Source: Myxococcota bacterium (lineage in GTDB: Bacteria; Myxococcota; SpSt-1050). From it: a DNA stretch of 64,000 nucleotides. The notes under the pieces were generated by a model that was not told the origin of the DNA, did no database searches, and saw only the letters and a program-made list of their open reading frames with translations. The stretch spans positions 22,546-86,545 of the forward strand of contig JBMFOP010000001.1 of assembly GCA_049969675.1 (NCBI GenBank), written 5' to 3'. Positions 1-64,000 of this stretch are shown piece by piece (positions within the stretch are counted from its first letter, which is position 1; every line of letters begins with the position of its first letter). The position numbers and the translations under genes are program-made.

Positions 1-464
1 TCTACTTCAGAATCTTTCAATATCTCTTTTTCAAACGGAAATATTACAAATACCTTTTTAAAATATCTCTTGAGATACTTAACCCTGTATCCCCTCCACG
101 CCCATATCTGAGGGATGATAAAGTAGTATAGATTGATGCCTTTATTGTAGAGAGTTCGTGCCAGTAGCATATTGAATTCGGGGTTGTCCACAAAAATTAT
201 ATCAGAAATCCTATGCCCGGTTATGTAATGATTTATCTCAATGAATGTTTTCAGATACAAAGAGAGTATATTGCCTTCAAGAGTGAGTCCATTGAATGAT
301 GGTATATAAATATTACTTCTCAATTCCTCCTGTATAATGGAGTAATCGGGGGCAACGATACGGATACTATTTATAAACTGTTTATCAATTTTATTTATGG
401 CAGGGAGGATGCTCTCAACTCCGGACCTCTCACCGGTTATTATTAAAAGTCTTTTATCTGTCAT
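1..464 (-). CDS. lpxB: lipid-A-disaccharide synthase LpxB, N-terminal part (gene continues past window start)
   Basis: Minus-strand translation from ATG at 464 gives MTDKRLLIITGERSGVESI...NMLLARTLYNKGINLYYFIIPQIWAWRGYRVKYLKRYF, the glycosyltransferase family 19 LpxB N-terminus and PQIWAWR motif. The ATG overlaps the rnhA stop (agatATGAcagaTAA). No stop is reached within the window. Confidence 0.65.
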   Translation of the reverse strand, partial: MTDKRLLIITGERSGVESILPAINKIDKQFINSIRIVAPDYSIIQEELRSNIYIPSFNGLTLEGNILSLYLKTFIEINHYITGHRISDIIFVDNPEFNMLLARTLYNKGINLYYFIIPQIWAWRGYRVKYLKRYFKKVFVIFPFEKEILKDSEV

Positions 465-1008
465 ATCTCTTTGTGAAATCCCTCCTTGAATCCATTGCCA
501 TATTTGCAAGTCTATCTGCCTCTCTGTTCTGCTCTCTCGGGATGTGTTTTATAGAGAAACTCTTGAATTTTTGAATCAACTCATTTGCCTTTCTATACAA
601 TGGAATCAGATTCGGACTCTTTACTAAATAGATACCCCGCATTTGTCTCTCAAGCAGCTCGGAGTCTGTATATACGGTGAGTGTGTTTGCCTTTAGCCTG
701 ATGCCATTTGAAAGCGCAAGTATTAGTGCATTATATTCAGCCTCATTGTTGGTAATGCTCTCAAAGTATCTGACACTCTCAATAAGCCTCCTGTTATTTC
801 TAAAAATTATGCAGGCGGATGCCCCACAGCCGGGATTACCCCTTGATCCCCCATCTATATATGCTATTAGTTCATTTTTGATAATATCTCCATTTTCAAG
901 AAGAGTTATAATTTCATTTACAACATTTTCAGCCTTATCTGTCTCTACCCCATATTTTATTAAGATGTTATAGATTCTATCCTTTAGGTCTTTTTTAGAC
1001 ATTAACAA
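454..1008 (-). CDS. ribonuclease HI-like protein (type 1 RNase H with N-terminal extension)
   Basis: 184 aa. The DGGSRGNPGxxA...NNEAEYxAL...YTDSELL...QNREADRLAN catalytic signature of RNase H type 1 is present. Confidence 0.8.
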   Translation of the reverse strand: MLMSKKDLKDRIYNILIKYGVETDKAENVVNEIITLLENGDIIKNELIAYIDGGSRGNPGCGASACIIFRNNRRLIESVRYFESITNNEAEYNALILALSNGIRLKANTLTVYTDSELLERQMRGIYLVKSPNLIPLYRKANELIQKFKSFSIKHIPREQNREADRLANMAMDSRRDFTKRYDR

Positions 1009-1746
1009 TCAGTTGCTATTTGCAGCCGGGTTCTCATCCAGTATCTCTTCAATGTAGATTATCCTCTGACAGCTTGGACAGGTCTCAATGGAGATAGCCG
1101 CATATACCTTGGTGAATAGTTGGGGAGGTATTCCCATGTGGCAACCCGCACAGGTCCCATTCACTATCGGGACGATTGCCAGTCCATTTCTTCGCTCCTT
1201 GATTCTGTCATATTCATTCAATATCTCCGGTTTGATTCCTCCTAATTGCTTCTTTCTCTCCTCAGTGAGTTTGTCTATATTGGCATTTATATCTTTTGCC
1301 CTGGTATTGAGCTCTTCCTCATCTTTTGCCAATCTCTCTTTAATAATATTTAATTGCTTCTCTTCCTCTGTAATCAGCCTCTTGAAGGAATCCATCTCCT
1401 CAAGTATTTTAAGCACCTCATCCTCCATCTCATCCAGTGCCTTTTTGAGTACCTCAATCTCATGCATCAGTGCTATTCCCTCTCTTGAATTCCTGGATTC
1501 ATTGAATCTCGCCTCCCACTTTTTGAGGTTGGTCTTTTCTACCTTAATCTCCTCCTCAATCTTATTCTTCCGTGTCTCCAGCTCCTTTATCTTTTCGTTC
1601 TTTTTGGCAATGGACTGCTCAATTGTGGATAACTCCTCAAGGGTGGTCTCTCTCTTCCTGTTTAAGAGATTCAGCTCGTTTTTGTATTTGTATATCTCAA
1701 CATCAATCTTCTGTATATTCCTTAATAATTTAAGTTGATTAATCAC
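1009..1746 (-). CDS. COG1579-type coiled-coil protein with C-terminal C4 zinc ribbon
   Basis: 245 aa, long Glu/Lys-rich coiled coil. C-terminus has CAGCHMGIPPQ...CPSCQRIIY (CxxC...CxxC). Sits directly downstream of an RNase H gene, a commonly conserved pair. AGGAGG RBS upstream. Confidence 0.7.
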   Translation of the reverse strand: MINQLKLLRNIQKIDVEIYKYKNELNLLNRKRETTLEELSTIEQSIAKKNEKIKELETRKNKIEEEIKVEKTNLKKWEARFNESRNSREGIALMHEIEVLKKALDEMEDEVLKILEEMDSFKRLITEEEKQLNIIKERLAKDEEELNTRAKDINANIDKLTEERKKQLGGIKPEILNEYDRIKERRNGLAIVPIVNGTCAGCHMGIPPQLFTKVYAAISIETCPSCQRIIYIEEILDENPAANSN

Positions 1747-1758
1747 CTGCTCCTCCTT

Positions 1759-1798
1759 GTTTTAAAACAAAAAGAGCCGCTTTTATGACTGCGGCTCT
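1759..1798 (-). terminator. Rho-independent terminator downstream of tRNA-Met (minus strand)
   Basis: Inverted repeat AGAGCCGC...GCGGCTCT (8-bp stem, 10-nt loop). On the minus strand it is followed by TTTTTGTTTT. Confidence 0.5.
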
Positions 1799-1883
1799 TC
1801 TCTAATATAAAGCTGAACCTTGCTATGTTCAAACGGTCTTTATAACGTCCTGTATAGTAATAAATATACATCTCTTAAAAAAC

Positions 1884-1956
1884 TGGGCCCACCAGGACTC
1901 GAACCTGGAACCAACCGGTTATGAGCCGGTAGCTCTACCACCTGAGCTATGGGCCC
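1884..1956 (-). tRNA. tRNA-Met(CAT), elongator-type; could be tRNA-Ile2 if lysidinylated
   Basis: Minus-strand sequence GGGCCCATAGCTCAGGTGGTAGAGCTACCGGCTCATAACCGGTTGGTTCCAGGTTCGAGTCCTGGTGGGCCCA folds as a 73-nt cloverleaf with 7-bp acceptor, TPsiC loop TTCGAGT and anticodon loop CTCATAA. G1-C72 is paired, so it is not an initiator. CCA is not encoded. Confidence 0.85.
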
Positions 1957-2038
1957 AGATGAAAAGGGTGTTAAACACCCAAACAGGGCGAGCAATGTAA
2001 TCCAATTTATGGATTTGGTCAACAGAAAATTTTAATAT

Positions 2039-2839
2039 TTATGAATTTTTTTCAAGTCTTAAGCCCTCCGGTATCGGACTGCCTTTGAAGTAGATTGTTG
2101 AATCTTCATCTACCTCAAAGAGACCGAGTGCAATGTAATCAAGCGTGAGAGGTAATATCTTCCAGTCTCCCCCTTCTTTTAGCCTATTCTGATTTATCTG
2201 CTCAGCGCTCTTTAGTTGTTCTTTATCTAACGGGTCAAATCCGTCTGGCAAAATTATCTCAACAGGTTCTGATATTAATAGCAGCCTTCCATTATCAACT
2301 ATCTCCTCTACAATATGTGTGCTTGAACGAATAAATCTCTCCTTTGCGAGAATGGCATCTCTTATGGGATGTGCCCCTACATATCTCCTCTTCCCATTCC
2401 TATCCCTGATACTCAAATCCGCTGGATGTACATTTATTGCAAGATATCTTTTGATAATCACATTTGTTAAGATGCTCATATAACCAGCAAGGACTATGAT
2501 ATCGGGATTGTATTTTTTTATCTTATCAAGCGAAATTTTATCAAACTCCTCCCTTATTGAGAGGTCCTTCTTAGGTAGCCCCTTTGATCTATAAAAGGCT
2601 TCTATATCATTTATCTCAACAGGGATATTGTGCATTTCTCCAATCCTCACGGCATTGGATTTGGGATTGTCAGTAAGAATCCCTACGACTTTATATAGGT
2701 ATCTACCTCTAATTTTTAATGTCTCTTCCTGATGTTCAATTATTTTTATAAGATTTGTCCCCGAACCAGATATAAATGCTACAACTTTGAGGATATCATC
2801 ACTTTTCTTAATGAGTCTATTAAGAACTTTCATATTCAC
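2039..2839 (-). CDS. formyltransferase family protein, PurN-like (phosphoribosylglycinamide formyltransferase-like)
   Basis: The N-terminal motif VVAFISGSGTNLIKII matches the PurN start. PDIIVLAGYMSIL and INVHPADL resemble the Formyl_trans_N core. A C-terminal extension of about 70 aa follows. Confidence 0.5.
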   Translation of the reverse strand: MNMKVLNRLIKKSDDILKVVAFISGSGTNLIKIIEHQEETLKIRGRYLYKVVGILTDNPKSNAVRIGEMHNIPVEINDIEAFYRSKGLPKKDLSIREEFDKISLDKIKKYNPDIIVLAGYMSILTNVIIKRYLAINVHPADLSIRDRNGKRRYVGAHPIRDAILAKERFIRSSTHIVEEIVDNGRLLLISEPVEIILPDGFDPLDKEQLKSAEQINQNRLKEGGDWKILPLTLDYIALGLFEVDEDSTIYFKGSPIPEGLRLEKNS

Positions 2840-2965
2840 CCCTTATCCCTGTTGATACAATGTTTTGTGGTTTCTTGCAAATACTTTAATTGCCTTTTGC
2901 ATCTGGATTACTTTTTCAATTGTTATAGAGATTTTGACAATATGACTGATTTATCAGCCTAATTT

Positions 2966-2996
2966 TTGACAAAATGTCAGACCTACCTTTAAAATC
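2966..2996 (+). promoter_or_regulatory. candidate sigma70-type promoter of the gsp operon with embedded palindrome
   Basis: TTGACA, an 18-nt spacer, then TAAAAT. The -35 region lies within the perfect palindrome TGACAaaaTGTCA. About 190 nt upstream of the gspC ATG. Confidence 0.25.
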
Positions 2997-3183
2997 TTGC
3001 TGTCTGGTATTCATCCAGTTAATTAGAATACTGACACCTTCTTCCCCATCTTTTAAAATTGAGGCGTAATATCAATAAATTACAGAATATCTTTCTCAAT
3101 TTTTGAGTGAACGATTTTGGCATATCACCCTATTTGTGGTATCTACTATTCTGGAATGCAAATTGAAAAATCAAAAAGCCACT

Positions 3184-4101
3184 ATGGTTGTTATATCATT
3201 TATTAAAAGAAATTTATGGCTATTAAATTTGTTCTTTATCTTCCTTTTCAGTTTCCTTATCTCCCAGTTTATATCTACATTCATAGAATTTAAGCTCAGG
3301 ACCCCTCCTGAGATACCAAAGTTCAATCCCCCATCTCTCTCATCTATTCAATCAATACCCTCAGAACAATCTAAAATTGAAGATATCAAGAGTAAGAATT
3401 TCTTGAAGACAGTTGTGGCAGGGCCTCCGCCTTCAATTGACACCTCGGTTGAGGTAAATGATGAGGGTCTGAATGAGGACCTGCCTGTGGCTGGAAGTAT
3501 AAATTACAAACTCGTGGGGACGGTGGTCTCCTCAATTGAGAGGTATTCTCTGGCAATATTAATTGACAATAGTACAAACACAACAGGTGTATATTCTGTG
3601 GGTGATCAACTTCAGGATGCAGTGATAACCAGCATTGAACGAAAGAGGATGTATTATAAACGGGGGAGGAGGATTGAATACCTTGATCTTGAAGAGGTGA
3701 ATAAAGAGAATGTTCCTAAGTTTAAGCCTGCACCAGCCGCGGTTGCCCCTCCATCTGAGGAGGGTGTAAGAAAGATTGCAGAGGGCAAATATGTTGTATC
3801 TCAGAGCGAGCTTGAAAGGACACTTACAAATTTAAACGATGTTGCGATGCAGGCCCGTATTGTTCCAAACTTTGAAGGGGGTAAGGCAAACGGATTTAAG
3901 ATATTCAATATAAAGGCAAATTCAATCTACGAAAAGATTGGATTAAAAAATGGTGATGTCATTCAAAAGATAAATGGCTTTGAGATAAATAGCCCCGATA
4001 AAGCCTTTGAGGTCTATCAGAAACTCAAGGATGCAAAGGCTATTAATGTGGAGATTAACAGGGGTGGCTCAAATATGACGCTGGATTATACAATAAGGTG
4101 A
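3184..4101 (+). CDS. gspC: type II secretion system protein C (GspC) with C-terminal PDZ domain
   Basis: N-terminal TM helix LWLLNLFFIFLFSFLISQFI and a Pro-rich linker. C-terminal PDZ-like GFKIFNIKANSIYEKIGLKNGDVIQKINGFEINSPDKAFEVYQ. First gene of the C-to-N ordered gsp block. The ORF track starts at TTG 3103, so the start is uncertain. Confidence 0.65.
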   Translation: MVVISFIKRNLWLLNLFFIFLFSFLISQFISTFIEFKLRTPPEIPKFNPPSLSSIQSIPSEQSKIEDIKSKNFLKTVVAGPPPSIDTSVEVNDEGLNEDLPVAGSINYKLVGTVVSSIERYSLAILIDNSTNTTGVYSVGDQLQDAVITSIERKRMYYKRGRRIEYLDLEEVNKENVPKFKPAPAAVAPPSEEGVRKIAEGKYVVSQSELERTLTNLNDVAMQARIVPNFEGGKANGFKIFNIKANSIYEKIGLKNGDVIQKINGFEINSPDKAFEVYQKLKDAKAINVEINRGGSNMTLDYTIR

Positions 4102-4118
4102 AGAATGAGGAGATTTTT

Positions 4119-6710
4119 ATGAATAGACGGATTTTGATTTTTCTTGCTTCAATATTTATGACCCTCTTCTCTTTTGAACTGATGGCGCAGGTGGAGAAGA
4201 GGCCATCTCTTAATATCCCAACCAAGGGGATATTGCGAGGTAAAGATGTATTGAATCCACAAAATCTGAAGAAGAAGAGGCCACCTCAGGAGGTTGTTGC
4301 ACCGGAGAAGGAGCAGAAGGCAGAAATCAAAAAGGAGGAGAATCTACCTAAGGGTGAGGTATTAAAGGGTGAAGAGAAGGTGGAGATATCGGAGGCATCG
4401 GAGTCCAGTTCCTGTCTCAAGAGCAGAGGGAAGGGACCATATAAACTTGATTTTAATAAGGCAGATATCATTGATATTGTGAAGTTTATCTCAGAACTCA
4501 CCTGTAAGAATTTCATTATTCCAGATAATTTACGACAGGGTAAGATTACAATTATGTCGCCGGAGCCGATCAGTGCTGAAGAAGTTTACAGGGCATTTCT
4601 ATCCGCCCTTGAGGTCAATAAGATTACCATTGTACCAGCAGGTAAATATCTCAAGTTGATGGGTCAGAGGGAATCCATCTCTTCCACAATACCAACAGTC
4701 GTGGGAGATGAGAAATACCCGATAGATGACCGTATGATAACCAAGATTGTAAGGGTGAAGTATGTTGACCCCAATACATTGCTTCCGACTCTTAAGCAGC
4801 TTGCGAGCAAGGATGGGGATATATTTCTCTATGCCCCGACAAATGCGCTGATTATAAGCGATACAGGTAATAATCTCTACAGACTTGAGAAGATAATGGA
4901 GGAGTTAGATAAGCCGGGCTTTGTTCAGGAGATCCACCTCTATCAATTGACCTATGCCGTTGCCTCCCAGATGGCTGAGAAACTGACCAATATATTTGAT
5001 GTTAAGGGTGGCCAGGGTGGCGCCCCGGCACCTACATTCAGGCCCGCCCCTGCACCCGGAGAGCAGGCACCTCCCTTGAGGGAGAAGAGAGATGATGAGG
5101 ATACAAAGATTTCTAAGATAATTGCGGACGATAGGACGAATAAACTTATCATAATTGCCACAAAGAAGTCTTTTGAAGATATAGTTGAGGTGATAAAAAA
5201 ACTGGATGTGCCAGTCCCCGGAGAGGGTCAGGTCCATGTTTACTATTTGCAATATGCAGATGCTGACCAGCTTGCCAACACACTCTCTCAACTTGCACAG
5301 GGGTATAAAGGTGCGAAGGGTGCATCTACCCCCAAACCACCTACGGCTGCCCCATCTGCCCCGGGTGCCTCTGCTGAACTCTTTCAGGGAGAGATCAAGA
5401 TCACCGCTGACAAACCTACAAATTCGCTTTTGATAATTGCCAATCAGAGTGATTACAAGAATCTTGTGAAGGTGATTGAAAAGTTAGATGTGAGGAGGAG
5501 ACAGGTATTTGTTGAGGCTGTGATTATGGAGGTCTCTCTTGATAAGAGGAAGAGTGCCGGTCTGGCATTCAATGCAGGGATGGGAATGGAATATGATGGG
5601 CAGAAATTTCCAGTCTTCGCGGGGACTATGCTTGGTGGACTCAATTCACTGGTCCTTGAACCTTCATCACTGGCGCAGCTTGGAGGCTTTATCTCCGGTG
5701 CTCAGGGTCCTCCAGTTGAAGGTGTGGAACTGGGTGGTGCTACCAAGATAAGTTTACCGAGTTTTGGTGTGATATTGAGGGCACTGCAGTCAAATTCAGA
5801 TGTCAATGTCCTATCAACCCCGCATATTCTGACCACGGATAATGAAGATGCTGAGATACTGGTAGGACAGAACATCCCATATCAGGCGGGCTTTACCTCA
5901 ACCCTCGGTGGGGCAAATCTGACCTCCTGGACACCGATAGTATCCATTCAGAGACAGGATGTGGCTCTCAAGATGAAGATCAAACCACAGATAAATCAGA
6001 GCGACTATGTAAAACTCAATATTGAACAGGAGGTCTCAGAGGTGGCAGGGACAGACCCCGTATTGGGTCCTACCACTACAAAGAGGTCTGCAAAGACTGT
6101 GGTCGTTGTAAAGGACCAGCAGACTGTCGCAATAGGTGGTCTTATGAGAGATAATCAATCTGTCTCTGTCTCAAAGGTCCCCATTCTGGGAGATATCCCA
6201 ATTATTGGATGGCTATTTAAGAGTAAGGAGACCAAGACGACCAAGACTAATCTCTTATTGTTCCTGACGCCGTATATTATAAATGATAAGGATGATTTTA
6301 GGAGGATATTTGAGAGGAAGATGAGAGAGCGGAAGGAGTTTATTGAGCGTTTTTATGGTGCAGGGGCAGAGTATGATATCTACATTGATTACAATAAGAA
6401 ACACGGGCCATTCTTTGAGATGAATAAGAAGATGGATTCTGAACTAAATAAATTTGAAAACGGTGGGAAAGGTGTAGATGATGAGATTCTGATAACACCG
6501 GATACTGACCTGAATATGATAAAACAGAATGAAAATCCTGCAAAGGATTCAAAAGAGCAGCAGGGGGTAGAGAAGAAGATAAATCTCAAGTCTCAGACAG
6601 AATCCCCGCCAGTGATAAAAGATAATGCCATTGTGCCCAATCAGGATAAAGTTGAGGGCGATAAGCCCCTAAAGAATGATGAGCAGAAGGAGCATTTAGA
6701 GGTGGAATAG
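4119..6710 (+). CDS. gspD: type II secretion system secretin GspD
   Basis: Signal peptide MNRRILIFLASIFMTLFSFELMAQ follows an AGGAG RBS. A GTG at 4098 overlaps the gspC stop. Repeated secretin N-domains, then the secretin core ...VPILGDIPIIGWLFKSKETKTTKTNLLLFLTPYII. Pro/Ala-rich linker inserts and a C-terminal tail of about 150 aa are unusual. Confidence 0.9.
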   Translation: MNRRILIFLASIFMTLFSFELMAQVEKRPSLNIPTKGILRGKDVLNPQNLKKKRPPQEVVAPEKEQKAEIKKEENLPKGEVLKGEEKVEISEASESSSCLKSRGKGPYKLDFNKADIIDIVKFISELTCKNFIIPDNLRQGKITIMSPEPISAEEVYRAFLSALEVNKITIVPAGKYLKLMGQRESISSTIPTVVGDEKYPIDDRMITKIVRVKYVDPNTLLPTLKQLASKDGDIFLYAPTNALIISDTGNNLYRLEKIMEELDKPGFVQEIHLYQLTYAVASQMAEKLTNIFDVKGGQGGAPAPTFRPAPAPGEQAPPLREKRDDEDTKISKIIADDRTNKLIIIATKKSFEDIVEVIKKLDVPVPGEGQVHVYYLQYADADQLANTLSQLAQGYKGAKGASTPKPPTAAPSAPGASAELFQGEIKITADKPTNSLLIIANQSDYKNLVKVIEKLDVRRRQVFVEAVIMEVSLDKRKSAGLAFNAGMGMEYDGQKFPVFAGTMLGGLNSLVLEPSSLAQLGGFISGAQGPPVEGVELGGATKISLPSFGVILRALQSNSDVNVLSTPHILTTDNEDAEILVGQNIPYQAGFTSTLGGANLTSWTPIVSIQRQDVALKMKIKPQINQSDYVKLNIEQEVSEVAGTDPVLGPTTTKRSAKTVVVVKDQQTVAIGGLMRDNQSVSVSKVPILGDIPIIGWLFKSKETKTTKTNLLLFLTPYIINDKDDFRRIFERKMRERKEFIERFYGAGAEYDIYIDYNKKHGPFFEMNKKMDSELNKFENGGKGVDDEILITPDTDLNMIKQNENPAKDSKEQQGVEKKINLKSQTESPPVIKDNAIVPNQDKVEGDKPLKNDEQKEHLEVE

Positions 6711-6714
6711 ATAT

Positions 6715-8415
6715 ATGGAACTCTTAGGCGAGATAATAGTAAGGGAATTCTCTCTTGAGCCGTCAAAGATTGAAGAGGCTTTACTGGTCCAGAGACAGAA
6801 AGGTGGCAGAATAGGAGAGATACTTATTGGTATGAGGGCAATAAATGAGCGACAGCTTGCAAAGGCACTCTCAATTCAGTCGGGGGTACCTCTTGCAGAT
6901 ACCATTAAGGCTGAGAAGGTGGACATTGAGCTTATCAAAGACCTGCCGATAAATTATCTAAAACAACATAGATTGATCCCTGTTGAACTGAATGAAAGGT
7001 ATGTTCTCATTCTGATAGCAGACCCTTATAATCTGACTCCGATTGATGTGGTAGCCTCCCTCTTTAAGAGGCCATATAGACTTATACTCGCCCCGTCAGA
7101 TGAGGTGATATCAGTAATAAATGGGGTATTTGACAGGAAGTCTCAGGAGGCTGAGGCGGTGATGGATGATATGGCGACAGCCAATTTAGGAGAGCTCGCA
7201 TCCGAACTGAATGAGCCTCAGGACCTTCTGGACGCCGGTGATGAGGCACCTATTATTAGACTTGTAAATTCGCTCTTTGCTCAGGCAATTCGTGAGAGGG
7301 CATCTGATATTCACATTGAGCCGTATGAGAAGGAGATTGTTGTAAGGTTTCGCATTGATGGTGTTCTGTATGAGATAATTAAGCCAGCCAAGAGATTTCA
7401 TTCAAGTATCTGCTCACGCATCAAGATTATGGCGGGACTCAATATCGCCGAGAAGAGACTCCCTCAGGATGGGAGGATAAGATTTAAGATAGCAGGAAAA
7501 GATATTGATGTGAGAGTGAGTGTGATTCCGACTGCCCACGGTGAAAGAATTGTAATGAGACTTCTGGATAAGAGTGCGGTTATTCTGGATCTGGAGCAAC
7601 TCGGTATTTTTGATGATAAACTCAAGGTGGTCAGGGAGCTCATCAGGAGGAGTCACGGAATTATACTCGTCACCGGTCCTACTGGCTCCGGTAAGACCAC
7701 AACTCTATATGCTGCACTTTCAGATATAAATTCGCCGGATATCAATATACTCACCGCAGAGGATCCAATAGAGTATCAGATAAAGGGTATCTCTCAACTG
7801 CAGGTAAATCCAAAGATCGGATTGACATTTGCAGGGGCATTGAGGTCATTTTTGAGGCAGGACCCTGATGTGATTCTCGTAGGGGAGATAAGAGATCTGG
7901 AGACAGCAGAGATAGCCATTCAGGCATCACTCACCGGACATCTGGTCCTGTCTACACTTCACACAAATGATGCAGCGACTGCTGTGACCCGATTGGTGGA
8001 TATGGGTGTTGAACCATTTCTGGTAGCAAGTTCACTCCTTGCAGTAATGGCACAGAGATTGGTCAGGGTTGTATGTCCTGAATGCAGAGTACCATATATG
8101 CCGACTTATGAAGAGATGGCAAAGATTGGGCTCTCTTCTGAGGAGGTAAAGAAGAAGGGATTTATCTATAAGAGTCAGGGCTGCGTAAAATGTATGAAGA
8201 CAGGTTATGCAGGTAGAATCGGGATATATGAACTCCTGATAATAGATGATGAGATTCGCCATCTGGTTCTCAAGAATACAGATTCAACTCAGATAAAAAA
8301 GCTCGCTGTCTTGAAGGGTATGGATACTTTAAGAGATGATGGGGCGAAGAAGGTGCTTCAGGGAATAACCACCATTGATGAGGTCCTGAGGGTCACTCAG
8401 GAGGATGTCTTTTAA
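6715..8415 (+). CDS. gspE: type II secretion system ATPase GspE
   Basis: 566 aa. N-terminal GspE_N/MshEN-like domain, Walker A GPTGSGKTT, Asp box, Walker B DPDVILVGEIRD, and a tetracysteine motif CPEC...CVKC. Confidence 0.9.
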   Translation: MELLGEIIVREFSLEPSKIEEALLVQRQKGGRIGEILIGMRAINERQLAKALSIQSGVPLADTIKAEKVDIELIKDLPINYLKQHRLIPVELNERYVLILIADPYNLTPIDVVASLFKRPYRLILAPSDEVISVINGVFDRKSQEAEAVMDDMATANLGELASELNEPQDLLDAGDEAPIIRLVNSLFAQAIRERASDIHIEPYEKEIVVRFRIDGVLYEIIKPAKRFHSSICSRIKIMAGLNIAEKRLPQDGRIRFKIAGKDIDVRVSVIPTAHGERIVMRLLDKSAVILDLEQLGIFDDKLKVVRELIRRSHGIILVTGPTGSGKTTTLYAALSDINSPDINILTAEDPIEYQIKGISQLQVNPKIGLTFAGALRSFLRQDPDVILVGEIRDLETAEIAIQASLTGHLVLSTLHTNDAATAVTRLVDMGVEPFLVASSLLAVMAQRLVRVVCPECRVPYMPTYEEMAKIGLSSEEVKKKGFIYKSQGCVKCMKTGYAGRIGIYELLIIDDEIRHLVLKNTDSTQIKKLAVLKGMDTLRDDGAKKVLQGITTIDEVLRVTQEDVF

Positions 8416-8425
8416 GAGGTAGGAT

Positions 8426-9646
8426 ATGCCAGTCTTTGAGGTAAGAGGATTTGATTCGCAGGGCAAATCAATAAAAGATGTCTTTGACGCAGATAGTGAA
8501 AAGGCATTGAAGCTTCAACTAAAGAGAGATGGCATATTTATTGAGCAGATAGTAGAGAGAGGGTCAGGGAGGACCAGACGCCAAGAGCTGGATTTCTCAA
8601 AGTATTTTGAACATATAAATATTGCTGACCTCTCTGTGGTTACAAGACAGCTTGCCACTCTGGTTAAGGCTGGTATCCCGCTGGTAGATGCAATAGCGGC
8701 GCTTGTTGACCAGACCTCAAATATGAGATTTAAACAGGTTTTATCAGATATTAAGAATAGACTGAATGAAGGTTCAAATCTGGCTGATGCCCTCTCACAC
8801 TATCCAAAGATATTCTCTAACCTCTATGTGAATATGGTAAGGGCGGGTGAGACCTCCGGTATGCTGGAGATTGTTTTAGAGCGAATTGCTGACTATACAG
8901 AGAACCAGGCGAGGCTTAAGTCAAAGATTACCGGTGCACTCACATATCCTGTAATAATGCTCTTTGTGGCTATTGGAATTATCTCGTTCTTATTTGTTGC
9001 AGTGGTCCCAAAGATTACGAGGATATTTGAGGAGATGAGGGCATCTCTGCCGCTCCCCACAAAGATTCTAATTGCGATCTCATCCTTTGTGCGTGACTAC
9101 TGGTGGTTGTTATTTTTGATTATCGGAATGACTATTTATTTTACATTAAAGTACATCAGAACCCCTGCAGGTAGGGTGAAGTTTGACAGATTGCTCCTTC
9201 AGGCGCCAATCATAGGGGAGATTACCAGAATGCTTGCAATGGCGAGATTTTCAAGGACATTATCCACGCTCTTGAAATCTGGAGTGCCCATACTTCAATC
9301 AATGGATATCGTGAAAAATATCCTGAACAATCAGATACTGGTCTCGGCACTTGAGGAGGCGAGAAATTCAATCAGGGAAGGTGAGAGCATTGCAATCCCT
9401 CTAAAGAAGAGTGGTCAGTTTCCACCACTTGTAATTCATATGATTGCAGTAGGAGAGAAGTCCGGACAGTTAGAGGATATGTTAAATAATGTGGCTGATA
9501 CTTACGACTATCAGGTGGATGCAAGGTTGAGTGCACTCACCTCATTGCTTGAGCCTTTTATGATATTGAGTATGGGTGCGGTTATCTTCTTTATGGTTAT
9601 ATCCATATTGCTTCCAATCTTACAGCTTAATGAATTTATTAAATAG
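8426..9646 (+). CDS. gspF: type II secretion system inner membrane platform protein GspF
   Basis: 406 aa with two GspF repeats and 3 TM segments, typical T2SSF architecture. Confidence 0.85.
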   Translation: MPVFEVRGFDSQGKSIKDVFDADSEKALKLQLKRDGIFIEQIVERGSGRTRRQELDFSKYFEHINIADLSVVTRQLATLVKAGIPLVDAIAALVDQTSNMRFKQVLSDIKNRLNEGSNLADALSHYPKIFSNLYVNMVRAGETSGMLEIVLERIADYTENQARLKSKITGALTYPVIMLFVAIGIISFLFVAVVPKITRIFEEMRASLPLPTKILIAISSFVRDYWWLLFLIIGMTIYFTLKYIRTPAGRVKFDRLLLQAPIIGEITRMLAMARFSRTLSTLLKSGVPILQSMDIVKNILNNQILVSALEEARNSIREGESIAIPLKKSGQFPPLVIHMIAVGEKSGQLEDMLNNVADTYDYQVDARLSALTSLLEPFMILSMGAVIFFMVISILLPILQLNEFIK

Positions 9647-9657
9647 GAGGATAAAAG

Positions 9658-10101
9658 ATGTTGAGAGATTTTCAGGAAAGAGAGAGGAGAAGGTCCCTGA
9701 ATGAGACAGGTATGACACTTCTGGAGATTATGGTGGTAATCACCATAATCGGGATCGTGATGAGCATTGTCGGAGTCTCAGTTATGAAGCAGCTTGAAAA
9801 GTCCAAGAAAGATGCGGCCTGTCTGCAGATCAGAAATTTTGAGGAGGCACTTGACCACTATAAGCTTGAAAAGGGGAATTACCCCTCTACTGAGGAAGGG
9901 CTCGCCGCATTGGTTCAGGCTGGTAAGTTGAAAGGGAAGACAGTTCCCAAAGACCCATGGGGGAGGGACTACATTTATATCTACCCGGGTCAGAATAATC
10001 AGGATGGTCCCGACATTGTCTCCTATGGTGCGGATGGGAGAGAGGGAGGGAGTGGAGATGGTGAGGACCTGAACAACTGGGGTCCTCCGTGTGTAAAATA
10101 G
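9658..10101 (+). CDS. gspG: major pseudopilin GspG (prepilin-type N-terminus)
   Basis: Leader ...NETG then MTLLEIMVVITIIGIV (G-1, E+5, hydrophobic helix). A conserved GspG-like C-terminal region follows. Confidence 0.85.
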   Translation: MLRDFQERERRRSLNETGMTLLEIMVVITIIGIVMSIVGVSVMKQLEKSKKDAACLQIRNFEEALDHYKLEKGNYPSTEEGLAALVQAGKLKGKTVPKDPWGRDYIYIYPGQNNQDGPDIVSYGADGREGGSGDGEDLNNWGPPCVK

Positions 10102-10113
10102 ACGGAATATGTA

Positions 10114-10776
10114 ATGAGACATTGTGAATGTGGAATAACGCTTATAGAGTTTGTTGTGGTAATTGCCATAATGGCATTTGTAATGGGAGTGTCAATTGTG
10201 TCACTCAATAATGTAACATCTTCTGATATGCGTTCTGCTGCATCACAGGTCTCGTCTGCCATCAGATATCTTTATAACTACTCTGCGCTCACCTCCAGAT
10301 ATTGTAGATTTGGGGTAAGGTTGCAGGAGAATACATATAGCGTTGAATGTTCGGATACGCCATTTTATCTCAAGAAGACCCGACTTCAGGTAGTGGGCGA
10401 TGAGGTAAAGAAGGATGAGGAAGGGGATAAAGATAGGGAGAAGAAATCCAATTCATTGTTTGAAGAGCAGGGTGATAAGATATTGAAGGAGCAGAAGGCT
10501 GAATTTTTAGAACTCAAATCCCGATTTTTGAAATCAAAGACACTCCCCGGAAGTATCTACTTTGATTCAATGATGGTGAGTCATCTAAGCGATAGGATAT
10601 TTAAGGGGAATGAATATATCTATTTCTTCCCCGGCGGACAGACTGAGAATGCCTATATCTATCTCTCCGATACAAAGCAGAATATCTATACAATAAGGTT
10701 ATATGCATTAAGCGGTAAGGTGGAGGTCATTGGTGGCTTTGTTGAACCGGAAGAGGAGGAAGAGGAGCAGGAATGA
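10114..10776 (+). CDS. gspH: minor pseudopilin GspH-like
   Basis: Prepilin-like N-terminus CECG then ITLIEFVVVIAIMAFVMG. Position after gspG. Acidic C-terminal tail EEEEEEQE. Confidence 0.55.
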   Translation: MRHCECGITLIEFVVVIAIMAFVMGVSIVSLNNVTSSDMRSAASQVSSAIRYLYNYSALTSRYCRFGVRLQENTYSVECSDTPFYLKKTRLQVVGDEVKKDEEGDKDREKKSNSLFEEQGDKILKEQKAEFLELKSRFLKSKTLPGSIYFDSMMVSHLSDRIFKGNEYIYFFPGGQTENAYIYLSDTKQNIYTIRLYALSGKVEVIGGFVEPEEEEEEQE

Positions 10777-11447
10777 TGACTCAAAAAAGGGAAGAGACTG
10801 GTTTTACACTTTTAGAGGTGATGATATCGCTCGCCATCCTCTCTGTCGCCTTAAGTGCGGTAATAGGTGTAAATATCGGGGCCATGGCAATCACCGGAAA
10901 GTCAAAAGGCATAATACTTGCCGCATCTCTTGCCCGTTCAAAGATGTTTGACCTTGAGGAGGAGCTCCGAATAAAGGGTTTTCCGGACTTTGATGAACAA
11001 ATGGATGGAGACTTTGATGCCGAAGGTCATTCTGATTATAAATGGGTGGCTCAAATAATAAAGATAAAACTCCCACAGTATTCTGCCCCCGAGGATATTG
11101 CATCTATGGCACAGCAGAATCGCGATTCAAATTCGCTCGGTATCTCGCCTGCTACCATATCTCCAGAGATGTCAGCCGCTATGGCCGGGCTGCCGATGTT
11201 TATAAAGCAGATTGAGGATGCCATTAGAGAGGTGAAGGTGACGGTGATATGGCTGGAGCAGGAGAAGGAGCAGAGCCTGACGGTTACTACTCATTTCGTC
11301 AATATACCGGGTATGGAGATGGGAGTTGGGGGAGATATGATTCAACAGATAACAGGCGGTTCGGGCTCTATCCCTCTGCCATCATCGGGTTCAATGAATC
11401 CTTCTGGCTCAACTCCAAAGCTCAATCCGGGAGTTATAACGAGATGA
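10773..11447 (+). CDS. gspI: minor pseudopilin GspI-like with C-terminal extension
   Basis: Classic prepilin N-terminus ETG then FTLLEVMISLAILSVALSAV. ATGA overlap with the gspH stop. Ser/Gly-rich tail. Confidence 0.6.
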   Translation: MMTQKREETGFTLLEVMISLAILSVALSAVIGVNIGAMAITGKSKGIILAASLARSKMFDLEEELRIKGFPDFDEQMDGDFDAEGHSDYKWVAQIIKIKLPQYSAPEDIASMAQQNRDSNSLGISPATISPEMSAAMAGLPMFIKQIEDAIREVKVTVIWLEQEKEQSLTVTTHFVNIPGMEMGVGGDMIQQITGGSGSIPLPSSGSMNPSGSTPKLNPGVITR

Positions 11448-12097
11448 ATAAGAGAGGAATGACATTACTGGAGATTATAGTCTCAGTGAGCATTGTTGCC
11501 GTTATGGCATCGCTGGTATACGGGAGTGCAAAAAGACAGATGGAGGCAAGGGAACTCGCTACGAGGATTGAGGAGAGATACTCAATGGTGAGGATAGCGC
11601 TCAGCCGTATATGTCGCGAGGTCTCAATGGCATTTCTCTCAAATCATATATCACCGGATAAGAGGACTCAGACAATATTTAAGGGCGTAAATGAGAGCCC
11701 TATAAATAGACTGACATTTAGCTCCTTTTCACATCAGCGATTGAGGTCGGATGTGCACGAATCAGACCAGAATGTAATCACTTATTATGGAAGGCAGGAT
11801 AAGAAGAATAGTTCACTTCTAAACATAATGAGGTATGAGAAGAAGATTATTGATGACAAACCCGAGGAGTATCAGGAAGGGGAGGTTCTGGCGAGTGGTG
11901 TGGTAGGTCTTAGATTTAGATACTATGATGAGGAGAAGAGGGAGTGGGTGGATTCGTGGGATACAATGGGTATTGAGAGGGGAAATAAACTCCCCCGATA
12001 TGTTGAGGTAACTTTAACCATTCTGGATGAAAATGGTAAGGAGATATCCTTCGTCTCAAAGGCGAAGATTCAGATACAGAGACCGCTCTCATTCTGA
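11444..12097 (+). CDS. gspJ: minor pseudopilin GspJ-like
   Basis: Internal start MNKRG then MTLLEIIVSVSIVAVMASLVYG. The upstream part of the track ORF (from 11249) overlaps gspI, so the later start is preferred. ATGA overlap with the gspI stop. Confidence 0.6.
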   Translation: MNKRGMTLLEIIVSVSIVAVMASLVYGSAKRQMEARELATRIEERYSMVRIALSRICREVSMAFLSNHISPDKRTQTIFKGVNESPINRLTFSSFSHQRLRSDVHESDQNVITYYGRQDKKNSSLLNIMRYEKKIIDDKPEEYQEGEVLASGVVGLRFRYYDEEKREWVDSWDTMGIERGNKLPRYVEVTLTILDENGKEISFVSKAKIQIQRPLSF

Positions 12098-12104
12098 GGT
12101 AATT

Positions 12105-13352
12105 ATGCAGAGGCTTATAAAATGCAGAGGTTCAAAAGGAATGGCAATGCTCATGGTTGTAACCATTATTGCCATTCTTGCCACAATGGCTATGGACTTC
12201 TCCTATGAGGCTATGATAAATCTGCAGCTTACCTCTACTTATAGAGACGAGGTGAAGGCGTACTTCCTTGCACACTCGGCGCTGAATATCTCCCGACTGG
12301 TAATATTTTATCAGAAGCAGCTGGATTCTATGTTGAAGAGTAATAACCTTGCACAGGTGTTAGGTGGTAATATCCAGCTCTTCAGGCTTATCCCTATTGA
12401 TAGCGAATTTACAAAGTCCTTTGCCAGTGGTGAACTCTTCTCATCGCTGGGCTTTCAGGAGATTAAGGAGGAGAGACCTACCCCTATGAAGGATGTTGAG
12501 AAAGATGAGGGAGAGGGGCGGGCATTTGCAGGGAAATTTGGGGATTTTGAAGGATATTTCAAAGCCAGTATAGAGGATGAAGAGTCAAAGATATCTGTAA
12601 GAAACTTTGATGCCACCCCGTCTCTTAGAAATTTTGCTATGACACAACTTATGCTTTTAATGCTACCGCAGCAGTACAATCCAATCTTTGAAAATAGGGA
12701 TATGGACAATCAATATACAACCCGTGAGGATATAGTGGTGGCACTCAAGGACTATCAGGACATAGATGATAAACAGTTTGACCTCCTCACACAGCAGGAC
12801 ATCGGCCCACCTGAGGATCTATTCTACTCGGCACTTGAAAGGCCATATCAGACAAAGAATGCGCCATTTGATTCTCTTGAGGAGTTAAGGATGGTAAGAG
12901 GTGTGGGAGAGGTCTTCTTTCATAACTTTGCAGATAGGCTTACCATCTATCCCATAAAGAAATTCAACCTCGCAAGCCTTGACGACAGGATGATTTTGAA
13001 CATAATCTGTATGTTTATTAAGGACAGGAATCACCCCATCTGCACAGACCCAACATATACATCTCAACAGAACCTCCTCAGGCGGTTTCAGGAATATAAG
13101 GAGATGAAGATGAGTCAGAACCCGCTATTTGTGGTATCTGTTCAGGATATAAAGGAATTCTGTAACCTTGAGGGGATTATCCTCCATGATGCAATACTTG
13201 GTGTAGGTAAGATGGAGGAGCTGCTCACAATGGAGAGTTCATATTTCAGGATTGAGACCATAGGAGTTGTAGGTAGTGTAAAGAAACGAATTACCGCAGT
13301 AGTATATGCAGATAAATCCAGATCAGAACTTTTGTATTACAGAGAGGATTGA
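12105..13352 (+). CDS. gspK: minor pseudopilin GspK-like
   Basis: Start MQRLIKCRGSKG then MAMLMVVTIIAILATMAM. The prepilin-like helix lacks E+5, as is typical for GspK. GAGGT RBS at 12097-12101. About 416 aa with a large periplasmic domain. Confidence 0.55.
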   Translation: MQRLIKCRGSKGMAMLMVVTIIAILATMAMDFSYEAMINLQLTSTYRDEVKAYFLAHSALNISRLVIFYQKQLDSMLKSNNLAQVLGGNIQLFRLIPIDSEFTKSFASGELFSSLGFQEIKEERPTPMKDVEKDEGEGRAFAGKFGDFEGYFKASIEDEESKISVRNFDATPSLRNFAMTQLMLLMLPQQYNPIFENRDMDNQYTTREDIVVALKDYQDIDDKQFDLLTQQDIGPPEDLFYSALERPYQTKNAPFDSLEELRMVRGVGEVFFHNFADRLTIYPIKKFNLASLDDRMILNIICMFIKDRNHPICTDPTYTSQQNLLRRFQEYKEMKMSQNPLFVVSVQDIKEFCNLEGIILHDAILGVGKMEELLTMESSYFRIETIGVVGSVKKRITAVVYADKSRSELLYYRED

Positions 13353-13354
13353 TT

Positions 13355-14767
13355 ATGCCAAAGAGATACATTTCGGTGAGATTCGGGAATGAATCTTATT
13401 ACGCCCTGATAGGGGAGGAGGTAAAGGGTGGTATAAGGATTTTAGAGAAGAGGTCTATAAAGGTAAATCAGGAGAATCTCTCTGAGAATGGATTTGATAG
13501 AGATGCCTTAAAGACACTGTTTCTCAATGCAGATATTTCAGAGCACATCATAGTCATCCCTTATTATGATGTATATACAGGGATTGTAGAATTTCCACTT
13601 ACAGACCGCAAGAAGATTGAGAACGCACTCTCTTATGAACTTGAAAATGAGACGATGGAGAGCCCTGAGGATCTTATTTCAGACTACAGAATTATTAACA
13701 ATGCAGATGGGAAGACGCAGGTAGCATATTTTGCATCCAGAAAAGAGAACATAAGGAGATTACTTGCTGAGCTCTCAATGATAGGAGTTGACCCAGCCAA
13801 TCTGGTGGCTTATCAGAATCTCTATTCAGGATTTTACAGATATATATTTGATAAGAATTCAGATAGGGCAGTAAAGTCAATTCTGGACTTTTCGGATAAT
13901 ATATTGAGTCTATCCTTTCTTGATTCAGATGGATTTGTCTTCGGGAGGGCATTAAAAGTTGTAGATATAAATGAAGACCTATCTGTTGTAAAGAACTTCA
14001 TCACCACTACCATTCAATATTACAGGATGCGTGCACATAGAGAAGTTGTAAGTACATATATTGTTGCAAAGGAGGAAGAATTTGAATTCTTCTATAACCT
14101 TTTGAGCTCAGAGATAGGACTCAGCACGGTCTCAAAACTGATTGTCAAAGATTCAGATTCAAACGATATTGAGGCCGAATTTGTGATGCCTTATTCCTCA
14201 GTTGTGGCGAGGTCCGAACTCACCAGGAGACAACTCATCAACTTCAGAAAAGACGAGTTTGTCTATAGAGGAGAGTTTGAGTTCTTAAAGAGACAACTAA
14301 TAAAATATGGTATTGCCGTGGTGATTATCGTCCTGCTTGCAATTTCACTTACAATCTACAAATTAAGGGCGCTCTCAAAGTATGATGAGTTATTAAATAA
14401 CTCACTATCTGAGGTCACCAAACAGATATTGGGGAAGCCTTATGACAACTTTACAACCGCACTCGCCGTCATTAAGAGCAAGACCGAACCGAAGAATCTC
14501 TCAATACCTAAGACATCGGCATTTGACTATTTTATGTATTTCTCAGATGCCTTTCCGACGGAGGTTGATGTAAATATCCGAACACTTGAGATAGGTGATA
14601 AGAAGATTCGTATGGAGGGAGAGACTGATTCATTTGAATCAGTGGATAGGGTAGTAAATGCATTAAAGAAGAATAGTTGCTTTAAGGATATAACAAAAGG
14701 GAAGGTCAAGAAATCACCGGATGGGAAGAGGATTGACTTTGACCTTGCAATAACTCCCTCCTGTTGA
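13355..14767 (+). CDS. gspL: GspL-like inner membrane protein (cytoplasmic domain, single TM, periplasmic domain)
   Basis: Positional call: it follows gspK. Single TM YGIAVVIIVLLAISLTIYKL at about residue 320, matching GspL topology. Sequence-level similarity was not verified. Start ATG 13355 (TTG 13349 also possible). Confidence 0.45.
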   Translation: MPKRYISVRFGNESYYALIGEEVKGGIRILEKRSIKVNQENLSENGFDRDALKTLFLNADISEHIIVIPYYDVYTGIVEFPLTDRKKIENALSYELENETMESPEDLISDYRIINNADGKTQVAYFASRKENIRRLLAELSMIGVDPANLVAYQNLYSGFYRYIFDKNSDRAVKSILDFSDNILSLSFLDSDGFVFGRALKVVDINEDLSVVKNFITTTIQYYRMRAHREVVSTYIVAKEEEFEFFYNLLSSEIGLSTVSKLIVKDSDSNDIEAEFVMPYSSVVARSELTRRQLINFRKDEFVYRGEFEFLKRQLIKYGIAVVIIVLLAISLTIYKLRALSKYDELLNNSLSEVTKQILGKPYDNFTTALAVIKSKTEPKNLSIPKTSAFDYFMYFSDAFPTEVDVNIRTLEIGDKKIRMEGETDSFESVDRVVNALKKNSCFKDITKGKVKKSPDGKRIDFDLAITPSC

Positions 14768-14775
14768 GGTGTAAT

Positions 14776-15348
14776 ATGAATAAGAGAGTGGCACAATTGA
14801 GAGATTCACTCAGCATATGGTATAACTCCCTATCAGGCAAGGAGAAGACATTTGTTGTAATATTCTCATCATCACTCTTTGCTGTGATGGTGGCATTTAT
14901 AATAATTTTCATATCTTCTACAATAAATAGTCGATATACGGAGATAGAGGAGAAGGAGAAGAAGTTGAGGGAGATTATAGAAAATAAAGATAAATACAGA
15001 GAGGCAGAGCAGGCACAGAAGGTATTTGAACAGAGGCTGAAGGGAAATAATGTGAATCTATTCTCTTTTGTTGAGGAGATATCCAGAAGACTTCAGATAG
15101 ATATATCCGATATGAATGAGAGGGAGAGTCCGGTCCAGAAGGGAGATAAGATAAAAGAGCAGACGCTGGAATTGAATATCTCAAAGATCCCGATGGACAG
15201 GCTTGTGGATTTTATGAAGGAGATTGAGAAGGGGCAGTATCTGGTAAAGATAAAGAAGCTCAAGATAAATACGAGATATGAGAAGGAGAATAGGACTCTC
15301 AATGTAAATATGATTGTAGCCACATATAAGTCAGTAACCAGGGAATGA
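14776..15348 (+). CDS. gspM: GspM-like bitopic membrane protein
   Basis: About 190 aa. N-terminal TM FVVIFSSSLFAVMVAFIIIFI plus coiled coil. Positional, after gspL. GAGGTG RBS before ATG 14776. Confidence 0.45.
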   Translation: MNKRVAQLRDSLSIWYNSLSGKEKTFVVIFSSSLFAVMVAFIIIFISSTINSRYTEIEEKEKKLREIIENKDKYREAEQAQKVFEQRLKGNNVNLFSFVEEISRRLQIDISDMNERESPVQKGDKIKEQTLELNISKIPMDRLVDFMKEIEKGQYLVKIKKLKINTRYEKENRTLNVNMIVATYKSVTRE

Positions 15349-15354
15349 TATATT

Positions 15355-16236
15355 ATGAAGATAAAGAATATTCTTATTTATGCAGGTTATGTTCTGGCAT
15401 TCTTTATAAGCCTTTATATTTTTGTCTATCTTACACTTCCAGATGAGAGGATAGCGAAGTTCTTTGTTGATAGATATACTGCCATTTATGGTGTGAATAT
15501 AACCTACAGGAGTGCAGGGATTACTCCTTCTATGAATATCCTCTTAAAGGAGGTAGAACTTATGATAACGGATATCCCGCAGAAGATAAAGCTTGATAGA
15601 GTAGAGGCTGGAATCTCCTTATCTGGTTATCTCTTTGGTACAAAGCCACTTATTTTAAAGGCAGAAATCTCGGGCGGAAGTATCAGGATAAATGCGGGTG
15701 CGAAGAAGGAGAAGATATATTTATCGCTCAATGTCTCAGATTTAGATATTATGAAAGTGGATTTTATAAAAGATAAGACGGGACTTAATATAAAGGGTCA
15801 ACTGAATCTCCAGCTGGATATTAAATATGATCAGAAAGAATCAAAGAATAACAGTGGGAGTATATCAATTGAGATAAAGGGTTCAGAGATAAAAGGTGGA
15901 AAGGTTATGGGTTTTGAGATCCCATCTGTAAATACAGGAGATATTAAAGGAGAGATAGATATAAAAGAGGGGAAATTTAAGGTATCAAACTTTAAATCAA
16001 AGGGGAAAGATGTGGAGTTGAGGCTCTCGGGTGAAGGTGGATTCCTATCGCCGCCATCCAGAGGGAATCTCAATCTCTCACTAAGGGTCAGGCCATCACA
16101 GGGATTTATTGATAGAGAGGAGAAGCTCAAGACGGTCCTCTTCGGGATCGGTAGTTCACTTGATAAGGAAGGCTTTTACAACTTCTCAATTAAAGGTACC
16201 CTCTCAAATCCAGCATTTAATATAGAGAAGAAATGA
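15355..16236 (+). CDS. gspN: GspN-like protein (putative)
   Basis: 293 aa with N-terminal TM YAGYVLAFFISLYIFVYL. Last gene of the block, positional. Lys/Gly-rich low-complexity periplasmic part. Confidence 0.35.
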   Translation: MKIKNILIYAGYVLAFFISLYIFVYLTLPDERIAKFFVDRYTAIYGVNITYRSAGITPSMNILLKEVELMITDIPQKIKLDRVEAGISLSGYLFGTKPLILKAEISGGSIRINAGAKKEKIYLSLNVSDLDIMKVDFIKDKTGLNIKGQLNLQLDIKYDQKESKNNSGSISIEIKGSEIKGGKVMGFEIPSVNTGDIKGEIDIKEGKFKVSNFKSKGKDVELRLSGEGGFLSPPSRGNLNLSLRVRPSQGFIDREEKLKTVLFGIGSSLDKEGFYNFSIKGTLSNPAFNIEKK

Positions 16237-16260
16237 CACAGACCATAATTGATAAATAAT

Positions 16261-16564
16261 CACATCTGTCCAAAATAATTTTTTCATTGAAGCCATAAGA
16301 TATTTAATCTTTAAGAGGGGCTTTATATGAATATGGATTGCAGCAGTTTTTGACAAATCCTACAGATAGACCCTTTAAGACCCCACCAATTGTGCCTGAT
16401 GTAGGGAAACCAACATTGAAGGTTACAAAAGTTGGACAGCATTTAGAAGAAATTATATTGAAGAAAAGTGGGCAACCCGATCTTTAAAATGTGAATTTAT
16501 CCATACAAACCCCTTATTTTACAAATAGTTAAATTCTCAAAGGAGATTGTTTTGGACAGCAGTG
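16261..16564. mobile_element. MITE-like repeat, short (internally deleted) copy
   Basis: Ends CACATCTGTCCAAAATAA (16261-16278) and TTTTGGACAGCAGTG (16550-16564) form imperfect terminal inverted repeats. The arm is about 75% identical over about 135 bp to the arm of the 55291-56050 copy, in opposite orientation. Confidence 0.6.
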
Positions 16565-17241
16565 ATATTTAACGACTATTTTTCCCAACTTTATAACAAA
16601 AGTTATCAACTGCAAATAGAGAGAAACCTTTTGAGTAAATATAGTATTCTGGATGTGCTAATAAACATAAGTGGGAAGTTTTTAATCCACTTAATAGCGC
16701 CTGAAATAGCCAGACAAACGAGGAGATTAATAGAAAAAACAGACCATCATATTACTTAAAAATTGGGAAGTTAGGGCTTAAATTTTTCCTCTATTGCTCT
16801 GGTCTATAAAGTGTTATACAGGGCTCTCTAGAGGGATTCAGATATAATTTTATAAGCTTTTAATATGGCATAAGGTAGATTACAACAACCACAGACTTAT
16901 AAAAGTCTATTATGATAATGATATTGGCAATGATGAAATCGCGGACGATTATATAGAATCTATCTATAAATCACTGAGAGATGCAAGGTATATGAACAGG
17001 TGCTTATAGAAGATGGATATGTGCAAAAGATTTAGATGATTTTTTGTAGATACTGCCAATGAAATTAACAAACTTTTGGATTTCTTAATCGTAACTTCTT
17101 TAAGGCTTACATTAAAATTTGTGCATATGTGTCAAAATGGATATATTAAAATGTCTGGATAAAAGTGAGTAAATGTCTGTTTTTTTACTTTACTTTATTG
17201 TTTTGTTTTTTTATTTATCAGAGAGTTGTAAGGGAGTTTTT

Positions 17242-18459
17242 ATGTTTATCTCATCTTTTGGAATGACAGATGTAGGGCGGAAGCGTCCTCACAATGAAGA
17301 TAATTTTTTTGTGGATAATGATAATAAGATTTATATAGTTTGTGATGGTATGGGCGGGGCAAATGCCGGGGAGGTCGCATCCAGAATGGCGGTTGATATA
17401 ATAAGTGCAAGGATGAGGGAACGGATTGATGAGATAAGGGAGTTGAGCTCAGAGAATACATTTGATTCAAAACAGAAGATAAAGACAATTATAAGTGATG
17501 CTGTATCCGAGGCGAGTCTTAAGATATTTGAGATTGCATCAAGAGAGGAGAGTAAGAAGGGGATGGGGACGACCCTGGTGATGCTGATAATCTGTGGAGA
17601 GAACGCATTTGTTTCAAATGTAGGAGATAGCAGGGCATATCTGATAAGGGATAATCAGGTCTATCAGATAACCGAAGACCATACTCTTGTTCAGGAGCAG
17701 CTCAAGAGGGGACTTATTACACCCGAGGAGGCAAAGAATGTAACTTATGGGAATGTAATTACGCGGGCGGTGGGTGTTATGGAATCAGTTATGGTGGATA
17801 CTACCCACATAGAACTGATGGCAGGTGATATATTCCTCCTCTGCACAGATGGCCTGCACGGATATACAGAGGATAAGGATGTGCTATCATTTATAACCTG
17901 CTCTACCCTTGAAGAGATGGCGAACTGTGCAATAGAATTTGCAAACAGAAGTGGGGGTAAAGATAATATCACAGCGATATTTGTAAGGGTCTCCACAGAG
18001 CTCAAGACCGAGGTCCCGGCATCAGATAAGATTAATCTCCTCAAGTCAGTAAGACTGTTCAAATACTGCTCATATCAGGAGATTATGAAGGTCCTATCAG
18101 TTGCAACGATAGAGACATTTGAAAAGGATGAGATTATACTTATGGAGAATGAGCCCGGGGAGGAATTTTATATCATCCTATCTGGAGAGGTGCTGGTTAA
18201 AAGCAACAGTAAGCCAATCGCTACATTGGGAGTAGGGAAGCACTTTGGAGAGATGTCTCTTATTGACCTTGCACCGAGGTCAGCCTCTGTAGTCACCACT
18301 CAGCCCTCCAAATTAATCAAGATCAAGAGAAAGGACTTTGTAGCCCTCATTAAGGAGGATACACATCTGGGTATCAAGTTGTTGTGGTCATTCTTGCAGG
18401 ACCTTTCGGATAGGTTGAGGATTACAAATATTGAATTGATAAAACACCTGAGTCAGTGA
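17242..18459 (+). CDS. PP2C-family Ser/Thr phosphatase fused to a C-terminal cyclic-nucleotide-binding domain
   Basis: N-terminus has PP2C motifs: FGMTDVGRKRPHNEDNF, IVCDGMGGANAGEVAS, LCTDGLHGY, GGKDNITAIFV. The C-terminus is CAP-family cNMP-binding: GEEFYIILSGEVLV...FGEMSLIDLAPRSASVVT. Confidence 0.75.
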   Translation: MFISSFGMTDVGRKRPHNEDNFFVDNDNKIYIVCDGMGGANAGEVASRMAVDIISARMRERIDEIRELSSENTFDSKQKIKTIISDAVSEASLKIFEIASREESKKGMGTTLVMLIICGENAFVSNVGDSRAYLIRDNQVYQITEDHTLVQEQLKRGLITPEEAKNVTYGNVITRAVGVMESVMVDTTHIELMAGDIFLLCTDGLHGYTEDKDVLSFITCSTLEEMANCAIEFANRSGGKDNITAIFVRVSTELKTEVPASDKINLLKSVRLFKYCSYQEIMKVLSVATIETFEKDEIILMENEPGEEFYIILSGEVLVKSNSKPIATLGVGKHFGEMSLIDLAPRSASVVTTQPSKLIKIKRKDFVALIKEDTHLGIKLLWSFLQDLSDRLRITNIELIKHLSQ

Positions 18460-18590
18460 GGAGAATGGATTGATTTTACTCTATCAATTGTGTGAAATAT
18501 AATTGTTATATTTTGCGAGACAGAAGATCGATTTTTATATTTATTTGCAACTTTTTGAGCAGTGATTAATCTAAATAGATTGGAGGAGAT

Positions 18591-19004
18591 ATGGCATTTA
18601 AGGTCACATGGAAAAAAGATATGTTATTTGAAGGGGAGAGTCCAGAAGGGCATAAGGTAATGATGGATACCTCAAAGGAGCATGGAGGGAGTGATTCAGC
18701 CGCTGCTCCGATGCAACTTGTTCTACTTGCACTTGGCGGTTGCACAGGTATGGATGTAATAGCAATCTTAAGAAAGATGAAGAATATCCCCGAGGAATTT
18801 TATATGGAGATTGAATCTGAGAGGGCACCTGAGCACCCGAAGGTTTATAAGAAGACCAATATAAAATATGTCTTTGTTGGGGATTTGAAAGAGGAGAATG
18901 TAAAGAAGGCTATTGAATTATCTCAGACCAAATACTGCTCGGTCTCTGCTATTTTGAGAGGAGTTGGTGAAGTAAATTATAGTTACGAAATAAAGAGGAG
19001 GTAG
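18591..19004 (+). CDS. OsmC/Ohr family peroxiredoxin-like protein
   Basis: 137 aa. OsmC-like signature AAPMQLVLLALGGCTGMDVIAIL...KYCSVS, with the two conserved Cys. Confidence 0.7.
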   Translation: MAFKVTWKKDMLFEGESPEGHKVMMDTSKEHGGSDSAAAPMQLVLLALGGCTGMDVIAILRKMKNIPEEFYMEIESERAPEHPKVYKKTNIKYVFVGDLKEENVKKAIELSQTKYCSVSAILRGVGEVNYSYEIKRR

Positions 19005-19008
19005 GCAG

Positions 19009-19974
19009 ATGGAGTTTCATCTTTCGGGGACGAAGAATAAAAGTGTATCTAATGATATTAAAAATCTTATTATCTTAGGTGGTGGTCCTGCAGGTCTTAC
19101 AGCAGCCATTTATGCAGCAAGGGCTATGCTAAGCCCTCTATTGATTGAATCCGGTGTGATGGGGGGGCAGGCAGCGATTACTGATATTCTTGAAAATTAT
19201 CCCGGTTTTCCAGAGGGTATAAACGGTGCGAGGCTCACCTCATTATTTGAGGCTCAGGCAAAGAAGTTTGGCACCGAAATTATTATGGATGATATTGGTA
19301 AGATAGAGGTAGTAGATGATATTATCTTGCTTAAAGGGTATAATACAGAATATCGAACAAAGGCTCTAATTATAGCAACTGGTGCCTCTTATAAGAGACT
19401 CGGTGTAAAGGGGGAAGAGGAGTTTATTGGCAGAGGTATATCATTCTGTGCAACCTGTGATGGCGCATTTTTCAAAGATGCAAAGATAGCGGTTGTAGGT
19501 GGTGGTGATTCAGCAGTAAAGGAGGCGATATTTTTAACCCGATTTGCAAGCGAGGTCTATATAATTCATAGGAGAGATGAACTCAGGGCTGAAAAGATTA
19601 TTCAGCAACAGGCATTTTCAAATCCCAAGATAAAGTTCAAATGGAGTACTGTTGTGGAGGAGTTTTTAGGGGATGAATCTGGGATAAAAAAACTGAGATT
19701 GAAAGAGCTCAAGAGCGGGAATATCTATGAAGAGGAGTTTGAAGGTGCATTCATCTTTATTGGTCATAGACCCAATACAGAGTTATTCAAGGGCATTGTT
19801 GATATGGATGAGAATGGCTTTATTATTACAGATGAGAATATGAAGACATCACAAAAGGGTATATTCGCGGCCGGAGATGTGAGGAAGAAGGGTTTGAGAC
19901 AGGTAATTACTGCTGCCGCAGATGGTGCCATCGCTGCCTTTATGGCTGAGGACTATCTGAGCCATTCTAAATAA
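19009..19974 (+). CDS. trxB: thioredoxin-disulfide reductase
   Basis: FAD site GGGPAGLTAAIYAARA, redox-active CATCDG, and the NADPH site VVGGGDSAVKEA. Confidence 0.85.
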   Translation: MEFHLSGTKNKSVSNDIKNLIILGGGPAGLTAAIYAARAMLSPLLIESGVMGGQAAITDILENYPGFPEGINGARLTSLFEAQAKKFGTEIIMDDIGKIEVVDDIILLKGYNTEYRTKALIIATGASYKRLGVKGEEEFIGRGISFCATCDGAFFKDAKIAVVGGGDSAVKEAIFLTRFASEVYIIHRRDELRAEKIIQQQAFSNPKIKFKWSTVVEEFLGDESGIKKLRLKELKSGNIYEEEFEGAFIFIGHRPNTELFKGIVDMDENGFIITDENMKTSQKGIFAAGDVRKKGLRQVITAAADGAIAAFMAEDYLSHSK

Positions 19975-20038
19975 GAGATGGAGATATTGTGGTAAAATTT
20001 TTATAACCAGACATCCGCCGTACGGAATAATCTGTAAA

Positions 20039-20120
20039 AGATATCTGTCCAGAATAAGTCTTTAGTAAAAGGCTTTTGCAGATGTAAAATTATTCATATC
20101 TATATGGAGTTGAATCACAA
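20039..20120. mobile_element. solo end / fragment of the same MITE-like repeat family
   Basis: AGATATCTGTCCAGAATAAG at 20039-20058 matches the atct-type TIR. The following about 60 bp share the ...tatatgga.ttgaat... block with the other two copies. No opposite end was found. Confidence 0.4.
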
Positions 20121-20968
20121 AAGCCAGAATCTTCAATACAGTCTTGATATTCATAAAAATACTCCTTTCTGTCCCTGAGCCTGCCCTCAGGAACCTGATT
20201 TGATTCTGGCTGGCAGGAGCCTGTTTCTTTACTTACCCTGTAACTTAAATGCCATGGCTGATGCAATCAATGGTCCAGATACAGCCCCAGATAGTAAAGA
20301 AGTAACTACAGAATAGGCAGCAAAACTCCCTGGTACTCAAGACTGCAATGTCGTTTCTCCCTATCATATAAGTTTATCAGTTGTTTCATAATGCTGTGCG
20401 CAATTATGGGGCACCACCAAATTTTTGAATATAAAAATTTTATGGGAAGGCTTTTTCATAAATGGGATAAGAGAGGGAAATAATCTGGCAGGGACTATTC
20501 TGTTTCAATATCAATTCTTTCATAGTATTTCCCATCATTGCTGTTCTCTCTCTTCTCTTTTTGTGTTATGCTCTCTTCCTCTGGAATTGAATCTTCAATA
20601 TAGAGTGGTAATTGGATTTCCCTACGCCTTTCTCTTCTTTTTTCCTTCTTCAATTTTTCAATAATGAAGGCGTCTAACATAAATCTCACCACCTTTCAAA
20701 TTACCAGTATGCATCCCTTGTGCCAGAAAATAATGCATAAATATCAATATGTTAGGCTTGAGCCCCCTTAAACTTTGTGACAATATTGTCATATTTACGA
20801 ATTCTTGCATAGCCTGATAAATATATGTTTGAGCAAGGCAATTGACAACTTTGTCAGAAATTTAAAATAAGTATAAAATAAATTCCTTATTTTTATAAAT
20901 ATTGTATTCTGACTGTGGTGTATGTGGGATTTTTCTTTAACATCTTATACTATGGAGAGAATGTGATT

Positions 20969-21958
20969 ATGAAAAAGGGAGTAGTATTATTTCTTTTATT
21001 GAGCTTTCTCCCCTCAATTCTTCCTGCCCAATCGTTAGAGGATATACAATTAAAGAAGAAGGAGGAGAGGCCTCCAATGCTTGATCTGGGCTTTTTGGGG
21101 ACTTTTGAAGGTTCTATGGGAATTAATGCAGATAGACCTGAATATTACAATGTTGTTTATGTGGCTCCTCAACTTAAGATAGGACAGTTTATACGGGCAC
21201 AGCTGAATATGACTATGAACAGGGCTATCCTTGGTAGGCAGGAAAATGCCTTCTCCTGGACACCTGAGGATTTCTCTCTTGAGTTTGCCCATCTCAAAAT
21301 CTATAAGGAGCCTTTTACCGGAATCAGCCTCTCGGCTCGAGCAAGATATTATATTCCTACCTCCAAGCAGTCACAGGATGCCAACTCTTATGGGCAGATG
21401 AGAGGATATATTAAATTCTCTTATACTATCTGGAGATTATATTTTGCAGCAGAATTTAACGCGCAAAAATACTTCAACGAGTACTATACATGGAATACAA
21501 AGGAGGAGGTTGGGACGGAGAAGTGGTATCATCAGGCTGGTAAAGATGAATATGTAGAGAATAATACCTCCTACGGATTTGGCGAGACATATACTGGTTC
21601 TATCAATATTGCTGATGGGCTTGATTTCTCTCTTATATGGGGGATGTATCAGAGCCAGAAGTATTCACCTGATAGTGGTCATCCGGAGTCATCTGGTAGC
21701 AGTTATTTGCAGCTTCCAAGAAGTACTGTCTGGGGTCACACCTATAGATTTGCCGCTGATCTTACCTATGGAATTGGGAGTATTCCTGCAATAAGGGACT
21801 CAGAGACACTTAAAGGAACTCCAGTACCAAATCTGTATATCTCATTAGGATATTCTATTTTTGCACCACAATTAAAGAATGGCGGAAGGGAATCAAATTT
21901 GAATCCGTTTGATCCGAAATATGCCCAATTATATGCAGATTTAAGTCTTGTATTTTAA
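20969..21958 (+). CDS. predicted outer membrane beta-barrel protein (uncharacterized)
   Basis: Signal peptide MKKGVVLFLLLSFLPSILPAQS. Alternating amphipathic strands rich in aromatics. C-terminal ...LSLVF with terminal Phe (OMP signature). 23 nt upstream of the metzincin gene. Confidence 0.5.
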   Translation: MKKGVVLFLLLSFLPSILPAQSLEDIQLKKKEERPPMLDLGFLGTFEGSMGINADRPEYYNVVYVAPQLKIGQFIRAQLNMTMNRAILGRQENAFSWTPEDFSLEFAHLKIYKEPFTGISLSARARYYIPTSKQSQDANSYGQMRGYIKFSYTIWRLYFAAEFNAQKYFNEYYTWNTKEEVGTEKWYHQAGKDEYVENNTSYGFGETYTGSINIADGLDFSLIWGMYQSQKYSPDSGHPESSGSSYLQLPRSTVWGHTYRFAADLTYGIGSIPAIRDSETLKGTPVPNLYISLGYSIFAPQLKNGGRESNLNPFDPKYAQLYADLSLVF

Positions 21959-21981
21959 TTTTTTTAGTAAAGGAGAGAATT

Positions 21982-24900
21982 ATGAGCAAGAGAACATTTT
22001 TAGCAATTATCATTATGGCACTTTTGCTTTCTTTCTGTGCTACAGAGCCAGAGCCTCTGGATAGGACGCAACCAGAGGCAGTCAACAAAGCCATTTTTAG
22101 TGGTGAATGGATTTATAAAGCAACTGTAACTGATACAGATTGGGATAATAAATTTACATTTATAGGAGAAGAGACGAGCTCTTATATGGGAGATGCCTTC
22201 AAGCTTAGATGGGAAATTACAATGGACTATCTAAATGCATATAAAGTTGCACAGAGGTATATGACCCTTGATGGCAGATTGGTTGAGAATGATGCTGGAG
22301 ATAAGAGTCTGGTGCTATCTTTTAGAATCAAAAAGCATTACGATATAAGATACCGATATAATAGTACGACAAGGGAAGACCTGAATGTTATTGAAGAGAA
22401 TTATGATAGACCCTGGAATGAGAGAGAATATATGGAGGTTGATTGGTCGCAGAATCTGGCTACCAATGTGAGCAATCCGTTGCAGATGGACCTTGCCTCC
22501 GGAGAGCTTGTGAGAGAGCCGGTCTCAGTTTATGAAAATGTAGAATTCTTTGCGAGAGGTGCTACAAAGGATGAAGATTACAAGATTGATACGAGGAAAT
22601 GGAATCCCAAGAAAGACCCTGAAGTCTATTTAATAAATATTGACCTCAAAGAGTCAATCAGGTCTCGTCTTGAGAGCTGGATACAACTTTATTATGGTGA
22701 ATATATGCCTCCGGTGACAGTTAAGACCCGTCACTCACTTATGAAGGCCCTTCCTATAGATCAGCAGACCTATAAACCAATGCAGTATGATGATTATTTC
22801 TTTAGAAGGTTTGGCTTCTTCAGAACCGAGTATGATACCTATGACCCCGAGAGGGGACCAATGGAGAATCAGAAACAATACCTTATTAACAGATGGGATT
22901 TTTCAAATGGTAAGAAGTTGATATGGTATGCCTCCCCAAGTTTTCAGGAGCAGATCAATGAAGGCGATTCAGACCTGAAGGGCTATGCACTCAGGGTTAT
23001 TGAAGAATGGAATAAGGTACTGAAGGAGGCTCTCGGCAGAACAGATGATGTCCTTGAATTTAGAGAAAATGAACCTTTGTGTAACGCTGGTGTTAAGGTG
23101 ATCACAAATTCTGATGGGGTGAAAGTCTGTGAGGATGGGAAACAGGTAACAAATCTGGATGGCAGTAAGAGATGGAAGTATGAAGTGGGTGATCTAAGAT
23201 ATTCATTCTTAAACTTCATTAAAAAACCTCAAAATGCATCTCCGCTTGGCTATGGTCCGTTAACGCCTGATGCAGATACTGGTGAGATAGTAAGTGCCAC
23301 AGTAAATGTATATGGTAATTGGGTGGATTATGTGGTGAGAAGGGCTATGGATCAGTATGATGTTGCAGCAGGTTTATGTACGCTTGACAATGTAAAGGAC
23401 GGCTTCTTTTATAATCCAGAGACAGGGAGGTGTGATAGTCAGGTATTTATAGGCAAGTACAAAGGGGGAGTTGTTCAACCAAAGGCGGCCCCACCATCAG
23501 AAGGTGATAAGAAGAATAAAAACAGGTTGAGAACACTCACACCAGCTCTTAAGACGGCATATTATCCCAAACTTGATATTCACAAACCAGACCCACAAAT
23601 CCCCCAGGAACAGATGAAGAAAGACCTTGAAAATCTCAAAGTGCTTTATAAAGACCAGCTCAAACATCCTGTTGCGCTGGATCTTAACGGATTTAAGAGC
23701 ATTAAAGGTACAAAATTTGAATCAATGCTTGTCCCACATTCTACATTCAATTCATTGCTGCCCTATGCAAAATCAGCAGATGATGCTGAGGTGGTAGCAC
23801 TCCTTTCTCCAGCCAGAAGACTCTCTCCAGAATTTCTATATGCAATGAAGAAGGGTCAGGAGAAGAGGATGCATTATTGTGACGAACCGATTATGTTTGA
23901 ACCAGCGATTAATGCATTTGTAGAGGAGATGAAAGATAAACCCAGAGATGAAGTATATAAAATTTTGAGGAACTGGATATGGTATACAACAGCGCTTCAT
24001 GAGATGGGACATACACTTGGATTAAGACACAATTTTAGAGGGTCTGTAGACCAGAGAAATTTCTCTCAAGAGTATTTTGCAGCCTACGATGAATACTGGA
24101 AACAGATTGATGCAATAAGAGGCAAATACTGGAATAGAATCAAAAATGGAGATGCAGAGGCATACGAGGCATATGTTCAGGAGGTTGATGATATAAAATC
24201 CATACACAATAGATATGCCTCAACATCTATAATGGACTATCTCGGCGATTGGACAAAGTGGCAATATCCTGTTGGGAGCTATGACAGGGCGGCAATTCTA
24301 TTTGGATATGGAAAGAAGGTTGAGGTTTCTGATGGAAAAGGAGGATGGGTACTTGCGGATTATATGGACGGCGATTTCAGACAGAAAGATTTCTATGATG
24401 AAAATGAACTCGCAGAATCTGGAAGGAAGGTTAGATATTATATGTTCTGCTCGGATGAAAAGGTATTTGATGACGCCTTCTGTACCAGATTTGATGTTGG
24501 GACAACTGCTACTGAGATCGTAAGGAACTTTATTAGAGATGCACAGCCTGCATATTTCTTCAAGAACTTCAAGAGACATTCAGCGATGTTTGATGAGAGG
24601 AGAGACAGTTACTATATCAACAAATGGCTCTGGACTTACTATACTTATGGCAAGGCGTTAGGCGAAATGACTCTCGGTTCAATAAGGTATGAAGAGATGT
24701 GGGGCTCCATATTTGATGGAATTGATGCAATTAACAGAGGTCCAGAGACAAGGGATATGGTTCCGGGGTATCATAGAAATGGTGGTGAAGACCTATTAAG
24801 GGCTTCAATGATATTCTATTATTACCTGATTTATGATGTCTTAATGAGGCCTGATTACGGTTATTATCAGTTGAGCTATGATACATCACATCAAAAGTAC

Positions 24901-25968
24901 TGGGAATCCACCGAACCACAATATCTTGATGACTCAAAACCCAGTACTTATGTGCCTGCTGGGATTGGTTGGGGGTGGATGGATAAATACGACCAGCAAA
25001 GAGATATCAATCAGTATTATCCTCATCTTGAGAGGATTGGTGTGGAGCTTGACAAGATAATTGCACTTGAGATACTGTCAATCCCTGCGGCACTAAATGA
25101 ACCGTTATATTTTGAAAAGGCAAATGGTGTCAATTTCTGGAACTCTCTCTGGACAAATAACGGCAGTCAACTCTGGGAGGTAATTAAAGGACTTATCACA
25201 GATAACTTCTCACATTATCAAAATCCATGGTGTATTAAATGTGATGCCGCATGCAGGGCGGACCCGATAAATCATCCTCCAGAGATTAAGACATATCCTG
25301 TTGACCTGCTTGAAGGTATGAGAAAAGGCAGACTGATTGGTGGCTGGGTAGAGCCGACAAGGCCAAATAGATGTGGCTCCGACGACGAGTCTCCGATGCA
25401 GCCCGGAATGGATGCACTCTTTGCAATCTATCCGATTTTCTACGCTATTGCCGGTGCATCACATCCCTGGTATCATAATTCACTATCAGATTATCTTGAT
25501 TCGCAGGTCGTTGGTGGTGCTCATAGGTTTGATCCACCTCCGGGTGCAAAGACGGTTACAATGGTTAATAGCTCCGGGACAAAGACATATCTTGCAGCCC
25601 AGACGGATGACAATCTGAGTATCTCATATCAACTCGTTTCAAATGGGAGATGGATAAATAATCATCTTGCCTATTACACCGCCTGTAATAATGGTGAAGT
25701 ACCATCTCAGGAGTTAAGAACTGAGATGAATAAAAATTGCAATGATTGGGAGAGCTGTTGTTCTGATGTCCTTGATTGTTATAATCCTTGGTTAAATCCA
25801 AAACCAGAATATTGTGATGCAGAAGGATGGGACATTTTATTTATGTATGATGGATTTAAGTATAGAAATCTGGATAGAATTGAGGCAATGCTTATAATGA
25901 TGCAGGATATGATTGATATCGCCGGGCATTACCAATGGAGGGTCCCTGGGTACCTTGAAGAACCCTGA
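21982..25968 (+). CDS. large secreted/lipoprotein zinc metalloprotease of the metzincin type (HEXXHXXGXXH)
   Basis: 1328 aa. N-terminal signal peptide with Cys (MSKRTFLAIIIMALLLSFC). ALHEMGHTLGLRHNF carries three His ligands in metzincin spacing. Resembles Bacteroidota-type DUF4953/DUF5117 zinc metalloproteases; this is from memory, not searched. Confidence 0.65.
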   Translation: MSKRTFLAIIIMALLLSFCATEPEPLDRTQPEAVNKAIFSGEWIYKATVTDTDWDNKFTFIGEETSSYMGDAFKLRWEITMDYLNAYKVAQRYMTLDGRLVENDAGDKSLVLSFRIKKHYDIRYRYNSTTREDLNVIEENYDRPWNEREYMEVDWSQNLATNVSNPLQMDLASGELVREPVSVYENVEFFARGATKDEDYKIDTRKWNPKKDPEVYLINIDLKESIRSRLESWIQLYYGEYMPPVTVKTRHSLMKALPIDQQTYKPMQYDDYFFRRFGFFRTEYDTYDPERGPMENQKQYLINRWDFSNGKKLIWYASPSFQEQINEGDSDLKGYALRVIEEWNKVLKEALGRTDDVLEFRENEPLCNAGVKVITNSDGVKVCEDGKQVTNLDGSKRWKYEVGDLRYSFLNFIKKPQNASPLGYGPLTPDADTGEIVSATVNVYGNWVDYVVRRAMDQYDVAAGLCTLDNVKDGFFYNPETGRCDSQVFIGKYKGGVVQPKAAPPSEGDKKNKNRLRTLTPALKTAYYPKLDIHKPDPQIPQEQMKKDLENLKVLYKDQLKHPVALDLNGFKSIKGTKFESMLVPHSTFNSLLPYAKSADDAEVVALLSPARRLSPEFLYAMKKGQEKRMHYCDEPIMFEPAINAFVEEMKDKPRDEVYKILRNWIWYTTALHEMGHTLGLRHNFRGSVDQRNFSQEYFAAYDEYWKQIDAIRGKYWNRIKNGDAEAYEAYVQEVDDIKSIHNRYASTSIMDYLGDWTKWQYPVGSYDRAAILFGYGKKVEVSDGKGGWVLADYMDGDFRQKDFYDENELAESGRKVRYYMFCSDEKVFDDAFCTRFDVGTTATEIVRNFIRDAQPAYFFKNFKRHSAMFDERRDSYYINKWLWTYYTYGKALGEMTLGSIRYEEMWGSIFDGIDAINRGPETRDMVPGYHRNGGEDLLRASMIFYYYLIYDVLMRPDYGYYQLSYDTSHQKYWESTEPQYLDDSKPSTYVPAGIGWGWMDKYDQQRDINQYYPHLERIGVELDKIIALEILSIPAALNEPLYFEKANGVNFWNSLWTNNGSQLWEVIKGLITDNFSHYQNPWCIKCDAACRADPINHPPEIKTYPVDLLEGMRKGRLIGGWVEPTRPNRCGSDDESPMQPGMDALFAIYPIFYAIAGASHPWYHNSLSDYLDSQVVGGAHRFDPPPGAKTVTMVNSSGTKTYLAAQTDDNLSISYQLVSNGRWINNHLAYYTACNNGEVPSQELRTEMNKNCNDWESCCSDVLDCYNPWLNPKPEYCDAEGWDILFMYDGFKYRNLDRIEAMLIMMQDMIDIAGHYQWRVPGYLEEP

Positions 25969-25999
25969 TGGGATATAATATTATAGATATTTTGAAAAA

Positions 26000-26022
26000 G
26001 GCGGTTTTATACCGCCTTTTTT
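26000..26022 (+). terminator. Rho-independent terminator after the metalloprotease gene
   Basis: GGCGGTtttatACCGCC followed by TTTTTT. Confidence 0.6.
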
Positions 26023-26023
26023 G

Positions 26024-26052
26024 TTGACAACTGCAATGATGTGATGTATTAG
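26024..26052 (+). promoter_or_regulatory. candidate sigma70 promoter for rho
   Basis: TTGACA, a 17-nt spacer, then TATTAG, about 95 nt upstream of the rho ATG. Confidence 0.25.
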
Positions 26053-26147
26053 AAGTAGTGTCTTTTACTCCCCGCTTAAAATTCAATATTGCGGGTAAAT
26101 GAATACCAAAATTCCGTCCTTGGTCAACTAATTTGTCAGGAGGTAAA

Positions 26148-27395
26148 ATGAACTTATCAGAGTTAAAAGAACTGAAGATTCAGGACCTTGTAAAACTTGC
26201 AAAGGACCTCAATGTAGAGGGTGTGAGAGGTATGAGGAAACAGGACCTCATCTTCGCTATCCTTCAGGCTGAGGCTGAAAAGAACGGTCTGATATATGGA
26301 GAGGGAGTGCTTGAGGTCCTTCCAGATGGTTTTGGATTTTTAAGGGCTTCCGATTATTCCTATTTACAGGGACCGGATGATATTTACATCTCGCCTTCAC
26401 AAATTAAAAAATTTAATCTCAGAACTGGAGATACTGTGCTTGGGCAGATTAGACCCCCTAAAGAAAATGAACATTATTTTGCAATGATAAAGATTGATGC
26501 GATCAATTATGAAGACCCCGAAATTGCAAAAGACAAGATTCTATTTGACAATCTGACACCACTTTATCCTAATCAGAAGTTTAATCTGGAATATGACCCT
26601 GAGAATTACACTACTCGAATTATTGACCTGTTTGCTCCTATCGGGAAGGGACAGAGATGCCTTATTGTCTCTCCACCGAGGGCTGGTAAGACTGTACTTC
26701 TTCAGAATGTGGCAAATGCACTTACTGCTAATCATAAGGATGTATATCTAATAGTCCTTTTGATAGACGAGAGGCCGGAGGAGGTTACTGATATGGAGCG
26801 GTCAGTACAGGGAGAGGTAATCTCTTCAACATTTGATGAACCTCCTCAGAGACATGTTCAGGTCGCTGAAATGGTTATTGAGAGGGCAAAGAGACTTGTT
26901 GAACATAAAAAAGATGTGGTGATACTGCTTGATTCTATTACAAGGCTTGCGAGGGCGTATAATACTGTTGTTCCACCTTCTGGAAAGATTCTTTCTGGTG
27001 GTGTGGATTCAAATGCCTTGCATAAGCCCAAGAGATTCTTTGGTGCAGCTCGTAATGTAGAGGAGGGAGGTTCACTCACAATCATTGGAACGGCATTGAT
27101 AGATACCGGTTCAAGAATGGATGAGGTAATATTTGAGGAGTTCAAAGGTACGGGTAATTGTGAAATTGTACTTGATAGAAAATTGATGGAGAAGAGGATT
27201 TTTCCAACGCTTGATATTCCCAAGAGCGGAACAAGAAAAGAGGAATTGCTCCTACCAGATTGGGCACTTAAGAGGATCTGGATATTGAGGCAGCTCCTTG
27301 CACCACTAAATCAGGTAGATGCAATGGAATTTATTCTTGAAAAAATAAAACGCACTAAAACAAACAAAGAATTTTTAGAATCAATGAATCAATAA
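26148..27395 (+). CDS. rho: transcription termination factor Rho
   Basis: [22 protein letters not shown]-terminus, CSD-like RNA-binding domain, Walker A PPRAGKT, and the RecA-like ATPase domain. AGGAGG RBS before ATG 26148 (the track ORF starts at 26133). Confidence 0.9.
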
Positions 27396-27405
27396 CAATG
27401 TCCTT

Positions 27406-28011
27406 ATGATTAAGAGAATTTTTTGCTTGATTTTAGTACTATTGAACCCTTTACTTTATGTAGAGTGTTCAGATAGTAACTCTGACAATAATCTATCAGA
27501 TGCGGGTGCGGATGTATTAATAAGTGGCTGCAATACAATATCCGATTGTTCAGATAAAGAGACTAAAGACTCTGTCTGTGTTAAGAAAGGTTGTGTATCA
27601 ATAGGAGAGGCCTCAAAGTTTCTCCATATAGTATTTTATCCAAAATACATCAGTTCTGTGGTAAATGATATCAGTTATTTTACATATTATTTCTTTTATC
27701 CACTTGATGTGGAAGGGAATAATTTATCCTGTGAAAAACTCCTGAGTGATTTCAACTTTAGTCAAAAGAGAGACCTCAACATTATTCAATCATATGAAAA
27801 ACAGGCGACCATCTCAGCTACTGGCTCAGAGATGTATACACTCCCGTTGCCCACGATAAAAGACTCTCTATTGTTCTTCATCTTTTATCAGGAAAATGGG
27901 AGTGTAGTTGCTATTGGTTGTAGCGAGAAGATTGATACTACATCAAATGATTCAGTGGGTATCTTCCCCTGCAAACCAGAGCAGATAAATGCCTGTCTGG
28001 GAGAGTTCTAA
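27406..28011 (+). CDS. secreted Cys-containing hypothetical protein
   Basis: Signal peptide MIKRIFCLILVLLNPLLYVEC. Ten Cys residues. No recognisable family. Confidence 0.4.
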   Translation: MIKRIFCLILVLLNPLLYVECSDSNSDNNLSDAGADVLISGCNTISDCSDKETKDSVCVKKGCVSIGEASKFLHIVFYPKYISSVVNDISYFTYYFFYPLDVEGNNLSCEKLLSDFNFSQKRDLNIIQSYEKQATISATGSEMYTLPLPTIKDSLLFFIFYQENGSVVAIGCSEKIDTTSNDSVGIFPCKPEQINACLGEF

Positions 28012-28949
28012 TCTGAGTTACCATTTGTTCTTTCAAACTCCCTTTTTAGATTTTTATAGTTGTCCGCGGTATAGCAGAGTGTATCTGTTATCTTATAGGT
28101 CTTATCTTCAATCTCTATCCTGGTCTGTCTGATTCTACAGGCGGCATTTATAGAATGACCAATTTCACCAGAAAGTTCAACTATCTTATCAAAGTTGTCA
28201 GTATTTTCAGAGGATCTTTCAGCGGCTATCTGTGCAGAGGTAATTGTGGCATCAGTGGATTTGTCTAAGAGCTCAAAGGTCTGTTCTTCTTTAATTTTCT
28301 CTCGGAGTTGTTTTTTTGTCTTAGGATTATCTTCTGACAACTCTTTTGCATCTTTAGCAACAGCAGTTGTATCCTGCTTTATCCTCTTTGCCTCATCAAA
28401 TCCAAATTTTTCATTTTTAGCAATATTTTTGGAATCTGACACAAGATTGGCAGAGCTATTTGTTAGAGAAGCACCGATTAATATGCCTTCTTCTCCTTTT
28501 TTCTGATAACCAATCAATGCACCGGTGGATGTCAATCCACTCTTAAGTGCGGTTTCTTCTATACTGTTGCCGATAGAACCTGCAGCCAGAGAGTTAGCAA
28601 TATTTGCCCCTCTTTGCCCATTTTTAACCGCACCAATTGAAGTAGCAGACCCAACAGCACACATTTTTGCTCCTGCTAAAATGAATGAATCCCCTGAGCC
28701 AGTTTTGATAAAGTTATTAATGTCTCCTGATGCAACCCCAGCAGTTTTTGAGACCAAATTTAAGGTTGTCGCTCCTTCGTCATATCCCATCTGTTTTAAA
28801 TTTTGAGATGCCCCTTCTATTACACCTATTCCCGCAGATGCATAATCTCCTGTTGCCACATCTAAACCGGCACATGCATAATCTCCTATGTATTTATATT
28901 TTTCTGGTAAAAGATTATCGGTTGCATAGTTTAATAACTTTCCTAACAT
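28008..28949 (-). CDS. hypothetical protein with Gly/Ala-rich glycine-zipper-like N-terminal half
   Basis: 313 aa. Repeated GDYAxAG(L/I)xV, GSATSIGAV and AGSIGNSI segments, then a charged helical C-terminal half. No signal peptide. Third gene of a coupled 3-gene operon. Confidence 0.45.
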   Translation of the reverse strand: MLGKLLNYATDNLLPEKYKYIGDYACAGLDVATGDYASAGIGVIEGASQNLKQMGYDEGATTLNLVSKTAGVASGDINNFIKTGSGDSFILAGAKMCAVGSATSIGAVKNGQRGANIANSLAAGSIGNSIEETALKSGLTSTGALIGYQKKGEEGILIGASLTNSSANLVSDSKNIAKNEKFGFDEAKRIKQDTTAVAKDAKELSEDNPKTKKQLREKIKEEQTFELLDKSTDATITSAQIAAERSSENTDNFDKIVELSGEIGHSINAACRIRQTRIEIEDKTYKITDTLCYTADNYKNLKREFERTNGNSD

Positions 28950-28950
28950 A

Positions 28951-39681: not shown

Positions 39682-40500
39682 ATGATAGTAAGAGAGCCTA
39701 AATATAGTGGTAAATTTTATCCAGAAAAGCCCAGAGTCCTCATCTCTATGTTGCAGGATCTGTACAATAGGGTTGAATTTTCCCGGAAGAAGATAAGGTC
39801 TAATGGAATCCTGTTGCCACACGCCGCATATCACTACTCCGGGCATGTGGCTATGTCTGTCTTGAAGTGCATAGAAATTCCAGAGAATATAATAATCTTT
39901 TGTCCAAATCACAATGGACTCGGGGAGGATGTAAATATTGTCTCTGAGGGACGCTTTATAACACCTATTGGAGATGTTGCTATAAATTCGGATATTGCAA
40001 GGGGTATTATGAAAGATATCCCCGAAGTAAAGGAAGATATAAAGTCTCATCTGATAGAACATTCAATTGAGGTGCAACTCCCGTTATTAAAATACCTTAG
40101 AAACGATGTAAGAATTGTTCCCATACTTATTAAGAAACTTAAAGCAAATATTCTTACAAAATTGATATCTGATTTTGCAAATTTCTTTAAGGGTTCTGGT
40201 GCTTCTGACATTCTATTTCTCTCAAGCAGTGACCTCTCTCATTATGAGAGATATGATGAGGCAATAAGGAAGGATAAGCTGCTCTTAAAATATGTTGAGA
40301 AGATGGATATCTATGGGCTCAAAAAGGTAATTGAAGAAGAACATATCTCTATGTGTGGATATGAGGGCACAGCAATCAATATGGAGTTGTGTCGTCAGTC
40401 TGGTGCTACTCAGGGGATAATTAAGAGGTATGATACAAGTAGTTCAAGCGATGGGAATTATGAGAGTGTTGTGGGGTATGCAGGGGCCTGTTTTGTATAG
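39682..40500 (+). CDS. MEMO1-family protein (AmmeMemoRadiSam system protein B-like)
   Basis: MIVREPKYSGKFYPEKP, PHAAYHYSGHVA, HSIEVQLPLL: MEMO-like catalytic His cluster. The AMMECR1 and radical-SAM partners are not adjacent. Confidence 0.7.
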   Translation: MIVREPKYSGKFYPEKPRVLISMLQDLYNRVEFSRKKIRSNGILLPHAAYHYSGHVAMSVLKCIEIPENIIIFCPNHNGLGEDVNIVSEGRFITPIGDVAINSDIARGIMKDIPEVKEDIKSHLIEHSIEVQLPLLKYLRNDVRIVPILIKKLKANILTKLISDFANFFKGSGASDILFLSSSDLSHYERYDEAIRKDKLLLKYVEKMDIYGLKKVIEEEHISMCGYEGTAINMELCRQSGATQGIIKRYDTSSSSDGNYESVVGYAGACFV

Positions 40501-40502
40501 TT

Positions 40503-42056
40503 ATGGATAATGCAAAAGTAAAGGCTTTATATAAAGGTGATATATCCAGAATTAATATCTGTGAGCTTTTGATAAGGCTTGGGGTCTTAAAAGAGAATGG
40601 ATATGTGGAGATAATTATTGAAGAGTTGAGGATAAAAATTTATCTATATATGGGGGATATTGTTAATATTGAATCTGATGATATCAATTTCTCACTTGCG
40701 GGATTCTTAAGGAAGAGGAATAGAATCAGTGAAGAGCAGTATGCAGATGTAAAGAAGATGGTGCAGGCTGGAGATAATAGTACTGCAGAGGTACTCCTGA
40801 CCCTCGGGTTAATCAAACCATTTGAGGTTATTCAGTTCATAAACGAATTTCTTATATGTGCTCTCGGCAGGATAGCGACTTTTTCAAAGGGGATTTATGT
40901 TTATTACAGGATTGAACAGGATGTCTATCCTTTCCCGGTAAATCTGAGATTCAACACAGTAGATGCTGTAAAGAATGTGATATTTAATCATCTCCCCGAT
41001 GAATATTTTATAAGGCTCTTTGCAAGACATAATGAGATTGATGTCATATTGCGAAGTTCAGGGCTGACCATTGAGAATGCAAGGCTTGGTCCAAAGGAGT
41101 TGCGATATCTTAAAGCCATCTGTTCTTCAGGGAAATTTGTAGATTATCTCCCTGAAATTAATCCCACTAACTCAGAACATATCTATAAACTCAGGGCTGC
41201 ATATTATTTTAAGTTGTGTGCATTTATTGAGATGAGGAGAGGGAAAGAGAGTTTTGAATCAGTATTCCATATTGAGAACCTGAAAGATAATCATTTTGGG
41301 GAATGTGGAGTGGTTCCCCCGTCAGAAAAGGCTTTAGAAAAAGAGGGATGTAAGATTGATGATGAGGAGGAGAAGAAGATATCAGAGCTGACAGCCCTCT
41401 TTGAGGAGATGAAGAAGAAGAATTTCTTTGAAAGATTGAATGTCAGCGAAGATGCACAGGATGCCCAGATAAAGAAGGCGTATCTCCTGCTTGCAAAGAA
41501 GTATCACCCTGATATTGTCACTGTTAATGCTTCAAAGAGGATAAAGAAGTGTTATGAGGATATATTTGCACTTATCAACGAGGCGTATCAGAGGCTTGAG
41601 AAGGCAGATTCAAGGAGAGATTATCTGGAATCAATAAAACAGAGTGAGGATGGAAAGTCTGATGTGGATATAGCGAGTATTCTGGAAGATGAGGCAAAAT
41701 TTATAAGGGCTAAGGCACTTATCAAGAACAACAGAAATATAGAATCTGGACTTCAGATACTTGAAGATATAATGACGAGAAATCAGGATGATGAGTACAG
41801 GATTTATTATCTCTGGGGGAAATTCCTTAAAGAGAAGCCTACAGACCCAGCCGTAATAGGGAAGATAATAACATCTCTTGAAATGATTGCAAAGAAGAAG
41901 GAGCTTCCGGACCTCTTCCTGTTCCTCGGTTACCTATATAAAGCAGTCAGGAATGAGGAGAAGATGATAGAGGCATTCAAAAGACTTCTAAAGCTCGAGC
42001 CGAATAATACAATTGCCTCTATTGAGATTAAACTATATGAGAAGAAGAAGAGATGA
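40503..42056 (+). CDS. J-domain (DnaJ-like) protein with uncharacterized N-terminal domain and TPR-like C-terminus
   Basis: J-domain NFFERLNVSEDAQDAQIKKAYLLLAKKYHPD at about residues 305-370. The N-terminal 300 aa resemble a DUF4388-like module (uncertain). Start is 2 nt after the MEMO-like stop. Confidence 0.65.
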   Translation: MDNAKVKALYKGDISRINICELLIRLGVLKENGYVEIIIEELRIKIYLYMGDIVNIESDDINFSLAGFLRKRNRISEEQYADVKKMVQAGDNSTAEVLLTLGLIKPFEVIQFINEFLICALGRIATFSKGIYVYYRIEQDVYPFPVNLRFNTVDAVKNVIFNHLPDEYFIRLFARHNEIDVILRSSGLTIENARLGPKELRYLKAICSSGKFVDYLPEINPTNSEHIYKLRAAYYFKLCAFIEMRRGKESFESVFHIENLKDNHFGECGVVPPSEKALEKEGCKIDDEEEKKISELTALFEEMKKKNFFERLNVSEDAQDAQIKKAYLLLAKKYHPDIVTVNASKRIKKCYEDIFALINEAYQRLEKADSRRDYLESIKQSEDGKSDVDIASILEDEAKFIRAKALIKNNRNIESGLQILEDIMTRNQDDEYRIYYLWGKFLKEKPTDPAVIGKIITSLEMIAKKKELPDLFLFLGYLYKAVRNEEKMIEAFKRLLKLEPNNTIASIEIKLYEKKKR

Positions 42057-43354
42057 GACTATCGTGTAAGATCGCATATGCTGTATTGGTTGCATCATTT
42101 GTCCTCTCTGCCTGTCAGACAGCCACTCATCTTAAGCCAGAGGGCTGCCAGCAGCAGATAATATTTGAGATACAGGGTATATCACATCCTGTAAAAGATA
42201 TTTCAGAAAACAGGGCTCTATTAAGGCTTGAGGGAGAGATATCTGTGGCATCGGTGGGGGATATCATTCCTCATAACAATGTAAAGAAGGCGGCGTCACA
42301 GGGGAATATAGTTCAGGGTGGAAGGAGTATAAATAATGAAGGTTTTGATACCCTTTTTGAGAATGTAAAGGAGTATCTTAAAGCCGATGTCACTATTGCA
42401 AATTACGAATCACCAATTGCCCCCATAAATGGTTCATCAGGGCAACCTTTTGTATTTAATTCTGATACATCCCTTCTTAGAGCCGCAAGAGATGCAAATA
42501 TCAATCTGTTTAATATAGCAAATAACCACATCTATGATCAGGATATAAAAGGGTTTTTAGAGACGATAGAGAATTTTGAATCGGAGAAGATAAGATATAT
42601 AGGCACATATACCGATGATAAGCCACGCCCTCTATTCCTGGAAAGGAATGGGATCAGGGTGGCATTCTTTGGATTTACCACGCTCTTAAATAATCAACCC
42701 GATTACGGCCGGCTCAGGGAGTATGTTAGAAAGTATATAGGAGAGAAGGATACAGAAGAGATCAGAAAGGCTAAAGAGAAGGCAGATATTGTGATTGTTT
42801 ATATACACTGGGGAGAGGAATATAAGAAGGAGCCAGACGAATCACAGATCAGTCTCGCAGATGAATTGATTGAGGCTGGCGCAGATATTATAATTGGTGG
42901 ACATCCACATATACTCCAGCCATTGAGTCTTATAGCCTCAAATGATATGCGGATTGTCCCTGTGGCATTTTCAATGGGAAATTTTATCTCAAATCAGAGC
43001 CGAAATTATGCATTTCCTATATCCGGTGAAGATGAGGGGAGGACAAGGGACTCCGCAATATTGAGATTTAAGCTAAAAAAATATTCTTACAACGACTTTT
43101 CCTTTACTGTGGTCTCGGAACTCTATTTTGTGCCTCTCTGGACATACAACAATGATATCCAGTTTTCAAAGGGGGTTGAAAAGAGACTTAAGATATATCC
43201 ATTCCCTATCACGGAAAGGATAGAACAATTGAATAAGGCAATTGTGGTAGAGAAGGATGAAAATAGGAAGAAGGAACTCCTTCTGGAACTTGAAAATCTG
43301 TTGTTGAGGCTCAAATTGATAAAGGGTACACTCGGAGAAGATTATGTAAGATAG
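42053..43354 (+). CDS. CapA/PGA_cap family metallophosphatase-like lipoprotein
   Basis: Lipoprotein signal MRLSCKIAYAVLVASFVLSAC. CapA motifs IANYESP, IANNHIYDQ, HWGEEY, GGHPHILQP. ATGA overlap with the upstream gene. Confidence 0.6.
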   Translation: MRLSCKIAYAVLVASFVLSACQTATHLKPEGCQQQIIFEIQGISHPVKDISENRALLRLEGEISVASVGDIIPHNNVKKAASQGNIVQGGRSINNEGFDTLFENVKEYLKADVTIANYESPIAPINGSSGQPFVFNSDTSLLRAARDANINLFNIANNHIYDQDIKGFLETIENFESEKIRYIGTYTDDKPRPLFLERNGIRVAFFGFTTLLNNQPDYGRLREYVRKYIGEKDTEEIRKAKEKADIVIVYIHWGEEYKKEPDESQISLADELIEAGADIIIGGHPHILQPLSLIASNDMRIVPVAFSMGNFISNQSRNYAFPISGEDEGRTRDSAILRFKLKKYSYNDFSFTVVSELYFVPLWTYNNDIQFSKGVEKRLKIYPFPITERIEQLNKAIVVEKDENRKKELLLELENLLLRLKLIKGTLGEDYVR

Positions 43355-43355
43355 T

Positions 43356-43991
43356 ATGAAATACTCTCCAATTATATGGGCATCAGCATATCTGATAAGC
43401 AGGTTAATCAGGAGTTACAGATATGTAGTCAGTAATGATGCTATTGTACAGAATTGCAAAAGACCTCCGGTCTTTGCTCTATTCCATTCTACTCAGATGT
43501 TGGTTGCAAGTTATAGAACCAATTTTAAGACCAATATATTGGTAAGTCTTTCAAAGGATGGGGAGATAGCAGCACAGGCATTACAGATGCTCGGCTTTGG
43601 AGTGGTAAGGGGTTCTTCTTCAAAAAGGGGTAGAGAGGCACTTGATGAATTGATATTAAAGGTCAGATCCGGAGAATCAGCCGCTATTACAGTTGATGGT
43701 CCACGGGGTCCCTGTGAAGAGGTAAAGAGTGGAATAATAAGACTTGCGTCAGAGTCAAATGCGCCAATAGTTTGTGTATCAGCTGCTGCAAAGGTTATGT
43801 ATAGATTAAAGAATTCCTGGGACCGTTTTATAGTTGCACCCCCTCTTTCAAAGGTCTTTATCTCTTTTTCGGACCCCATCACTGTCGATAGAATAGTGGA
43901 TGCTGAAGAGATAAAATTTTTTAAGAGTCTAATAAAAACAAAATTGCGCTCCCTGTTTGAGGATTCTCTCAAAATGGTTCAAAAAATTTAA
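43356..43991 (+). CDS. DUF374-like lysophospholipid acyltransferase family protein (putative)
   Basis: 211 aa. FHSTQML / GEIAAQALQMLGFGVVRGSSSKRG / ITVDGPRGP are reminiscent of the DUF374 family. Memory-based call. Confidence 0.4.
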   Translation: MKYSPIIWASAYLISRLIRSYRYVVSNDAIVQNCKRPPVFALFHSTQMLVASYRTNFKTNILVSLSKDGEIAAQALQMLGFGVVRGSSSKRGREALDELILKVRSGESAAITVDGPRGPCEEVKSGIIRLASESNAPIVCVSAAAKVMYRLKNSWDRFIVAPPLSKVFISFSDPITVDRIVDAEEIKFFKSLIKTKLRSLFEDSLKMVQKI

Positions 43992-44024
43992 GAGTTATGT
44001 TATATAAATTTCAAGAGGTGTGGA

Positions 44025-45833
44025 TTGCATAGGTATTATAAAGAGAATCAGGATATTGAAGGACAAAGGCTTGCCTGTGGTAAATATAGTCGCAGGGTTC
44101 TACAGGATCTGCTTAAACTATCAGATATTCATTGTAATATAATTGCAATGGGTTGGGTTGGAAATCGTATAGTGATTGATATTCTCCCACAGGGTAAAAA
44201 AGAGGACTCACTAATCACGCTTTATATTGCAAAGAGGGTAGATACTCAACCATCCCTTTTAAAGACCGACTTTCTGGATATATACTACAGTAGTAATAAG
44301 AATAACGAGGACTTTGCAAGACATATCCTATCTCTTAAGATTAATGATATCACTTTCGCTCAGCTAACGAAGATCTTAAAAGATGACCCTGAACTTGGAG
44401 ACCCATCTCTCTCTATGCCCACATCAGAGGCGGCGGATAGGCCAGAGAATCATCTGGACAGCTGGGGTGGAAGGGATTTATACGCCAATTTCTTCGCCGA
44501 GGGAGAATTTGCCAGAGGACAGTTAGATTCGGTTAATATCTATGAGAATTGTGTCTTTATTCAACATTCTGATATAGAATGCGTCTCGTTAAGGCCAAAT
44601 CTGGATTTGAGACTCATTAAGTTTCTGGTAAGATATCCATGGCTCTCCCCAAATCCAGAGAAATATAGTGGTATCAGACGTGATGAACTCCCGGATGTTA
44701 ATAAATTCTTCTCTACTGACCTCAGGGAGAAAGATATTATAATGGGGCATAATAAGGTTAGAGATGCACTTGAATATGTCCTTAATAATGTTAAGAAGAA
44801 GAATATCTTCCTCTCCAATACCTGCACCCCTGTTGTGATAGGGGAAGATGTAGAATCTTTAGTAAAAAAGGCTAAACAGAGGAGAAAGGACCTCTTATAT
44901 CTTACAGTCACTCCTCAATCAATGGAGGTAGTATTAAAGGACTTATTTAAAATTCCATCTAAAAGAATGAAGAGAAAGGCTCATAATCTGATTAATCTTA
45001 TGGGTTATGAAGATGATAATTACATAAGACAGTTAATAAAGTTTCTAAAAGATTTAGGAATTGAAGTAAATTCTACTGTTATACCTGATGTCTCAGTAAA
45101 GACCCTTAATAAATATTTTAAAGGCGGTGTTGATATACTAAAACCAAATTCTCTCTGGAGCCATCTCTATATGCAACTTAACTCTATGTCTGGACATAAA
45201 TATATTTCAATTGACTCACCATATGGCTTTTTCGGGACAATCAGATGGATAATTGAACTCTTAAGAATCCCTGGAAGAAAGATATCTGAGGATGAGATAA
45301 TGAAGAGAATAAAGCCCGAGATCATTGATAGATATTTGAGATTGAGAGAAGCAATGAAATCTATAGGTGTTATCTTCATTGTGAGAAAGGATGAAGTTGG
45401 ATATCTCACCGATTCTGCTAAGTCGTGGGGTGTACCTTTGATAAAGTTCTTCAGAGAGATGGGAAGTAAGATAGAGGTATTCATAAAGGCTCAAAGCCTT
45501 GAAGAGGCAAAGTCTGCATCAACTCAACTATTAGGTTTTATTTCGGATTATCATAATTTTGAGATAAGATATTTTGATTCTTTTGAGAATATGATGAGAC
45601 TGATAAAGAGTAGTATGGCTCAATTGGTTTTTACAAATCATTCAAATGATTGGAGGATAACATCGGGGGGAAAGCATTCTCTCTCACTTACGGATTTTGA
45701 AGTCGGTTTTGAAGGTGCAATATATACAATGGAAAATATTTTGAACCTCGCAAATAATCAATTTTTCAAGAGGTATGCAAGGTATTTACAGAGGGATTTT
45801 AAGGGAAGCTATGAAGAGAGAGAACAAAGGTAG
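44025..45833 (+). CDS. nitrogenase component 1-like (NifD/NifE-fold) oxidoreductase subunit, divergent, with N-terminal extension of about 150 aa
   Basis: IMGHNKVRDALEYVLNNVKKKNIFLSNTCTPVVIGEDVESLVKKA matches the NifD/NifE GGDKKL...STCPxGLIGDDIxAV region, including the P-cluster Cys154 equivalent. FIQHSDIECV is a possible HGPVGC equivalent. No obvious Fe-protein gene nearby. Confidence 0.5.
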   Translation: MHRYYKENQDIEGQRLACGKYSRRVLQDLLKLSDIHCNIIAMGWVGNRIVIDILPQGKKEDSLITLYIAKRVDTQPSLLKTDFLDIYYSSNKNNEDFARHILSLKINDITFAQLTKILKDDPELGDPSLSMPTSEAADRPENHLDSWGGRDLYANFFAEGEFARGQLDSVNIYENCVFIQHSDIECVSLRPNLDLRLIKFLVRYPWLSPNPEKYSGIRRDELPDVNKFFSTDLREKDIIMGHNKVRDALEYVLNNVKKKNIFLSNTCTPVVIGEDVESLVKKAKQRRKDLLYLTVTPQSMEVVLKDLFKIPSKRMKRKAHNLINLMGYEDDNYIRQLIKFLKDLGIEVNSTVIPDVSVKTLNKYFKGGVDILKPNSLWSHLYMQLNSMSGHKYISIDSPYGFFGTIRWIIELLRIPGRKISEDEIMKRIKPEIIDRYLRLREAMKSIGVIFIVRKDEVGYLTDSAKSWGVPLIKFFREMGSKIEVFIKAQSLEEAKSASTQLLGFISDYHNFEIRYFDSFENMMRLIKSSMAQLVFTNHSNDWRITSGGKHSLSLTDFEVGFEGAIYTMENILNLANNQFFKRYARYLQRDFKGSYEEREQR

Positions 45834-47154
45834 AAAATTCTCTCAGAGGTTACTGAGCCCATATATGGTGGGAGTCTATCTCGGTGTTAATGCTGTGAAG
45901 GATTTTTATCTGCTTGTAGATGGGCCGGATTGCTCATATATGAAGACCCAATATATAGGAATGAATCAGGACTTCTATGCCAATCTTACAAATCTATCTG
46001 GTTTTCACAGAATAGGAAATACTGCATTACATCCAATTATGATGGCATCTTCAAGAGAGGAGAAGATTCTCTCTGCTTTATTAAAGATTGCAAAAGGAGA
46101 ATTTGTCTCTGCGGTTGGTATCACTCCGATGCCAATGGCAGCGGTTACCGCGGTAGATTATAGTCGGTTATTAAGGGAGGTGAGCAGGAGATATAAAAAA
46201 CCAACATTTGAGTTCAAGAATAAATCACTCTCGGGGGATTGGATGGATGGTTACATGGAATTCGGGAAGGTGCTTGCATCCAGTATGGAGATTGGGAAGG
46301 TCAGGAAGAGACGAAGGTCTGTGGCTATAATCGGTTATTTATATGATAGAAACGAATATGATAATATTGCAAATATCGCTGAGCTCAAAAGAGTCTTTCA
46401 GGGGATTGGTGTAAATGTCGCGGGTATATGGTTTGATGGCGGCGGTTTTATGGATCTAAAATCAGTATCTGAGGCTGACCTGATTATTTCGTTTGGATAT
46501 CTCAGAGATGCTGCGAGAATCTTATCAGAGCGGCTAAAGACTCCGGTGATGGAATTTGATTATCCAGTGGGGTTTGAGCAGACGGGTGATATATTAAAGA
46601 GGGTATCTGAATACTTTGAAATCAGAGACGCATCCACCTTCATTGAGAGAGAGACAGAGGCAATTGTGAGGAGAGTAGAGTCACTTATAGAACAATACTT
46701 AATACGACTCAGGGTGTTTTATTGTGGGGACCCGATTCTATTTAATTCAATTAAATCAATGCTTGAACTTGTTGGAATGAAGATTGAATATGCCATTATT
46801 TCCAATACATCTGAGAAGTCATCTTATGTAAAGGAGCCAATTAAGAATATTATTTTTGAACCGTCTATCAACGATGTCTTTGAGGTTGGTCTAAAGATGG
46901 CAAGAGAGGATAAGATAGACCTATATGTCGGCAATAGTGATATGAGTTCATACTTTATCGGGAGTGGGAAGGCGGCGGTTGAGATTGGATTCCCTTCTTA
47001 TTTCTCGCATTGTATCGCAGAAATCCCTTATGTGGGTTATAGAGGGTATATGCATCTTCTGAACAGGATTATAAAAGAGCTCAGATTTGCTGAGGTCAGA
47101 AAGGTCTTTAGAGAGCAAGGGATAGAGTCATTCATAAAAAATAAAATTTTATAA
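45775..47154 (+). CDS. nitrogenase component 1-like (NifK/NifN/BchB-fold) subunit, divergent
   Basis: YLLVDGPDCSY resembles HGPxGC. The central region IIGYLYDRNEYDNIANIAELKRVFQGIGVNV...PVGFEQTGDILKRVSEYF matches the beta-subunit type. The C-terminus IDLYVGNSDMSSYF...EIGFPSYFSHCIAEIPYVGYRGYMHLLNRIIKEL matches the NifK-type (L)IGNS...GFP..DR...GY.G motif. The start may be the internal M at 45811 or 45862, since the track ORF overlaps the upstream gene by 59 nt. Confidence 0.55.
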   Translation: MQGIYRGILREAMKRENKGRKFSQRLLSPYMVGVYLGVNAVKDFYLLVDGPDCSYMKTQYIGMNQDFYANLTNLSGFHRIGNTALHPIMMASSREEKILSALLKIAKGEFVSAVGITPMPMAAVTAVDYSRLLREVSRRYKKPTFEFKNKSLSGDWMDGYMEFGKVLASSMEIGKVRKRRRSVAIIGYLYDRNEYDNIANIAELKRVFQGIGVNVAGIWFDGGGFMDLKSVSEADLIISFGYLRDAARILSERLKTPVMEFDYPVGFEQTGDILKRVSEYFEIRDASTFIERETEAIVRRVESLIEQYLIRLRVFYCGDPILFNSIKSMLELVGMKIEYAIISNTSEKSSYVKEPIKNIIFEPSINDVFEVGLKMAREDKIDLYVGNSDMSSYFIGSGKAAVEIGFPSYFSHCIAEIPYVGYRGYMHLLNRIIKELRFAEVRKVFREQGIESFIKNKIL

Positions 47155-47223
47155 CTTCTGGATATTGCTAACTGTAGATTTTTCTTGAAATCTTTTTCAG
47201 ATTGTGTTAGGGTTTCTGCCGCT

Positions 47224-47304
47224 GCCGAAGTGGTGGAATTGGTAGACACGTACGTTTGAGGGGCGTATGCCAGCGGCGTGTGGGTTCGAGTCCCACCTTC
47301 GGCA
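47224..47304 (+). tRNA. tRNA-Leu(GAG)
   Basis: GCCGAAG acceptor pairs with CTTCGGC. 3-bp D-stem with long D-loop GAATTGGTAGA. Anticodon loop TTGAGGG. 12-nt variable arm. T-arm GTGGG/TTCGAGT/CCCAC. Followed by a T9 run. Confidence 0.85.
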
Positions 47305-47438
47305 TTTTTTTTTGCCTTTACTTGCTTTTTGAAATTATAATTTTACATTATTAATATTTACAATGGATTGAGTAAAGGTTATTATTTATCTGTTTTGAGG
47401 GTTAGCTCTGGTCTGTCTTTTGAGGCAGGTAAGAAGTC

Positions 47439-49361
47439 TTGAAGAAAAAATATTTATATTTAAATCTCAATCTAAATAAGAGTATAGCCTTTAAGGTATC
47501 GCTTGTGATATCTATCGCCATACTAATTATTATGGGGACTGGATTCTATTTTCTCCTTGATATGCAAAAGAAGGCTATTAAGAAAAATATTGATGATTAT
47601 TTTGCCTCCATTTATGAGATGGTTCTGGTTACAATAAAGGACCAGCATACCTTGAACGGAACACTCCCTTCAAAACAGCTACGGGATATAATGAAATCCC
47701 ACAAAGAGATTATATCTTCCAATATCACCAATTATTATGGTGTAATTAAATGGGCTTCAAATCCCTCTGATGTAGGGAAGATAAATAAACTTGTGAATGA
47801 GGTAAAGAAGGAGTGGGGAGGTGCGGATATCAGGACAGGGGTAAGGATTCTTGAAAATAAGAATGCTACTCAGATTGTTACACCAATTATGCCCGAACAG
47901 ATCTGCGTCAAATGTCATCAGGATAGAAAGGAACCCATAGGATTTTTTATTGCGGAGAGTATTAGTTTTTCAACTCTATTTAGCGACATCTATAAATTTT
48001 CTACTGTCTCGTTTCTTGTAATTCTGGATACAATTCTGGTAACAATGCTCATCCTCTCTTTAGCACTGAGGTTTTATGTAGTTAAACCCATTGATACACT
48101 TTTGAGTATGATTCAGGCTGTGGAGAAGGGGAATTTCCTCGTGAGGGCAGATATAAAGAGGGAGGATGAACTTGGTATCCTCTCTCGTGGCTTTAATAAT
48201 ATGCTCAAGAAGATTACCGACCTTATGGTCTCTCAAATGGATCAGGAGAGACAGGTTGTACAGATGCAACAGGAGTTAAAATATCGTGATGAGATAGAGG
48301 AGAAAGGGAAGAAGATTCTTGAGATTAATGCCTCACTTGAGAAGAAGTTGAATGAACTTTCGCTCTTAATCGAACTCTCATCAGCCCTCAATTCAAGCCT
48401 TGAACTGGATGATATACTTGAATCTCTGGTAAATATCCTGCACAGGAAGATGAACTATCTTGGACTTGTGGTCTTACTATGGGATGAGGAAGAGCGGGTA
48501 TTGAGAGTAAAGAGGTCATTTGGTTATGACGATGGAGAGCAGCTTAAAAATATGGTCTTTAAGCCCGGTGAGGGGATTTCCGGGCTTGTCGTTCAGAGCG
48601 GAGAGATGATTCTTGTAAATGATACAACGCATGACCCGAGATTCCTGCATTATAAAGGGAAGAAGATCATTGATGGCTCATTTTTGTCCATTCCTATGAA
48701 GTTTAAGGGTGAGACCATTGGTGTGTTAAACTTTTCAAGGCCCGGGATATATATGTTTAAGGATGATGAGATAGAGCTCTTAAAGGCTGTTGCCAATCAG
48801 GCGGCGATTGCGATCAAGAATGCTGAATTGTATCAGAAGACATTAGAACTCTCCATCACCGATGCCCTTACAGGTTTATATAACAGAAGATATTTTTTCA
48901 GGAGGTTTGCAGAGGTTGTAGAGAATTCAATTCGCTATAATACAGGTTTCTCAATCCTTATGATTGATATAGACCATTTTAAGAATTTTAATGATACATA
49001 CGGACATAAGGCTGGGGATGAGATATTAAAGAGGGTGGCATATATATTCTCTTCAAGAGTCAGGAAGGTGGATATTGTAGCACGATATGGTGGAGAAGAA
49101 TTCATAATTCTCTTCCCGAGGATGAAGAAGAAAGAGGCTTATGACCTTGCAGAGAAACTCCGTAAGAATGTGGAACTCTCAAAATTTGTTTTTGAGGGAC
49201 AACCTATAGGACAGAAGATTACAATATCTATTGGTGTTGCCACTTTCCCCGACGATAGCAAGGATGCCAGGGAGATAGTAGATCTGGCAGATAAGGCACT
49301 TTATAAGGCAAAGAGAAATGGTAGAAATCAGACAGTCTCATATGAACAGACCAATGAATGA
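47439..49361 (+). CDS. sensor diguanylate cyclase: TM, periplasmic CXXCH heme-c-type sensor, TM, HAMP, coiled coil, GAF, GGDEF
   Basis: TM1 at about 17-40. Periplasmic domain with CVKCH, possibly a DUF3365/Tll0287-like heme-binding sensor. TM2 at about 190-212. HAMP LGILSRGFNNM. GAF domain. GGDEF with RYGGEEF and an intact RxxD I-site region. Confidence 0.8.
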   Translation: MKKKYLYLNLNLNKSIAFKVSLVISIAILIIMGTGFYFLLDMQKKAIKKNIDDYFASIYEMVLVTIKDQHTLNGTLPSKQLRDIMKSHKEIISSNITNYYGVIKWASNPSDVGKINKLVNEVKKEWGGADIRTGVRILENKNATQIVTPIMPEQICVKCHQDRKEPIGFFIAESISFSTLFSDIYKFSTVSFLVILDTILVTMLILSLALRFYVVKPIDTLLSMIQAVEKGNFLVRADIKREDELGILSRGFNNMLKKITDLMVSQMDQERQVVQMQQELKYRDEIEEKGKKILEINASLEKKLNELSLLIELSSALNSSLELDDILESLVNILHRKMNYLGLVVLLWDEEERVLRVKRSFGYDDGEQLKNMVFKPGEGISGLVVQSGEMILVNDTTHDPRFLHYKGKKIIDGSFLSIPMKFKGETIGVLNFSRPGIYMFKDDEIELLKAVANQAAIAIKNAELYQKTLELSITDALTGLYNRRYFFRRFAEVVENSIRYNTGFSILMIDIDHFKNFNDTYGHKAGDEILKRVAYIFSSRVRKVDIVARYGGEEFIILFPRMKKKEAYDLAEKLRKNVELSKFVFEGQPIGQKITISIGVATFPDDSKDAREIVDLADKALYKAKRNGRNQTVSYEQTNE

Positions 49362-50416
49362 ATAAATTCATTCCCAGAACATTATTTGGTTATATCTTTC
49401 AGAGGGCTGCAATCTCATTTTTTCTATTCCTGATGATTATCTCCACAATACTCTTGCTGGTCTCTTTTATACAATATGCGGACATCTTCCTTATTGCCAA
49501 TATCTCATCCGGAGATATCCTTAAGATAATACTCCTGATGTTCCCTCTCTCATTTGAGTTTGCCATCCCTCTTTCAGTAGTTGCTTCTTTGATGTATGTT
49601 TTTTATGTAATGGAGGTAAAGAATGAGGTCCTTGCCATTGAACTGACAGGGTTCAATAGATATATTTTTGCATATCCCGTCCTCTTATTTGCAACTCTAA
49701 TATTTTTAGTAAATTTGATTTTTTCACTTCTTCTTTTTCCTCTATCTATATCCAGAATTAAGGCACAGGCTATGAACTATACAGGGAGCAATATCAAAAA
49801 TGCGCTTATAGATGGAAGGATAAATGATGATATACCTGATACAGTTATATATTTCAAATCCAGAGATGAGAATGATAGATATAAGAATCTCTATGTCTTT
49901 CAGAGAGGGGAGAGCGGTGAACATCTGCTGATTTATTCAAAAGAGGCAAGATTTGATTTTGCTAAAGAGGATCTATCAATTGGGATAAATATGAATAATG
50001 GAAAAATTATTGCCCCGGATGGCAATTCTATCAGGAATATCATCTTTGAGGAAGGGAGATTGAGTATAGATGTGGCAGATATAATAGAAAAGAAGGTTAA
50101 AAATATAAGAGGATTTTATGGGAACAATACCCCAAAGGAGAAGAGTATAGTTCTATATGATGGGATTTATCTATCTCTGGTAAATCTCTGGATATGCTTG
50201 ATTGGAGTAATAATATTCATCGGTAGATTAGATATAAATCATTTTATTAGATACATATTGTTTTTCCTCTTTACTGGTTTATATTATATTGGATTCAGAG
50301 GGTATCATTCAGCATTTGAGAGCGGATTTATGAGGGTCTCGGAGGCATTCTTCTCTATACTATTTTTGATGTCTCTATTTCTGATATTGATAAAGAGGAT
50401 GTTTGTGCTCAGATGA
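49358..50416 (+). CDS. lptF: LptF/LptG family LPS export permease
   Basis: MNKFIPRTLFGYIFQ N-terminus. 6 TMS with a large periplasmic insert (YjgP/YjgQ family). ATGA overlap with the DGC gene stop. Confidence 0.7.
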   Translation: MNKFIPRTLFGYIFQRAAISFFLFLMIISTILLLVSFIQYADIFLIANISSGDILKIILLMFPLSFEFAIPLSVVASLMYVFYVMEVKNEVLAIELTGFNRYIFAYPVLLFATLIFLVNLIFSLLLFPLSISRIKAQAMNYTGSNIKNALIDGRINDDIPDTVIYFKSRDENDRYKNLYVFQRGESGEHLLIYSKEARFDFAKEDLSIGINMNNGKIIAPDGNSIRNIIFEEGRLSIDVADIIEKKVKNIRGFYGNNTPKEKSIVLYDGIYLSLVNLWICLIGVIIFIGRLDINHFIRYILFFLFTGLYYIGFRGYHSAFESGFMRVSEAFFSILFLMSLFLILIKRMFVLR

Positions 50417-51534
50417 TTATTCTATTTAGGTACATCAATCGAAGATTCTTTCTGATTCTTATAATGGTACTCATAGCAGTAATGCTACTCTCATTTCTGA
50501 TTGATACTATTGAGAGTTCAAAGACCATATCTCAGGAAGATGTAAAGGCATCATCAGTAATCCTTCTACTCTTTAACAAATTCATTGTTCTCTCCATTCA
50601 GACATTTCCGCTTTCTGTGTATATCTCATTATTACTTGTTCTCTACAGCCTTCATATAAAAAATGAATATCTATCTCTTATGACCTCTGCAATCAGACCT
50701 GAGAGGCTCATCCTCCTTTTTTCTCCAGCCATATTGGTATGCGGGATTATCTATTATATTTTAGCAGATTCAATTCTGCCAGAGGCATCAAAAGAGGTTG
50801 ATAGACTCCTCATCTTTGATTTTAAGAGATTTACAGCAAGCTGGACATATTTTTATAGAGATAGAAACTGGTTTTTAGGGAGAGATGGAGTTATATATCA
50901 TTATAATGAGATAGATGAGAATAGCAGGAGTATGAAGGATTTTTCTCTCTATAAATTGAGTGAGGATGGTGTTGAAAAAGTACTCTTTGCAAAAAGATTA
51001 CAACATCAGGGTGGAAAGAAATATCTATCTGAAGGGGTGAGAGAGTTTATATTTGGAGAAGATGGCAAGACAGGTTATGATGCGGGTATCTCAAAGAGCA
51101 TTACCCTTGCAGATGATTACGACATCTTCCGTCAGAGGAGGGGCAGACCTTTTCAGATGAGCCTACCCGAACTCATAAATTTGATTGAGATTAGAGAACG
51201 GGTGGGGATGGATACCTCCCGCTATAGGTATGAGATGTATAACAGAATATTTTATCCACTATCATTTGTATCGCTCTGTCTCTTTATATTGTTTCTATTT
51301 ATAAAAAGACTTTATCTGATGAGTTCACGATATATTATCTTTTACGGTATGGTAGTATTACTATTGTTCTTTTTACTTCAGACATTTGCCGGTAAATTAT
51401 CTGAGGCATCCATAAATAAACCATTTTTTGTAGCCTCCATCCCCTTCGCCAGTCTTTTCTTAATGATAATAATTATTCTGATAGTTGATGGATTTAATAG
51501 AGCAAATAGGCCTCAAAAAGAGGCATCTTTGTAG
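50413..51534 (+). CDS. lptG: LptF/LptG family LPS export permease (second paralog)
   Basis: ILFRYINRRFF N-terminus. Same architecture as lptF. ATGA overlap with the lptF stop. Confidence 0.7.
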   Translation: MIILFRYINRRFFLILIMVLIAVMLLSFLIDTIESSKTISQEDVKASSVILLLFNKFIVLSIQTFPLSVYISLLLVLYSLHIKNEYLSLMTSAIRPERLILLFSPAILVCGIIYYILADSILPEASKEVDRLLIFDFKRFTASWTYFYRDRNWFLGRDGVIYHYNEIDENSRSMKDFSLYKLSEDGVEKVLFAKRLQHQGGKKYLSEGVREFIFGEDGKTGYDAGISKSITLADDYDIFRQRRGRPFQMSLPELINLIEIRERVGMDTSRYRYEMYNRIFYPLSFVSLCLFILFLFIKRLYLMSSRYIIFYGMVVLLLFFLLQTFAGKLSEASINKPFFVASIPFASLFLMIIIILIVDGFNRANRPQKEASL

Positions 51535-52496
51535 TTGAGGCATCTAATCTGATGGCTCTCTCCTTCCGTGAGAAGCTCAGGGAATCTTTCCCTGCATATA
51601 TCTGTAGCCCTGTTGCACCTCGGATTAAATGGACATCCGGCTGGCATATCCCTTATAGATGGGACGAACCCTTTTATCTCCATAAGCCTTCTCTGATGAC
51701 CCTTCCTTCTCTCTTCAAACAGTCTTTTTAATGCGAGTGTATAAGGGTGCATAGGATTATTAAGTATCTCCGAAGCGCTACCGGCCTCCATAATAGTACC
51801 TCCATACATAACTATGATTCTGTCCGCAATCTTCTCTACTATATTCATATCGTGTGAGATGAAGATGAGCGATATCCCTTTTCTTTGTTTCATATGCTTT
51901 ATGAGTGATAATATTCCGCTGGCAATGGTTACATCCAGAGCAGTTGTAGGTTCATCTGCGATTACCACAGAAGGTTGGGGGAGGAATGCCATGGCAATGA
52001 GTGCCCGCTGTCTCATTCCACCTGAGAGTTGATGCGGATATGAATTATATACTCTCTCTGCATCCCTTATACCTACATCTTTGAGCGATGTCAGAATCCT
52101 CTTCTTCTGTTCCGCCTTGTCAATATCTGGCAGGACCTCACTCAGCTGGTTACCTATTGAAAAGAGGGGGTTTAAGGCGGTCATAGGCTCTTGAAATATC
52201 ATCGTGATTTTCTTTCCTCTCATGAGTGAAGGGTCTTTTATTGTGACATTATCATCTGAATACTCAATATCTCCACGAAATAGCAGATTCTGTGGCAATA
52301 ATCCCATAATTGAATATCCGGTCATTGATTTGCCTGAACCCGATTCTCCGATTATACAGAGTGTCTCATTTTTATATACCCCGAATGATATATCCCTCAA
52401 AATGTGGTATCCGTCCAGAGTTTTAAGATATTCAATATTCACTTTCAGGATGCTATTTGATGACATTCTTAAATGCTCCGAATCTGGATATATCAA
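51513..52496 (-). CDS. ABC transporter ATP-binding protein, oligopeptide/dipeptide (DppD/OppD) type
   Basis: Walker A GESGSGKS, signature LSGGMRQR, Walker B IIADEPT. C-terminal oligopeptide-type extension with CPFNPRC...C. Confidence 0.8.
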   Translation of the reverse strand: MIYPDSEHLRMSSNSILKVNIEYLKTLDGYHILRDISFGVYKNETLCIIGESGSGKSMTGYSIMGLLPQNLLFRGDIEYSDDNVTIKDPSLMRGKKITMIFQEPMTALNPLFSIGNQLSEVLPDIDKAEQKKRILTSLKDVGIRDAERVYNSYPHQLSGGMRQRALIAMAFLPQPSVVIADEPTTALDVTIASGILSLIKHMKQRKGISLIFISHDMNIVEKIADRIIVMYGGTIMEAGSASEILNNPMHPYTLALKRLFEERRKGHQRRLMEIKGFVPSIRDMPAGCPFNPRCNRATDICRERFPELLTEGESHQIRCLNYKDASF

Positions 52497-53163
52497 ATGT
52501 TTTATTATCTACCTCCTCAAAAGATATTTTTATTATTTTTATATCTGTCTTCATATTCCTCTTTTCATCCTGAATCTGAATTCTATGGTATATCCGTTTG
52601 CCCTGTAGGGTAGAGAAGTCTTGATATATGGCACTGATCTTCCCTCCATTTGAATATAAAATCTCTGCCTTTTTGACTGAACAATACTCGGGTTCAATGA
52701 AAAAAGTAATCTTATCTTCATTATTCTCTGTATATACAAATTTATTATTGTCTTTTTCTGTGAGCCTCTTCTCATCAACCGATAGAGTTAGGAGCTCGTT
52801 AAGAACTGAAAATGGTATAGAAATATTGAAGACTCTACCAATCTCCTCTTCGTTTGCAAATGTATAAAGGATTTGCTGCTGGTAATCTATTACATATAAT
52901 TTTCTCTCTTTTAGAAGGATGGTTGTGATTATATCGTCAAAGACCCCCATTACATCTACTCTAACCATACCATCTTTAATAAATATATTTTGTATTGTGG
53001 TAAACCTCTCTTTTCCAATTTCAATCCCTGTCTTTGCCCTTATTTTCAGATTGCTAAAATGAATTGGTCTATCACATCCTGATCTGATTTGTATATTCTC
53101 CGGTCTATGTATGCAGCCTGATGAGAGAATTATTGTTAGAACAACAATTATTTGCCTCTTCAT
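52453..53163 (-). CDS. hypothetical lipoprotein (LolA/LolB-like or DUF4292-like, uncertain)
   Basis: Lipoprotein signal MKRQIIVVLTIILSSGC. Beta-rich. Overlaps the ABC ATPase gene by 44 nt (operon). Confidence 0.4.
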   Translation of the reverse strand: MKRQIIVVLTIILSSGCIHRPENIQIRSGCDRPIHFSNLKIRAKTGIEIGKERFTTIQNIFIKDGMVRVDVMGVFDDIITTILLKERKLYVIDYQQQILYTFANEEEIGRVFNISIPFSVLNELLTLSVDEKRLTEKDNNKFVYTENNEDKITFFIEPEYCSVKKAEILYSNGGKISAIYQDFSTLQGKRIYHRIQIQDEKRNMKTDIKIIKISFEEVDNKTFDISRFGAFKNVIK

Positions 53164-53314
53164 AAGGGTTCTTCTTTAGCACAAAAAAATTAATAAAAAT
53201 ACTTTAAATTTAACAAAAACTGGTATATAAGGGCTTCCTTTGATTGAGCTGGCAAGATTTGAAGTTTACTTCCAGCCAAAAATATTTGTCTTTTGGAAAG
53301 AAGGAGATATTAAG

Positions 53315-53923
53315 ATGATAGTCCAAATCAATCCGATTAACCCTCAGAAGCACCTGATTGAGAAGGCTGTAGAGATTCTGAAGAATAAAGGTGTAATAGC
53401 CTACCCGACTGATACTGTCTATGGGATAGGGTGTGATATCTTTGAAAAAGAGGCGGTTGAAAGGATATATCAGATTAAGTCCAAAGATAGGAAGAAACCG
53501 CTCTCATTTATCTGCGAAGACCTCAAACATATCAGCCAGTTTGCTATAGTTTCGGATAATGCATATAGATTGATGAAGAGACTGATCCCCGGTCCATATA
53601 CATTTATCCTTGAAGCCACAAAACTTGTCCCCAAGGTAATGCTGACGAAGAGGAATACAGTTGGGATAAGGGTCCCGGACAATAAGATATGCCTTGAGAT
53701 AGTCAGGACATTGGGTCATCCAATAGTTACCACGAGTGCAAATGTCTCCAGTGAGGAGGTCATTTCAGATCCGGCAGAGATTCATAAGAAGTTTGGTAAG
53801 GTATTGGACCTCGTAATTGATGGTGGTGTCCTTTCACAGGAGCCTTCCTCCATTATTGACCTTACCGGTAAAGAACCGGTAGTGGTTCGTGAGGGGAAGG
53901 GGGATCTCTCTCTTTTCAAGTAA
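53315..53923 (+). CDS. tsaC: L-threonylcarbamoyladenylate synthase (YrdC/TsaC/Sua5 family)
   Basis: KGVIAYPTDTVYGIGCD and the YrdC fold. AAGGAG RBS before ATG 53315 (the track ORF starts at 53240). Confidence 0.8.
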   Translation: MIVQINPINPQKHLIEKAVEILKNKGVIAYPTDTVYGIGCDIFEKEAVERIYQIKSKDRKKPLSFICEDLKHISQFAIVSDNAYRLMKRLIPGPYTFILEATKLVPKVMLTKRNTVGIRVPDNKICLEIVRTLGHPIVTTSANVSSEEVISDPAEIHKKFGKVLDLVIDGGVLSQEPSSIIDLTGKEPVVVREGKGDLSLFK

Positions 53924-53950
53924 TCTTTCAAATCTTTCTGAGGATAGTCT

Positions 53951-55258
53951 ATGATTAAACCCGATGTATATATCAAAGACCTTGAGAGATATATTGATAA
54001 AGAGGTTACATTGTGTGGATGGGTCTACAATATCAGGTCTTCAGGTAAGGTAAGATTTATCCTTGTTAGAGATGGCACAGGTTTTATTCAGTGTGTGGTA
54101 ACTCCAAAAGGGGTCTCTCAGGAGAAGTTTGAACGGTCTGATAGAATTCCTCAGGAGAGCTCAATAATCGTCAGAGGGAAGGTCAGGAAGGAGGCACGGG
54201 CACCTTATTGTGGTTATGAGATTGAACTGTCAGACTATGAGGTAGTCTCAACAGTCACTCAGGAATATCCGATAGCATTAAAAGAGCACGGAGTCGATTT
54301 TCTGATGAATCATAGACACCTCTGGATTCGTTCATATCAACAGAGTATGATTCTCAGAATAAGGGCAACAATTATAAAGGCTATCAGGGACTACTTTGAT
54401 TCCAATGGATTTACTCTGGTAGATGCCCCCATCTTTACACCAAATGCCTGTGAAGGGACATCCACGCTCTTTGAGACCAATTACTTTGGAACAAAGGCGT
54501 ATCTAACTCAATCAGGGCAGCTCTATATGGAGGCGGCTGCCATGGCTTTGGGGAAGGTCTACTGCTTTGGCCCAACATTTAGAGCTGAGAAGAGCAAGAC
54601 AAGAAGGCATCTAACCGAATTCTGGATGGTAGAACCTGAGATGGCATACTTTGACCTTGAGGACGATATGGAAGTGGCTGAGGGGCTCGTATCGTATATT
54701 ATAGAGACAGTCCTTTCAAAACATGAAAAGGAGCTCATTGCCCTTGAAAGAGATGTTGATTCCCTGAGGAATGCGGCAAAAAAGCCCTTTTATAGGATAA
54801 GATATATGGAGGCATTGGAGGTAATTAAAAAGGGTGGGCTGGAGATAAAATATGGGGATGATTTTGGTGGTGATGAAGAGACAGTTCTCACAAAACAGTT
54901 TGATAAACCGGTATTTGTTACTCATTACCCGATTGAGATCAAGGCTTTTTATATGAAGAGGGACCCGAAGGATCAGACGCTCGCTCTAAATATGGATCTC
55001 CTTGCCCCAGAGGGATATGGAGAGATTATCGGTGGAGGGCAGAGGGAAGACAATCTGGATATATTACTTGATTCAATTAAGAAGAACAACCTCCCTCAGA
55101 ATGTATTTGAGTGGTATCTGGATATAAGGAGATATGGCTCTGTGCCACACTCGGGATTTGGGCTTGGGGTTGAGAGGACAGTCGCATATATTTGTGGCCT
55201 GCACCATGTGAGAGAGACTATCCCATTTCCGAGATTGATGGACCGCCTCAGTCCGTAA
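53951..55258 (+). CDS. asnS: class IIb aminoacyl-tRNA synthetase, asparagine--tRNA ligase-like (could be archaeal-type AspRS)
   Basis: N-terminal OB fold [31 protein letters not shown]. Motif 2 [24 protein letters not shown]. Motif 3 [13 protein letters not shown]. The 435-aa size fits AsnRS. Confidence 0.65.
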
Positions 55259-55290
55259 ATATAAATATTTTTTATTTTTTTACTTTTACT

Positions 55291-56050
55291 CACTGCTGTC
55301 CAGAATAATCTGTTTAACAAGTTTACTATTTGTAAAATAAGGTATTTTGTACAGGTAAATCCATATTTTCGAATCGGATTTCACCCTTTTCTTCCATACA
55401 CTATCTAATAAAATGCTGTCCAACTTAAATAACCCTAATGTTAGTTGCTCTACATCAGACACAACAGGACTGTCTGCCGTCGCACAGACAGGTAAAGTCT
55501 CATAATGTTTATTTGTTCATTCACATAAATTTTTGTATAGTAATTCTTATTTGAAAGCCCGACAAAGTTAAAATCAAGCCAATAATCACTTTTTTATATG
55601 TCCATTTGAATGACTTTGCTTTGTGTTCATCGTTGTATTTAATGACCTTCCCCATATTTTCAATGAATATCTCTTCATTCAACTCAATTCTCTTGCCTTT
55701 CTGCTTATAGAAATTTTCTACTTTCTATAATAAATATTTTTTCATTAAAGCAGCATATGGTCTTAAACACTTTTTTCACTATAATATTTTTAACACGCCC
55801 CGGTGGTGACTTTTTTCTAATGGAGTAAATAGATAATCCATAAACATTGCTACAAATTGCTCCCAACAATTAAATCTATTTGCCCCATTATCAACCCTTG
55901 TCTCTCTTACCGCCTTATAAAACATATTTATAATCAATATTTGTAGAATTTATTAAAAATTAAATCAATTCATATTCATATAAATCCTTAACTCTTCAAA
56001 ATTCAATATCTAAAAGGTCTAAAGTTAAAATTTATTCTGGACAGATATGT
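55291..56050. mobile_element. MITE-like non-autonomous element, long copy (about 760 bp) with about 18-bp imperfect TIRs
   Basis: Left end CACTGCTGTCCAGAATAA (55291-55308). Right end TTATTCTGGACAGATATG (56033-56050), perfect over the 13-bp core CTGTCCAGAATAA. The interior is AT-rich and non-coding, with an internal AAATGCTGTCCAACTT sub-repeat at 55404. Homologous to the 16261-16564 copy. Confidence 0.65.
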
Positions 56051-56099
56051 ACATAACTTAAATTTTGTTTTACATCGCGCAAATTTTAATATAGTATAT

Positions 56100-57347
56100 G
56101 TGGTTATGAACCGATTATTTAAATTTTTATTTACCAGTTTAGTCTTATCAGCAATTTCCTGTTCGGTTGATTACTCCCTGCTAAATAATAGACAATGCGA
56201 CAGTGAAGGTAGATGTGTCGCTGGATATGTATGTGATAGAGCGACTATGACCTGTGTCAGAGAAGGCTCTATGCCCGGAAATGATGCTGGGACCCTGCCC
56301 GATATCATAAGAGATGAAATCTCAATTTTGGATACAGAAATGCCAGATTCAGAAGAAGATGCTGGCTGCAGACCTACCAACAATGGGATAGAGATATGCG
56401 ATGGGATAGACAACAACTGTGATGGCAGAACGGATGAGAACTATGTATGCGGAAGCTGTACCTTAACTAATTCCATTACAGAGCAATGCAATGAATCTAC
56501 AAAGTGCGATAAATGCTTTATAGTGAATGGTGAAAAATATAGATGTGTCTCTGTGGACGGTTTAGATTTTAACTGGCGTAAAGAATCTGAATTGATTTGC
56601 GATTCTTCAAAATCTATAAAGGCAATAAAATGTGAAAACATCTGTCAATTGTGTGATGGAAATAAATTTTCTGACCCATTTATCATTCAGAATGAATCCT
56701 GCGATGGAAAAGACAACAATTGCGATGGAAAAATAGATGAGGGAGATATATGTCCCACCAATAATATATGTGTAGGTGGAAAGTGTATAGAAAGACCATG
56801 TCAGAAGAAGGAGGATTGCCCCCCGGAGAAAGTCTGTAAAGAGAATAAATGTCAATCCTGCACAGAAGTCGTGGATGATTCGCTGTGCGGTTCAGGTAAG
56901 ATATGTATCAATGGTGCCTGCATAGATGGCGATTGCCATCAGAATACTGATTGTTCTGGTGGTATCTGTGTATCCAATAAATGTTGTACAGGGTGTTGTG
57001 CAAAAAAGGATGATTGTCCAGCAGAACTTGTTTGCAAAAAGGGACTAAATGAACAAATCGGAAATTGTGAGAGTTGCACTGATATAATAGATGACCTGTT
57101 ATGTGGTTTTGGTTATATCTGTGAAGGCAATAAATGTATAAAAGGTGAGTGTCATCCTAATATTGGATGTCTCCTTGGGAAGATATGTGTCAACTATAAC
57201 TGCTGCAATCCCGGACCGACCTGCTGTAATAAGGATGGTGACTGTAAATCAAATATGACCTGCACCCAGAATCATACCTGTGATTGTAAGCCACTCTTTG
57301 GAGATTGCAACAATAAATATGATGATGGCTGCGAAAAAGACCTTTGA
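56100..57347 (+). CDS. secreted cysteine-rich repeat protein with MopE-like CDGxDNNCDG metal-binding-type motifs
   Basis: Signal peptide MVMNRLFKFLFTSLVLSAISCS. About 70 Cys. CDGIDNNCDGRTDE and CDGKDNNCDGKIDE motifs. Repeated CxxGxCI(x)xxC modules. Ends at a TGA that is followed in frame by more of the same repeats. Confidence 0.6.
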   Translation: MVMNRLFKFLFTSLVLSAISCSVDYSLLNNRQCDSEGRCVAGYVCDRATMTCVREGSMPGNDAGTLPDIIRDEISILDTEMPDSEEDAGCRPTNNGIEICDGIDNNCDGRTDENYVCGSCTLTNSITEQCNESTKCDKCFIVNGEKYRCVSVDGLDFNWRKESELICDSSKSIKAIKCENICQLCDGNKFSDPFIIQNESCDGKDNNCDGKIDEGDICPTNNICVGGKCIERPCQKKEDCPPEKVCKENKCQSCTEVVDDSLCGSGKICINGACIDGDCHQNTDCSGGICVSNKCCTGCCAKKDDCPAELVCKKGLNEQIGNCESCTDIIDDLLCGFGYICEGNKCIKGECHPNIGCLLGKICVNYNCCNPGPTCCNKDGDCKSNMTCTQNHTCDCKPLFGDCNNKYDDGCEKDL

Positions 57348-57737
57348 AGTGATATCAACAATTGTGGAGTATGTAATCAAAAATGTGTCTTTCCCAATGC
57401 AGACCCCGAGTGTGTAAACGGTAGATGTCTGATTAAGAATTGCAAACCAAATTTTAAGGACTGCAATCAAAAACCAGAGGACGGTTGTGAAATAGACATT
57501 TCAAAGGATATACTTAATTGTGGTGATTGTAATTCACCCTGTTCAGCGGATAATGCAACGGTAAAATGTGAGCAGTCAAAATGTGTAATATCTGCCTGTA
57601 ATCTCGGATTTGCAGATTGCGATGGGAATTATAATAATGGTTGCGAAATAAATACAAATACTGATAGTAAAAACTGCGGAGACTGCGGAAATAAATGTAA
57701 ACCAAATGAAATCTGCAAAAATGGCCAATGTAACTGA
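57348..57737 (+). pseudogene. in-frame 129-codon continuation of the Cys-rich repeat protein beyond a TGA, with no start codon
   Basis: Translation SDINNCGVCNQKC...LNCGDCNSPC...KNCGDCGNKCKPNEICKNGQCN continues the DCxxxxxxGCE-spacer-NCGxC repeat periodicity across the TGA at 57345-57347. It contains no ATG, GTG or TTG start. Readthrough, recoding, a nonsense mutation or a sequencing error are all possible. Confidence 0.45.
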
Positions 57738-58593
57738 AGAAGAGATTTCCTCTCCATTTAATTTCTCATATCCCATATCTCTTCCATCTCTAAAAATCTC
57801 TCTATCAGATTTAGGTCAGATAAACCCAATATTGATAGCAGATACAGAGAGTGAAGTCTTCATTATTGATGGTTTTAGAAGGTATAATATATTAAAACAG
57901 CTCGGGGCAGATCCCATATTTTTCAAAGTAAGACCCTTACATATAGAGAATGCCCTTAATGTATATTTAGCAATCAATCTCGAATCCCGTCGTTTTAATA
58001 TTATTGAAAAGATTAGAATATGTAGATTTGTCATTTCAAATAAGATTAATATATCTGAACAGACTCTTCAAAAGGCTGGACTTGGAGATATTTATAAGAA
58101 TAGTGGTCTTTATGAATTTATTGAGAATCTCAATGACAATCTAAAAGATATCATTGTGGAGAAGCGGCTTACAACCTCATTGATAGAAAGGCTTTTAAAA
58201 ATTGGCTATACAAATTCAGAGAAGATACTCCTTTATGCAAGAGATAAATCTCTAACTCATCAACAGACAAGGGAGGTTATAACTGATTTATATCTACTTA
58301 CAATGAAAGGTGTAGATATTGGTCAAATTATTAACGCACTCACAGAAATTTCATTTGAAGAACTAAAAAGGAAAATAAGGGGAATCAAAAATCCATTGCT
58401 TCAAAAAATGGAAGATGAATTTAAGGATTTTATAAAAGACATTAAGAATCTGTCAATTCATCCACCAGAAAATTTTGAAGGGAATAATTACATATTGGAG
58501 GGTAGATTCAGAGATGAGAATGACCTTGAACAGATCTTAAAGGAGATATCAGAGATTAAAGAGAGATGGAAGAGGAATCCAATATTAAAATAG
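57706..58593 (+). CDS. ParB/Srx-like nuclease domain protein
   Basis: The N-terminus ...ILIADTESEVFIIDGFRRYNILKQLGADPI matches the ParB N-terminal (ParBc) DGxxR motif region. No obvious HTH. The start overlaps the end of the Cys-rich extension. The 3' end overlaps the radical SAM gene by 28 nt. Confidence 0.5.
   Translation: MKSAKMANVTEEEISSPFNFSYPISLPSLKISLSDLGQINPILIADTESEVFIIDGFRRYNILKQLGADPIFFKVRPLHIENALNVYLAINLESRRFNIIEKIRICRFVISNKINISEQTLQKAGLGDIYKNSGLYEFIENLNDNLKDIIVEKRLTTSLIERLLKIGYTNSEKILLYARDKSLTHQQTREVITDLYLLTMKGVDIGQIINALTEISFEELKRKIRGIKNPLLQKMEDEFKDFIKDIKNLSIHPPENFEGNNYILEGRFRDENDLEQILKEISEIKERWKRNPILK

Positions 58594-64000: not shown

Follow-up and report, generated by a model that had tools for sequence, protein, structure and literature searches.

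A probable IS4-family shell of 304 bp, lacking its transposase gene, between gspN and a PP2C gene in an uncultured Myxococcota genome

Introduction

The DNA analysed here, a stretch of 64,000 nucleotides from a Myxococcota bacterium (hereafter the window), contains two short elements with inverted ends, and the smaller of them lies almost directly after a type II secretion system (T2SS) operon. Element B occupies window positions 16261-16564 (304 bp) between two imperfect terminal inverted repeats (TIRs), and element A occupies 55291-56049 (759 bp), beginning with CACTGCTGTCCAGAATAA and ending with TTATTCTGGACAGATATG. A preliminary description made from the sequence of the window had regarded B as an internally deleted copy of A. 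This raises the question of what kind of element B is, from which parent it was derived, and whether it reached its present site as a short unit or was reduced to its present size after insertion.

Terminal repeats and flanks of element B

The termini of B are CACATCTGTCCAAAATAA (16261-16278) and TTTTGGACAGCAGTG (16550-16564), and its TIRs pair at 17/21 positions, those of A pairing at 16/21 (both counted from the sequence). The right-end TIR (IRR type), CACATCTGTCCAAAATAATTT, spans 16261..16281 on the plus strand and has the CACATCTGTCCAAAATA.. end found in the intact loci L016 and L020 and in the short loci L042, L049, and L112. The left-end TIR (IRL type), CACTGCTGTCCAAAACAATCT, is read on the minus strand at 16544..16564 and, in a comparison of left ends, fits the pattern that retrieved >108 loci of the family, as described below. 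A 13-nt TIR core, CTGTCCARAAYAA, occurs five times in the 64-kb window with no more than one mismatch, against an expectation of 0.52, and none of 100 shuffles reached five; the five sites are the four ends of A and B and a solo end at 20045. Both ends of B start with 5'-CA and carry a T at position 9 (CACATCTGTCC... and CACTGCTGTCC...), a signature shared with intact elements, and its TIRs lie near the family consensus. All TIR coordinates and features given in the preliminary description were recovered, either exactly or to within a base or two. Being small (304 bp), TIR-bounded, and without any meaningful ORF, B has the structure of a MITE.

Immediately outside the TIRs, the 9-mers ATAAATAAT (16252..16260) and ATATTTAAC (16565-16573) are identical at 6/9 positions, forming a candidate decayed target-site duplication (TSD). 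Among random 9-mer pairs drawn from local intergenic sequence, the empirical P(>=6/9) was 0.022. The family norm is a duplication of 9 bp, and the match between the two flanks, as read from their sequences, is consistent with an old target duplication that has since decayed.

Homology between elements A and B

A sensitive blastn search of A against the window returned two significant off-diagonal matches, both located in B on the opposite strand, plus one weak match. The left arm of A (55290-55464) aligns with B 16565-16390 on the minus strand at 78.1% identity over 178 columns (E 1.6e-32), and the right arm (55938-56049), likewise in minus orientation, aligns with B 16368-16261 with 73.2% identity across 112 columns (E 1.9e-14). 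The arm homology proposed earlier is thereby borne out and reaches inward past the limit of 16431 first given; it involves both arms and extends beyond the TIRs rather than being confined to the short TIR motif. The minus-strand matches place B in the same element lineage as A and in inverse orientation to it, as had been suggested, and the shared blocks ACTATTTGTAAAATAAGG, CTTTTCTTC, and AAATGCTGTCCAACTT are all visible in the alignment. In A as in B, the two occurrences of the motif GCTGTCCA begin at element positions 5 and 125; their spacing is indeed equal in the two elements, although the reported value of 113 is inexact, the distance being 120 nt from start to start and 112 nt between the motifs. 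The reading of B as an internal-deletion derivative that keeps both ends also holds, whereas the use of the 760-bp A as its full-length reference does not, since intact relatives measure 1374-1436 bp. A itself is not a complete element but a separate gutted derivative.

Intact relatives and family assignment

Intact transposases of the lineage were found through a left-end DNA pattern and not through the pseudo-protein of A, a search with which gave a spurious 118-aa ORF in a sister copy as its sole match. The left-end pattern, CAYTGCTGTCCARAAYRATCT, amounts to 38 bits by our own count, so that a handful of chance matches is expected, and was scanned over one genome per GTDB species. It retrieved >108 loci, and the matches listed come mostly from MAGs of Nitrospirota/Thermodesulfovibrionales, Desulfobacterota, Magnetococcales, and Kiritimatiellia; a narrower pattern scanned over metagenomes gave 46 loci. 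Many of the retrieved loci hold a complete element, 1374-1409 bp long, in which the left end has an inverted partner, the family ends being CACTGCTGTCCA / CACATCTGTCCA. In these intact elements, an open frame of 397-412 codons between stops (388-402 aa when counted from the start codon) runs from the right-type to the left-type end with the polarity of the transposase remnant in A. The closest intact relative among the loci fetched, L165 (BLAB01000001.1), is 1436 bp long, encodes a 402-aa transposase, and is 71-75% identical to the arms of A and 73% identical to the left arm of B. Taken together, the intact relatives (1374-1436 bp) have ends like those of B and were found mostly in Nitrospirota and Desulfobacterota among public MAGs and metagenomes. 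A tblastn search of the 64-kb window with the transposase detected no intact transposase gene of this family.

The L016 protein scores 279.9 bits on the NCBIfam model NF033592 (transpos_IS4_1, 'IS4 family transposase'; cut-off 115) and matches the Pfam domains DUF4372 (E 7e-24) and DDE_Tnp_1 (E 1e-27). In one group of IS4-family transposases, DUF4372 forms the N-terminal domain. The intact transposases show the Y(2)R(3)E(6)K signature as YKDRWQVEIFFKTIK. TSDs of 9 bp, perfect or one base off, flank 10/11 intact copies checked (L094 being counted with a corrected right end), and the A-type element at L004 likewise has a perfect TSD, AGTTATGTA. The nearest annotated ISs in a plasmid collection, ISAbe18 and ISGme2, are just 35-37% identical at the protein level, so the lineage is unnamed although its family is clear. 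The size, the CA------T ends, and the 9-bp repeat were compared with the IS4Sa row in Table 1 of De Palmenaer, Siguier and Mahillon (2008; PMC2266710), with direct target repeats of 8-10 bp as the IS4Sa feature into which the 9-bp TSDs of the family fall. Termini, size, YREK motif, and 9-bp repeat fit the IS4Sa-type subgroup, an assignment that follows a published table of ends and repeats and not a phylogeny. The intact relatives therefore resemble IS4Sa-type members of the IS4 family in size, 5'-CA and T9 ends, 9-bp repeats, Y(2)R(3)E(6)K signature, NF033592 match, and DUF4372 plus DDE_Tnp_1 architecture. B shares with this group the homology of both its arms to transposase-bearing members, but differs in having no transposase at all and in belonging to an unnamed lineage.

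Structure of element B and loss of the transposase gene

When mapped on L016, B keeps positions 1-192 and about 1256-1385. The blastn blocks cover 1-192 and 1256-1314, at 66-77% identity over 199 and 60 bp (E 2e-15 and 2e-6). In addition, the left arm of B aligns with L165 at 72.9% over 181 bp (E 8e-27), and both arms also match L021. According to the blastn alignment with L016, the approximate deletion junction lies at 16369..16370, within the string CCTACAGATAGACCCTTTAAG, and corresponds to the loss of L016 positions ~193-1255, equivalent to transposase residues ~15-366. The missing segment thus amounts to ~1.06 kb and includes the whole DDE domain (Pfam limits 122-331 in the L016 transposase). 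The plus strand of B (16261..16564) is the sense strand of the lost transposase gene. Along this strand, the element consists of the right TIR, a leader, the relic start of the gene, the junction near 16369, relic C-terminal codons, the subterminal motif TTGGACAGCA, a 3' tail, and the left TIR, making B a 304-bp non-autonomous internal-deletion derivative whose arms are homologous to A and to intact ISs.

Two short relics of the gene flank the junction. The start relic, an ATG followed by ~14 decayed codons, occupies 16327..16368 on the plus strand and reads MNMDCSSF*QILQI against MNKFSSIFGQILQI, as seen from the translation, the end alignment, and the L021 sequence; it matches positions 10-27 of the transposase HMM at the expected place, with a sub-threshold E of 0.56. 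The relic of the last ~20 transposase codons, DRPFKTPPIVPDVGKPTLK against DNPFETPPIVPSAEQL, was located by tblastn and translation at 16365..16421 on the plus strand and is colinear with residues 368-378 of the L020 transposase (82% over 11 aa, E 0.16). Taken singly, the relics are non-significant at the protein level (E 0.16-0.75), yet they occur in the expected order, and the identity of B rests on DNA homology and colinearity rather than on these protein-level matches. A DDE transposase with the YREK motif is not encoded by B, which retains just ~14 first and ~20 last decayed codons. Since the transposase is absent, B is a derivative of an IS and not itself an IS.

Proposed explanation for element B

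B is very probably the empty shell of a ~1.4-kb IS4-family IS, with an IS4Sa-type fit, from which the transposase gene has been deleted. In this explanation, an internal deletion of ~1.06 kb would have removed residues ~15-366, including the entire DDE catalytic domain. On one side of the junction, the right inverted repeat would remain together with the 5' leader and ~14 initial codons; on the other, ~20 final codons, the 3' untranslated tail containing the subterminal repeat, and the left inverted repeat. With the transposase gene gone and just the ends, leader, and tail remaining, B encodes nothing and is incapable of moving by itself. Judging from the family to which it belongs, such a shell would move only if an intact copy elsewhere supplied transposase in trans.

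Tn5 and Tn10 transpose by cut-and-paste via hairpins formed at the element ends. By analogy with these IS4-family transposons, the transposase supplied in trans would bind the two CAC...GTG ends and excise the element by cut-and-paste through hairpin intermediates, and insertion would then proceed with a 9-bp staggered cut. The present lineage shares with Tn5/IS50 and Tn10/IS10 the DDE/YREK transposase family, the 9-bp target duplication, and presumably the cut-and-paste mode, but it falls into another subgroup with other ends and has an extra subterminal left-end core ~120 nt inside the end. The ends of IS10 begin with CT and those of IS50 with CW (PMC2266710). At its present site, B has the appearance of an old, fixed, and probably inert relic.

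Short derivatives in other genomes and the history of element B

Short derivatives of the same lineage occur in Nitrospirota and other MAGs. TSDs of 9 bp flank 10/13 of the short derivatives checked, including 9/9 of those between 205 and 308 bp, in which the duplications are perfect in most cases and near-perfect in the others. These nine comprise elements of 277 bp (L022, L039, and L095), 307-308 bp (L028 and L076), and 205-233 bp (L042, L049, L112, and L046). The presence of 9-bp duplications around shells of 205-308 bp shows that these were inserted as short units, with transposase necessarily coming from elsewhere. Three loci, two of which belong to a single MAG, contain the 277-bp type, which thus represents a genuine MITE family there. 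The junctions differ among B, L021 (~405 bp), L045 (~290 bp), and the 277-bp and 307-bp types; since the derivatives in other genomes all have different junctions, the gutting of this IS lineage is recurrent. The unnamed IS4-family lineage, present in Nitrospirota, Desulfobacterota, and other MAGs, is therefore a repeated source of MITE-like shells.

For B itself, the balance tips slightly towards a history in which a full-length IS was inserted at the site and then gutted in place, so that B never transposed as a short element. The junction of B is unique, no second copy of it being found in the window or among the ~160 fetched loci, and the surrounding locus is deletion-prone, as fragment D (described below) has been cut on both sides and a helicase gene has been reduced to ~200 bp. 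No direct evidence runs contrary to gutting in place, and on these data it is indistinguishable from transposition of a shell; both histories are compatible with the explanation of B as an IS4-family shell. It is rather unlikely that B belongs instead to an active MITE family with many copies in this genome, its 304 bp having been moved as one unit by an intact IS at another chromosomal site. Such a history would be in line with the mostly perfect 9-bp TSDs of same-family short derivatives in other genomes, with the three 277-bp copies, with the near-consensus TIRs of B, and with the fact that contigs of sister assemblies end inside B. However, the lack of another copy with the B junction in the window and the fetched loci argues against it, as does the decay of the B duplication to 6/9. 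The contig breaks, considered as a possible sign of multiple copies, are weakened as evidence because they are otherwise explicable: the two contigs of GCA_049971375.1 share an overlap of 36 nt within B and show allelic differences, and the ERZ3623746 contig that breaks inside B has a coverage of just 2.8x. B may not have moved at all in its short form.

MIC231 cassettes are non-autonomous, IS231-derived elements of the IS4 family. B resembles MITEs and such non-autonomous IS derivatives in being short and non-coding, in carrying the inverted repeats of its parent IS, and in needing a transposase in trans, and the 205-308-bp members of its family resemble them in carrying 9-bp TSDs. B differs in its decayed TSD and, unlike MICs, contains no passenger gene. 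B belongs to the ordinary mobile-DNA debris of this uncultured Myxococcota genome, as a MITE-like IS derivative of a kind that is well known.

A direct origin of B from A, through the loss of a further ~455 bp from A as the parent, is improbable. The regions retained in B are subsets of those in A (on L016, 1-192 and 1256-1314 in B against 1-225 and 1163-1306 in A), and the 120-nt spacing of the motif is common to both. However, the arms of A and B are just 73-78% identical, against a difference of ~10% across the middle between the A-type elements L002 and L004 of a sister MAG (an estimate from the alignment). Furthermore, B contains neither the non-transposase middle of A nor its 24-nt hairpin insertion, and in other genomes shells have arisen repeatedly with differing junctions. 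Given the low identity and the complete absence of the middle segment of A, B is better seen as an independent derivative, and on sequence grounds the two elements best fit separate derivatives of related 1.4-kb ISs.

It is very improbable that B, although located between the T2SS operon and the PP2C gene, intergenic, and conserved at ~97-99.8% in sister assemblies, functions as a structured non-coding RNA or as a regulatory element instead of being mobile DNA. Homology to transposase-bearing ISs accounts for its whole sequence, Rfam 15 assigned it to no family (best match E 0.27, 23.3 bits versus a 69-bit threshold), and its folding is no better than that of shuffles once TIR pairing is set aside (z -1.5). 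A scan of B detected no terminator-like sites, and promoter-like ones were as frequent as expected by chance.

The gap between gspN and the PP2C gene

B starts 24 bp past the stop codon (16236) of a 293-aa ORF that corresponds to GspN, the name given by NCBI to members of its 90%-identity cluster and also to a 62%-identical homologue. The earlier placement of B between the T2SS operon and a PP2C gene is correct, the gap between gspN and the PP2C/cNMP-binding gene at 17173 being 936 bp long. It is made up of 24 bp, B, a 74-bp gap, fragment D, a helicase stump, and ~185 bp upstream of PP2C. Fragment D (16639..16784, plus strand, 146 bp) is a left-arm piece of another IS copy of the L004 type, with 81.3% identity over 150 bp to L004 592-738 (E 8e-31); it follows B after 74 bp and is bounded by a TIR on neither side. 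For D, a degenerate left-end TIR at ~16815 was considered and ruled out, because the segment 16786-16987 belongs to a region of helicase homology, so D ends at 16784 without a TIR. This segment (16786..16987, plus strand) is the remnant of an HKD(PLD)-SNF2 helicase pseudogene covering residues ~33-99, with 63.5% identity over 203 bp to L118/L119 (E 5e-13) and 57% identity across residues 55-98 in tblastn (E 1e-9). In L118/L119, an intact 1123-aa helicase gene is located 130 bp after gspN and matches the PADLOC HKD+Snf2 and DrmD models. Insertion of ISs followed by deletion most likely reshaped the gap and probably destroyed the helicase gene, and the site beside the IS relics has apparently lost a candidate defence gene. 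What stands as a 936-bp 'spacer' behind the T2SS operon is thus IS debris (B and D) plus an HKD-SNF2 helicase stump, and not regulatory sequence.

The preliminary description had proposed comparing related genomes to see whether the insertion is strain-specific. In two further assemblies of the species, B occupies this very site, and the insertion is therefore not strain-specific among the assemblies compared: L166 covers window positions 12377-16505 at 99.1%, L003 covers 16470-20104 at 99.8%, and L114 ends 36 nt into B. B is absent from the more distant relatives found (GspN 64-69% identical). No precise empty site was found, as the relatives without B are too divergent (GspN 64-69%) and carry other genes downstream. 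In these relatives, gspN is followed by the helicase gene in L118/L119, by iPGM-SNase-HAD-PP2C in L117, and by a repeat-protein gene on the opposite strand in L115/L116. Synteny breaks at the 3' boundary of the T2SS operon, where the L115-L119 relatives show four different arrangements after gspN. The PP2C gene of L117 is the fourth gene after gspN, and iPGM, SNase, and HAD are absent from the corresponding part of the window (16237-17172). Exact-protein look-ups of the GspN, PP2C, and T2SS-M proteins of the window found nothing on record, and those of AsnRS, TrxR, and OsmC gave matches.

The solo TIR core at 20045 belongs to a right-end relic, C (20041..20161, plus strand), which contains the 13-nt core GATATCTGTCCAGAATAAG as an exact match and aligns weakly with the right arm of A (62.7% over 126 bp, E 4e-4). 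Outside the TIR core, no other locus is significantly similar to relic C. It lies just after a thioredoxin reductase gene and is conserved in the sister MAG L113, and the sister contig L003 ends inside it at 20104. The relics mark points of disagreement among assemblies of the species, and synteny or operon inference requires care at 16.2-17.2 kb, ~20.0 kb, and 55.3-56.05 kb. B leaves the knowledge of transposons unchanged, and its value lies mainly in annotation.

A subterminal copy of the left-end core

B contains a second copy of the left-end core, TGCTGTCCA, at 16433..16441 on the minus strand, 120 nt inside the terminal copy. A and B alike have the two copies at element positions 4 and 124, and the corresponding subterminal core in A is located at window positions 55414-55422. 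With no more than one mismatch, TGCTGTCCA occurs 90-129 nt inside the left end in 50/89 left ends of the family, compared with 1/89 shuffled ones. Reading of the L016 and L021 sequences places the subterminal core directly 3' of the transposase stop codon. The core has been kept across the IS lineage in several phyla, as well as in B, A, and many short derivatives. It is missing from the shortest derivatives aligned, L042, L049, and L112 (220-233 bp), whose TSDs are near-perfect or perfect. As these derivatives still have duplications, the subterminal core is evidently not required for mobilisation.

To our knowledge, a subterminal left-end core is not a described feature of Tn5 or Tn10. A tentative and somewhat doubtful proposal is that the conserved core represents a candidate functional site for transposase binding or regulation. 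In the same tentative spirit, and separately from the core, recombination between relics may rearrange the genome between strains, with hybrid A as an example, and IS activity may have destroyed the candidate HKD-SNF2 defence gene by gspN. If the proposal for the core is true, the subterminal site would fall outside the textbook Tn5/Tn10 view of IS4-family ends.

Element A as a hybrid remnant

Element A (55291..56049) is a 759-bp non-autonomous relative whose transposase remnant, recognised through DUF4372, tblastn, and HMM matches, lies on the minus strand, and in the present assembly it is a hybrid. Its decayed frame, ...FYKAVRETRVDNGANRFNCWEQFVAM..., matches Pfam DUF4372 at E 1.9e-5 (25.2 bits). 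Of the transposase, A keeps just residues ~11-54, located at 55949-55806 (tblastn E 1e-7; HMM E 3.9e-10), together with a few C-terminal codons. In its middle part (55465-55800, ~330 bp), no transposase homology was detected by tblastn or profile HMM, and this segment is possibly passenger or captured DNA. It is the part that differs by an estimated ~10% between the two A-type elements of the sister MAG, and in L004 gene callers place a 118-aa ORF (P0001) on it. Within the relic C-terminal codons of A, a 24-nt insertion relative to B (55470-55497) forms a small inverted repeat, ACTGTCTG...CAGACAG, and the intact transposase of L165 has extra residues at the same place.

The sister MAG GCA_964543015.1 has two separate A-type elements, L002 (7341-8150) and L004 (4821-5589). 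The L002 element comes after the AsnRS gene and is followed by a PEGA-domain gene; the L004 element adjoins a MopE-repeat gene and has MTHFR/FolD/FTHFS on its other side. A in the window matches the L002 element up to ~55625 and the L004 element from ~55600, and beyond this 26-bp overlap each of the two ceases to match well. These limits indicate that A is a hybrid with a crossover inside the identical 26-bp stretch at 55600-55625. The surroundings follow the same pattern, the order being AsnRS-element-MopE in the window and AsnRS-element-PEGA and MTHFR-element-MopE in the sister MAGs. From these sequences, hybrid A could be explained either by real recombination between copies, that is a rearrangement between strains, or by chimeric assembly. 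The AsnRS-side element of the sister MAGs has a solo left-type end of 44 bp (…ATTATTTTGGACAGCAGTG; L001 8128-8171 and L002 8133-8176) directly against its right end and is without a matching target duplication, and the two observations together suggest nested or recombined insertions.

Follow-up and report, generated by a model that had tools for sequence, protein, structure and literature searches.

We show by sequence comparison that two adjacent genes on the forward strand of the 64-kb window (the whole stretch of DNA analyzed, 64,000 nucleotides) encode the two predicted subunits, alpha-like NflD and beta-like NflK, of a Group VI nitrogenase-like (NFL) component-1 protein. The pair, ORF A (44025..45833, 602 amino acids) and ORF B (45811..47154, 447 amino acids), belongs to a deep monophyletic sub-clade of Myxococcota comprising 10 loci, in which A and B are the last two, 3'-most genes of a conserved block of seven. 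Group VI NFL have been reported from Elusimicrobia, Gracilibacteria and Myxococcales (Meheust et al. 2020, ISME J; bioRxiv 10.1101/765248; review PMC13474568) and are without any characterized member (PMC13474568, section 7), making Group VI the sole major branch of the nitrogenase superfamily in that position (PMC13474568, section 10). The window pair keeps the core and a triad of cysteines of this family, has shed the NflH and radical-SAM neighbors, and has gained five fixed partner genes.

An earlier note had described A and B as a divergent pair with the NifD/NifK fold, and this was borne out, the divergence being very large. A Pfam profile search matched PF00148 significantly to both proteins (A, E = 6.7e-29, residues 225-575; B, E = 2.2e-43, residues 32-436 in a 459-amino acid reading). 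The AlphaFold2 model of A had a Nif-like core at approximately residues 145-602, preceded by a distinct domain, confidently predicted, at residues 10-130, and the best Foldseek matches of A were NifE, NifN, MarD and NifD (E of about 1e-15). A family profile of B matched NifK and VnfK in the PDB with E-values down to 8e-22. ORF A starts at a TTG codon with the Shine-Dalgarno sequence AGAGGTG 5' of it, and its product is identical to a 602-amino acid NCBI entry, 'nitrogenase component 1 [Myxococcota bacterium]'. The start of ORF B is most likely the ATG at 45811 rather than position 45775, where the mechanical 459-amino acid ORF begins, because the database entry and the homologues begin there and a Shine-Dalgarno-like sequence, AAGGGAAG, lies just 5'. 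The reading frames of A and B thus overlap by 23 nucleotides.

The motifs on which the note had relied also aligned as proposed: SNTCTPVVIGEDVES in A with the Cys154 segment of NifE/NifD, and, in B, the N-terminal DGPDC with NifK Cys95/BchB Asp36, TPMPM with the position of NifK TTC153MAEV/BchB Cys95, and the C-terminal GFPS...GYRGY with NifK/VnfK. The N-terminal extension of A, which the note had called unrelated, is real according to AlphaFold2 and Foldseek but is not unique to A. It is a recurring module of about 130 amino acids in the family, an alpha+beta domain covering residues 1-135 here (44025..44429, forward strand), family-specific and limited at its C-terminal side by a conserved DPELG motif.

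We compared the pair with the named members of the superfamily using NCBIfam subfamily models for NifD/K/E/N, BchN/B/Z and CfbD, BchYZ being assessed through the BchZ model. The scores, 12-57 bits against cut-offs of 268-1229, placed A and B outside NifDK, NifEN, BchNB, BchYZ and CfbD, as the earlier note had suspected. The NifDK models gave 22.7 bits against a cut-off of 653.6 (TIGR01282) and 30.8 against 427.3 (TIGR01286), the NifE model 56.8 against 505 (TIGR01283), the DPOR/COR models 24.8 against 420 (TIGR01279), 42.7 against 490 (TIGR01278) and 47.4 against 529 (TIGR02014), and the CfbD model 28.1 against 268.4 (TIGR03282). CfbD, the Ni-sirohydrochlorin a,c-diamide reductive cyclase, is moreover a single D-type subunit forming homomers, whereas two distinct subunits are encoded here. 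MarDK (PDB 9d9u/9fmg) was among the best fold matches of A, and 9d9u was its top single PDB sequence match (E = 8.6e-9, or 1.7e-19 with the family profile). The pair is nevertheless not close to MarDK: the 9d9u chains matched A and B with E-values of only 8.6e-9 and 7.4e-6, and identity in the structural alignment was only 17-19%. Nitrogenase-type metalloclusters are described for Mar (PMC12552129), and 9d9u is described as P-cluster-bearing, whereas A and B are without a complete ligand set for such clusters.

The further suggestion that the pair lay outside every described group did not hold, since its D and K scores against Group VI loci place it within Group VI NFL. B scored 207-229 bits against NflK of Elusimicrobia GWA2_66_18, GWF2_62_30 and GWA2_69_24, versus 27 bits against NifK, and A scored 120-149 bits against the D proteins of GWA2_66_18 and GWA2_69_24, versus 21 bits against NifE. 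At the GWF2_62_30 locus A reached only 34-44 bits and B 207-224 bits; this genome and GWA2_69_24 are named where the Meheust preprint treats Group VI paralogs (bioRxiv 10.1101/765248). By this bit-score comparison the pair stands nearer to the D/K proteins of the published Group VI loci than to those of the other nitrogenase-superfamily groups. Homology to Group VI D and K proteins extends over the full length of A and B, FeMo-co ligands are missing in Group VI and in the pair alike, and the pair has three of the six P-cluster cysteines where Group VI has at most four of six. The family occurs in Myxococcales/Myxococcota besides Elusimicrobia. Group VI was originally defined on NifH phylogeny, and its radical-SAM genes are frequent, though not universal (Meheust et al. 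2020, bioRxiv 10.1101/765248). In most family members NflH is adjacent, directly upstream; among the other B-like genes, 73 of 103 had NflH within 5 kb and many had radical-SAM neighbors. Unlike these, A and B have neither gene adjacent, sit in a different conserved operon of seven genes and form a deep separate branch.

To map the cluster ligands, we aligned the proteins with their superfamily counterparts (L-INS-i, with NifD, NifE and BchN for A) and scored conservation over 92 A-like and 108 B-like sequences. Canonical ligands proved to be partly replaced, as had been read from the sequence, with three of the six P-cluster cysteine positions occupied. A-Cys186 (motif QHSDIEC; codon 44580..44582, forward strand, as are the codons that follow) corresponds to NifD Cys88/BchN Cys51, and A-Cys267 (motif SNTCTPVVIGEDVES; 44823..44825) to NifD Cys154/BchN Cys112/NifE Cys124; each was found in 100% of the 92 A-like sequences. 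B-Cys41 (Cys53 in the 459-amino acid reading; motif VDGPDC; 45931..45933), equivalent to NifK Cys95/NifN Cys44/BchB Asp36, was present in 92% of the 108 B-like sequences. All three are invariant within the Myxococcota sub-clade, and the pattern is common to the entire family, NflH-linked members included. At the NifK Cys153/BchB Cys95 position stands B-Pro108 (motif TPMPM; 46132..46134), in a column that is Pro in 24 of 26 family members aligned; by this alignment, the cluster ligand there is lost throughout the family. The NifD C62 position is a variable column in A, and the NifK C70 position is a gap in B. The FeMo-co ligands NifD C275 and H442 are replaced by Pro374 and Thr556 in A, the H442 column being Thr/Gln.

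Because three conserved cysteines occupy canonical inter-subunit positions, A/B likely has one [4Fe-4S]-type site, with three of the four ligands expected for such a cluster found. A single [4Fe-4S] cluster between the subunits is known in the component-1 homologues NifEN and DPOR NB-protein (BchN/BchB); like these, A/B is without the 8Fe P-cluster ligand set and has the alpha-C88 and alpha-C154 equivalents. Three of the four residues of the NifEN set (NifE Cys37/62/124 and NifN Cys44) have cysteine equivalents in the pair, as do two of the three BchN residues (Cys26/51/112) in A. The exception is the BchN Cys26/NifE Cys37/NifD Cys62 position, which is not Cys and is unconserved. At the beta position, Asp36 in BchB and Cys44 in NifN, B has Cys. 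The pair differs from NifEN in having Pro in A at the equivalent of the L-cluster ligand NifE Cys250, and from both systems in the extra N-terminal domain of A. We considered A-N155, at the NifD Cys62 position (Asp/Asn), as a fourth ligand lost in the sub-clade, and rejected it because the column is variable (D/N/Q/R/E) throughout the family, in NflH-linked members too. Other candidates for the fourth ligand are A-E185, A-D183, A-H181 and B-S139.

The earlier remark that the genomic context is unusual was confirmed at the level of the sub-clade. Five partner genes, tightly packed or overlapping, lie upstream of A on the same strand (39114..43991) and always accompany A/B in the sub-clade. Their families, assigned by profile, are PilZ (39114-39659), Memo/AmmeMemoRadiSam protein B (39682-40500), a J-domain/TPR protein (40503-42056), PGA_cap/CapA-like (42053-43354) and DUF374 (43356-43991), and no obvious redox carrier was found among these assignments. 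A tRNA-Leu(GAG) gene (47223..47305, forward strand) directly downstream of B marks the 3' limit of the conserved block. The order PilZ-Memo-DnaJ/TPR-PGA_cap-DUF374-A-B was found at all sub-clade loci as far as the contigs reach, in surroundings that differ on either side. PGA_cap relatives found at 56% identity or more were followed by DUF374 and then A in every case, with B next wherever the contig was long enough. Scanning metagenomes with PGA_cap returned no five-gene block without A/B; this yielded only two further complete blocks, the rest being unrelated CapA homologues.

Identity across the sub-clade loci is 59-74%, against only 30-39% with other family members, and the stem branch is long. 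That 59-74% identity persists while the flanking genes are reshuffled between genomes indicates purifying selection on these sequences. Of the columns in which the other family members are at least 90% conserved, the sub-clade keeps 27 of 34 in A and 38 of 45 in B (65 of 79 in total). At otherwise conserved positions it carries the non-conservative changes H53Q, P229G and L251Y in B and F481S in A; these substitutions, together with the long stem branch, may be the sign of a functional shift. The hosts of the sub-clade are AT-rich Myxococcota, and its assemblies include GCA_049971375.1, GCA_026416535.1, GCA_973349595.1, DYEF01 and JBBISZ01.

The statement that no NifH partner lies in the window was upheld by both searches. 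Neither GKGG.GKS nor KGG.GK[ST] occurred in six frames of the 64-kb window, and phmmer with two NflH queries (E ≤ 1e-5) gave no match there. A Group VI-clade NflH was likewise absent from the nine other sub-clade loci, where neither NflH nor a radical-SAM gene was found in up to 10 kb of available flanking sequence. The sole radical-SAM ORF in the window, whose motif lies at 58809, is 11 kb downstream of the pair and spore-photoproduct-lyase-like, and was rejected as a partner of the family type; radical-SAM genes thus do not co-occur near A/B. The 80 best matches included no second NflDK locus from the three species-representative genomes of the sub-clade. To look for an orphan NflH belonging to the sub-clade, we also ran a profile from 12 Group VI NflH, whose hallmarks are FDVLGDVVCGGFAAP and a C-terminal PTPM, and filtered the best 120 of about 8000 matches for AT-rich amino-acid composition. 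The three AT-rich candidates examined all came from other organisms, where each lay in an ordinary NflH-D-K locus. Elsewhere in the family, CAYMUE01, DUVQ01 and PWKZ01 each combine a locus lacking NflH with another that has it.

Homology suggests that A and B would assemble like NifEN or the DPOR NB-protein, as an alpha-beta and probably alpha2-beta2 complex. Each alpha-beta interface would hold one [4Fe-4S]-type cluster bound by A-Cys186, A-Cys267, B-Cys41 and a non-Cys or further ligand. The complex would not be expected to fix N2, as it would have no FeMo-co or L-cluster site; its activity would most likely be the low-potential reduction of an organic substrate. Family-conserved motifs (SGDWxDGY and DRNExDxxxN in B; D542/R544/K550/E559 in A) are candidates for the substrate pocket. 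In most relatives, electrons would come from the ATP-dependent, NifH-like NflH, whose gene lies directly upstream, and neighboring radical-SAM enzymes would presumably make or modify the substrate. Both kinds of gene are gone from the locus in the Myxococcota sub-clade. We prefer the reading that the chemistry has been kept, with a reductase encoded at another place in the genome acting in trans, because other family genomes hold one locus without and one with NflH. Group VI chemistry is carried over to this pair by analogy, and the explanation as a whole, a Group VI NflDK with one [4Fe-4S]-type site, its chemistry kept and NflH in trans, seems to us to fall just on the probable side. An NflH elsewhere in the genome would make A/B a new sub-family of the known, enigmatic Group VI.

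A possible but tentative alternative is that rewiring of the NflDK core lets it dispense with any ATP-dependent Fe protein, NflH included, in this sub-clade, with a generic ferredoxin or flavodoxin as donor or with non-reductive chemistry, in a new pathway with Memo, the PGA_cap/CapA-like protein and DUF374. Consistent with this are the absence of NflH and radical-SAM genes from 10 of 10 loci, within the available flanks, beside five strictly conserved partner genes, a block never seen without A/B among the PGA_cap relatives found, the long stem with its sub-clade-specific substitutions, and the lack of a second NflDK locus among the 80 best matches in the representative genomes. On the other hand, no component-1 homologue is known to be active without an Fe protein, a dependence established for nitrogenase, DPOR, COR, CfbCD and Mar (PMC13474568). 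The retained Cys triad and most family-conserved residues point to cluster chemistry that has not changed, and every homologue studied needs ATP-driven electron injection for it; the operon proteins include no obvious redox carrier, and the sub-clade genomes are incomplete MAGs. It is rather doubtful that A/B represents the first component-1 protein of the nitrogenase superfamily to dispense with an ATP-dependent Fe protein while keeping its inter-subunit Fe-S site, within a seven-gene Memo/CapA-like/DUF374 pathway. If it did, the view of how ATP hydrolysis is coupled to electron transfer in the superfamily would change. A/B is a test case for a component-1 homologue functioning without a dedicated Fe protein, and a natural minimal two-gene system for heterologous expression and cluster characterization.

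The earlier note had also offered a cluster-less structural derivative. Such a pseudo-enzyme would have lost metal clusters and catalysis and would serve as scaffold or regulator. With only three of six P-cluster cysteine positions occupied, TPMPM in place of the NifK Cys153 segment and no reductase gene nearby, such decay might be suspected; yet the three-Cys pattern is family-wide, including members beside NflH, and so represents the normal state of the family. Together with the conservation of the triad (92-100%), the 65 of 79 columns retained and the purifying selection, this makes the option very unlikely. For Group VI, Meheust et al. 2020 suggested the function of a tetrapyrrole reductase (bioRxiv 10.1101/765248; PMC13474568, section 7); here such an enzyme, analogous to DPOR, COR or CfbCD, would make or modify a novel cofactor, and a single [4Fe-4S]-type site without an M-cluster, as in DPOR and CfbD, would suit it. 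That cofactor-synthesis proposal was built on gene context alone, in Elusimicrobia, and the context is absent here: neither the window nor the conserved operon has genes for tetrapyrrole biosynthesis or for B12-binding or HemN-like proteins, and the BchN/B/Z and CfbD models scored far under their cut-offs. We regard this role as unlikely for A/B. The chance that A/B is a genuine nitrogenase, or a cofactor scaffold of the NifEN type, is practically negligible, even though NifE, NifN and NifD are among the best PDB matches by sequence and fold. NifDK, VnfDK and AnfDK need six P-cluster cysteines and the FeMo-co ligands, whereas in the pair half of those cysteines are missing, the nifE and nifD models gave 57 bits against 505 and 23 against 654, and the window has no nifH and, beyond the one SPL-like radical-SAM gene, nothing nifB-like. 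With Pro and Thr at the FeMo-co/L-cluster positions, the ligand map effectively refutes this reading.

ORF A (44025-45833, + strand; 602 aa) starts at a TTG that lies five bases downstream of a Shine-Dalgarno sequence, AGAGGTG, and is followed by the co-directional ORF B (45811-47154, + strand), the two overlapping by 23 nt with the start of B at 45811. This ATG, which gives a protein of 447 aa, is backed by the database entry, all homologues and the Shine-Dalgarno-like sequence AAGGGAAG; the mechanical start lies at 45775. The earlier note had proposed a check against PF00148 (Oxidored_nitro), and in Pfam both proteins matched it significantly (E=6.7e-29 for A, E=2.2e-43 for B). No NifH-type Walker A motif was found in any frame of the 64-kb window, and two queries with NflH, the NifH-like reductase of nitrogenase-like (NFL) systems, returned no ORF there at E≤1e-5. 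These searches confirmed in every particular the description of a Nif-like pair without a NifH partner in the window. Under every NCBIfam subfamily model tried (nifD, nifK, nifE, nifN, vnf/anf, BchN, BchB, BchZ and CfbD), A and B scored 12-57 bits, against cut-offs of 268-1229.

A 5.8-billion-protein collection yielded 79 B relatives and 27 A relatives, all with PF00148 only and mostly from Myxococcota ("Deltaproteobacteria") and Elusimicrobia MAGs. The gene contexts of distant relatives (27-39% identity) fall into three kinds: radical-SAM genes beside a NifH-like gene that immediately precedes the A homologue (L003-L006), an A homologue fused to NflH (Elusimicrobia, L007 and L008), and several B12-binding radical-SAM genes without NflH (L001). 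This architecture is that of Group VI, the "novel nitrogenase paralog" described in Elusimicrobia, two Gracilibacteria and fourteen Myxococcales genomes (Meheust et al., bioRxiv 10.1101/765248), which according to a 2026 review still has no characterised member (PMC13474568). When the B alignment was scanned against one genome per GTDB species, the best 80 loci included Elusimicrobia bacterium GWF2_62_30 (L070), GWA2_69_24 (L086) and GWA2_66_18 (L077), the first two of which are named in the preprint's Group VI section (bioRxiv 10.1101/765248). In phmmer comparisons at fixed database size, window B scored 212-229 bits against the D/K proteins of GWA2_66_18 and GWA2_69_24 and 207-224 bits against those of GWF2_62_30, compared with 27 bits against the NifK reference; the corresponding values for window A were 120-149, 34-44 and, against the NifE reference, 21 bits. 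The NflH adjoining the L003 relative shares about 41-42% identity with rhizobial NifH, close to the review's figure of about 40% for Group VI NflH (PMC13474568), and on this sequence likeness the window pair can be filed as Group VI-type NflD/NflK. The earlier view that the pair lies outside NifDK, NifEN, BchNB/YZ, CfbD and MarDK held for those groups, in none of which membership tests placed it, but overlooked Group VI, where it belongs. The pair is thus a variant of a known but uncharacterised NFL D/K family, differing from it in two contextual features, the lack of an adjacent NflH and of radical-SAM neighbours. In the Elusimicrobia loci L007 and L008, the fusion joins NflH in frame to the N-terminal end of an NflD-like protein (827-874 aa; on L007, ORFs 1481-3964 and 7897-10521), and one Elusimicrobia contig carries two NflHD-NflK sets separated by radical-SAM genes.

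An ORF census over all fetched loci placed NflH within 5 kb of 73 of the 103 other B-like genes, many of which also had radical-SAM neighbours. Neither was present beside the window pair or its close relatives (L010-L015 and, added subsequently, L095-L097, L101 and L102; 59-74% identity in A). Instead, wherever the contig was long enough, these relatives shared the same five tightly packed upstream genes in the same order: a PilZ protein (TIGR02266 family), Memo (39682-40500, + strand; AmmeMemoRadiSam system protein B, TIGR04336, 245 bits), a J-domain protein with TPR repeats and a weak DUF4388 match, a PGA_cap/CapA-like protein and a DUF374 protein, followed by A and B. Genes upstream of PilZ vary between genomes, as does the gene after B (GGDEF; HTH then PilMNOPQ; deoxyhypusine-synthase-like; ribosomal protein S20; ZapA), so the conserved unit consists of seven genes, PilZ through B. 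When metagenomes were scanned with the PGA_cap protein, the block never appeared without A, and B was also present where the contig continued. The finding was consistent across ten loci. No radical-SAM partner for Memo was found in the scanned parts of the window, and no scanned ORF matched AMMECR1. A tRNA-Leu(GAG) gene (47223-47305, + strand) occupies the 285-nt gap directly 3' of B; since each related genome has a different gene after B, this site looks like a rearrangement boundary.

We then aligned the family by L-INS-i with references from annotated plasmids, Rhizobium johnstonii pRL10 for NifD/K/E/N and Sulfitobacter guttiformis pSD118 for BchN/B, and scored conservation across 92 A-like sequences and 108 B-like ones. 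NifD C88/BchN C51 corresponds to A-Cys186 and NifD C154/BchN C112/NifE C124 to A-Cys267, both 100% conserved, and NifK C95/NifN C44/BchB D36 to B-Cys41 (92%). NifD C62 falls on the variable A-N155 and NifK C70 on a gap. This ligand alignment, which the earlier note had suggested, put its TPMPM motif at NifK C153/BchB C95, with Pro at that position in 24 of 26 family members, and showed Pro and Thr/Gln in place of the FeMo-co ligands NifD C275 and H442; window A has no Cys after residue 267. The pattern points to a single inter-subunit [4Fe-4S] site, as in NifEN and DPOR, but with one Cys ligand replaced, and an M-cluster or L-cluster site is absent. It agrees with the review, in which Group VI members have no more than four of the six P-cluster Cys (PMC13474568). 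Because NflH-linked members share the three-Cys pattern, it represents the family's normal state, not decay.

The AF2 model of A (mean pLDDT 82) aligned with NifE, NifN, MarD, NifD and ChlN over about 440-500 columns (Foldseek E ~1e-15 to 1e-11), which places the Nif-like core at roughly aa 145-602. A separate, confidently modelled alpha+beta domain (pLDDT 87.6 when run alone) covers residues 10-130; its profile found only 74 representatives in 1.84 billion proteins; most were N-terminal in proteins of about 600 aa, the others being short fragments or longer proteins. The domain occurs in 54 of 99 A-like ORFs of the fetched loci and, at ~130 aa, is tandemly duplicated in the A relatives P0093, P0096, P0100, P0101 and P0104 (734-785 aa), each copy ending in a DDPE[LF]G-type motif. 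This distribution marks it as an optional module of the family; it does not derive from a vestigial NifH.

Neighbour joining of 111 B-like sequences made the window's sub-clade monophyletic on a long stem and nested it among NflH-linked Myxococcota-type members, so the lost linkage to NflH and radical-SAM genes is a derived state. A second monophyletic Myxococcota group (L001, L016, L018-L020, L039) has likewise lost the neighbouring NflH, with none within 10 kb, and keeps several B12-binding radical-SAM genes. A small group containing L050 and L053 was sister to the window's sub-clade; L053 (JBMCSP010000010.1), an A/B pair among the nearest outgroups, is labelled Nanoarchaeota archaeon, probably a binning or labelling error.

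How the pair receives electrons can be read in several ways. The genomes CAYMUE01, DUVQ01 and PWKZ01 each hold one NflH-less locus and one with NflH, which makes use of NflH in trans plausible within the family; a reductase supplied in trans has, in our estimate, about an even chance of being correct. In a search for an orphan NflH of the sub-clade, the three AT-rich candidates looked up among the best 120 of about 8000 Group VI NflH profile matches all lay in ordinary NflH-D-K loci of other organisms. A second NflDK locus in its three representative genomes was likewise absent from the best 80 matches with B. A core now independent of NflH, with Memo, CapA-like and DUF374 proteins as its partners in a new pathway, is possible at distinctly lower probability; Fe-protein independence would be the most exciting candidate reading.

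The earlier note's option of a cluster-less derivative is very improbable, given the conservation of Cys186, Cys267 and Cys41 and given that, of the columns at least 90% conserved among the other family members, the sub-clade retains 27 of 34 in A and 38 of 45 in B, including those of the SGDWxDGY and DRNExDxxxN motifs in B. Non-conservative changes are few (B H53Q, P229G and L251Y; A F481S). From these columns and the shared three-Cys pattern, we infer a functional Fe-S reductase core rather than a pseudo-enzyme. Other readings take the remaining probability; a tetrapyrrole reductase concerns the substrate, cuts across the three readings named above and stands outside this split. Comprising only two genes, the pair is a minimal starting point for work on an unstudied nitrogenase-superfamily branch.

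Elsewhere in the window, where most of the larger ORFs were scanned, lie a type II secretion cluster, LptFG, GlnA and housekeeping genes. A radical-SAM ORF with CxxxCxxC (58566-59621, + strand) is spore-photoproduct-lyase-like by its match to PF20903 (E=9e-21) and was dismissed as an unrelated partner candidate. The sole match of a 1328-aa, otherwise unannotated ORF (21982-25968, + strand) was a short Met-zincin motif (PF16313). The secretion cluster (3103-16236, + strand) comprises a GspC-like/PDZ protein, secretin, T2SSE ATPase, T2SSF, the major pseudopilin, minor pseudopilins and T2SSK.

Follow-up and report, generated by a model that had tools for sequence, protein, structure and literature searches.

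A non-autonomous element downstream of asnS in a Myxococcota genome, probably derived from an IS4-family insertion sequence

Element A and its surroundings

The locus belongs to a Myxococcota bacterium MAG (NCBI record) and was analyzed within a 64-kb stretch of DNA, hereafter the window. Downstream of asnS, whose product was correctly named from the sequence alone (Pfam tRNA-synt_2; NCBI name asparagine--tRNA ligase), lies a unit that we call element A (Table 1), followed by a gene for a Cys-rich protein (56100-57347). Its product is a 415-aa protein with a signal peptide and numerous Cys-rich repeat modules (...CxxGxC..., DNNCDG motifs); the protein collection has no exact copy of it. The right terminal inverted repeat (TIR) had been placed about 50 bp upstream of the gene start, and we find 50 nt between A and the start region (GTG at 56100, ATG at 56106). 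A search of the whole window with Rfam at gathering thresholds returned two tRNAs only, with zero matches in element A. Near the window's end, two 77-nt direct repeats (63436-63512 and 63700-63776, 264 nt apart, 79% identity) probably correspond to a repeat inside an encoded protein.

Table 1. Coordinates of element A, its parts and its relatives in the window, with the target duplications of the related full-length IS
Feature	Position	Strand	Remarks
Element A, 759 bp	55291..56049	- (strand of the former transposase gene)	Probable non-autonomous IS4-family derivative
IRR-type terminal inverted repeat (transposase-distal)	55291..55308	+	CACTGCTGTCCAGAATAA
IRR arm, 174 bp	55291..55464	+	Common to copy B
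Interior, 371 bp	55465..55835	.	AT-rich, unique in the window, no conserved ORF
Transposase N-terminus relic (DUF4372 region, ~42 codons)	55836..55961	-	In-frame stops
IRL arm	55942..56049	-	Former 5' UTR, RBS-like AAGGA, start region ATGAATATG..., first transposase codons
IRL-type terminal inverted repeat (transposase-proximal)	56032..56049	-	CATATCTGTCCAGAATAA on the minus strand
Copy B, 304 bp	16261..16564	+ (inverted relative to A)	IRL arm, ~25 bp, IRR arm
Copy C, solo IRL-type end (GATATCTGTCCAGAATAAG...)	20041..20104	+	Downstream of trxB
9-bp target duplications of the 1388-bp IS	L035, L036, L037, L038, L040		AGTTTGGAT (L035), AGTCAGAGG (L036), ATGTTCACT (L037), AAAATTACT (L038), AATGAAGTT (L040)

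The right end of A reads TTATTCTGGACAGATATG, an imperfect reverse complement of the left end. The sequence-only reading had located the left repeat exactly and the right one at 56033-56050, 1 nt off its actual position. The perfect 13-bp inverted-repeat core that it described is indeed present: CTGTCCAGAATAA occurs exactly three times in the window, at 55296 (+), 56032-56044 (-) and 20045 (+), and a window scan adds near-matches at 16266 and 16547. In 64 kb of AT-rich DNA, it would be no great surprise to meet one 13-bp inverted pair within 1 kb by chance; the pair of A goes beyond chance because long arms recur in the window. Both ends start with 5'-CA (CACTGCTGT... and CATATCTGT...) and have T at position 9. 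The interior was rightly described as AT-rich (29.6% G+C vs 38.9% for the window) and free of intact ORFs, the longest interior ORF being at most 58 aa, with none conserved.

The IRR arm contains the conserved blocks CTGTCCA, TTTGTAAAATAAGG, GTACAGGTAAAT and ATGCTGTCCAA, which recur at loci L007, L011 and L020. The end core also recurs along this arm: the tip has CTGTCCA, ~55 nt inward there is an inverted GTACAGG/GGACAGG, and ~120 nt inward ATGCTGTCCAA. These repeats are kept at the same loci, and we infer that they are putative extra transposase-binding sites. The differences between copies in the arm blocks are not compensatory, and an RNA structure is therefore unlikely. Where the homology between A and copy B stops, a hairpin is found at 55473-55493 (CTGTCTG CCGTCGC CAGACAG; perfect 7-bp stem, 7-nt loop). 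The sequence of its 3' half, CAGACAGGTAAAG, is similar to GACAGGTAAAT, a subterminal block in the IRR arm, and the hairpin may be a piece of another arm.

At the opposite end of A, an AAGGA/ATG start region of the former transposase gene lies near 55979 on the minus strand, and the translations of the IRL arm (MNMN.. in A, MNMDCSSF.QILQI in B) parallel MNRFSSIFGQILHLF of L007 and of the 390-aa transposase P0095 described below. Using hmmsearch with a profile built from 106 full-length transposases, we obtained a match on the minus strand from 55961 to 55836, covering profile positions 7-48 (i-E 4.4e-9). With tblastn, the same piece is 46-49% identical to transposase residues 20-54 (E 3e-6), and it matches Pfam DUF4372 at E 5.9e-5 with 23.6 bits, just below the cut-off of 25. 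Judged by these similarities, the true relic in A is the N-terminal DUF4372 part of a transposase.

A 45-aa minus-strand ORF (MGKVIKYNDEHK...) had instead been suggested as a possible relic. The ORF exists, at 55521-55655 within the interior, but it bears no similarity to the transposase, and in two contigs with identical AsnS (L001 and L002, discussed below) it has a stop at codon 8. Neither this ORF nor the neighboring small ORFs have a Pfam match besides the DUF4372 piece, and they are not conserved in sister strains. Since the 45-aa ORF has no family match and is stopped at codon 8 in sister strains, it is neither gene nor relic. The interior as a whole did not significantly match any arm, any full-length IS copy or any other part of the window, and the transposase profile found nothing in it. 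Consequently, internal deletion and decay leave part of the interior, these 371 bp, unexplained.

Full-length relatives of element A

The sequence-only reading had proposed a search for a longer, transposase-encoding copy. The window holds no intact transposase gene of A's family; related sequences elsewhere do. We scanned species-representative genomes for two conserved arm blocks in the pattern CTGTCCA-N25-32-TTTGTAAAATAAGG, which led to loci in Syntrophaceae and Desulfobacteraceae MAGs. L007 carries a 1175-bp defective element (524-1698) with both end types of A and a 230-aa ORF (Pfam DDE_Tnp_1, 4e-24) on the strand running from the CATATC end to the CATTGC end. Upstream of the ORF is a frame-disrupted N-terminus, MNRFSSIFGQILHLF...GFSCRDQF..., and the L007 copy thus contains an IS4-type transposase pseudogene. 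The flanks of this copy (ATGAATCAT/ATGAACCAT) match at 8 of 9 positions.

Some pattern matches were set aside. Those in L003, L005 and L008 are a conserved coding stretch in Firmicutes and are chance or unrelated matches. Nine contigs of a termite-gut metagenome (L010, L013-L019, L022) share one locus with the block order CTGTCCAAAG, N27, TTTGTAAAATAAGG, then TAGACAGGT; it has no CACTG tip and no transposase nearby, and we take it for a product of chance or for a distant locus with an unrelated use of this motif.

Homologues of the transposase number at least 8000 in metagenomes, all at E<=1e-10 and mostly on contigs of ~1.5 kb. The full-length ones are 388-390 aa long and combine PF14294 (DUF4372) with PF01609 (DDE_Tnp_1), and one NCBI record among them, from Syntrophorhabdus, is named IS4 family transposase. 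P0095 reaches 276 bits with the NCBIfam model transpos_IS4_1 (cut-off 115), and its motif YKDRWQIEIFFKTIK has the spacing Y-2-R-3-E-6-K, that is, the complete YREK signature of the IS4 family. Identity to named ISs is low overall (36-41%), the nearest named transposases in plasmid records being of the ISPosp4 and ISAbe18 family (~37%).

The P0095 gene occurs at eight different sites in one metagenome assembly (L033-L040), and the block common to these sites defines an intact IS of 1388 bp at 99-100% identity. The IS begins with CACATCTGTCCAAAATAG, 101 nt ahead of the start codon, and ends with ...TTATYTTGGACAGCAGTG, 114 nt past the stop. At five of the eight sites, the IS lies between perfect 9-bp direct repeats (Table 1). 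In L035, the first 125 bp of the IS (the IRL arm) are tandemly duplicated (1275-1399 and from 1400), and the target duplication pairs with the outer copy of the arm.

The ends of A are those of this IS base for base, and they align to its positions 1-22 and 1365-1388 (L033/L036). Furthermore, A, B and the IS have the same two distinguishable end types, CAYTGCTGTCCA... distal and CAYATCTGTCCA... proximal to the transposase gene; for A and the IS they are also given as CACTGCTGTCC... (distal) and CACATCTGTCC... (proximal). The IRR type is found elsewhere at window position 16564 (-), L001 11341, L007 524, L011 4350, L020 2423/633 and, in L033-L036, 2787 (-). The IRL type is found at window position 16261, L001 12124 (-), L007 1698 (-) and, in L033-L036, 1400. 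The full-length ISs come from other organisms, and their DNA has diverged from the window arms beyond the terminal ~22 bp and a few blocks; therefore, the true parent element of A is still unseen.

A DDE_Tnp_1 transposase with YREK is present in the full-length relatives that share A's ends and absent from A. Since A keeps only a transposase relic, it is a derivative of the family and not an IS in its own right. Altogether, these comparisons point to A as the derivative of an IS4-family element that has suffered internal deletion and decay and is no longer autonomous, a reading to which we assign a probability of about 0.9.

Related copies, mobility and strain history

The claim of a dispersed repeat family holds for the window, since A shares its arms with copy B and the solo end C; further ends lie on sister-strain contigs. 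The left arm of A (55290-55464) is ~83% identical over ~175 bp to 16565-16390, and the right arm (55942-56049) is ~80% identical over 108 bp to 16364-16261 in copy B. The arms thus do recur, at 175 and 108 bp and not at the ~135 bp given earlier. Copy B, bordered by the end of a gene and by a long stretch of non-coding DNA, has both ends and omits the middle 477 bp of A. Copy C sits in a 940-bp gap without long ORFs (19975-20915) between trxB and the next gene, and no partner end for it is found within this gap. A 61-aa minus-strand ORF (MLDAFIIEKLKKEKRRE...) at about 20500-20685 is also called by gene callers in sister strains (L044 3979-4164).

Contigs from three other same-species assemblies, L041, L044 and L045, start inside B (at window positions 16470, 16521 and 16521), and the sister-strain contig L041 ends inside C, at 20104. 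Such assembly breaks point to near-identical copies of the arms elsewhere in the genome. Together with the strain-level break in synteny inside A described below, they are what dispersed repeats usually show.

The probable parent type of A is an IS of ~1.4 kb with a single gene for a DUF4372 + DDE_Tnp_1 transposase, 5'-CA ends and a 9-bp target duplication. From it, A retains both TIRs, ~175 bp of the distal arm, ~108 bp of the proximal arm and ~42 degenerate codons of the transposase N-terminus; B is a member of the family that has been shortened further, and C is a solo end. A cannot move by itself, and any movement would need the transposase of a full-length relative elsewhere in the genome. 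Supplied in trans, this transposase would bind the CAYNNCTGTCCARAAYA ends and probably also the repeated CTGTCCA blocks of the arms. A would then be cut and pasted with a 9-bp duplication, as is expected from the full-length relatives and from IS4-family (IS10/IS50-type) transposition.

The label "MITE-like" is a fair description of A as a TIR-bounded, non-coding, dispersed repeat derived from a transposable element. Recent mobilization in trans is less secure: the target duplications are degenerate, the window contains no autonomous copy, and an IS remnant that decays in place would account for A equally well. Specifically, a check for target-site duplications, as had been suggested, found no clean one around the window copies. 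The flanks of A (ACTTTTACT vs TACATAACT) match at four of nine positions and those of B (ATAAATAAT vs ATATTTAAC) at six of nine, a level reached in ~5% of cases by chance in AT-rich DNA. In addition, A and B are only ~80% alike and of unlike structure, whereas a homogeneous MITE family that had been amplified recently would look different.

In the strongest competing account, A goes back to an autonomous IS that entered the DNA behind asnS and afterwards suffered deletions and decay in place, B and C are independent old insertions with the same fate, and none of the three was ever mobilized as a short element. It would fit the degenerate target duplications and the piece of transposase gene still held by A, as well as the differences in length and internal content among A, B and the L001 version and the identity of only ~80% between arms. 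Solo ends are also common (C in the window; L001 12125-12169 and 21150-21215; L011; L020). On the other hand, neither A nor B has lost a single base at its two ends, and the 13-nt core is intact or almost intact in both; the arm-plus-arm structure of B is that of a classic MITE, and the assembly breaks inside B and C imply further near-identical arm copies. Taken by itself, we consider decay in place nearly, though not quite, an even bet, and the odds between a trans-mobilizable MITE and a remnant decaying in place are roughly even. Either way, the assignment of A to IS4-derived DNA is the reading that we carry forward.

A second account concerns the unity of the element. L001 and L002, two independent MAG contigs that encode an identical AsnS, agree with the window at 99.5% identity from 43951 into element A. 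Within A, the identity is 100% up to ~55625, ~90% to 55757 and ~50-70% over what is left of the interior and over the IRL arm. The switch falls at window positions 55625-55850 (L001 11675-11895), and after the element, L001 and L002 have a PEGA-domain gene in place of the Cys-rich gene, with ParA-like and RecG genes also downstream. Compared with the element of L001/L002, the right part of A thus belongs to a paralogous member of the family. This points either to recombination between dispersed copies with rearrangement or to one assembly having been joined wrongly across the repeat. In composition, the sequence on the right of A matches the rest of the window (tetranucleotide r 0.956), and therefore both halves around A come from the same genome.

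The 759-bp unit could then be a join of two family copies, an asnS-linked left one and a right one from upstream of the Cys-rich gene, produced by homologous recombination of dispersed copies within this strain or by misassembly across the repeat. Such a join is suggested by the fall in identity inside A and the different gene that follows, it is compatible with the shared tetranucleotide composition of the two halves, and it would explain the missing target duplication of A. However, the L001/L002 version, flanked by ACTTTTACT and TATAGACAT, likewise has no matching target duplication, and an exact-protein look-up did not find the reciprocal junction, the proteins encoded to the right of A having no exact record elsewhere. 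We consider a join possible but on the unlikely side; it would alter the history of A and not its identity as IS4-derived DNA.

Comparison with other genomes did not supply a clean empty site. In a more distant relative (L042/L043, 76% nucleotide identity), no element follows asnS, and the downstream genes also differ, so that the site is not a clean empty one. For B, an exact-protein look-up of the flanking genes returned none on record. On L001, a 45-bp solo IRR-type fragment (12125-12169) abuts the IRL end of the element in inverted orientation, and a solo IRR arm of ~65 bp (21150-21215) lies upstream of an FHA-domain gene; these solo fragments look like nested or truncated insertions of A's repeat family.

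Neighboring gene, significance and known systems

The position of A next to the Cys-rich gene raises the possibility of an outward promoter. IS10, an IS4-family element, has such a promoter, pOUT, and in A the transposase-proximal end likewise faces the neighboring gene. In contrast to IS10, the last 110 bp of A contain no outward match in a consensus promoter scan. The sole plus-strand sigma-70-like match upstream of the Cys-rich gene (56069-56097) lies outside A, in the 50-nt gap, and the scan overall is uninformative, with 4 sites vs 6.4 expected from shuffles. By analogy with pOUT, it could be proposed that the proximal end of A drives or modulates the gene for the Cys-rich secreted protein and that recombination between copies swaps the gene downstream of asnS between strains. 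We judge this combination improbable; if true, the repeat family would be a switch point for surface or secreted-protein genes (Cys-rich here, PEGA-domain in L001/L002).

We give hardly any credence to the alternative that CTGTCCAGAATAA is bound at promoters by a regulator of the host. The right end of A does lie 50 nt upstream of the Cys-rich gene and the L001 solo end (21150-21215) ~80-145 nt upstream of the FHA-domain gene, but the motif forms the very termini of an IS that encodes a transposase and makes 9-bp target duplications, its spacing and orientation to genes vary (C is downstream of trxB, B lies next to a gene end), and it is always accompanied by a co-conserved arm of 100-175 bp. 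We rejected the idea on these grounds.

With A read as IS4-derived DNA, the value of the result is mostly practical. For an uncultured Myxococcota genome, ~1.1 kb of DNA that counted as "non-coding" can now be annotated as IS4-family debris, and the ends (CAYNNCTGTCCARAAYA) and the 9-bp target duplication are defined for a very abundant, unnamed IS4 lineage. The junction downstream of asnS reflects either a rearrangement specific to the strain or a misassembly caused by the repeat, and users of the MAG should check it. A itself is a leftover of an ordinary IS4-family element and raises no new biological question.

Among known systems, the IS231-MIC231 group of Bacillus cereus comprises mobile insertion cassettes (MICs) of the IS4 family, which carry intact passenger genes. 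A resembles MIC231 in having IS4-family ends around DNA other than a transposase gene, with an interior (55465-55835) unrelated to the transposase, and by analogy it might be mobilized in trans in principle. Unlike a MIC, A has no conserved interior ORF, and its 45-aa ORF is interrupted in sister strains. We therefore rejected A as a mobile insertion cassette, given that its interior ORFs have no family match and that this ORF is stopped in L001/L002.

MITEs arise from bacterial ISs through internal deletion, examples being the IS630-derived RUP and Correia-type elements. A (759 bp) and B (304 bp) resemble them in being short, AT-rich, non-coding, intergenic and dispersed and in carrying both TIRs of the parent IS. 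They differ from such families in that the two complete copies in the window are heterogeneous, ~80% alike and flanked by degenerate target duplications.

The closest correspondence is with the IS4Sa subgroup, defined by CA------T ends, direct repeats (DR) of 8-10 bp and a length of 1150-1750 bp (Table 1 of De Palmenaer, Siguier and Mahillon 2008, PMC2266710). The full-length relatives agree with it in their 5'-CA ends, T at position 9, 9-bp DR, length of 1388 bp and one DDE_Tnp_1 transposase. A differs in having lost the transposase save for ~42 N-terminal codons, but it has the same ends as these relatives and, on the basis of ends, duplication length and size only, best fits IS4Sa.

Follow-up and report, generated by a model that had tools for sequence, protein, structure and literature searches.

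A gene for a cysteine-rich, MopE-related protein was found to be interrupted by an in-frame TGA stop codon in a 64,000 nucleotide stretch of DNA from a Myxococcota bacterium (contig JBMFOP010000001.1 of assembly GCA_049969675.1), which is referred to here as the window. Most probably, this stop codon is a recent, lineage-specific single-base nonsense mutation by which a serine codon of a MopE-related lipoprotein gene was converted into a stop. About 14 relatives encode a protein that continues across the site without interruption, and the three closest siblings all carry the serine codon TCA. Hence, of the four explanations listed side by side, with no preference stated, in a first-pass annotation of this DNA, nonsense mutation and sequencing error both gained support, and we regard the former as the better account.

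The open reading frame and its premature stop codon

Translation of positions 56100 to 57737 in one frame gave 415 codons, a TGA at 57345-57347, 129 sense codons and a second TGA at 57735-57737. The ORF listed on the forward strand extends from 56106 to 57347 and is terminated by the first of these TGA codons; therefore, the original description of an in-frame TGA followed by 129 more codons was correct. The start had been placed at position 56100, where an alternative GTG is located. This assignment was replaced by the ATG at 56106, which is likely the true start judging from the sibling proteins P0001, P0122 and P0123, all of which begin there (MNRLF...). Coordinates of all features are compiled in Table 1.

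The cysteine-rich protein encoded before the first TGA ends with ...DCNNKYDDGCEKDL, the 129-codon extension behind it begins with SDINNCGVCNQKC and ends with KNGQCN. Not one ATG, GTG or TTG occurs among these 129 codons, as had been stated for the downstream stretch. From the base composition, an open run of at least 129 codons after a stop is expected with a frequency of about 1e-4, and the run is thus not a product of chance; among the stop-to-stop intervals of all six frames, in which real genes are counted, 66 of 6949 (0.9%) reach this length.

The repeat DC-x6-GCE-x8-NCGxC was present in three copies with a period of 52 residues, starting at amino acids 400, 452 and 504. The stop codon takes the place of the fourth spacer residue after GCE, a position occupied by S in repeat 2 and by N in repeat 3, in agreement with the earlier observation that S or N is found there in the other repeats. 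A periodic array running across the stop had also been reported. The pattern indeed continues beyond the TGA; the first spacing proved to be x6 and not x7, and of the first copy the stop is preceded by the DC-x6-GCE half alone. Hence, the array straddles the stop codon and is not well established upstream of it.

Table 1. Features of the interrupted gene and its neighbours (positions refer to the window)
Feature	Position	Strand	Remarks and basis
Truncated coding part, 413 codons; MopE-related Cys-rich protein, probably lipid-anchored and secreted	56106..57344	+	ORF list, translation
End of signal peptide, lipobox-like AIS/C followed by SVD	56151..56171	+	Alignment, motif coordinates
MopE-type putative metal-binding motif CDGIDNNCDGRTDE	56397..56438	+	Pfam, motif coordinates
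Second MopE-type motif CDGKDNNCDGKIDE	56700..56741	+	Pfam, motif coordinates
First DC-x6-GCE-x8-NCGxC repeat core, interrupted by the stop	57303..57374	+	Motif coordinates
Premature TGA	57345..57347	+	G at 57346 is C in the siblings
Orphaned 3' part, 129 codons and natural TGA, in frame, 21 Cys, still intact	57348..57737	+	Aligns end to end with all orthologs
Second repeat core	57459..57530	+	Motif coordinates
Third repeat core	57615..57686	+	Motif coordinates
Next gene, ParB-N-like	57706..58593	+	Start overlaps natural 3' end of the full-length gene
Spore-photoproduct-lyase-like (SPL-like) radical SAM protein, third gene of the cassette	58566..59621	+	Profile matches, synteny

Relatives and the codon at the site

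A homologue search was performed with the fused product, in which both parts are read through the TGA. Full-length matches were obtained with P0001 (99% identity, 543 aa, 100% coverage) and with P0002-P0011 (60-65% identity, 536-569 aa). Opposite the stop codon, seven of these 11 relatives have S, three have K and one has Q; neither Cys nor TGA was found at this site among the aligned homologues. Altogether, about 14 relatives with lengths of 536-569 aa are uninterrupted, namely three siblings with 98-99% identity and 10-11 orthologs with 60-65% identity. The 90% cluster of P0001 comprises four members: the 543-aa proteins P0001, P0122 (MGC9043146.1) and P0123 (MGB9599169.1), and the 413-aa product of the window itself. 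The latter is identical to the NCBI entry MGC8926358.1, named 'MAG: MopE-related protein [Myxococcota bacterium]' and encoded on a contig of 111,737 bp.

The gene was then compared at the DNA level with three sibling contigs, L001 (ENA ERZ3623746), L085 (GCA_049971375.1) and L086 (GCA_049699215.1). Gapless alignment revealed 19, 30 and 32 differences, respectively, over 1632 positions, corresponding to 98.0-98.8% identity across the gene. Codon 414 is TGA in the window as compared to TCA (Ser) in all three siblings; the more distant orthologs carry TCA (L082), CAA (L083) or AAA (L084). Therefore, the ancestral state at this site is a sense codon. The G at position 57346 is unique to the window and amounts to one C-to-G transversion relative to the siblings; the stop is thus the derived state, separated by a single mutational step from the sense codon that the nearest relatives carry, and the orthologs are continuous across the site.

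An alignment with orthologs had already been proposed in the first-pass annotation, along with the prospect that they might terminate at the equivalent position and lack the downstream repeats. The alignment showed a sense residue at the site in all aligned relatives; orthologs that stop there were not seen, and the downstream repeats turned out to be a conserved part of the protein.

The TGA allele was seen in one record only, MGC8926358.1. An exact-product search of the contig index with the ORFs of the window returned no independent copy of this allele, and neither allele turned up again when JGI metagenome contigs were scanned with IUPAC patterns covering the site. A scan of species-representative genomes, in which matches to the generic MopE pattern predominated, yielded only distant Myxococcota paralogs (≤43% identity) and no orthologs.

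Age of the lesion and selection on the gene

Ten base changes within the gene are unique to the window. Four of them are synonymous, five fall into three nonsynonymous codons, and one creates the stop; nine are located at or before the stop codon. The only unique change in the 3' part (57380) is synonymous, which indicates that the lesion is young. Comparison of the window with L001 gave dN/dS values of 0.28 upstream and 0.15 downstream of the stop, both based on small numbers, and the remnant appears to be free, so far, of relaxed constraint or decay. Across the family, the C-terminal part is, as judged from substitution patterns, clearly under purifying selection: dN/dS was about 0.06 for L001 as compared to L082, and of the 22 Cys columns from C403 to the end 21 are invariant, the remaining one, C539, being at least 90% conserved. 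Apparently, the remnant looks like coding sequence because it lost its coding role only very recently or, should the G be an error, because it never lost it.

This latter reading, according to which the TGA is an artefact, introduced by base calling or polishing or taken into the consensus of a metagenome-assembled genome (MAG) from a minority variant of the population, and the organism carries TCA and makes the full 543-aa protein, deserves to be weighed carefully but seems rather unlikely to us. A difference of one base from three siblings that all have TCA, a perfectly intact remnant and an allele restricted to one assembly are what such an error would leave behind; moreover, the assemblies are of MAG grade, and L001, with a coverage of 3.3, carries a gene-breaking 2-nt insertion of its own. 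However, no frameshift is private to the window in the 8.4 kb over which it aligns with L001, and its other differences look like true strain divergence: the SNPs form a mosaic, and all eight changes between the glnA genes of the window and L001 are synonymous. Over the 8.4 kb, 73 mismatches were counted between these two, and substitution errors per base are generally far rarer than the true divergence of about 0.5-1% observed here. The 10 lineage-specific changes in the gene likewise represent real divergence, and one nonsense hit among them is unremarkable.

A nonsense mutation has to face a different objection, since purifying selection on a conserved gene normally removes such an allele. 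Its presence in the consensus thus needs recency, drift or tolerance. Otherwise, the event is of an ordinary and known kind, a single-base premature stop in a conserved gene. The gene shares with nonsense-mutated genes, or incipient pseudogenes, the stop created by one base, the intact relatives and a remnant that is in frame, startless and undecayed; no difference in kind was found, and at NCBI the 413-aa product is annotated like any other protein, with no pseudogene flag. We suggest that MGC8926358.1 (413 aa) be regarded as a truncated or pseudogenised version of the 543-aa protein. The import of this correction hardly extends beyond annotation hygiene; it also illustrates neatly how the puzzle of a stop inside a repeat array can be settled by a single near-identical sibling genome.

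The SNPs of the four strains showed a mosaic pattern, for example at 56665-56687, where the window is identical to L085, and L001 to L086. Furthermore, dS between the sibling clades was 0.115-0.13 for the C-terminal 129 codons as compared to 0.025 upstream, an approximately fivefold difference. The SNP mosaic and the contrast in dS suggest that recombination may have occurred within the gene.

Properties of the protein and expected effects of the truncation

The intact gene normally encodes a Cys-rich, MopE-related secreted protein of about 543 aa, probably anchored to a lipid. At the lipobox-like site, C21, S22 and D24 are invariant in all orthologs and V23 is at least 90% conserved; the protein is accordingly predicted to be a lipoprotein. 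The Pfam family PF11617 represents a putative metal-binding motif, CDGxDNDCDGxxDE, which is common in Myxococcota. This family was matched in two stretches with 31.8 bits against a gathering cut-off of 27, which places the protein among the MopE-related proteins; the sources of the orthologs also name them 'MopE-related protein'. The likeness is confined to this short putative metal-binding motif, whereas the rest of the protein, including its middle, is built of other Cys-rich modules. Methylococcus MopE itself showed no detectable homology to the whole protein.

The C-terminal 129-137 residues align, spanning the stop, to positions 30-145 of the 145-position model NF041328 (MXAN_6577-like). 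The remnant reached 41.7 bits (1e-10) and intact P0001 33.5 bits, in the latter case with a match from residue 407 to 543 that crosses site 414. These scores of 33-42 bits are far under the cut-off of 100 bits and hence indicate a shared module, not membership of the subfamily. The remnant also exceeded the cut-off of PF04885 (Stig1-like), with 25.4 bits (2e-5) as compared to 24.1; the Stig1 proteins are a plant family, and the resemblance to them consists in the cysteine spacing pattern.

An AlphaFold2 model of intact P0001 (mean pLDDT 74.5, pTM 0.34) predicted small beta-hairpin disulfide modules arranged in a string. Comparison of this model with the PDB by Foldseek gave only generic likeness of the EGF/TNFR/cystine-knot type, with one match at E ≤0.001 and a TM of about 0.1, and a sequence search of the PDB gave no match. 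A literature search brought up only general articles on Cys-rich surface proteins of myxobacteria, TraA for example, and none on the protein's own family.

If C was replaced by G at 57346, so that TCA became TGA at codon 414, translation would end there and give rise to a 413-aa product. This product would lack the array formed at the C-terminus by three disulfide modules of 52 residues, the first of them being cut in half. It contains 58 Cys, i.e. 57 past the lipobox Cys, which is an odd number, as compared to 78 past the lipobox Cys in the intact protein; 21 are lost. The odd number of Cys together with the loss of the C-terminal modules would probably leave the product impaired, at least in its C-terminal function, and the Cys count makes misfolding or loss of this function likely. 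Furthermore, the end of the gene normally overlaps with the ParB-like gene behind it, and ribosomes that terminate at the TGA would do so 359 nt before the latter begins. Both the ParB-like and the SPL-like gene might therefore be expressed less, owing to polarity or weaker coupling.

There is a slim chance that the allele is real and yet not simply dead, with low-level UGA readthrough supplying some full-length protein beside the 413-aa form, or with the allele being a selected strain-level variant of a fast-diversifying, recombining surface lipoprotein. Slimmer still is the chance that the truncation as such is tolerated or favoured and no neutral or harmful accident, as a strain-level loss of C-terminal modules from a surface protein that would allow escape, for example, from phages, predators or recognition. 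The gene does show the highest substitution density among the genes compared with L001 (19 in 1632 nt, many of them nonsynonymous), and the four-strain mosaic and the elevated C-terminal dS are consistent with recombination and diversification. However, the stop occurs in one strain of four with no independent recurrence, it halves a module and does not coincide with a module boundary, and the approximately 14 relatives all keep the C-terminal array and its Cys. The reading we prefer is a recent nonsense mutation with a probably impaired product.

Genetic code and recoding

TGA terminates 22 of the 54 ORFs of at least 150 aa in the window. In the GGDEF gene (47439-49361) and the LptF gene (49358-50416), TGA follows directly after the end of the Pfam domain and forms an ATGA overlap with the next gene; the Ham1 gene ends with TGA at 199 aa, a length equal to that of its orthologs. 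The share of long ORFs closed by TGA identifies it as an ordinary stop codon here and excludes a reassigned code, as the first-pass annotation had also concluded. An alternative code in which TGA specifies an amino acid (tables 4 or 25) was rejected, as TGA terminates ordinary genes in the window.

Recoding of this one TGA, be it as selenocysteine with the aid of a SECIS element or through readthrough of a programmed or leaky kind, would still allow synthesis of the full-length protein. The downstream frame is open, startless and in register with the repeats, and UGA is the leakiest bacterial stop codon. With bacterial selenoprotein genes, which combine UGA with a bSECIS hairpin, the gene has in common an in-frame TGA inside a conserved reading frame. 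Selenocysteine normally takes the place of Cys, but the site lies in a spacer flanked by Cys residues, and its column contains Ser, Lys or Gln, with neither Cys nor selenocysteine in homologs; the nearest siblings have TCA.

A scan for a SECIS-like hairpin behind the stop, as had been proposed earlier, was carried out on the 80 nt starting from the TGA. A stable stem-loop was not found in this segment; its minimum free energy was -8.2 kcal/mol as compared to -11.4 ± 2.7 for shuffled sequences (z = +1.2), and 186 of 200 shuffles folded at least as well. The 45 nt after the site contain 10 variable positions among siblings that are otherwise 98-99% identical, and hence no RNA element is conserved at this place. 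ARAGORN detected no tRNA-Sec in the 64-kb window. An Rfam search of the whole window at the gathering threshold returned only two tRNAs, and the sole match within 57200-57800 at E values up to 10 was STAXI with E = 2.8, i.e. noise. Selenocysteine insertion and programmed readthrough, both put forward initially, are thus unsupported, and we consider recoding to have a next to negligible probability; lists of candidate recoding or selenoprotein sites should not include this in-frame TGA.

Neighbouring genes and the wider window

In every relative examined, the start of the ParB-N-like gene is located 17-32 nt before the natural stop of the upstream gene, and the SPL-like gene then follows. The three genes form a cassette encoding a Cys-rich MopE-related lipoprotein, a ParB-N-like protein (~290 aa) and an SPL-like radical SAM protein (~350 aa). 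This cassette is kept in L082, L083, L084, L085 and L001, even where ortholog identity is 60-65% and the flanks differ. The SPL-like gene is intact at 351 aa in the window and in L085; in L001 (12283-13340) it is split into pieces of 79 aa and 243 aa by an insertion of the two nucleotides AG, which corresponds to a site after window position 58698. Two of the four close strains, the window and L001, hence carry different gene-breaking lesions within the same three-gene cassette.

Alignment of the three sibling contigs with the window begins only at about position 55600. Upstream of this position, genes for FTHFS, FolD and MTHFR are found in the siblings, as compared to AsnRS (53951-55258) in the window. 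The intergenic region of 847 nt (55259-56105) shares dispersed repeats of 110-180 nt with 16261-16565 at 73-78% identity, and copies also exist in the siblings. At the breakpoint near 55600, either the DNA was rearranged or the assembly was joined, in both cases at a dispersed intergenic repeat.

The G+C content of the window ranges from about 34% to 46% and is mostly 37-40%; NCBI labels the source and its relatives as Myxococcota or Deltaproteobacteria MAGs. Such a G+C content is unusually low for Myxococcota, and the lineage is therefore probably a deep, uncultured one.
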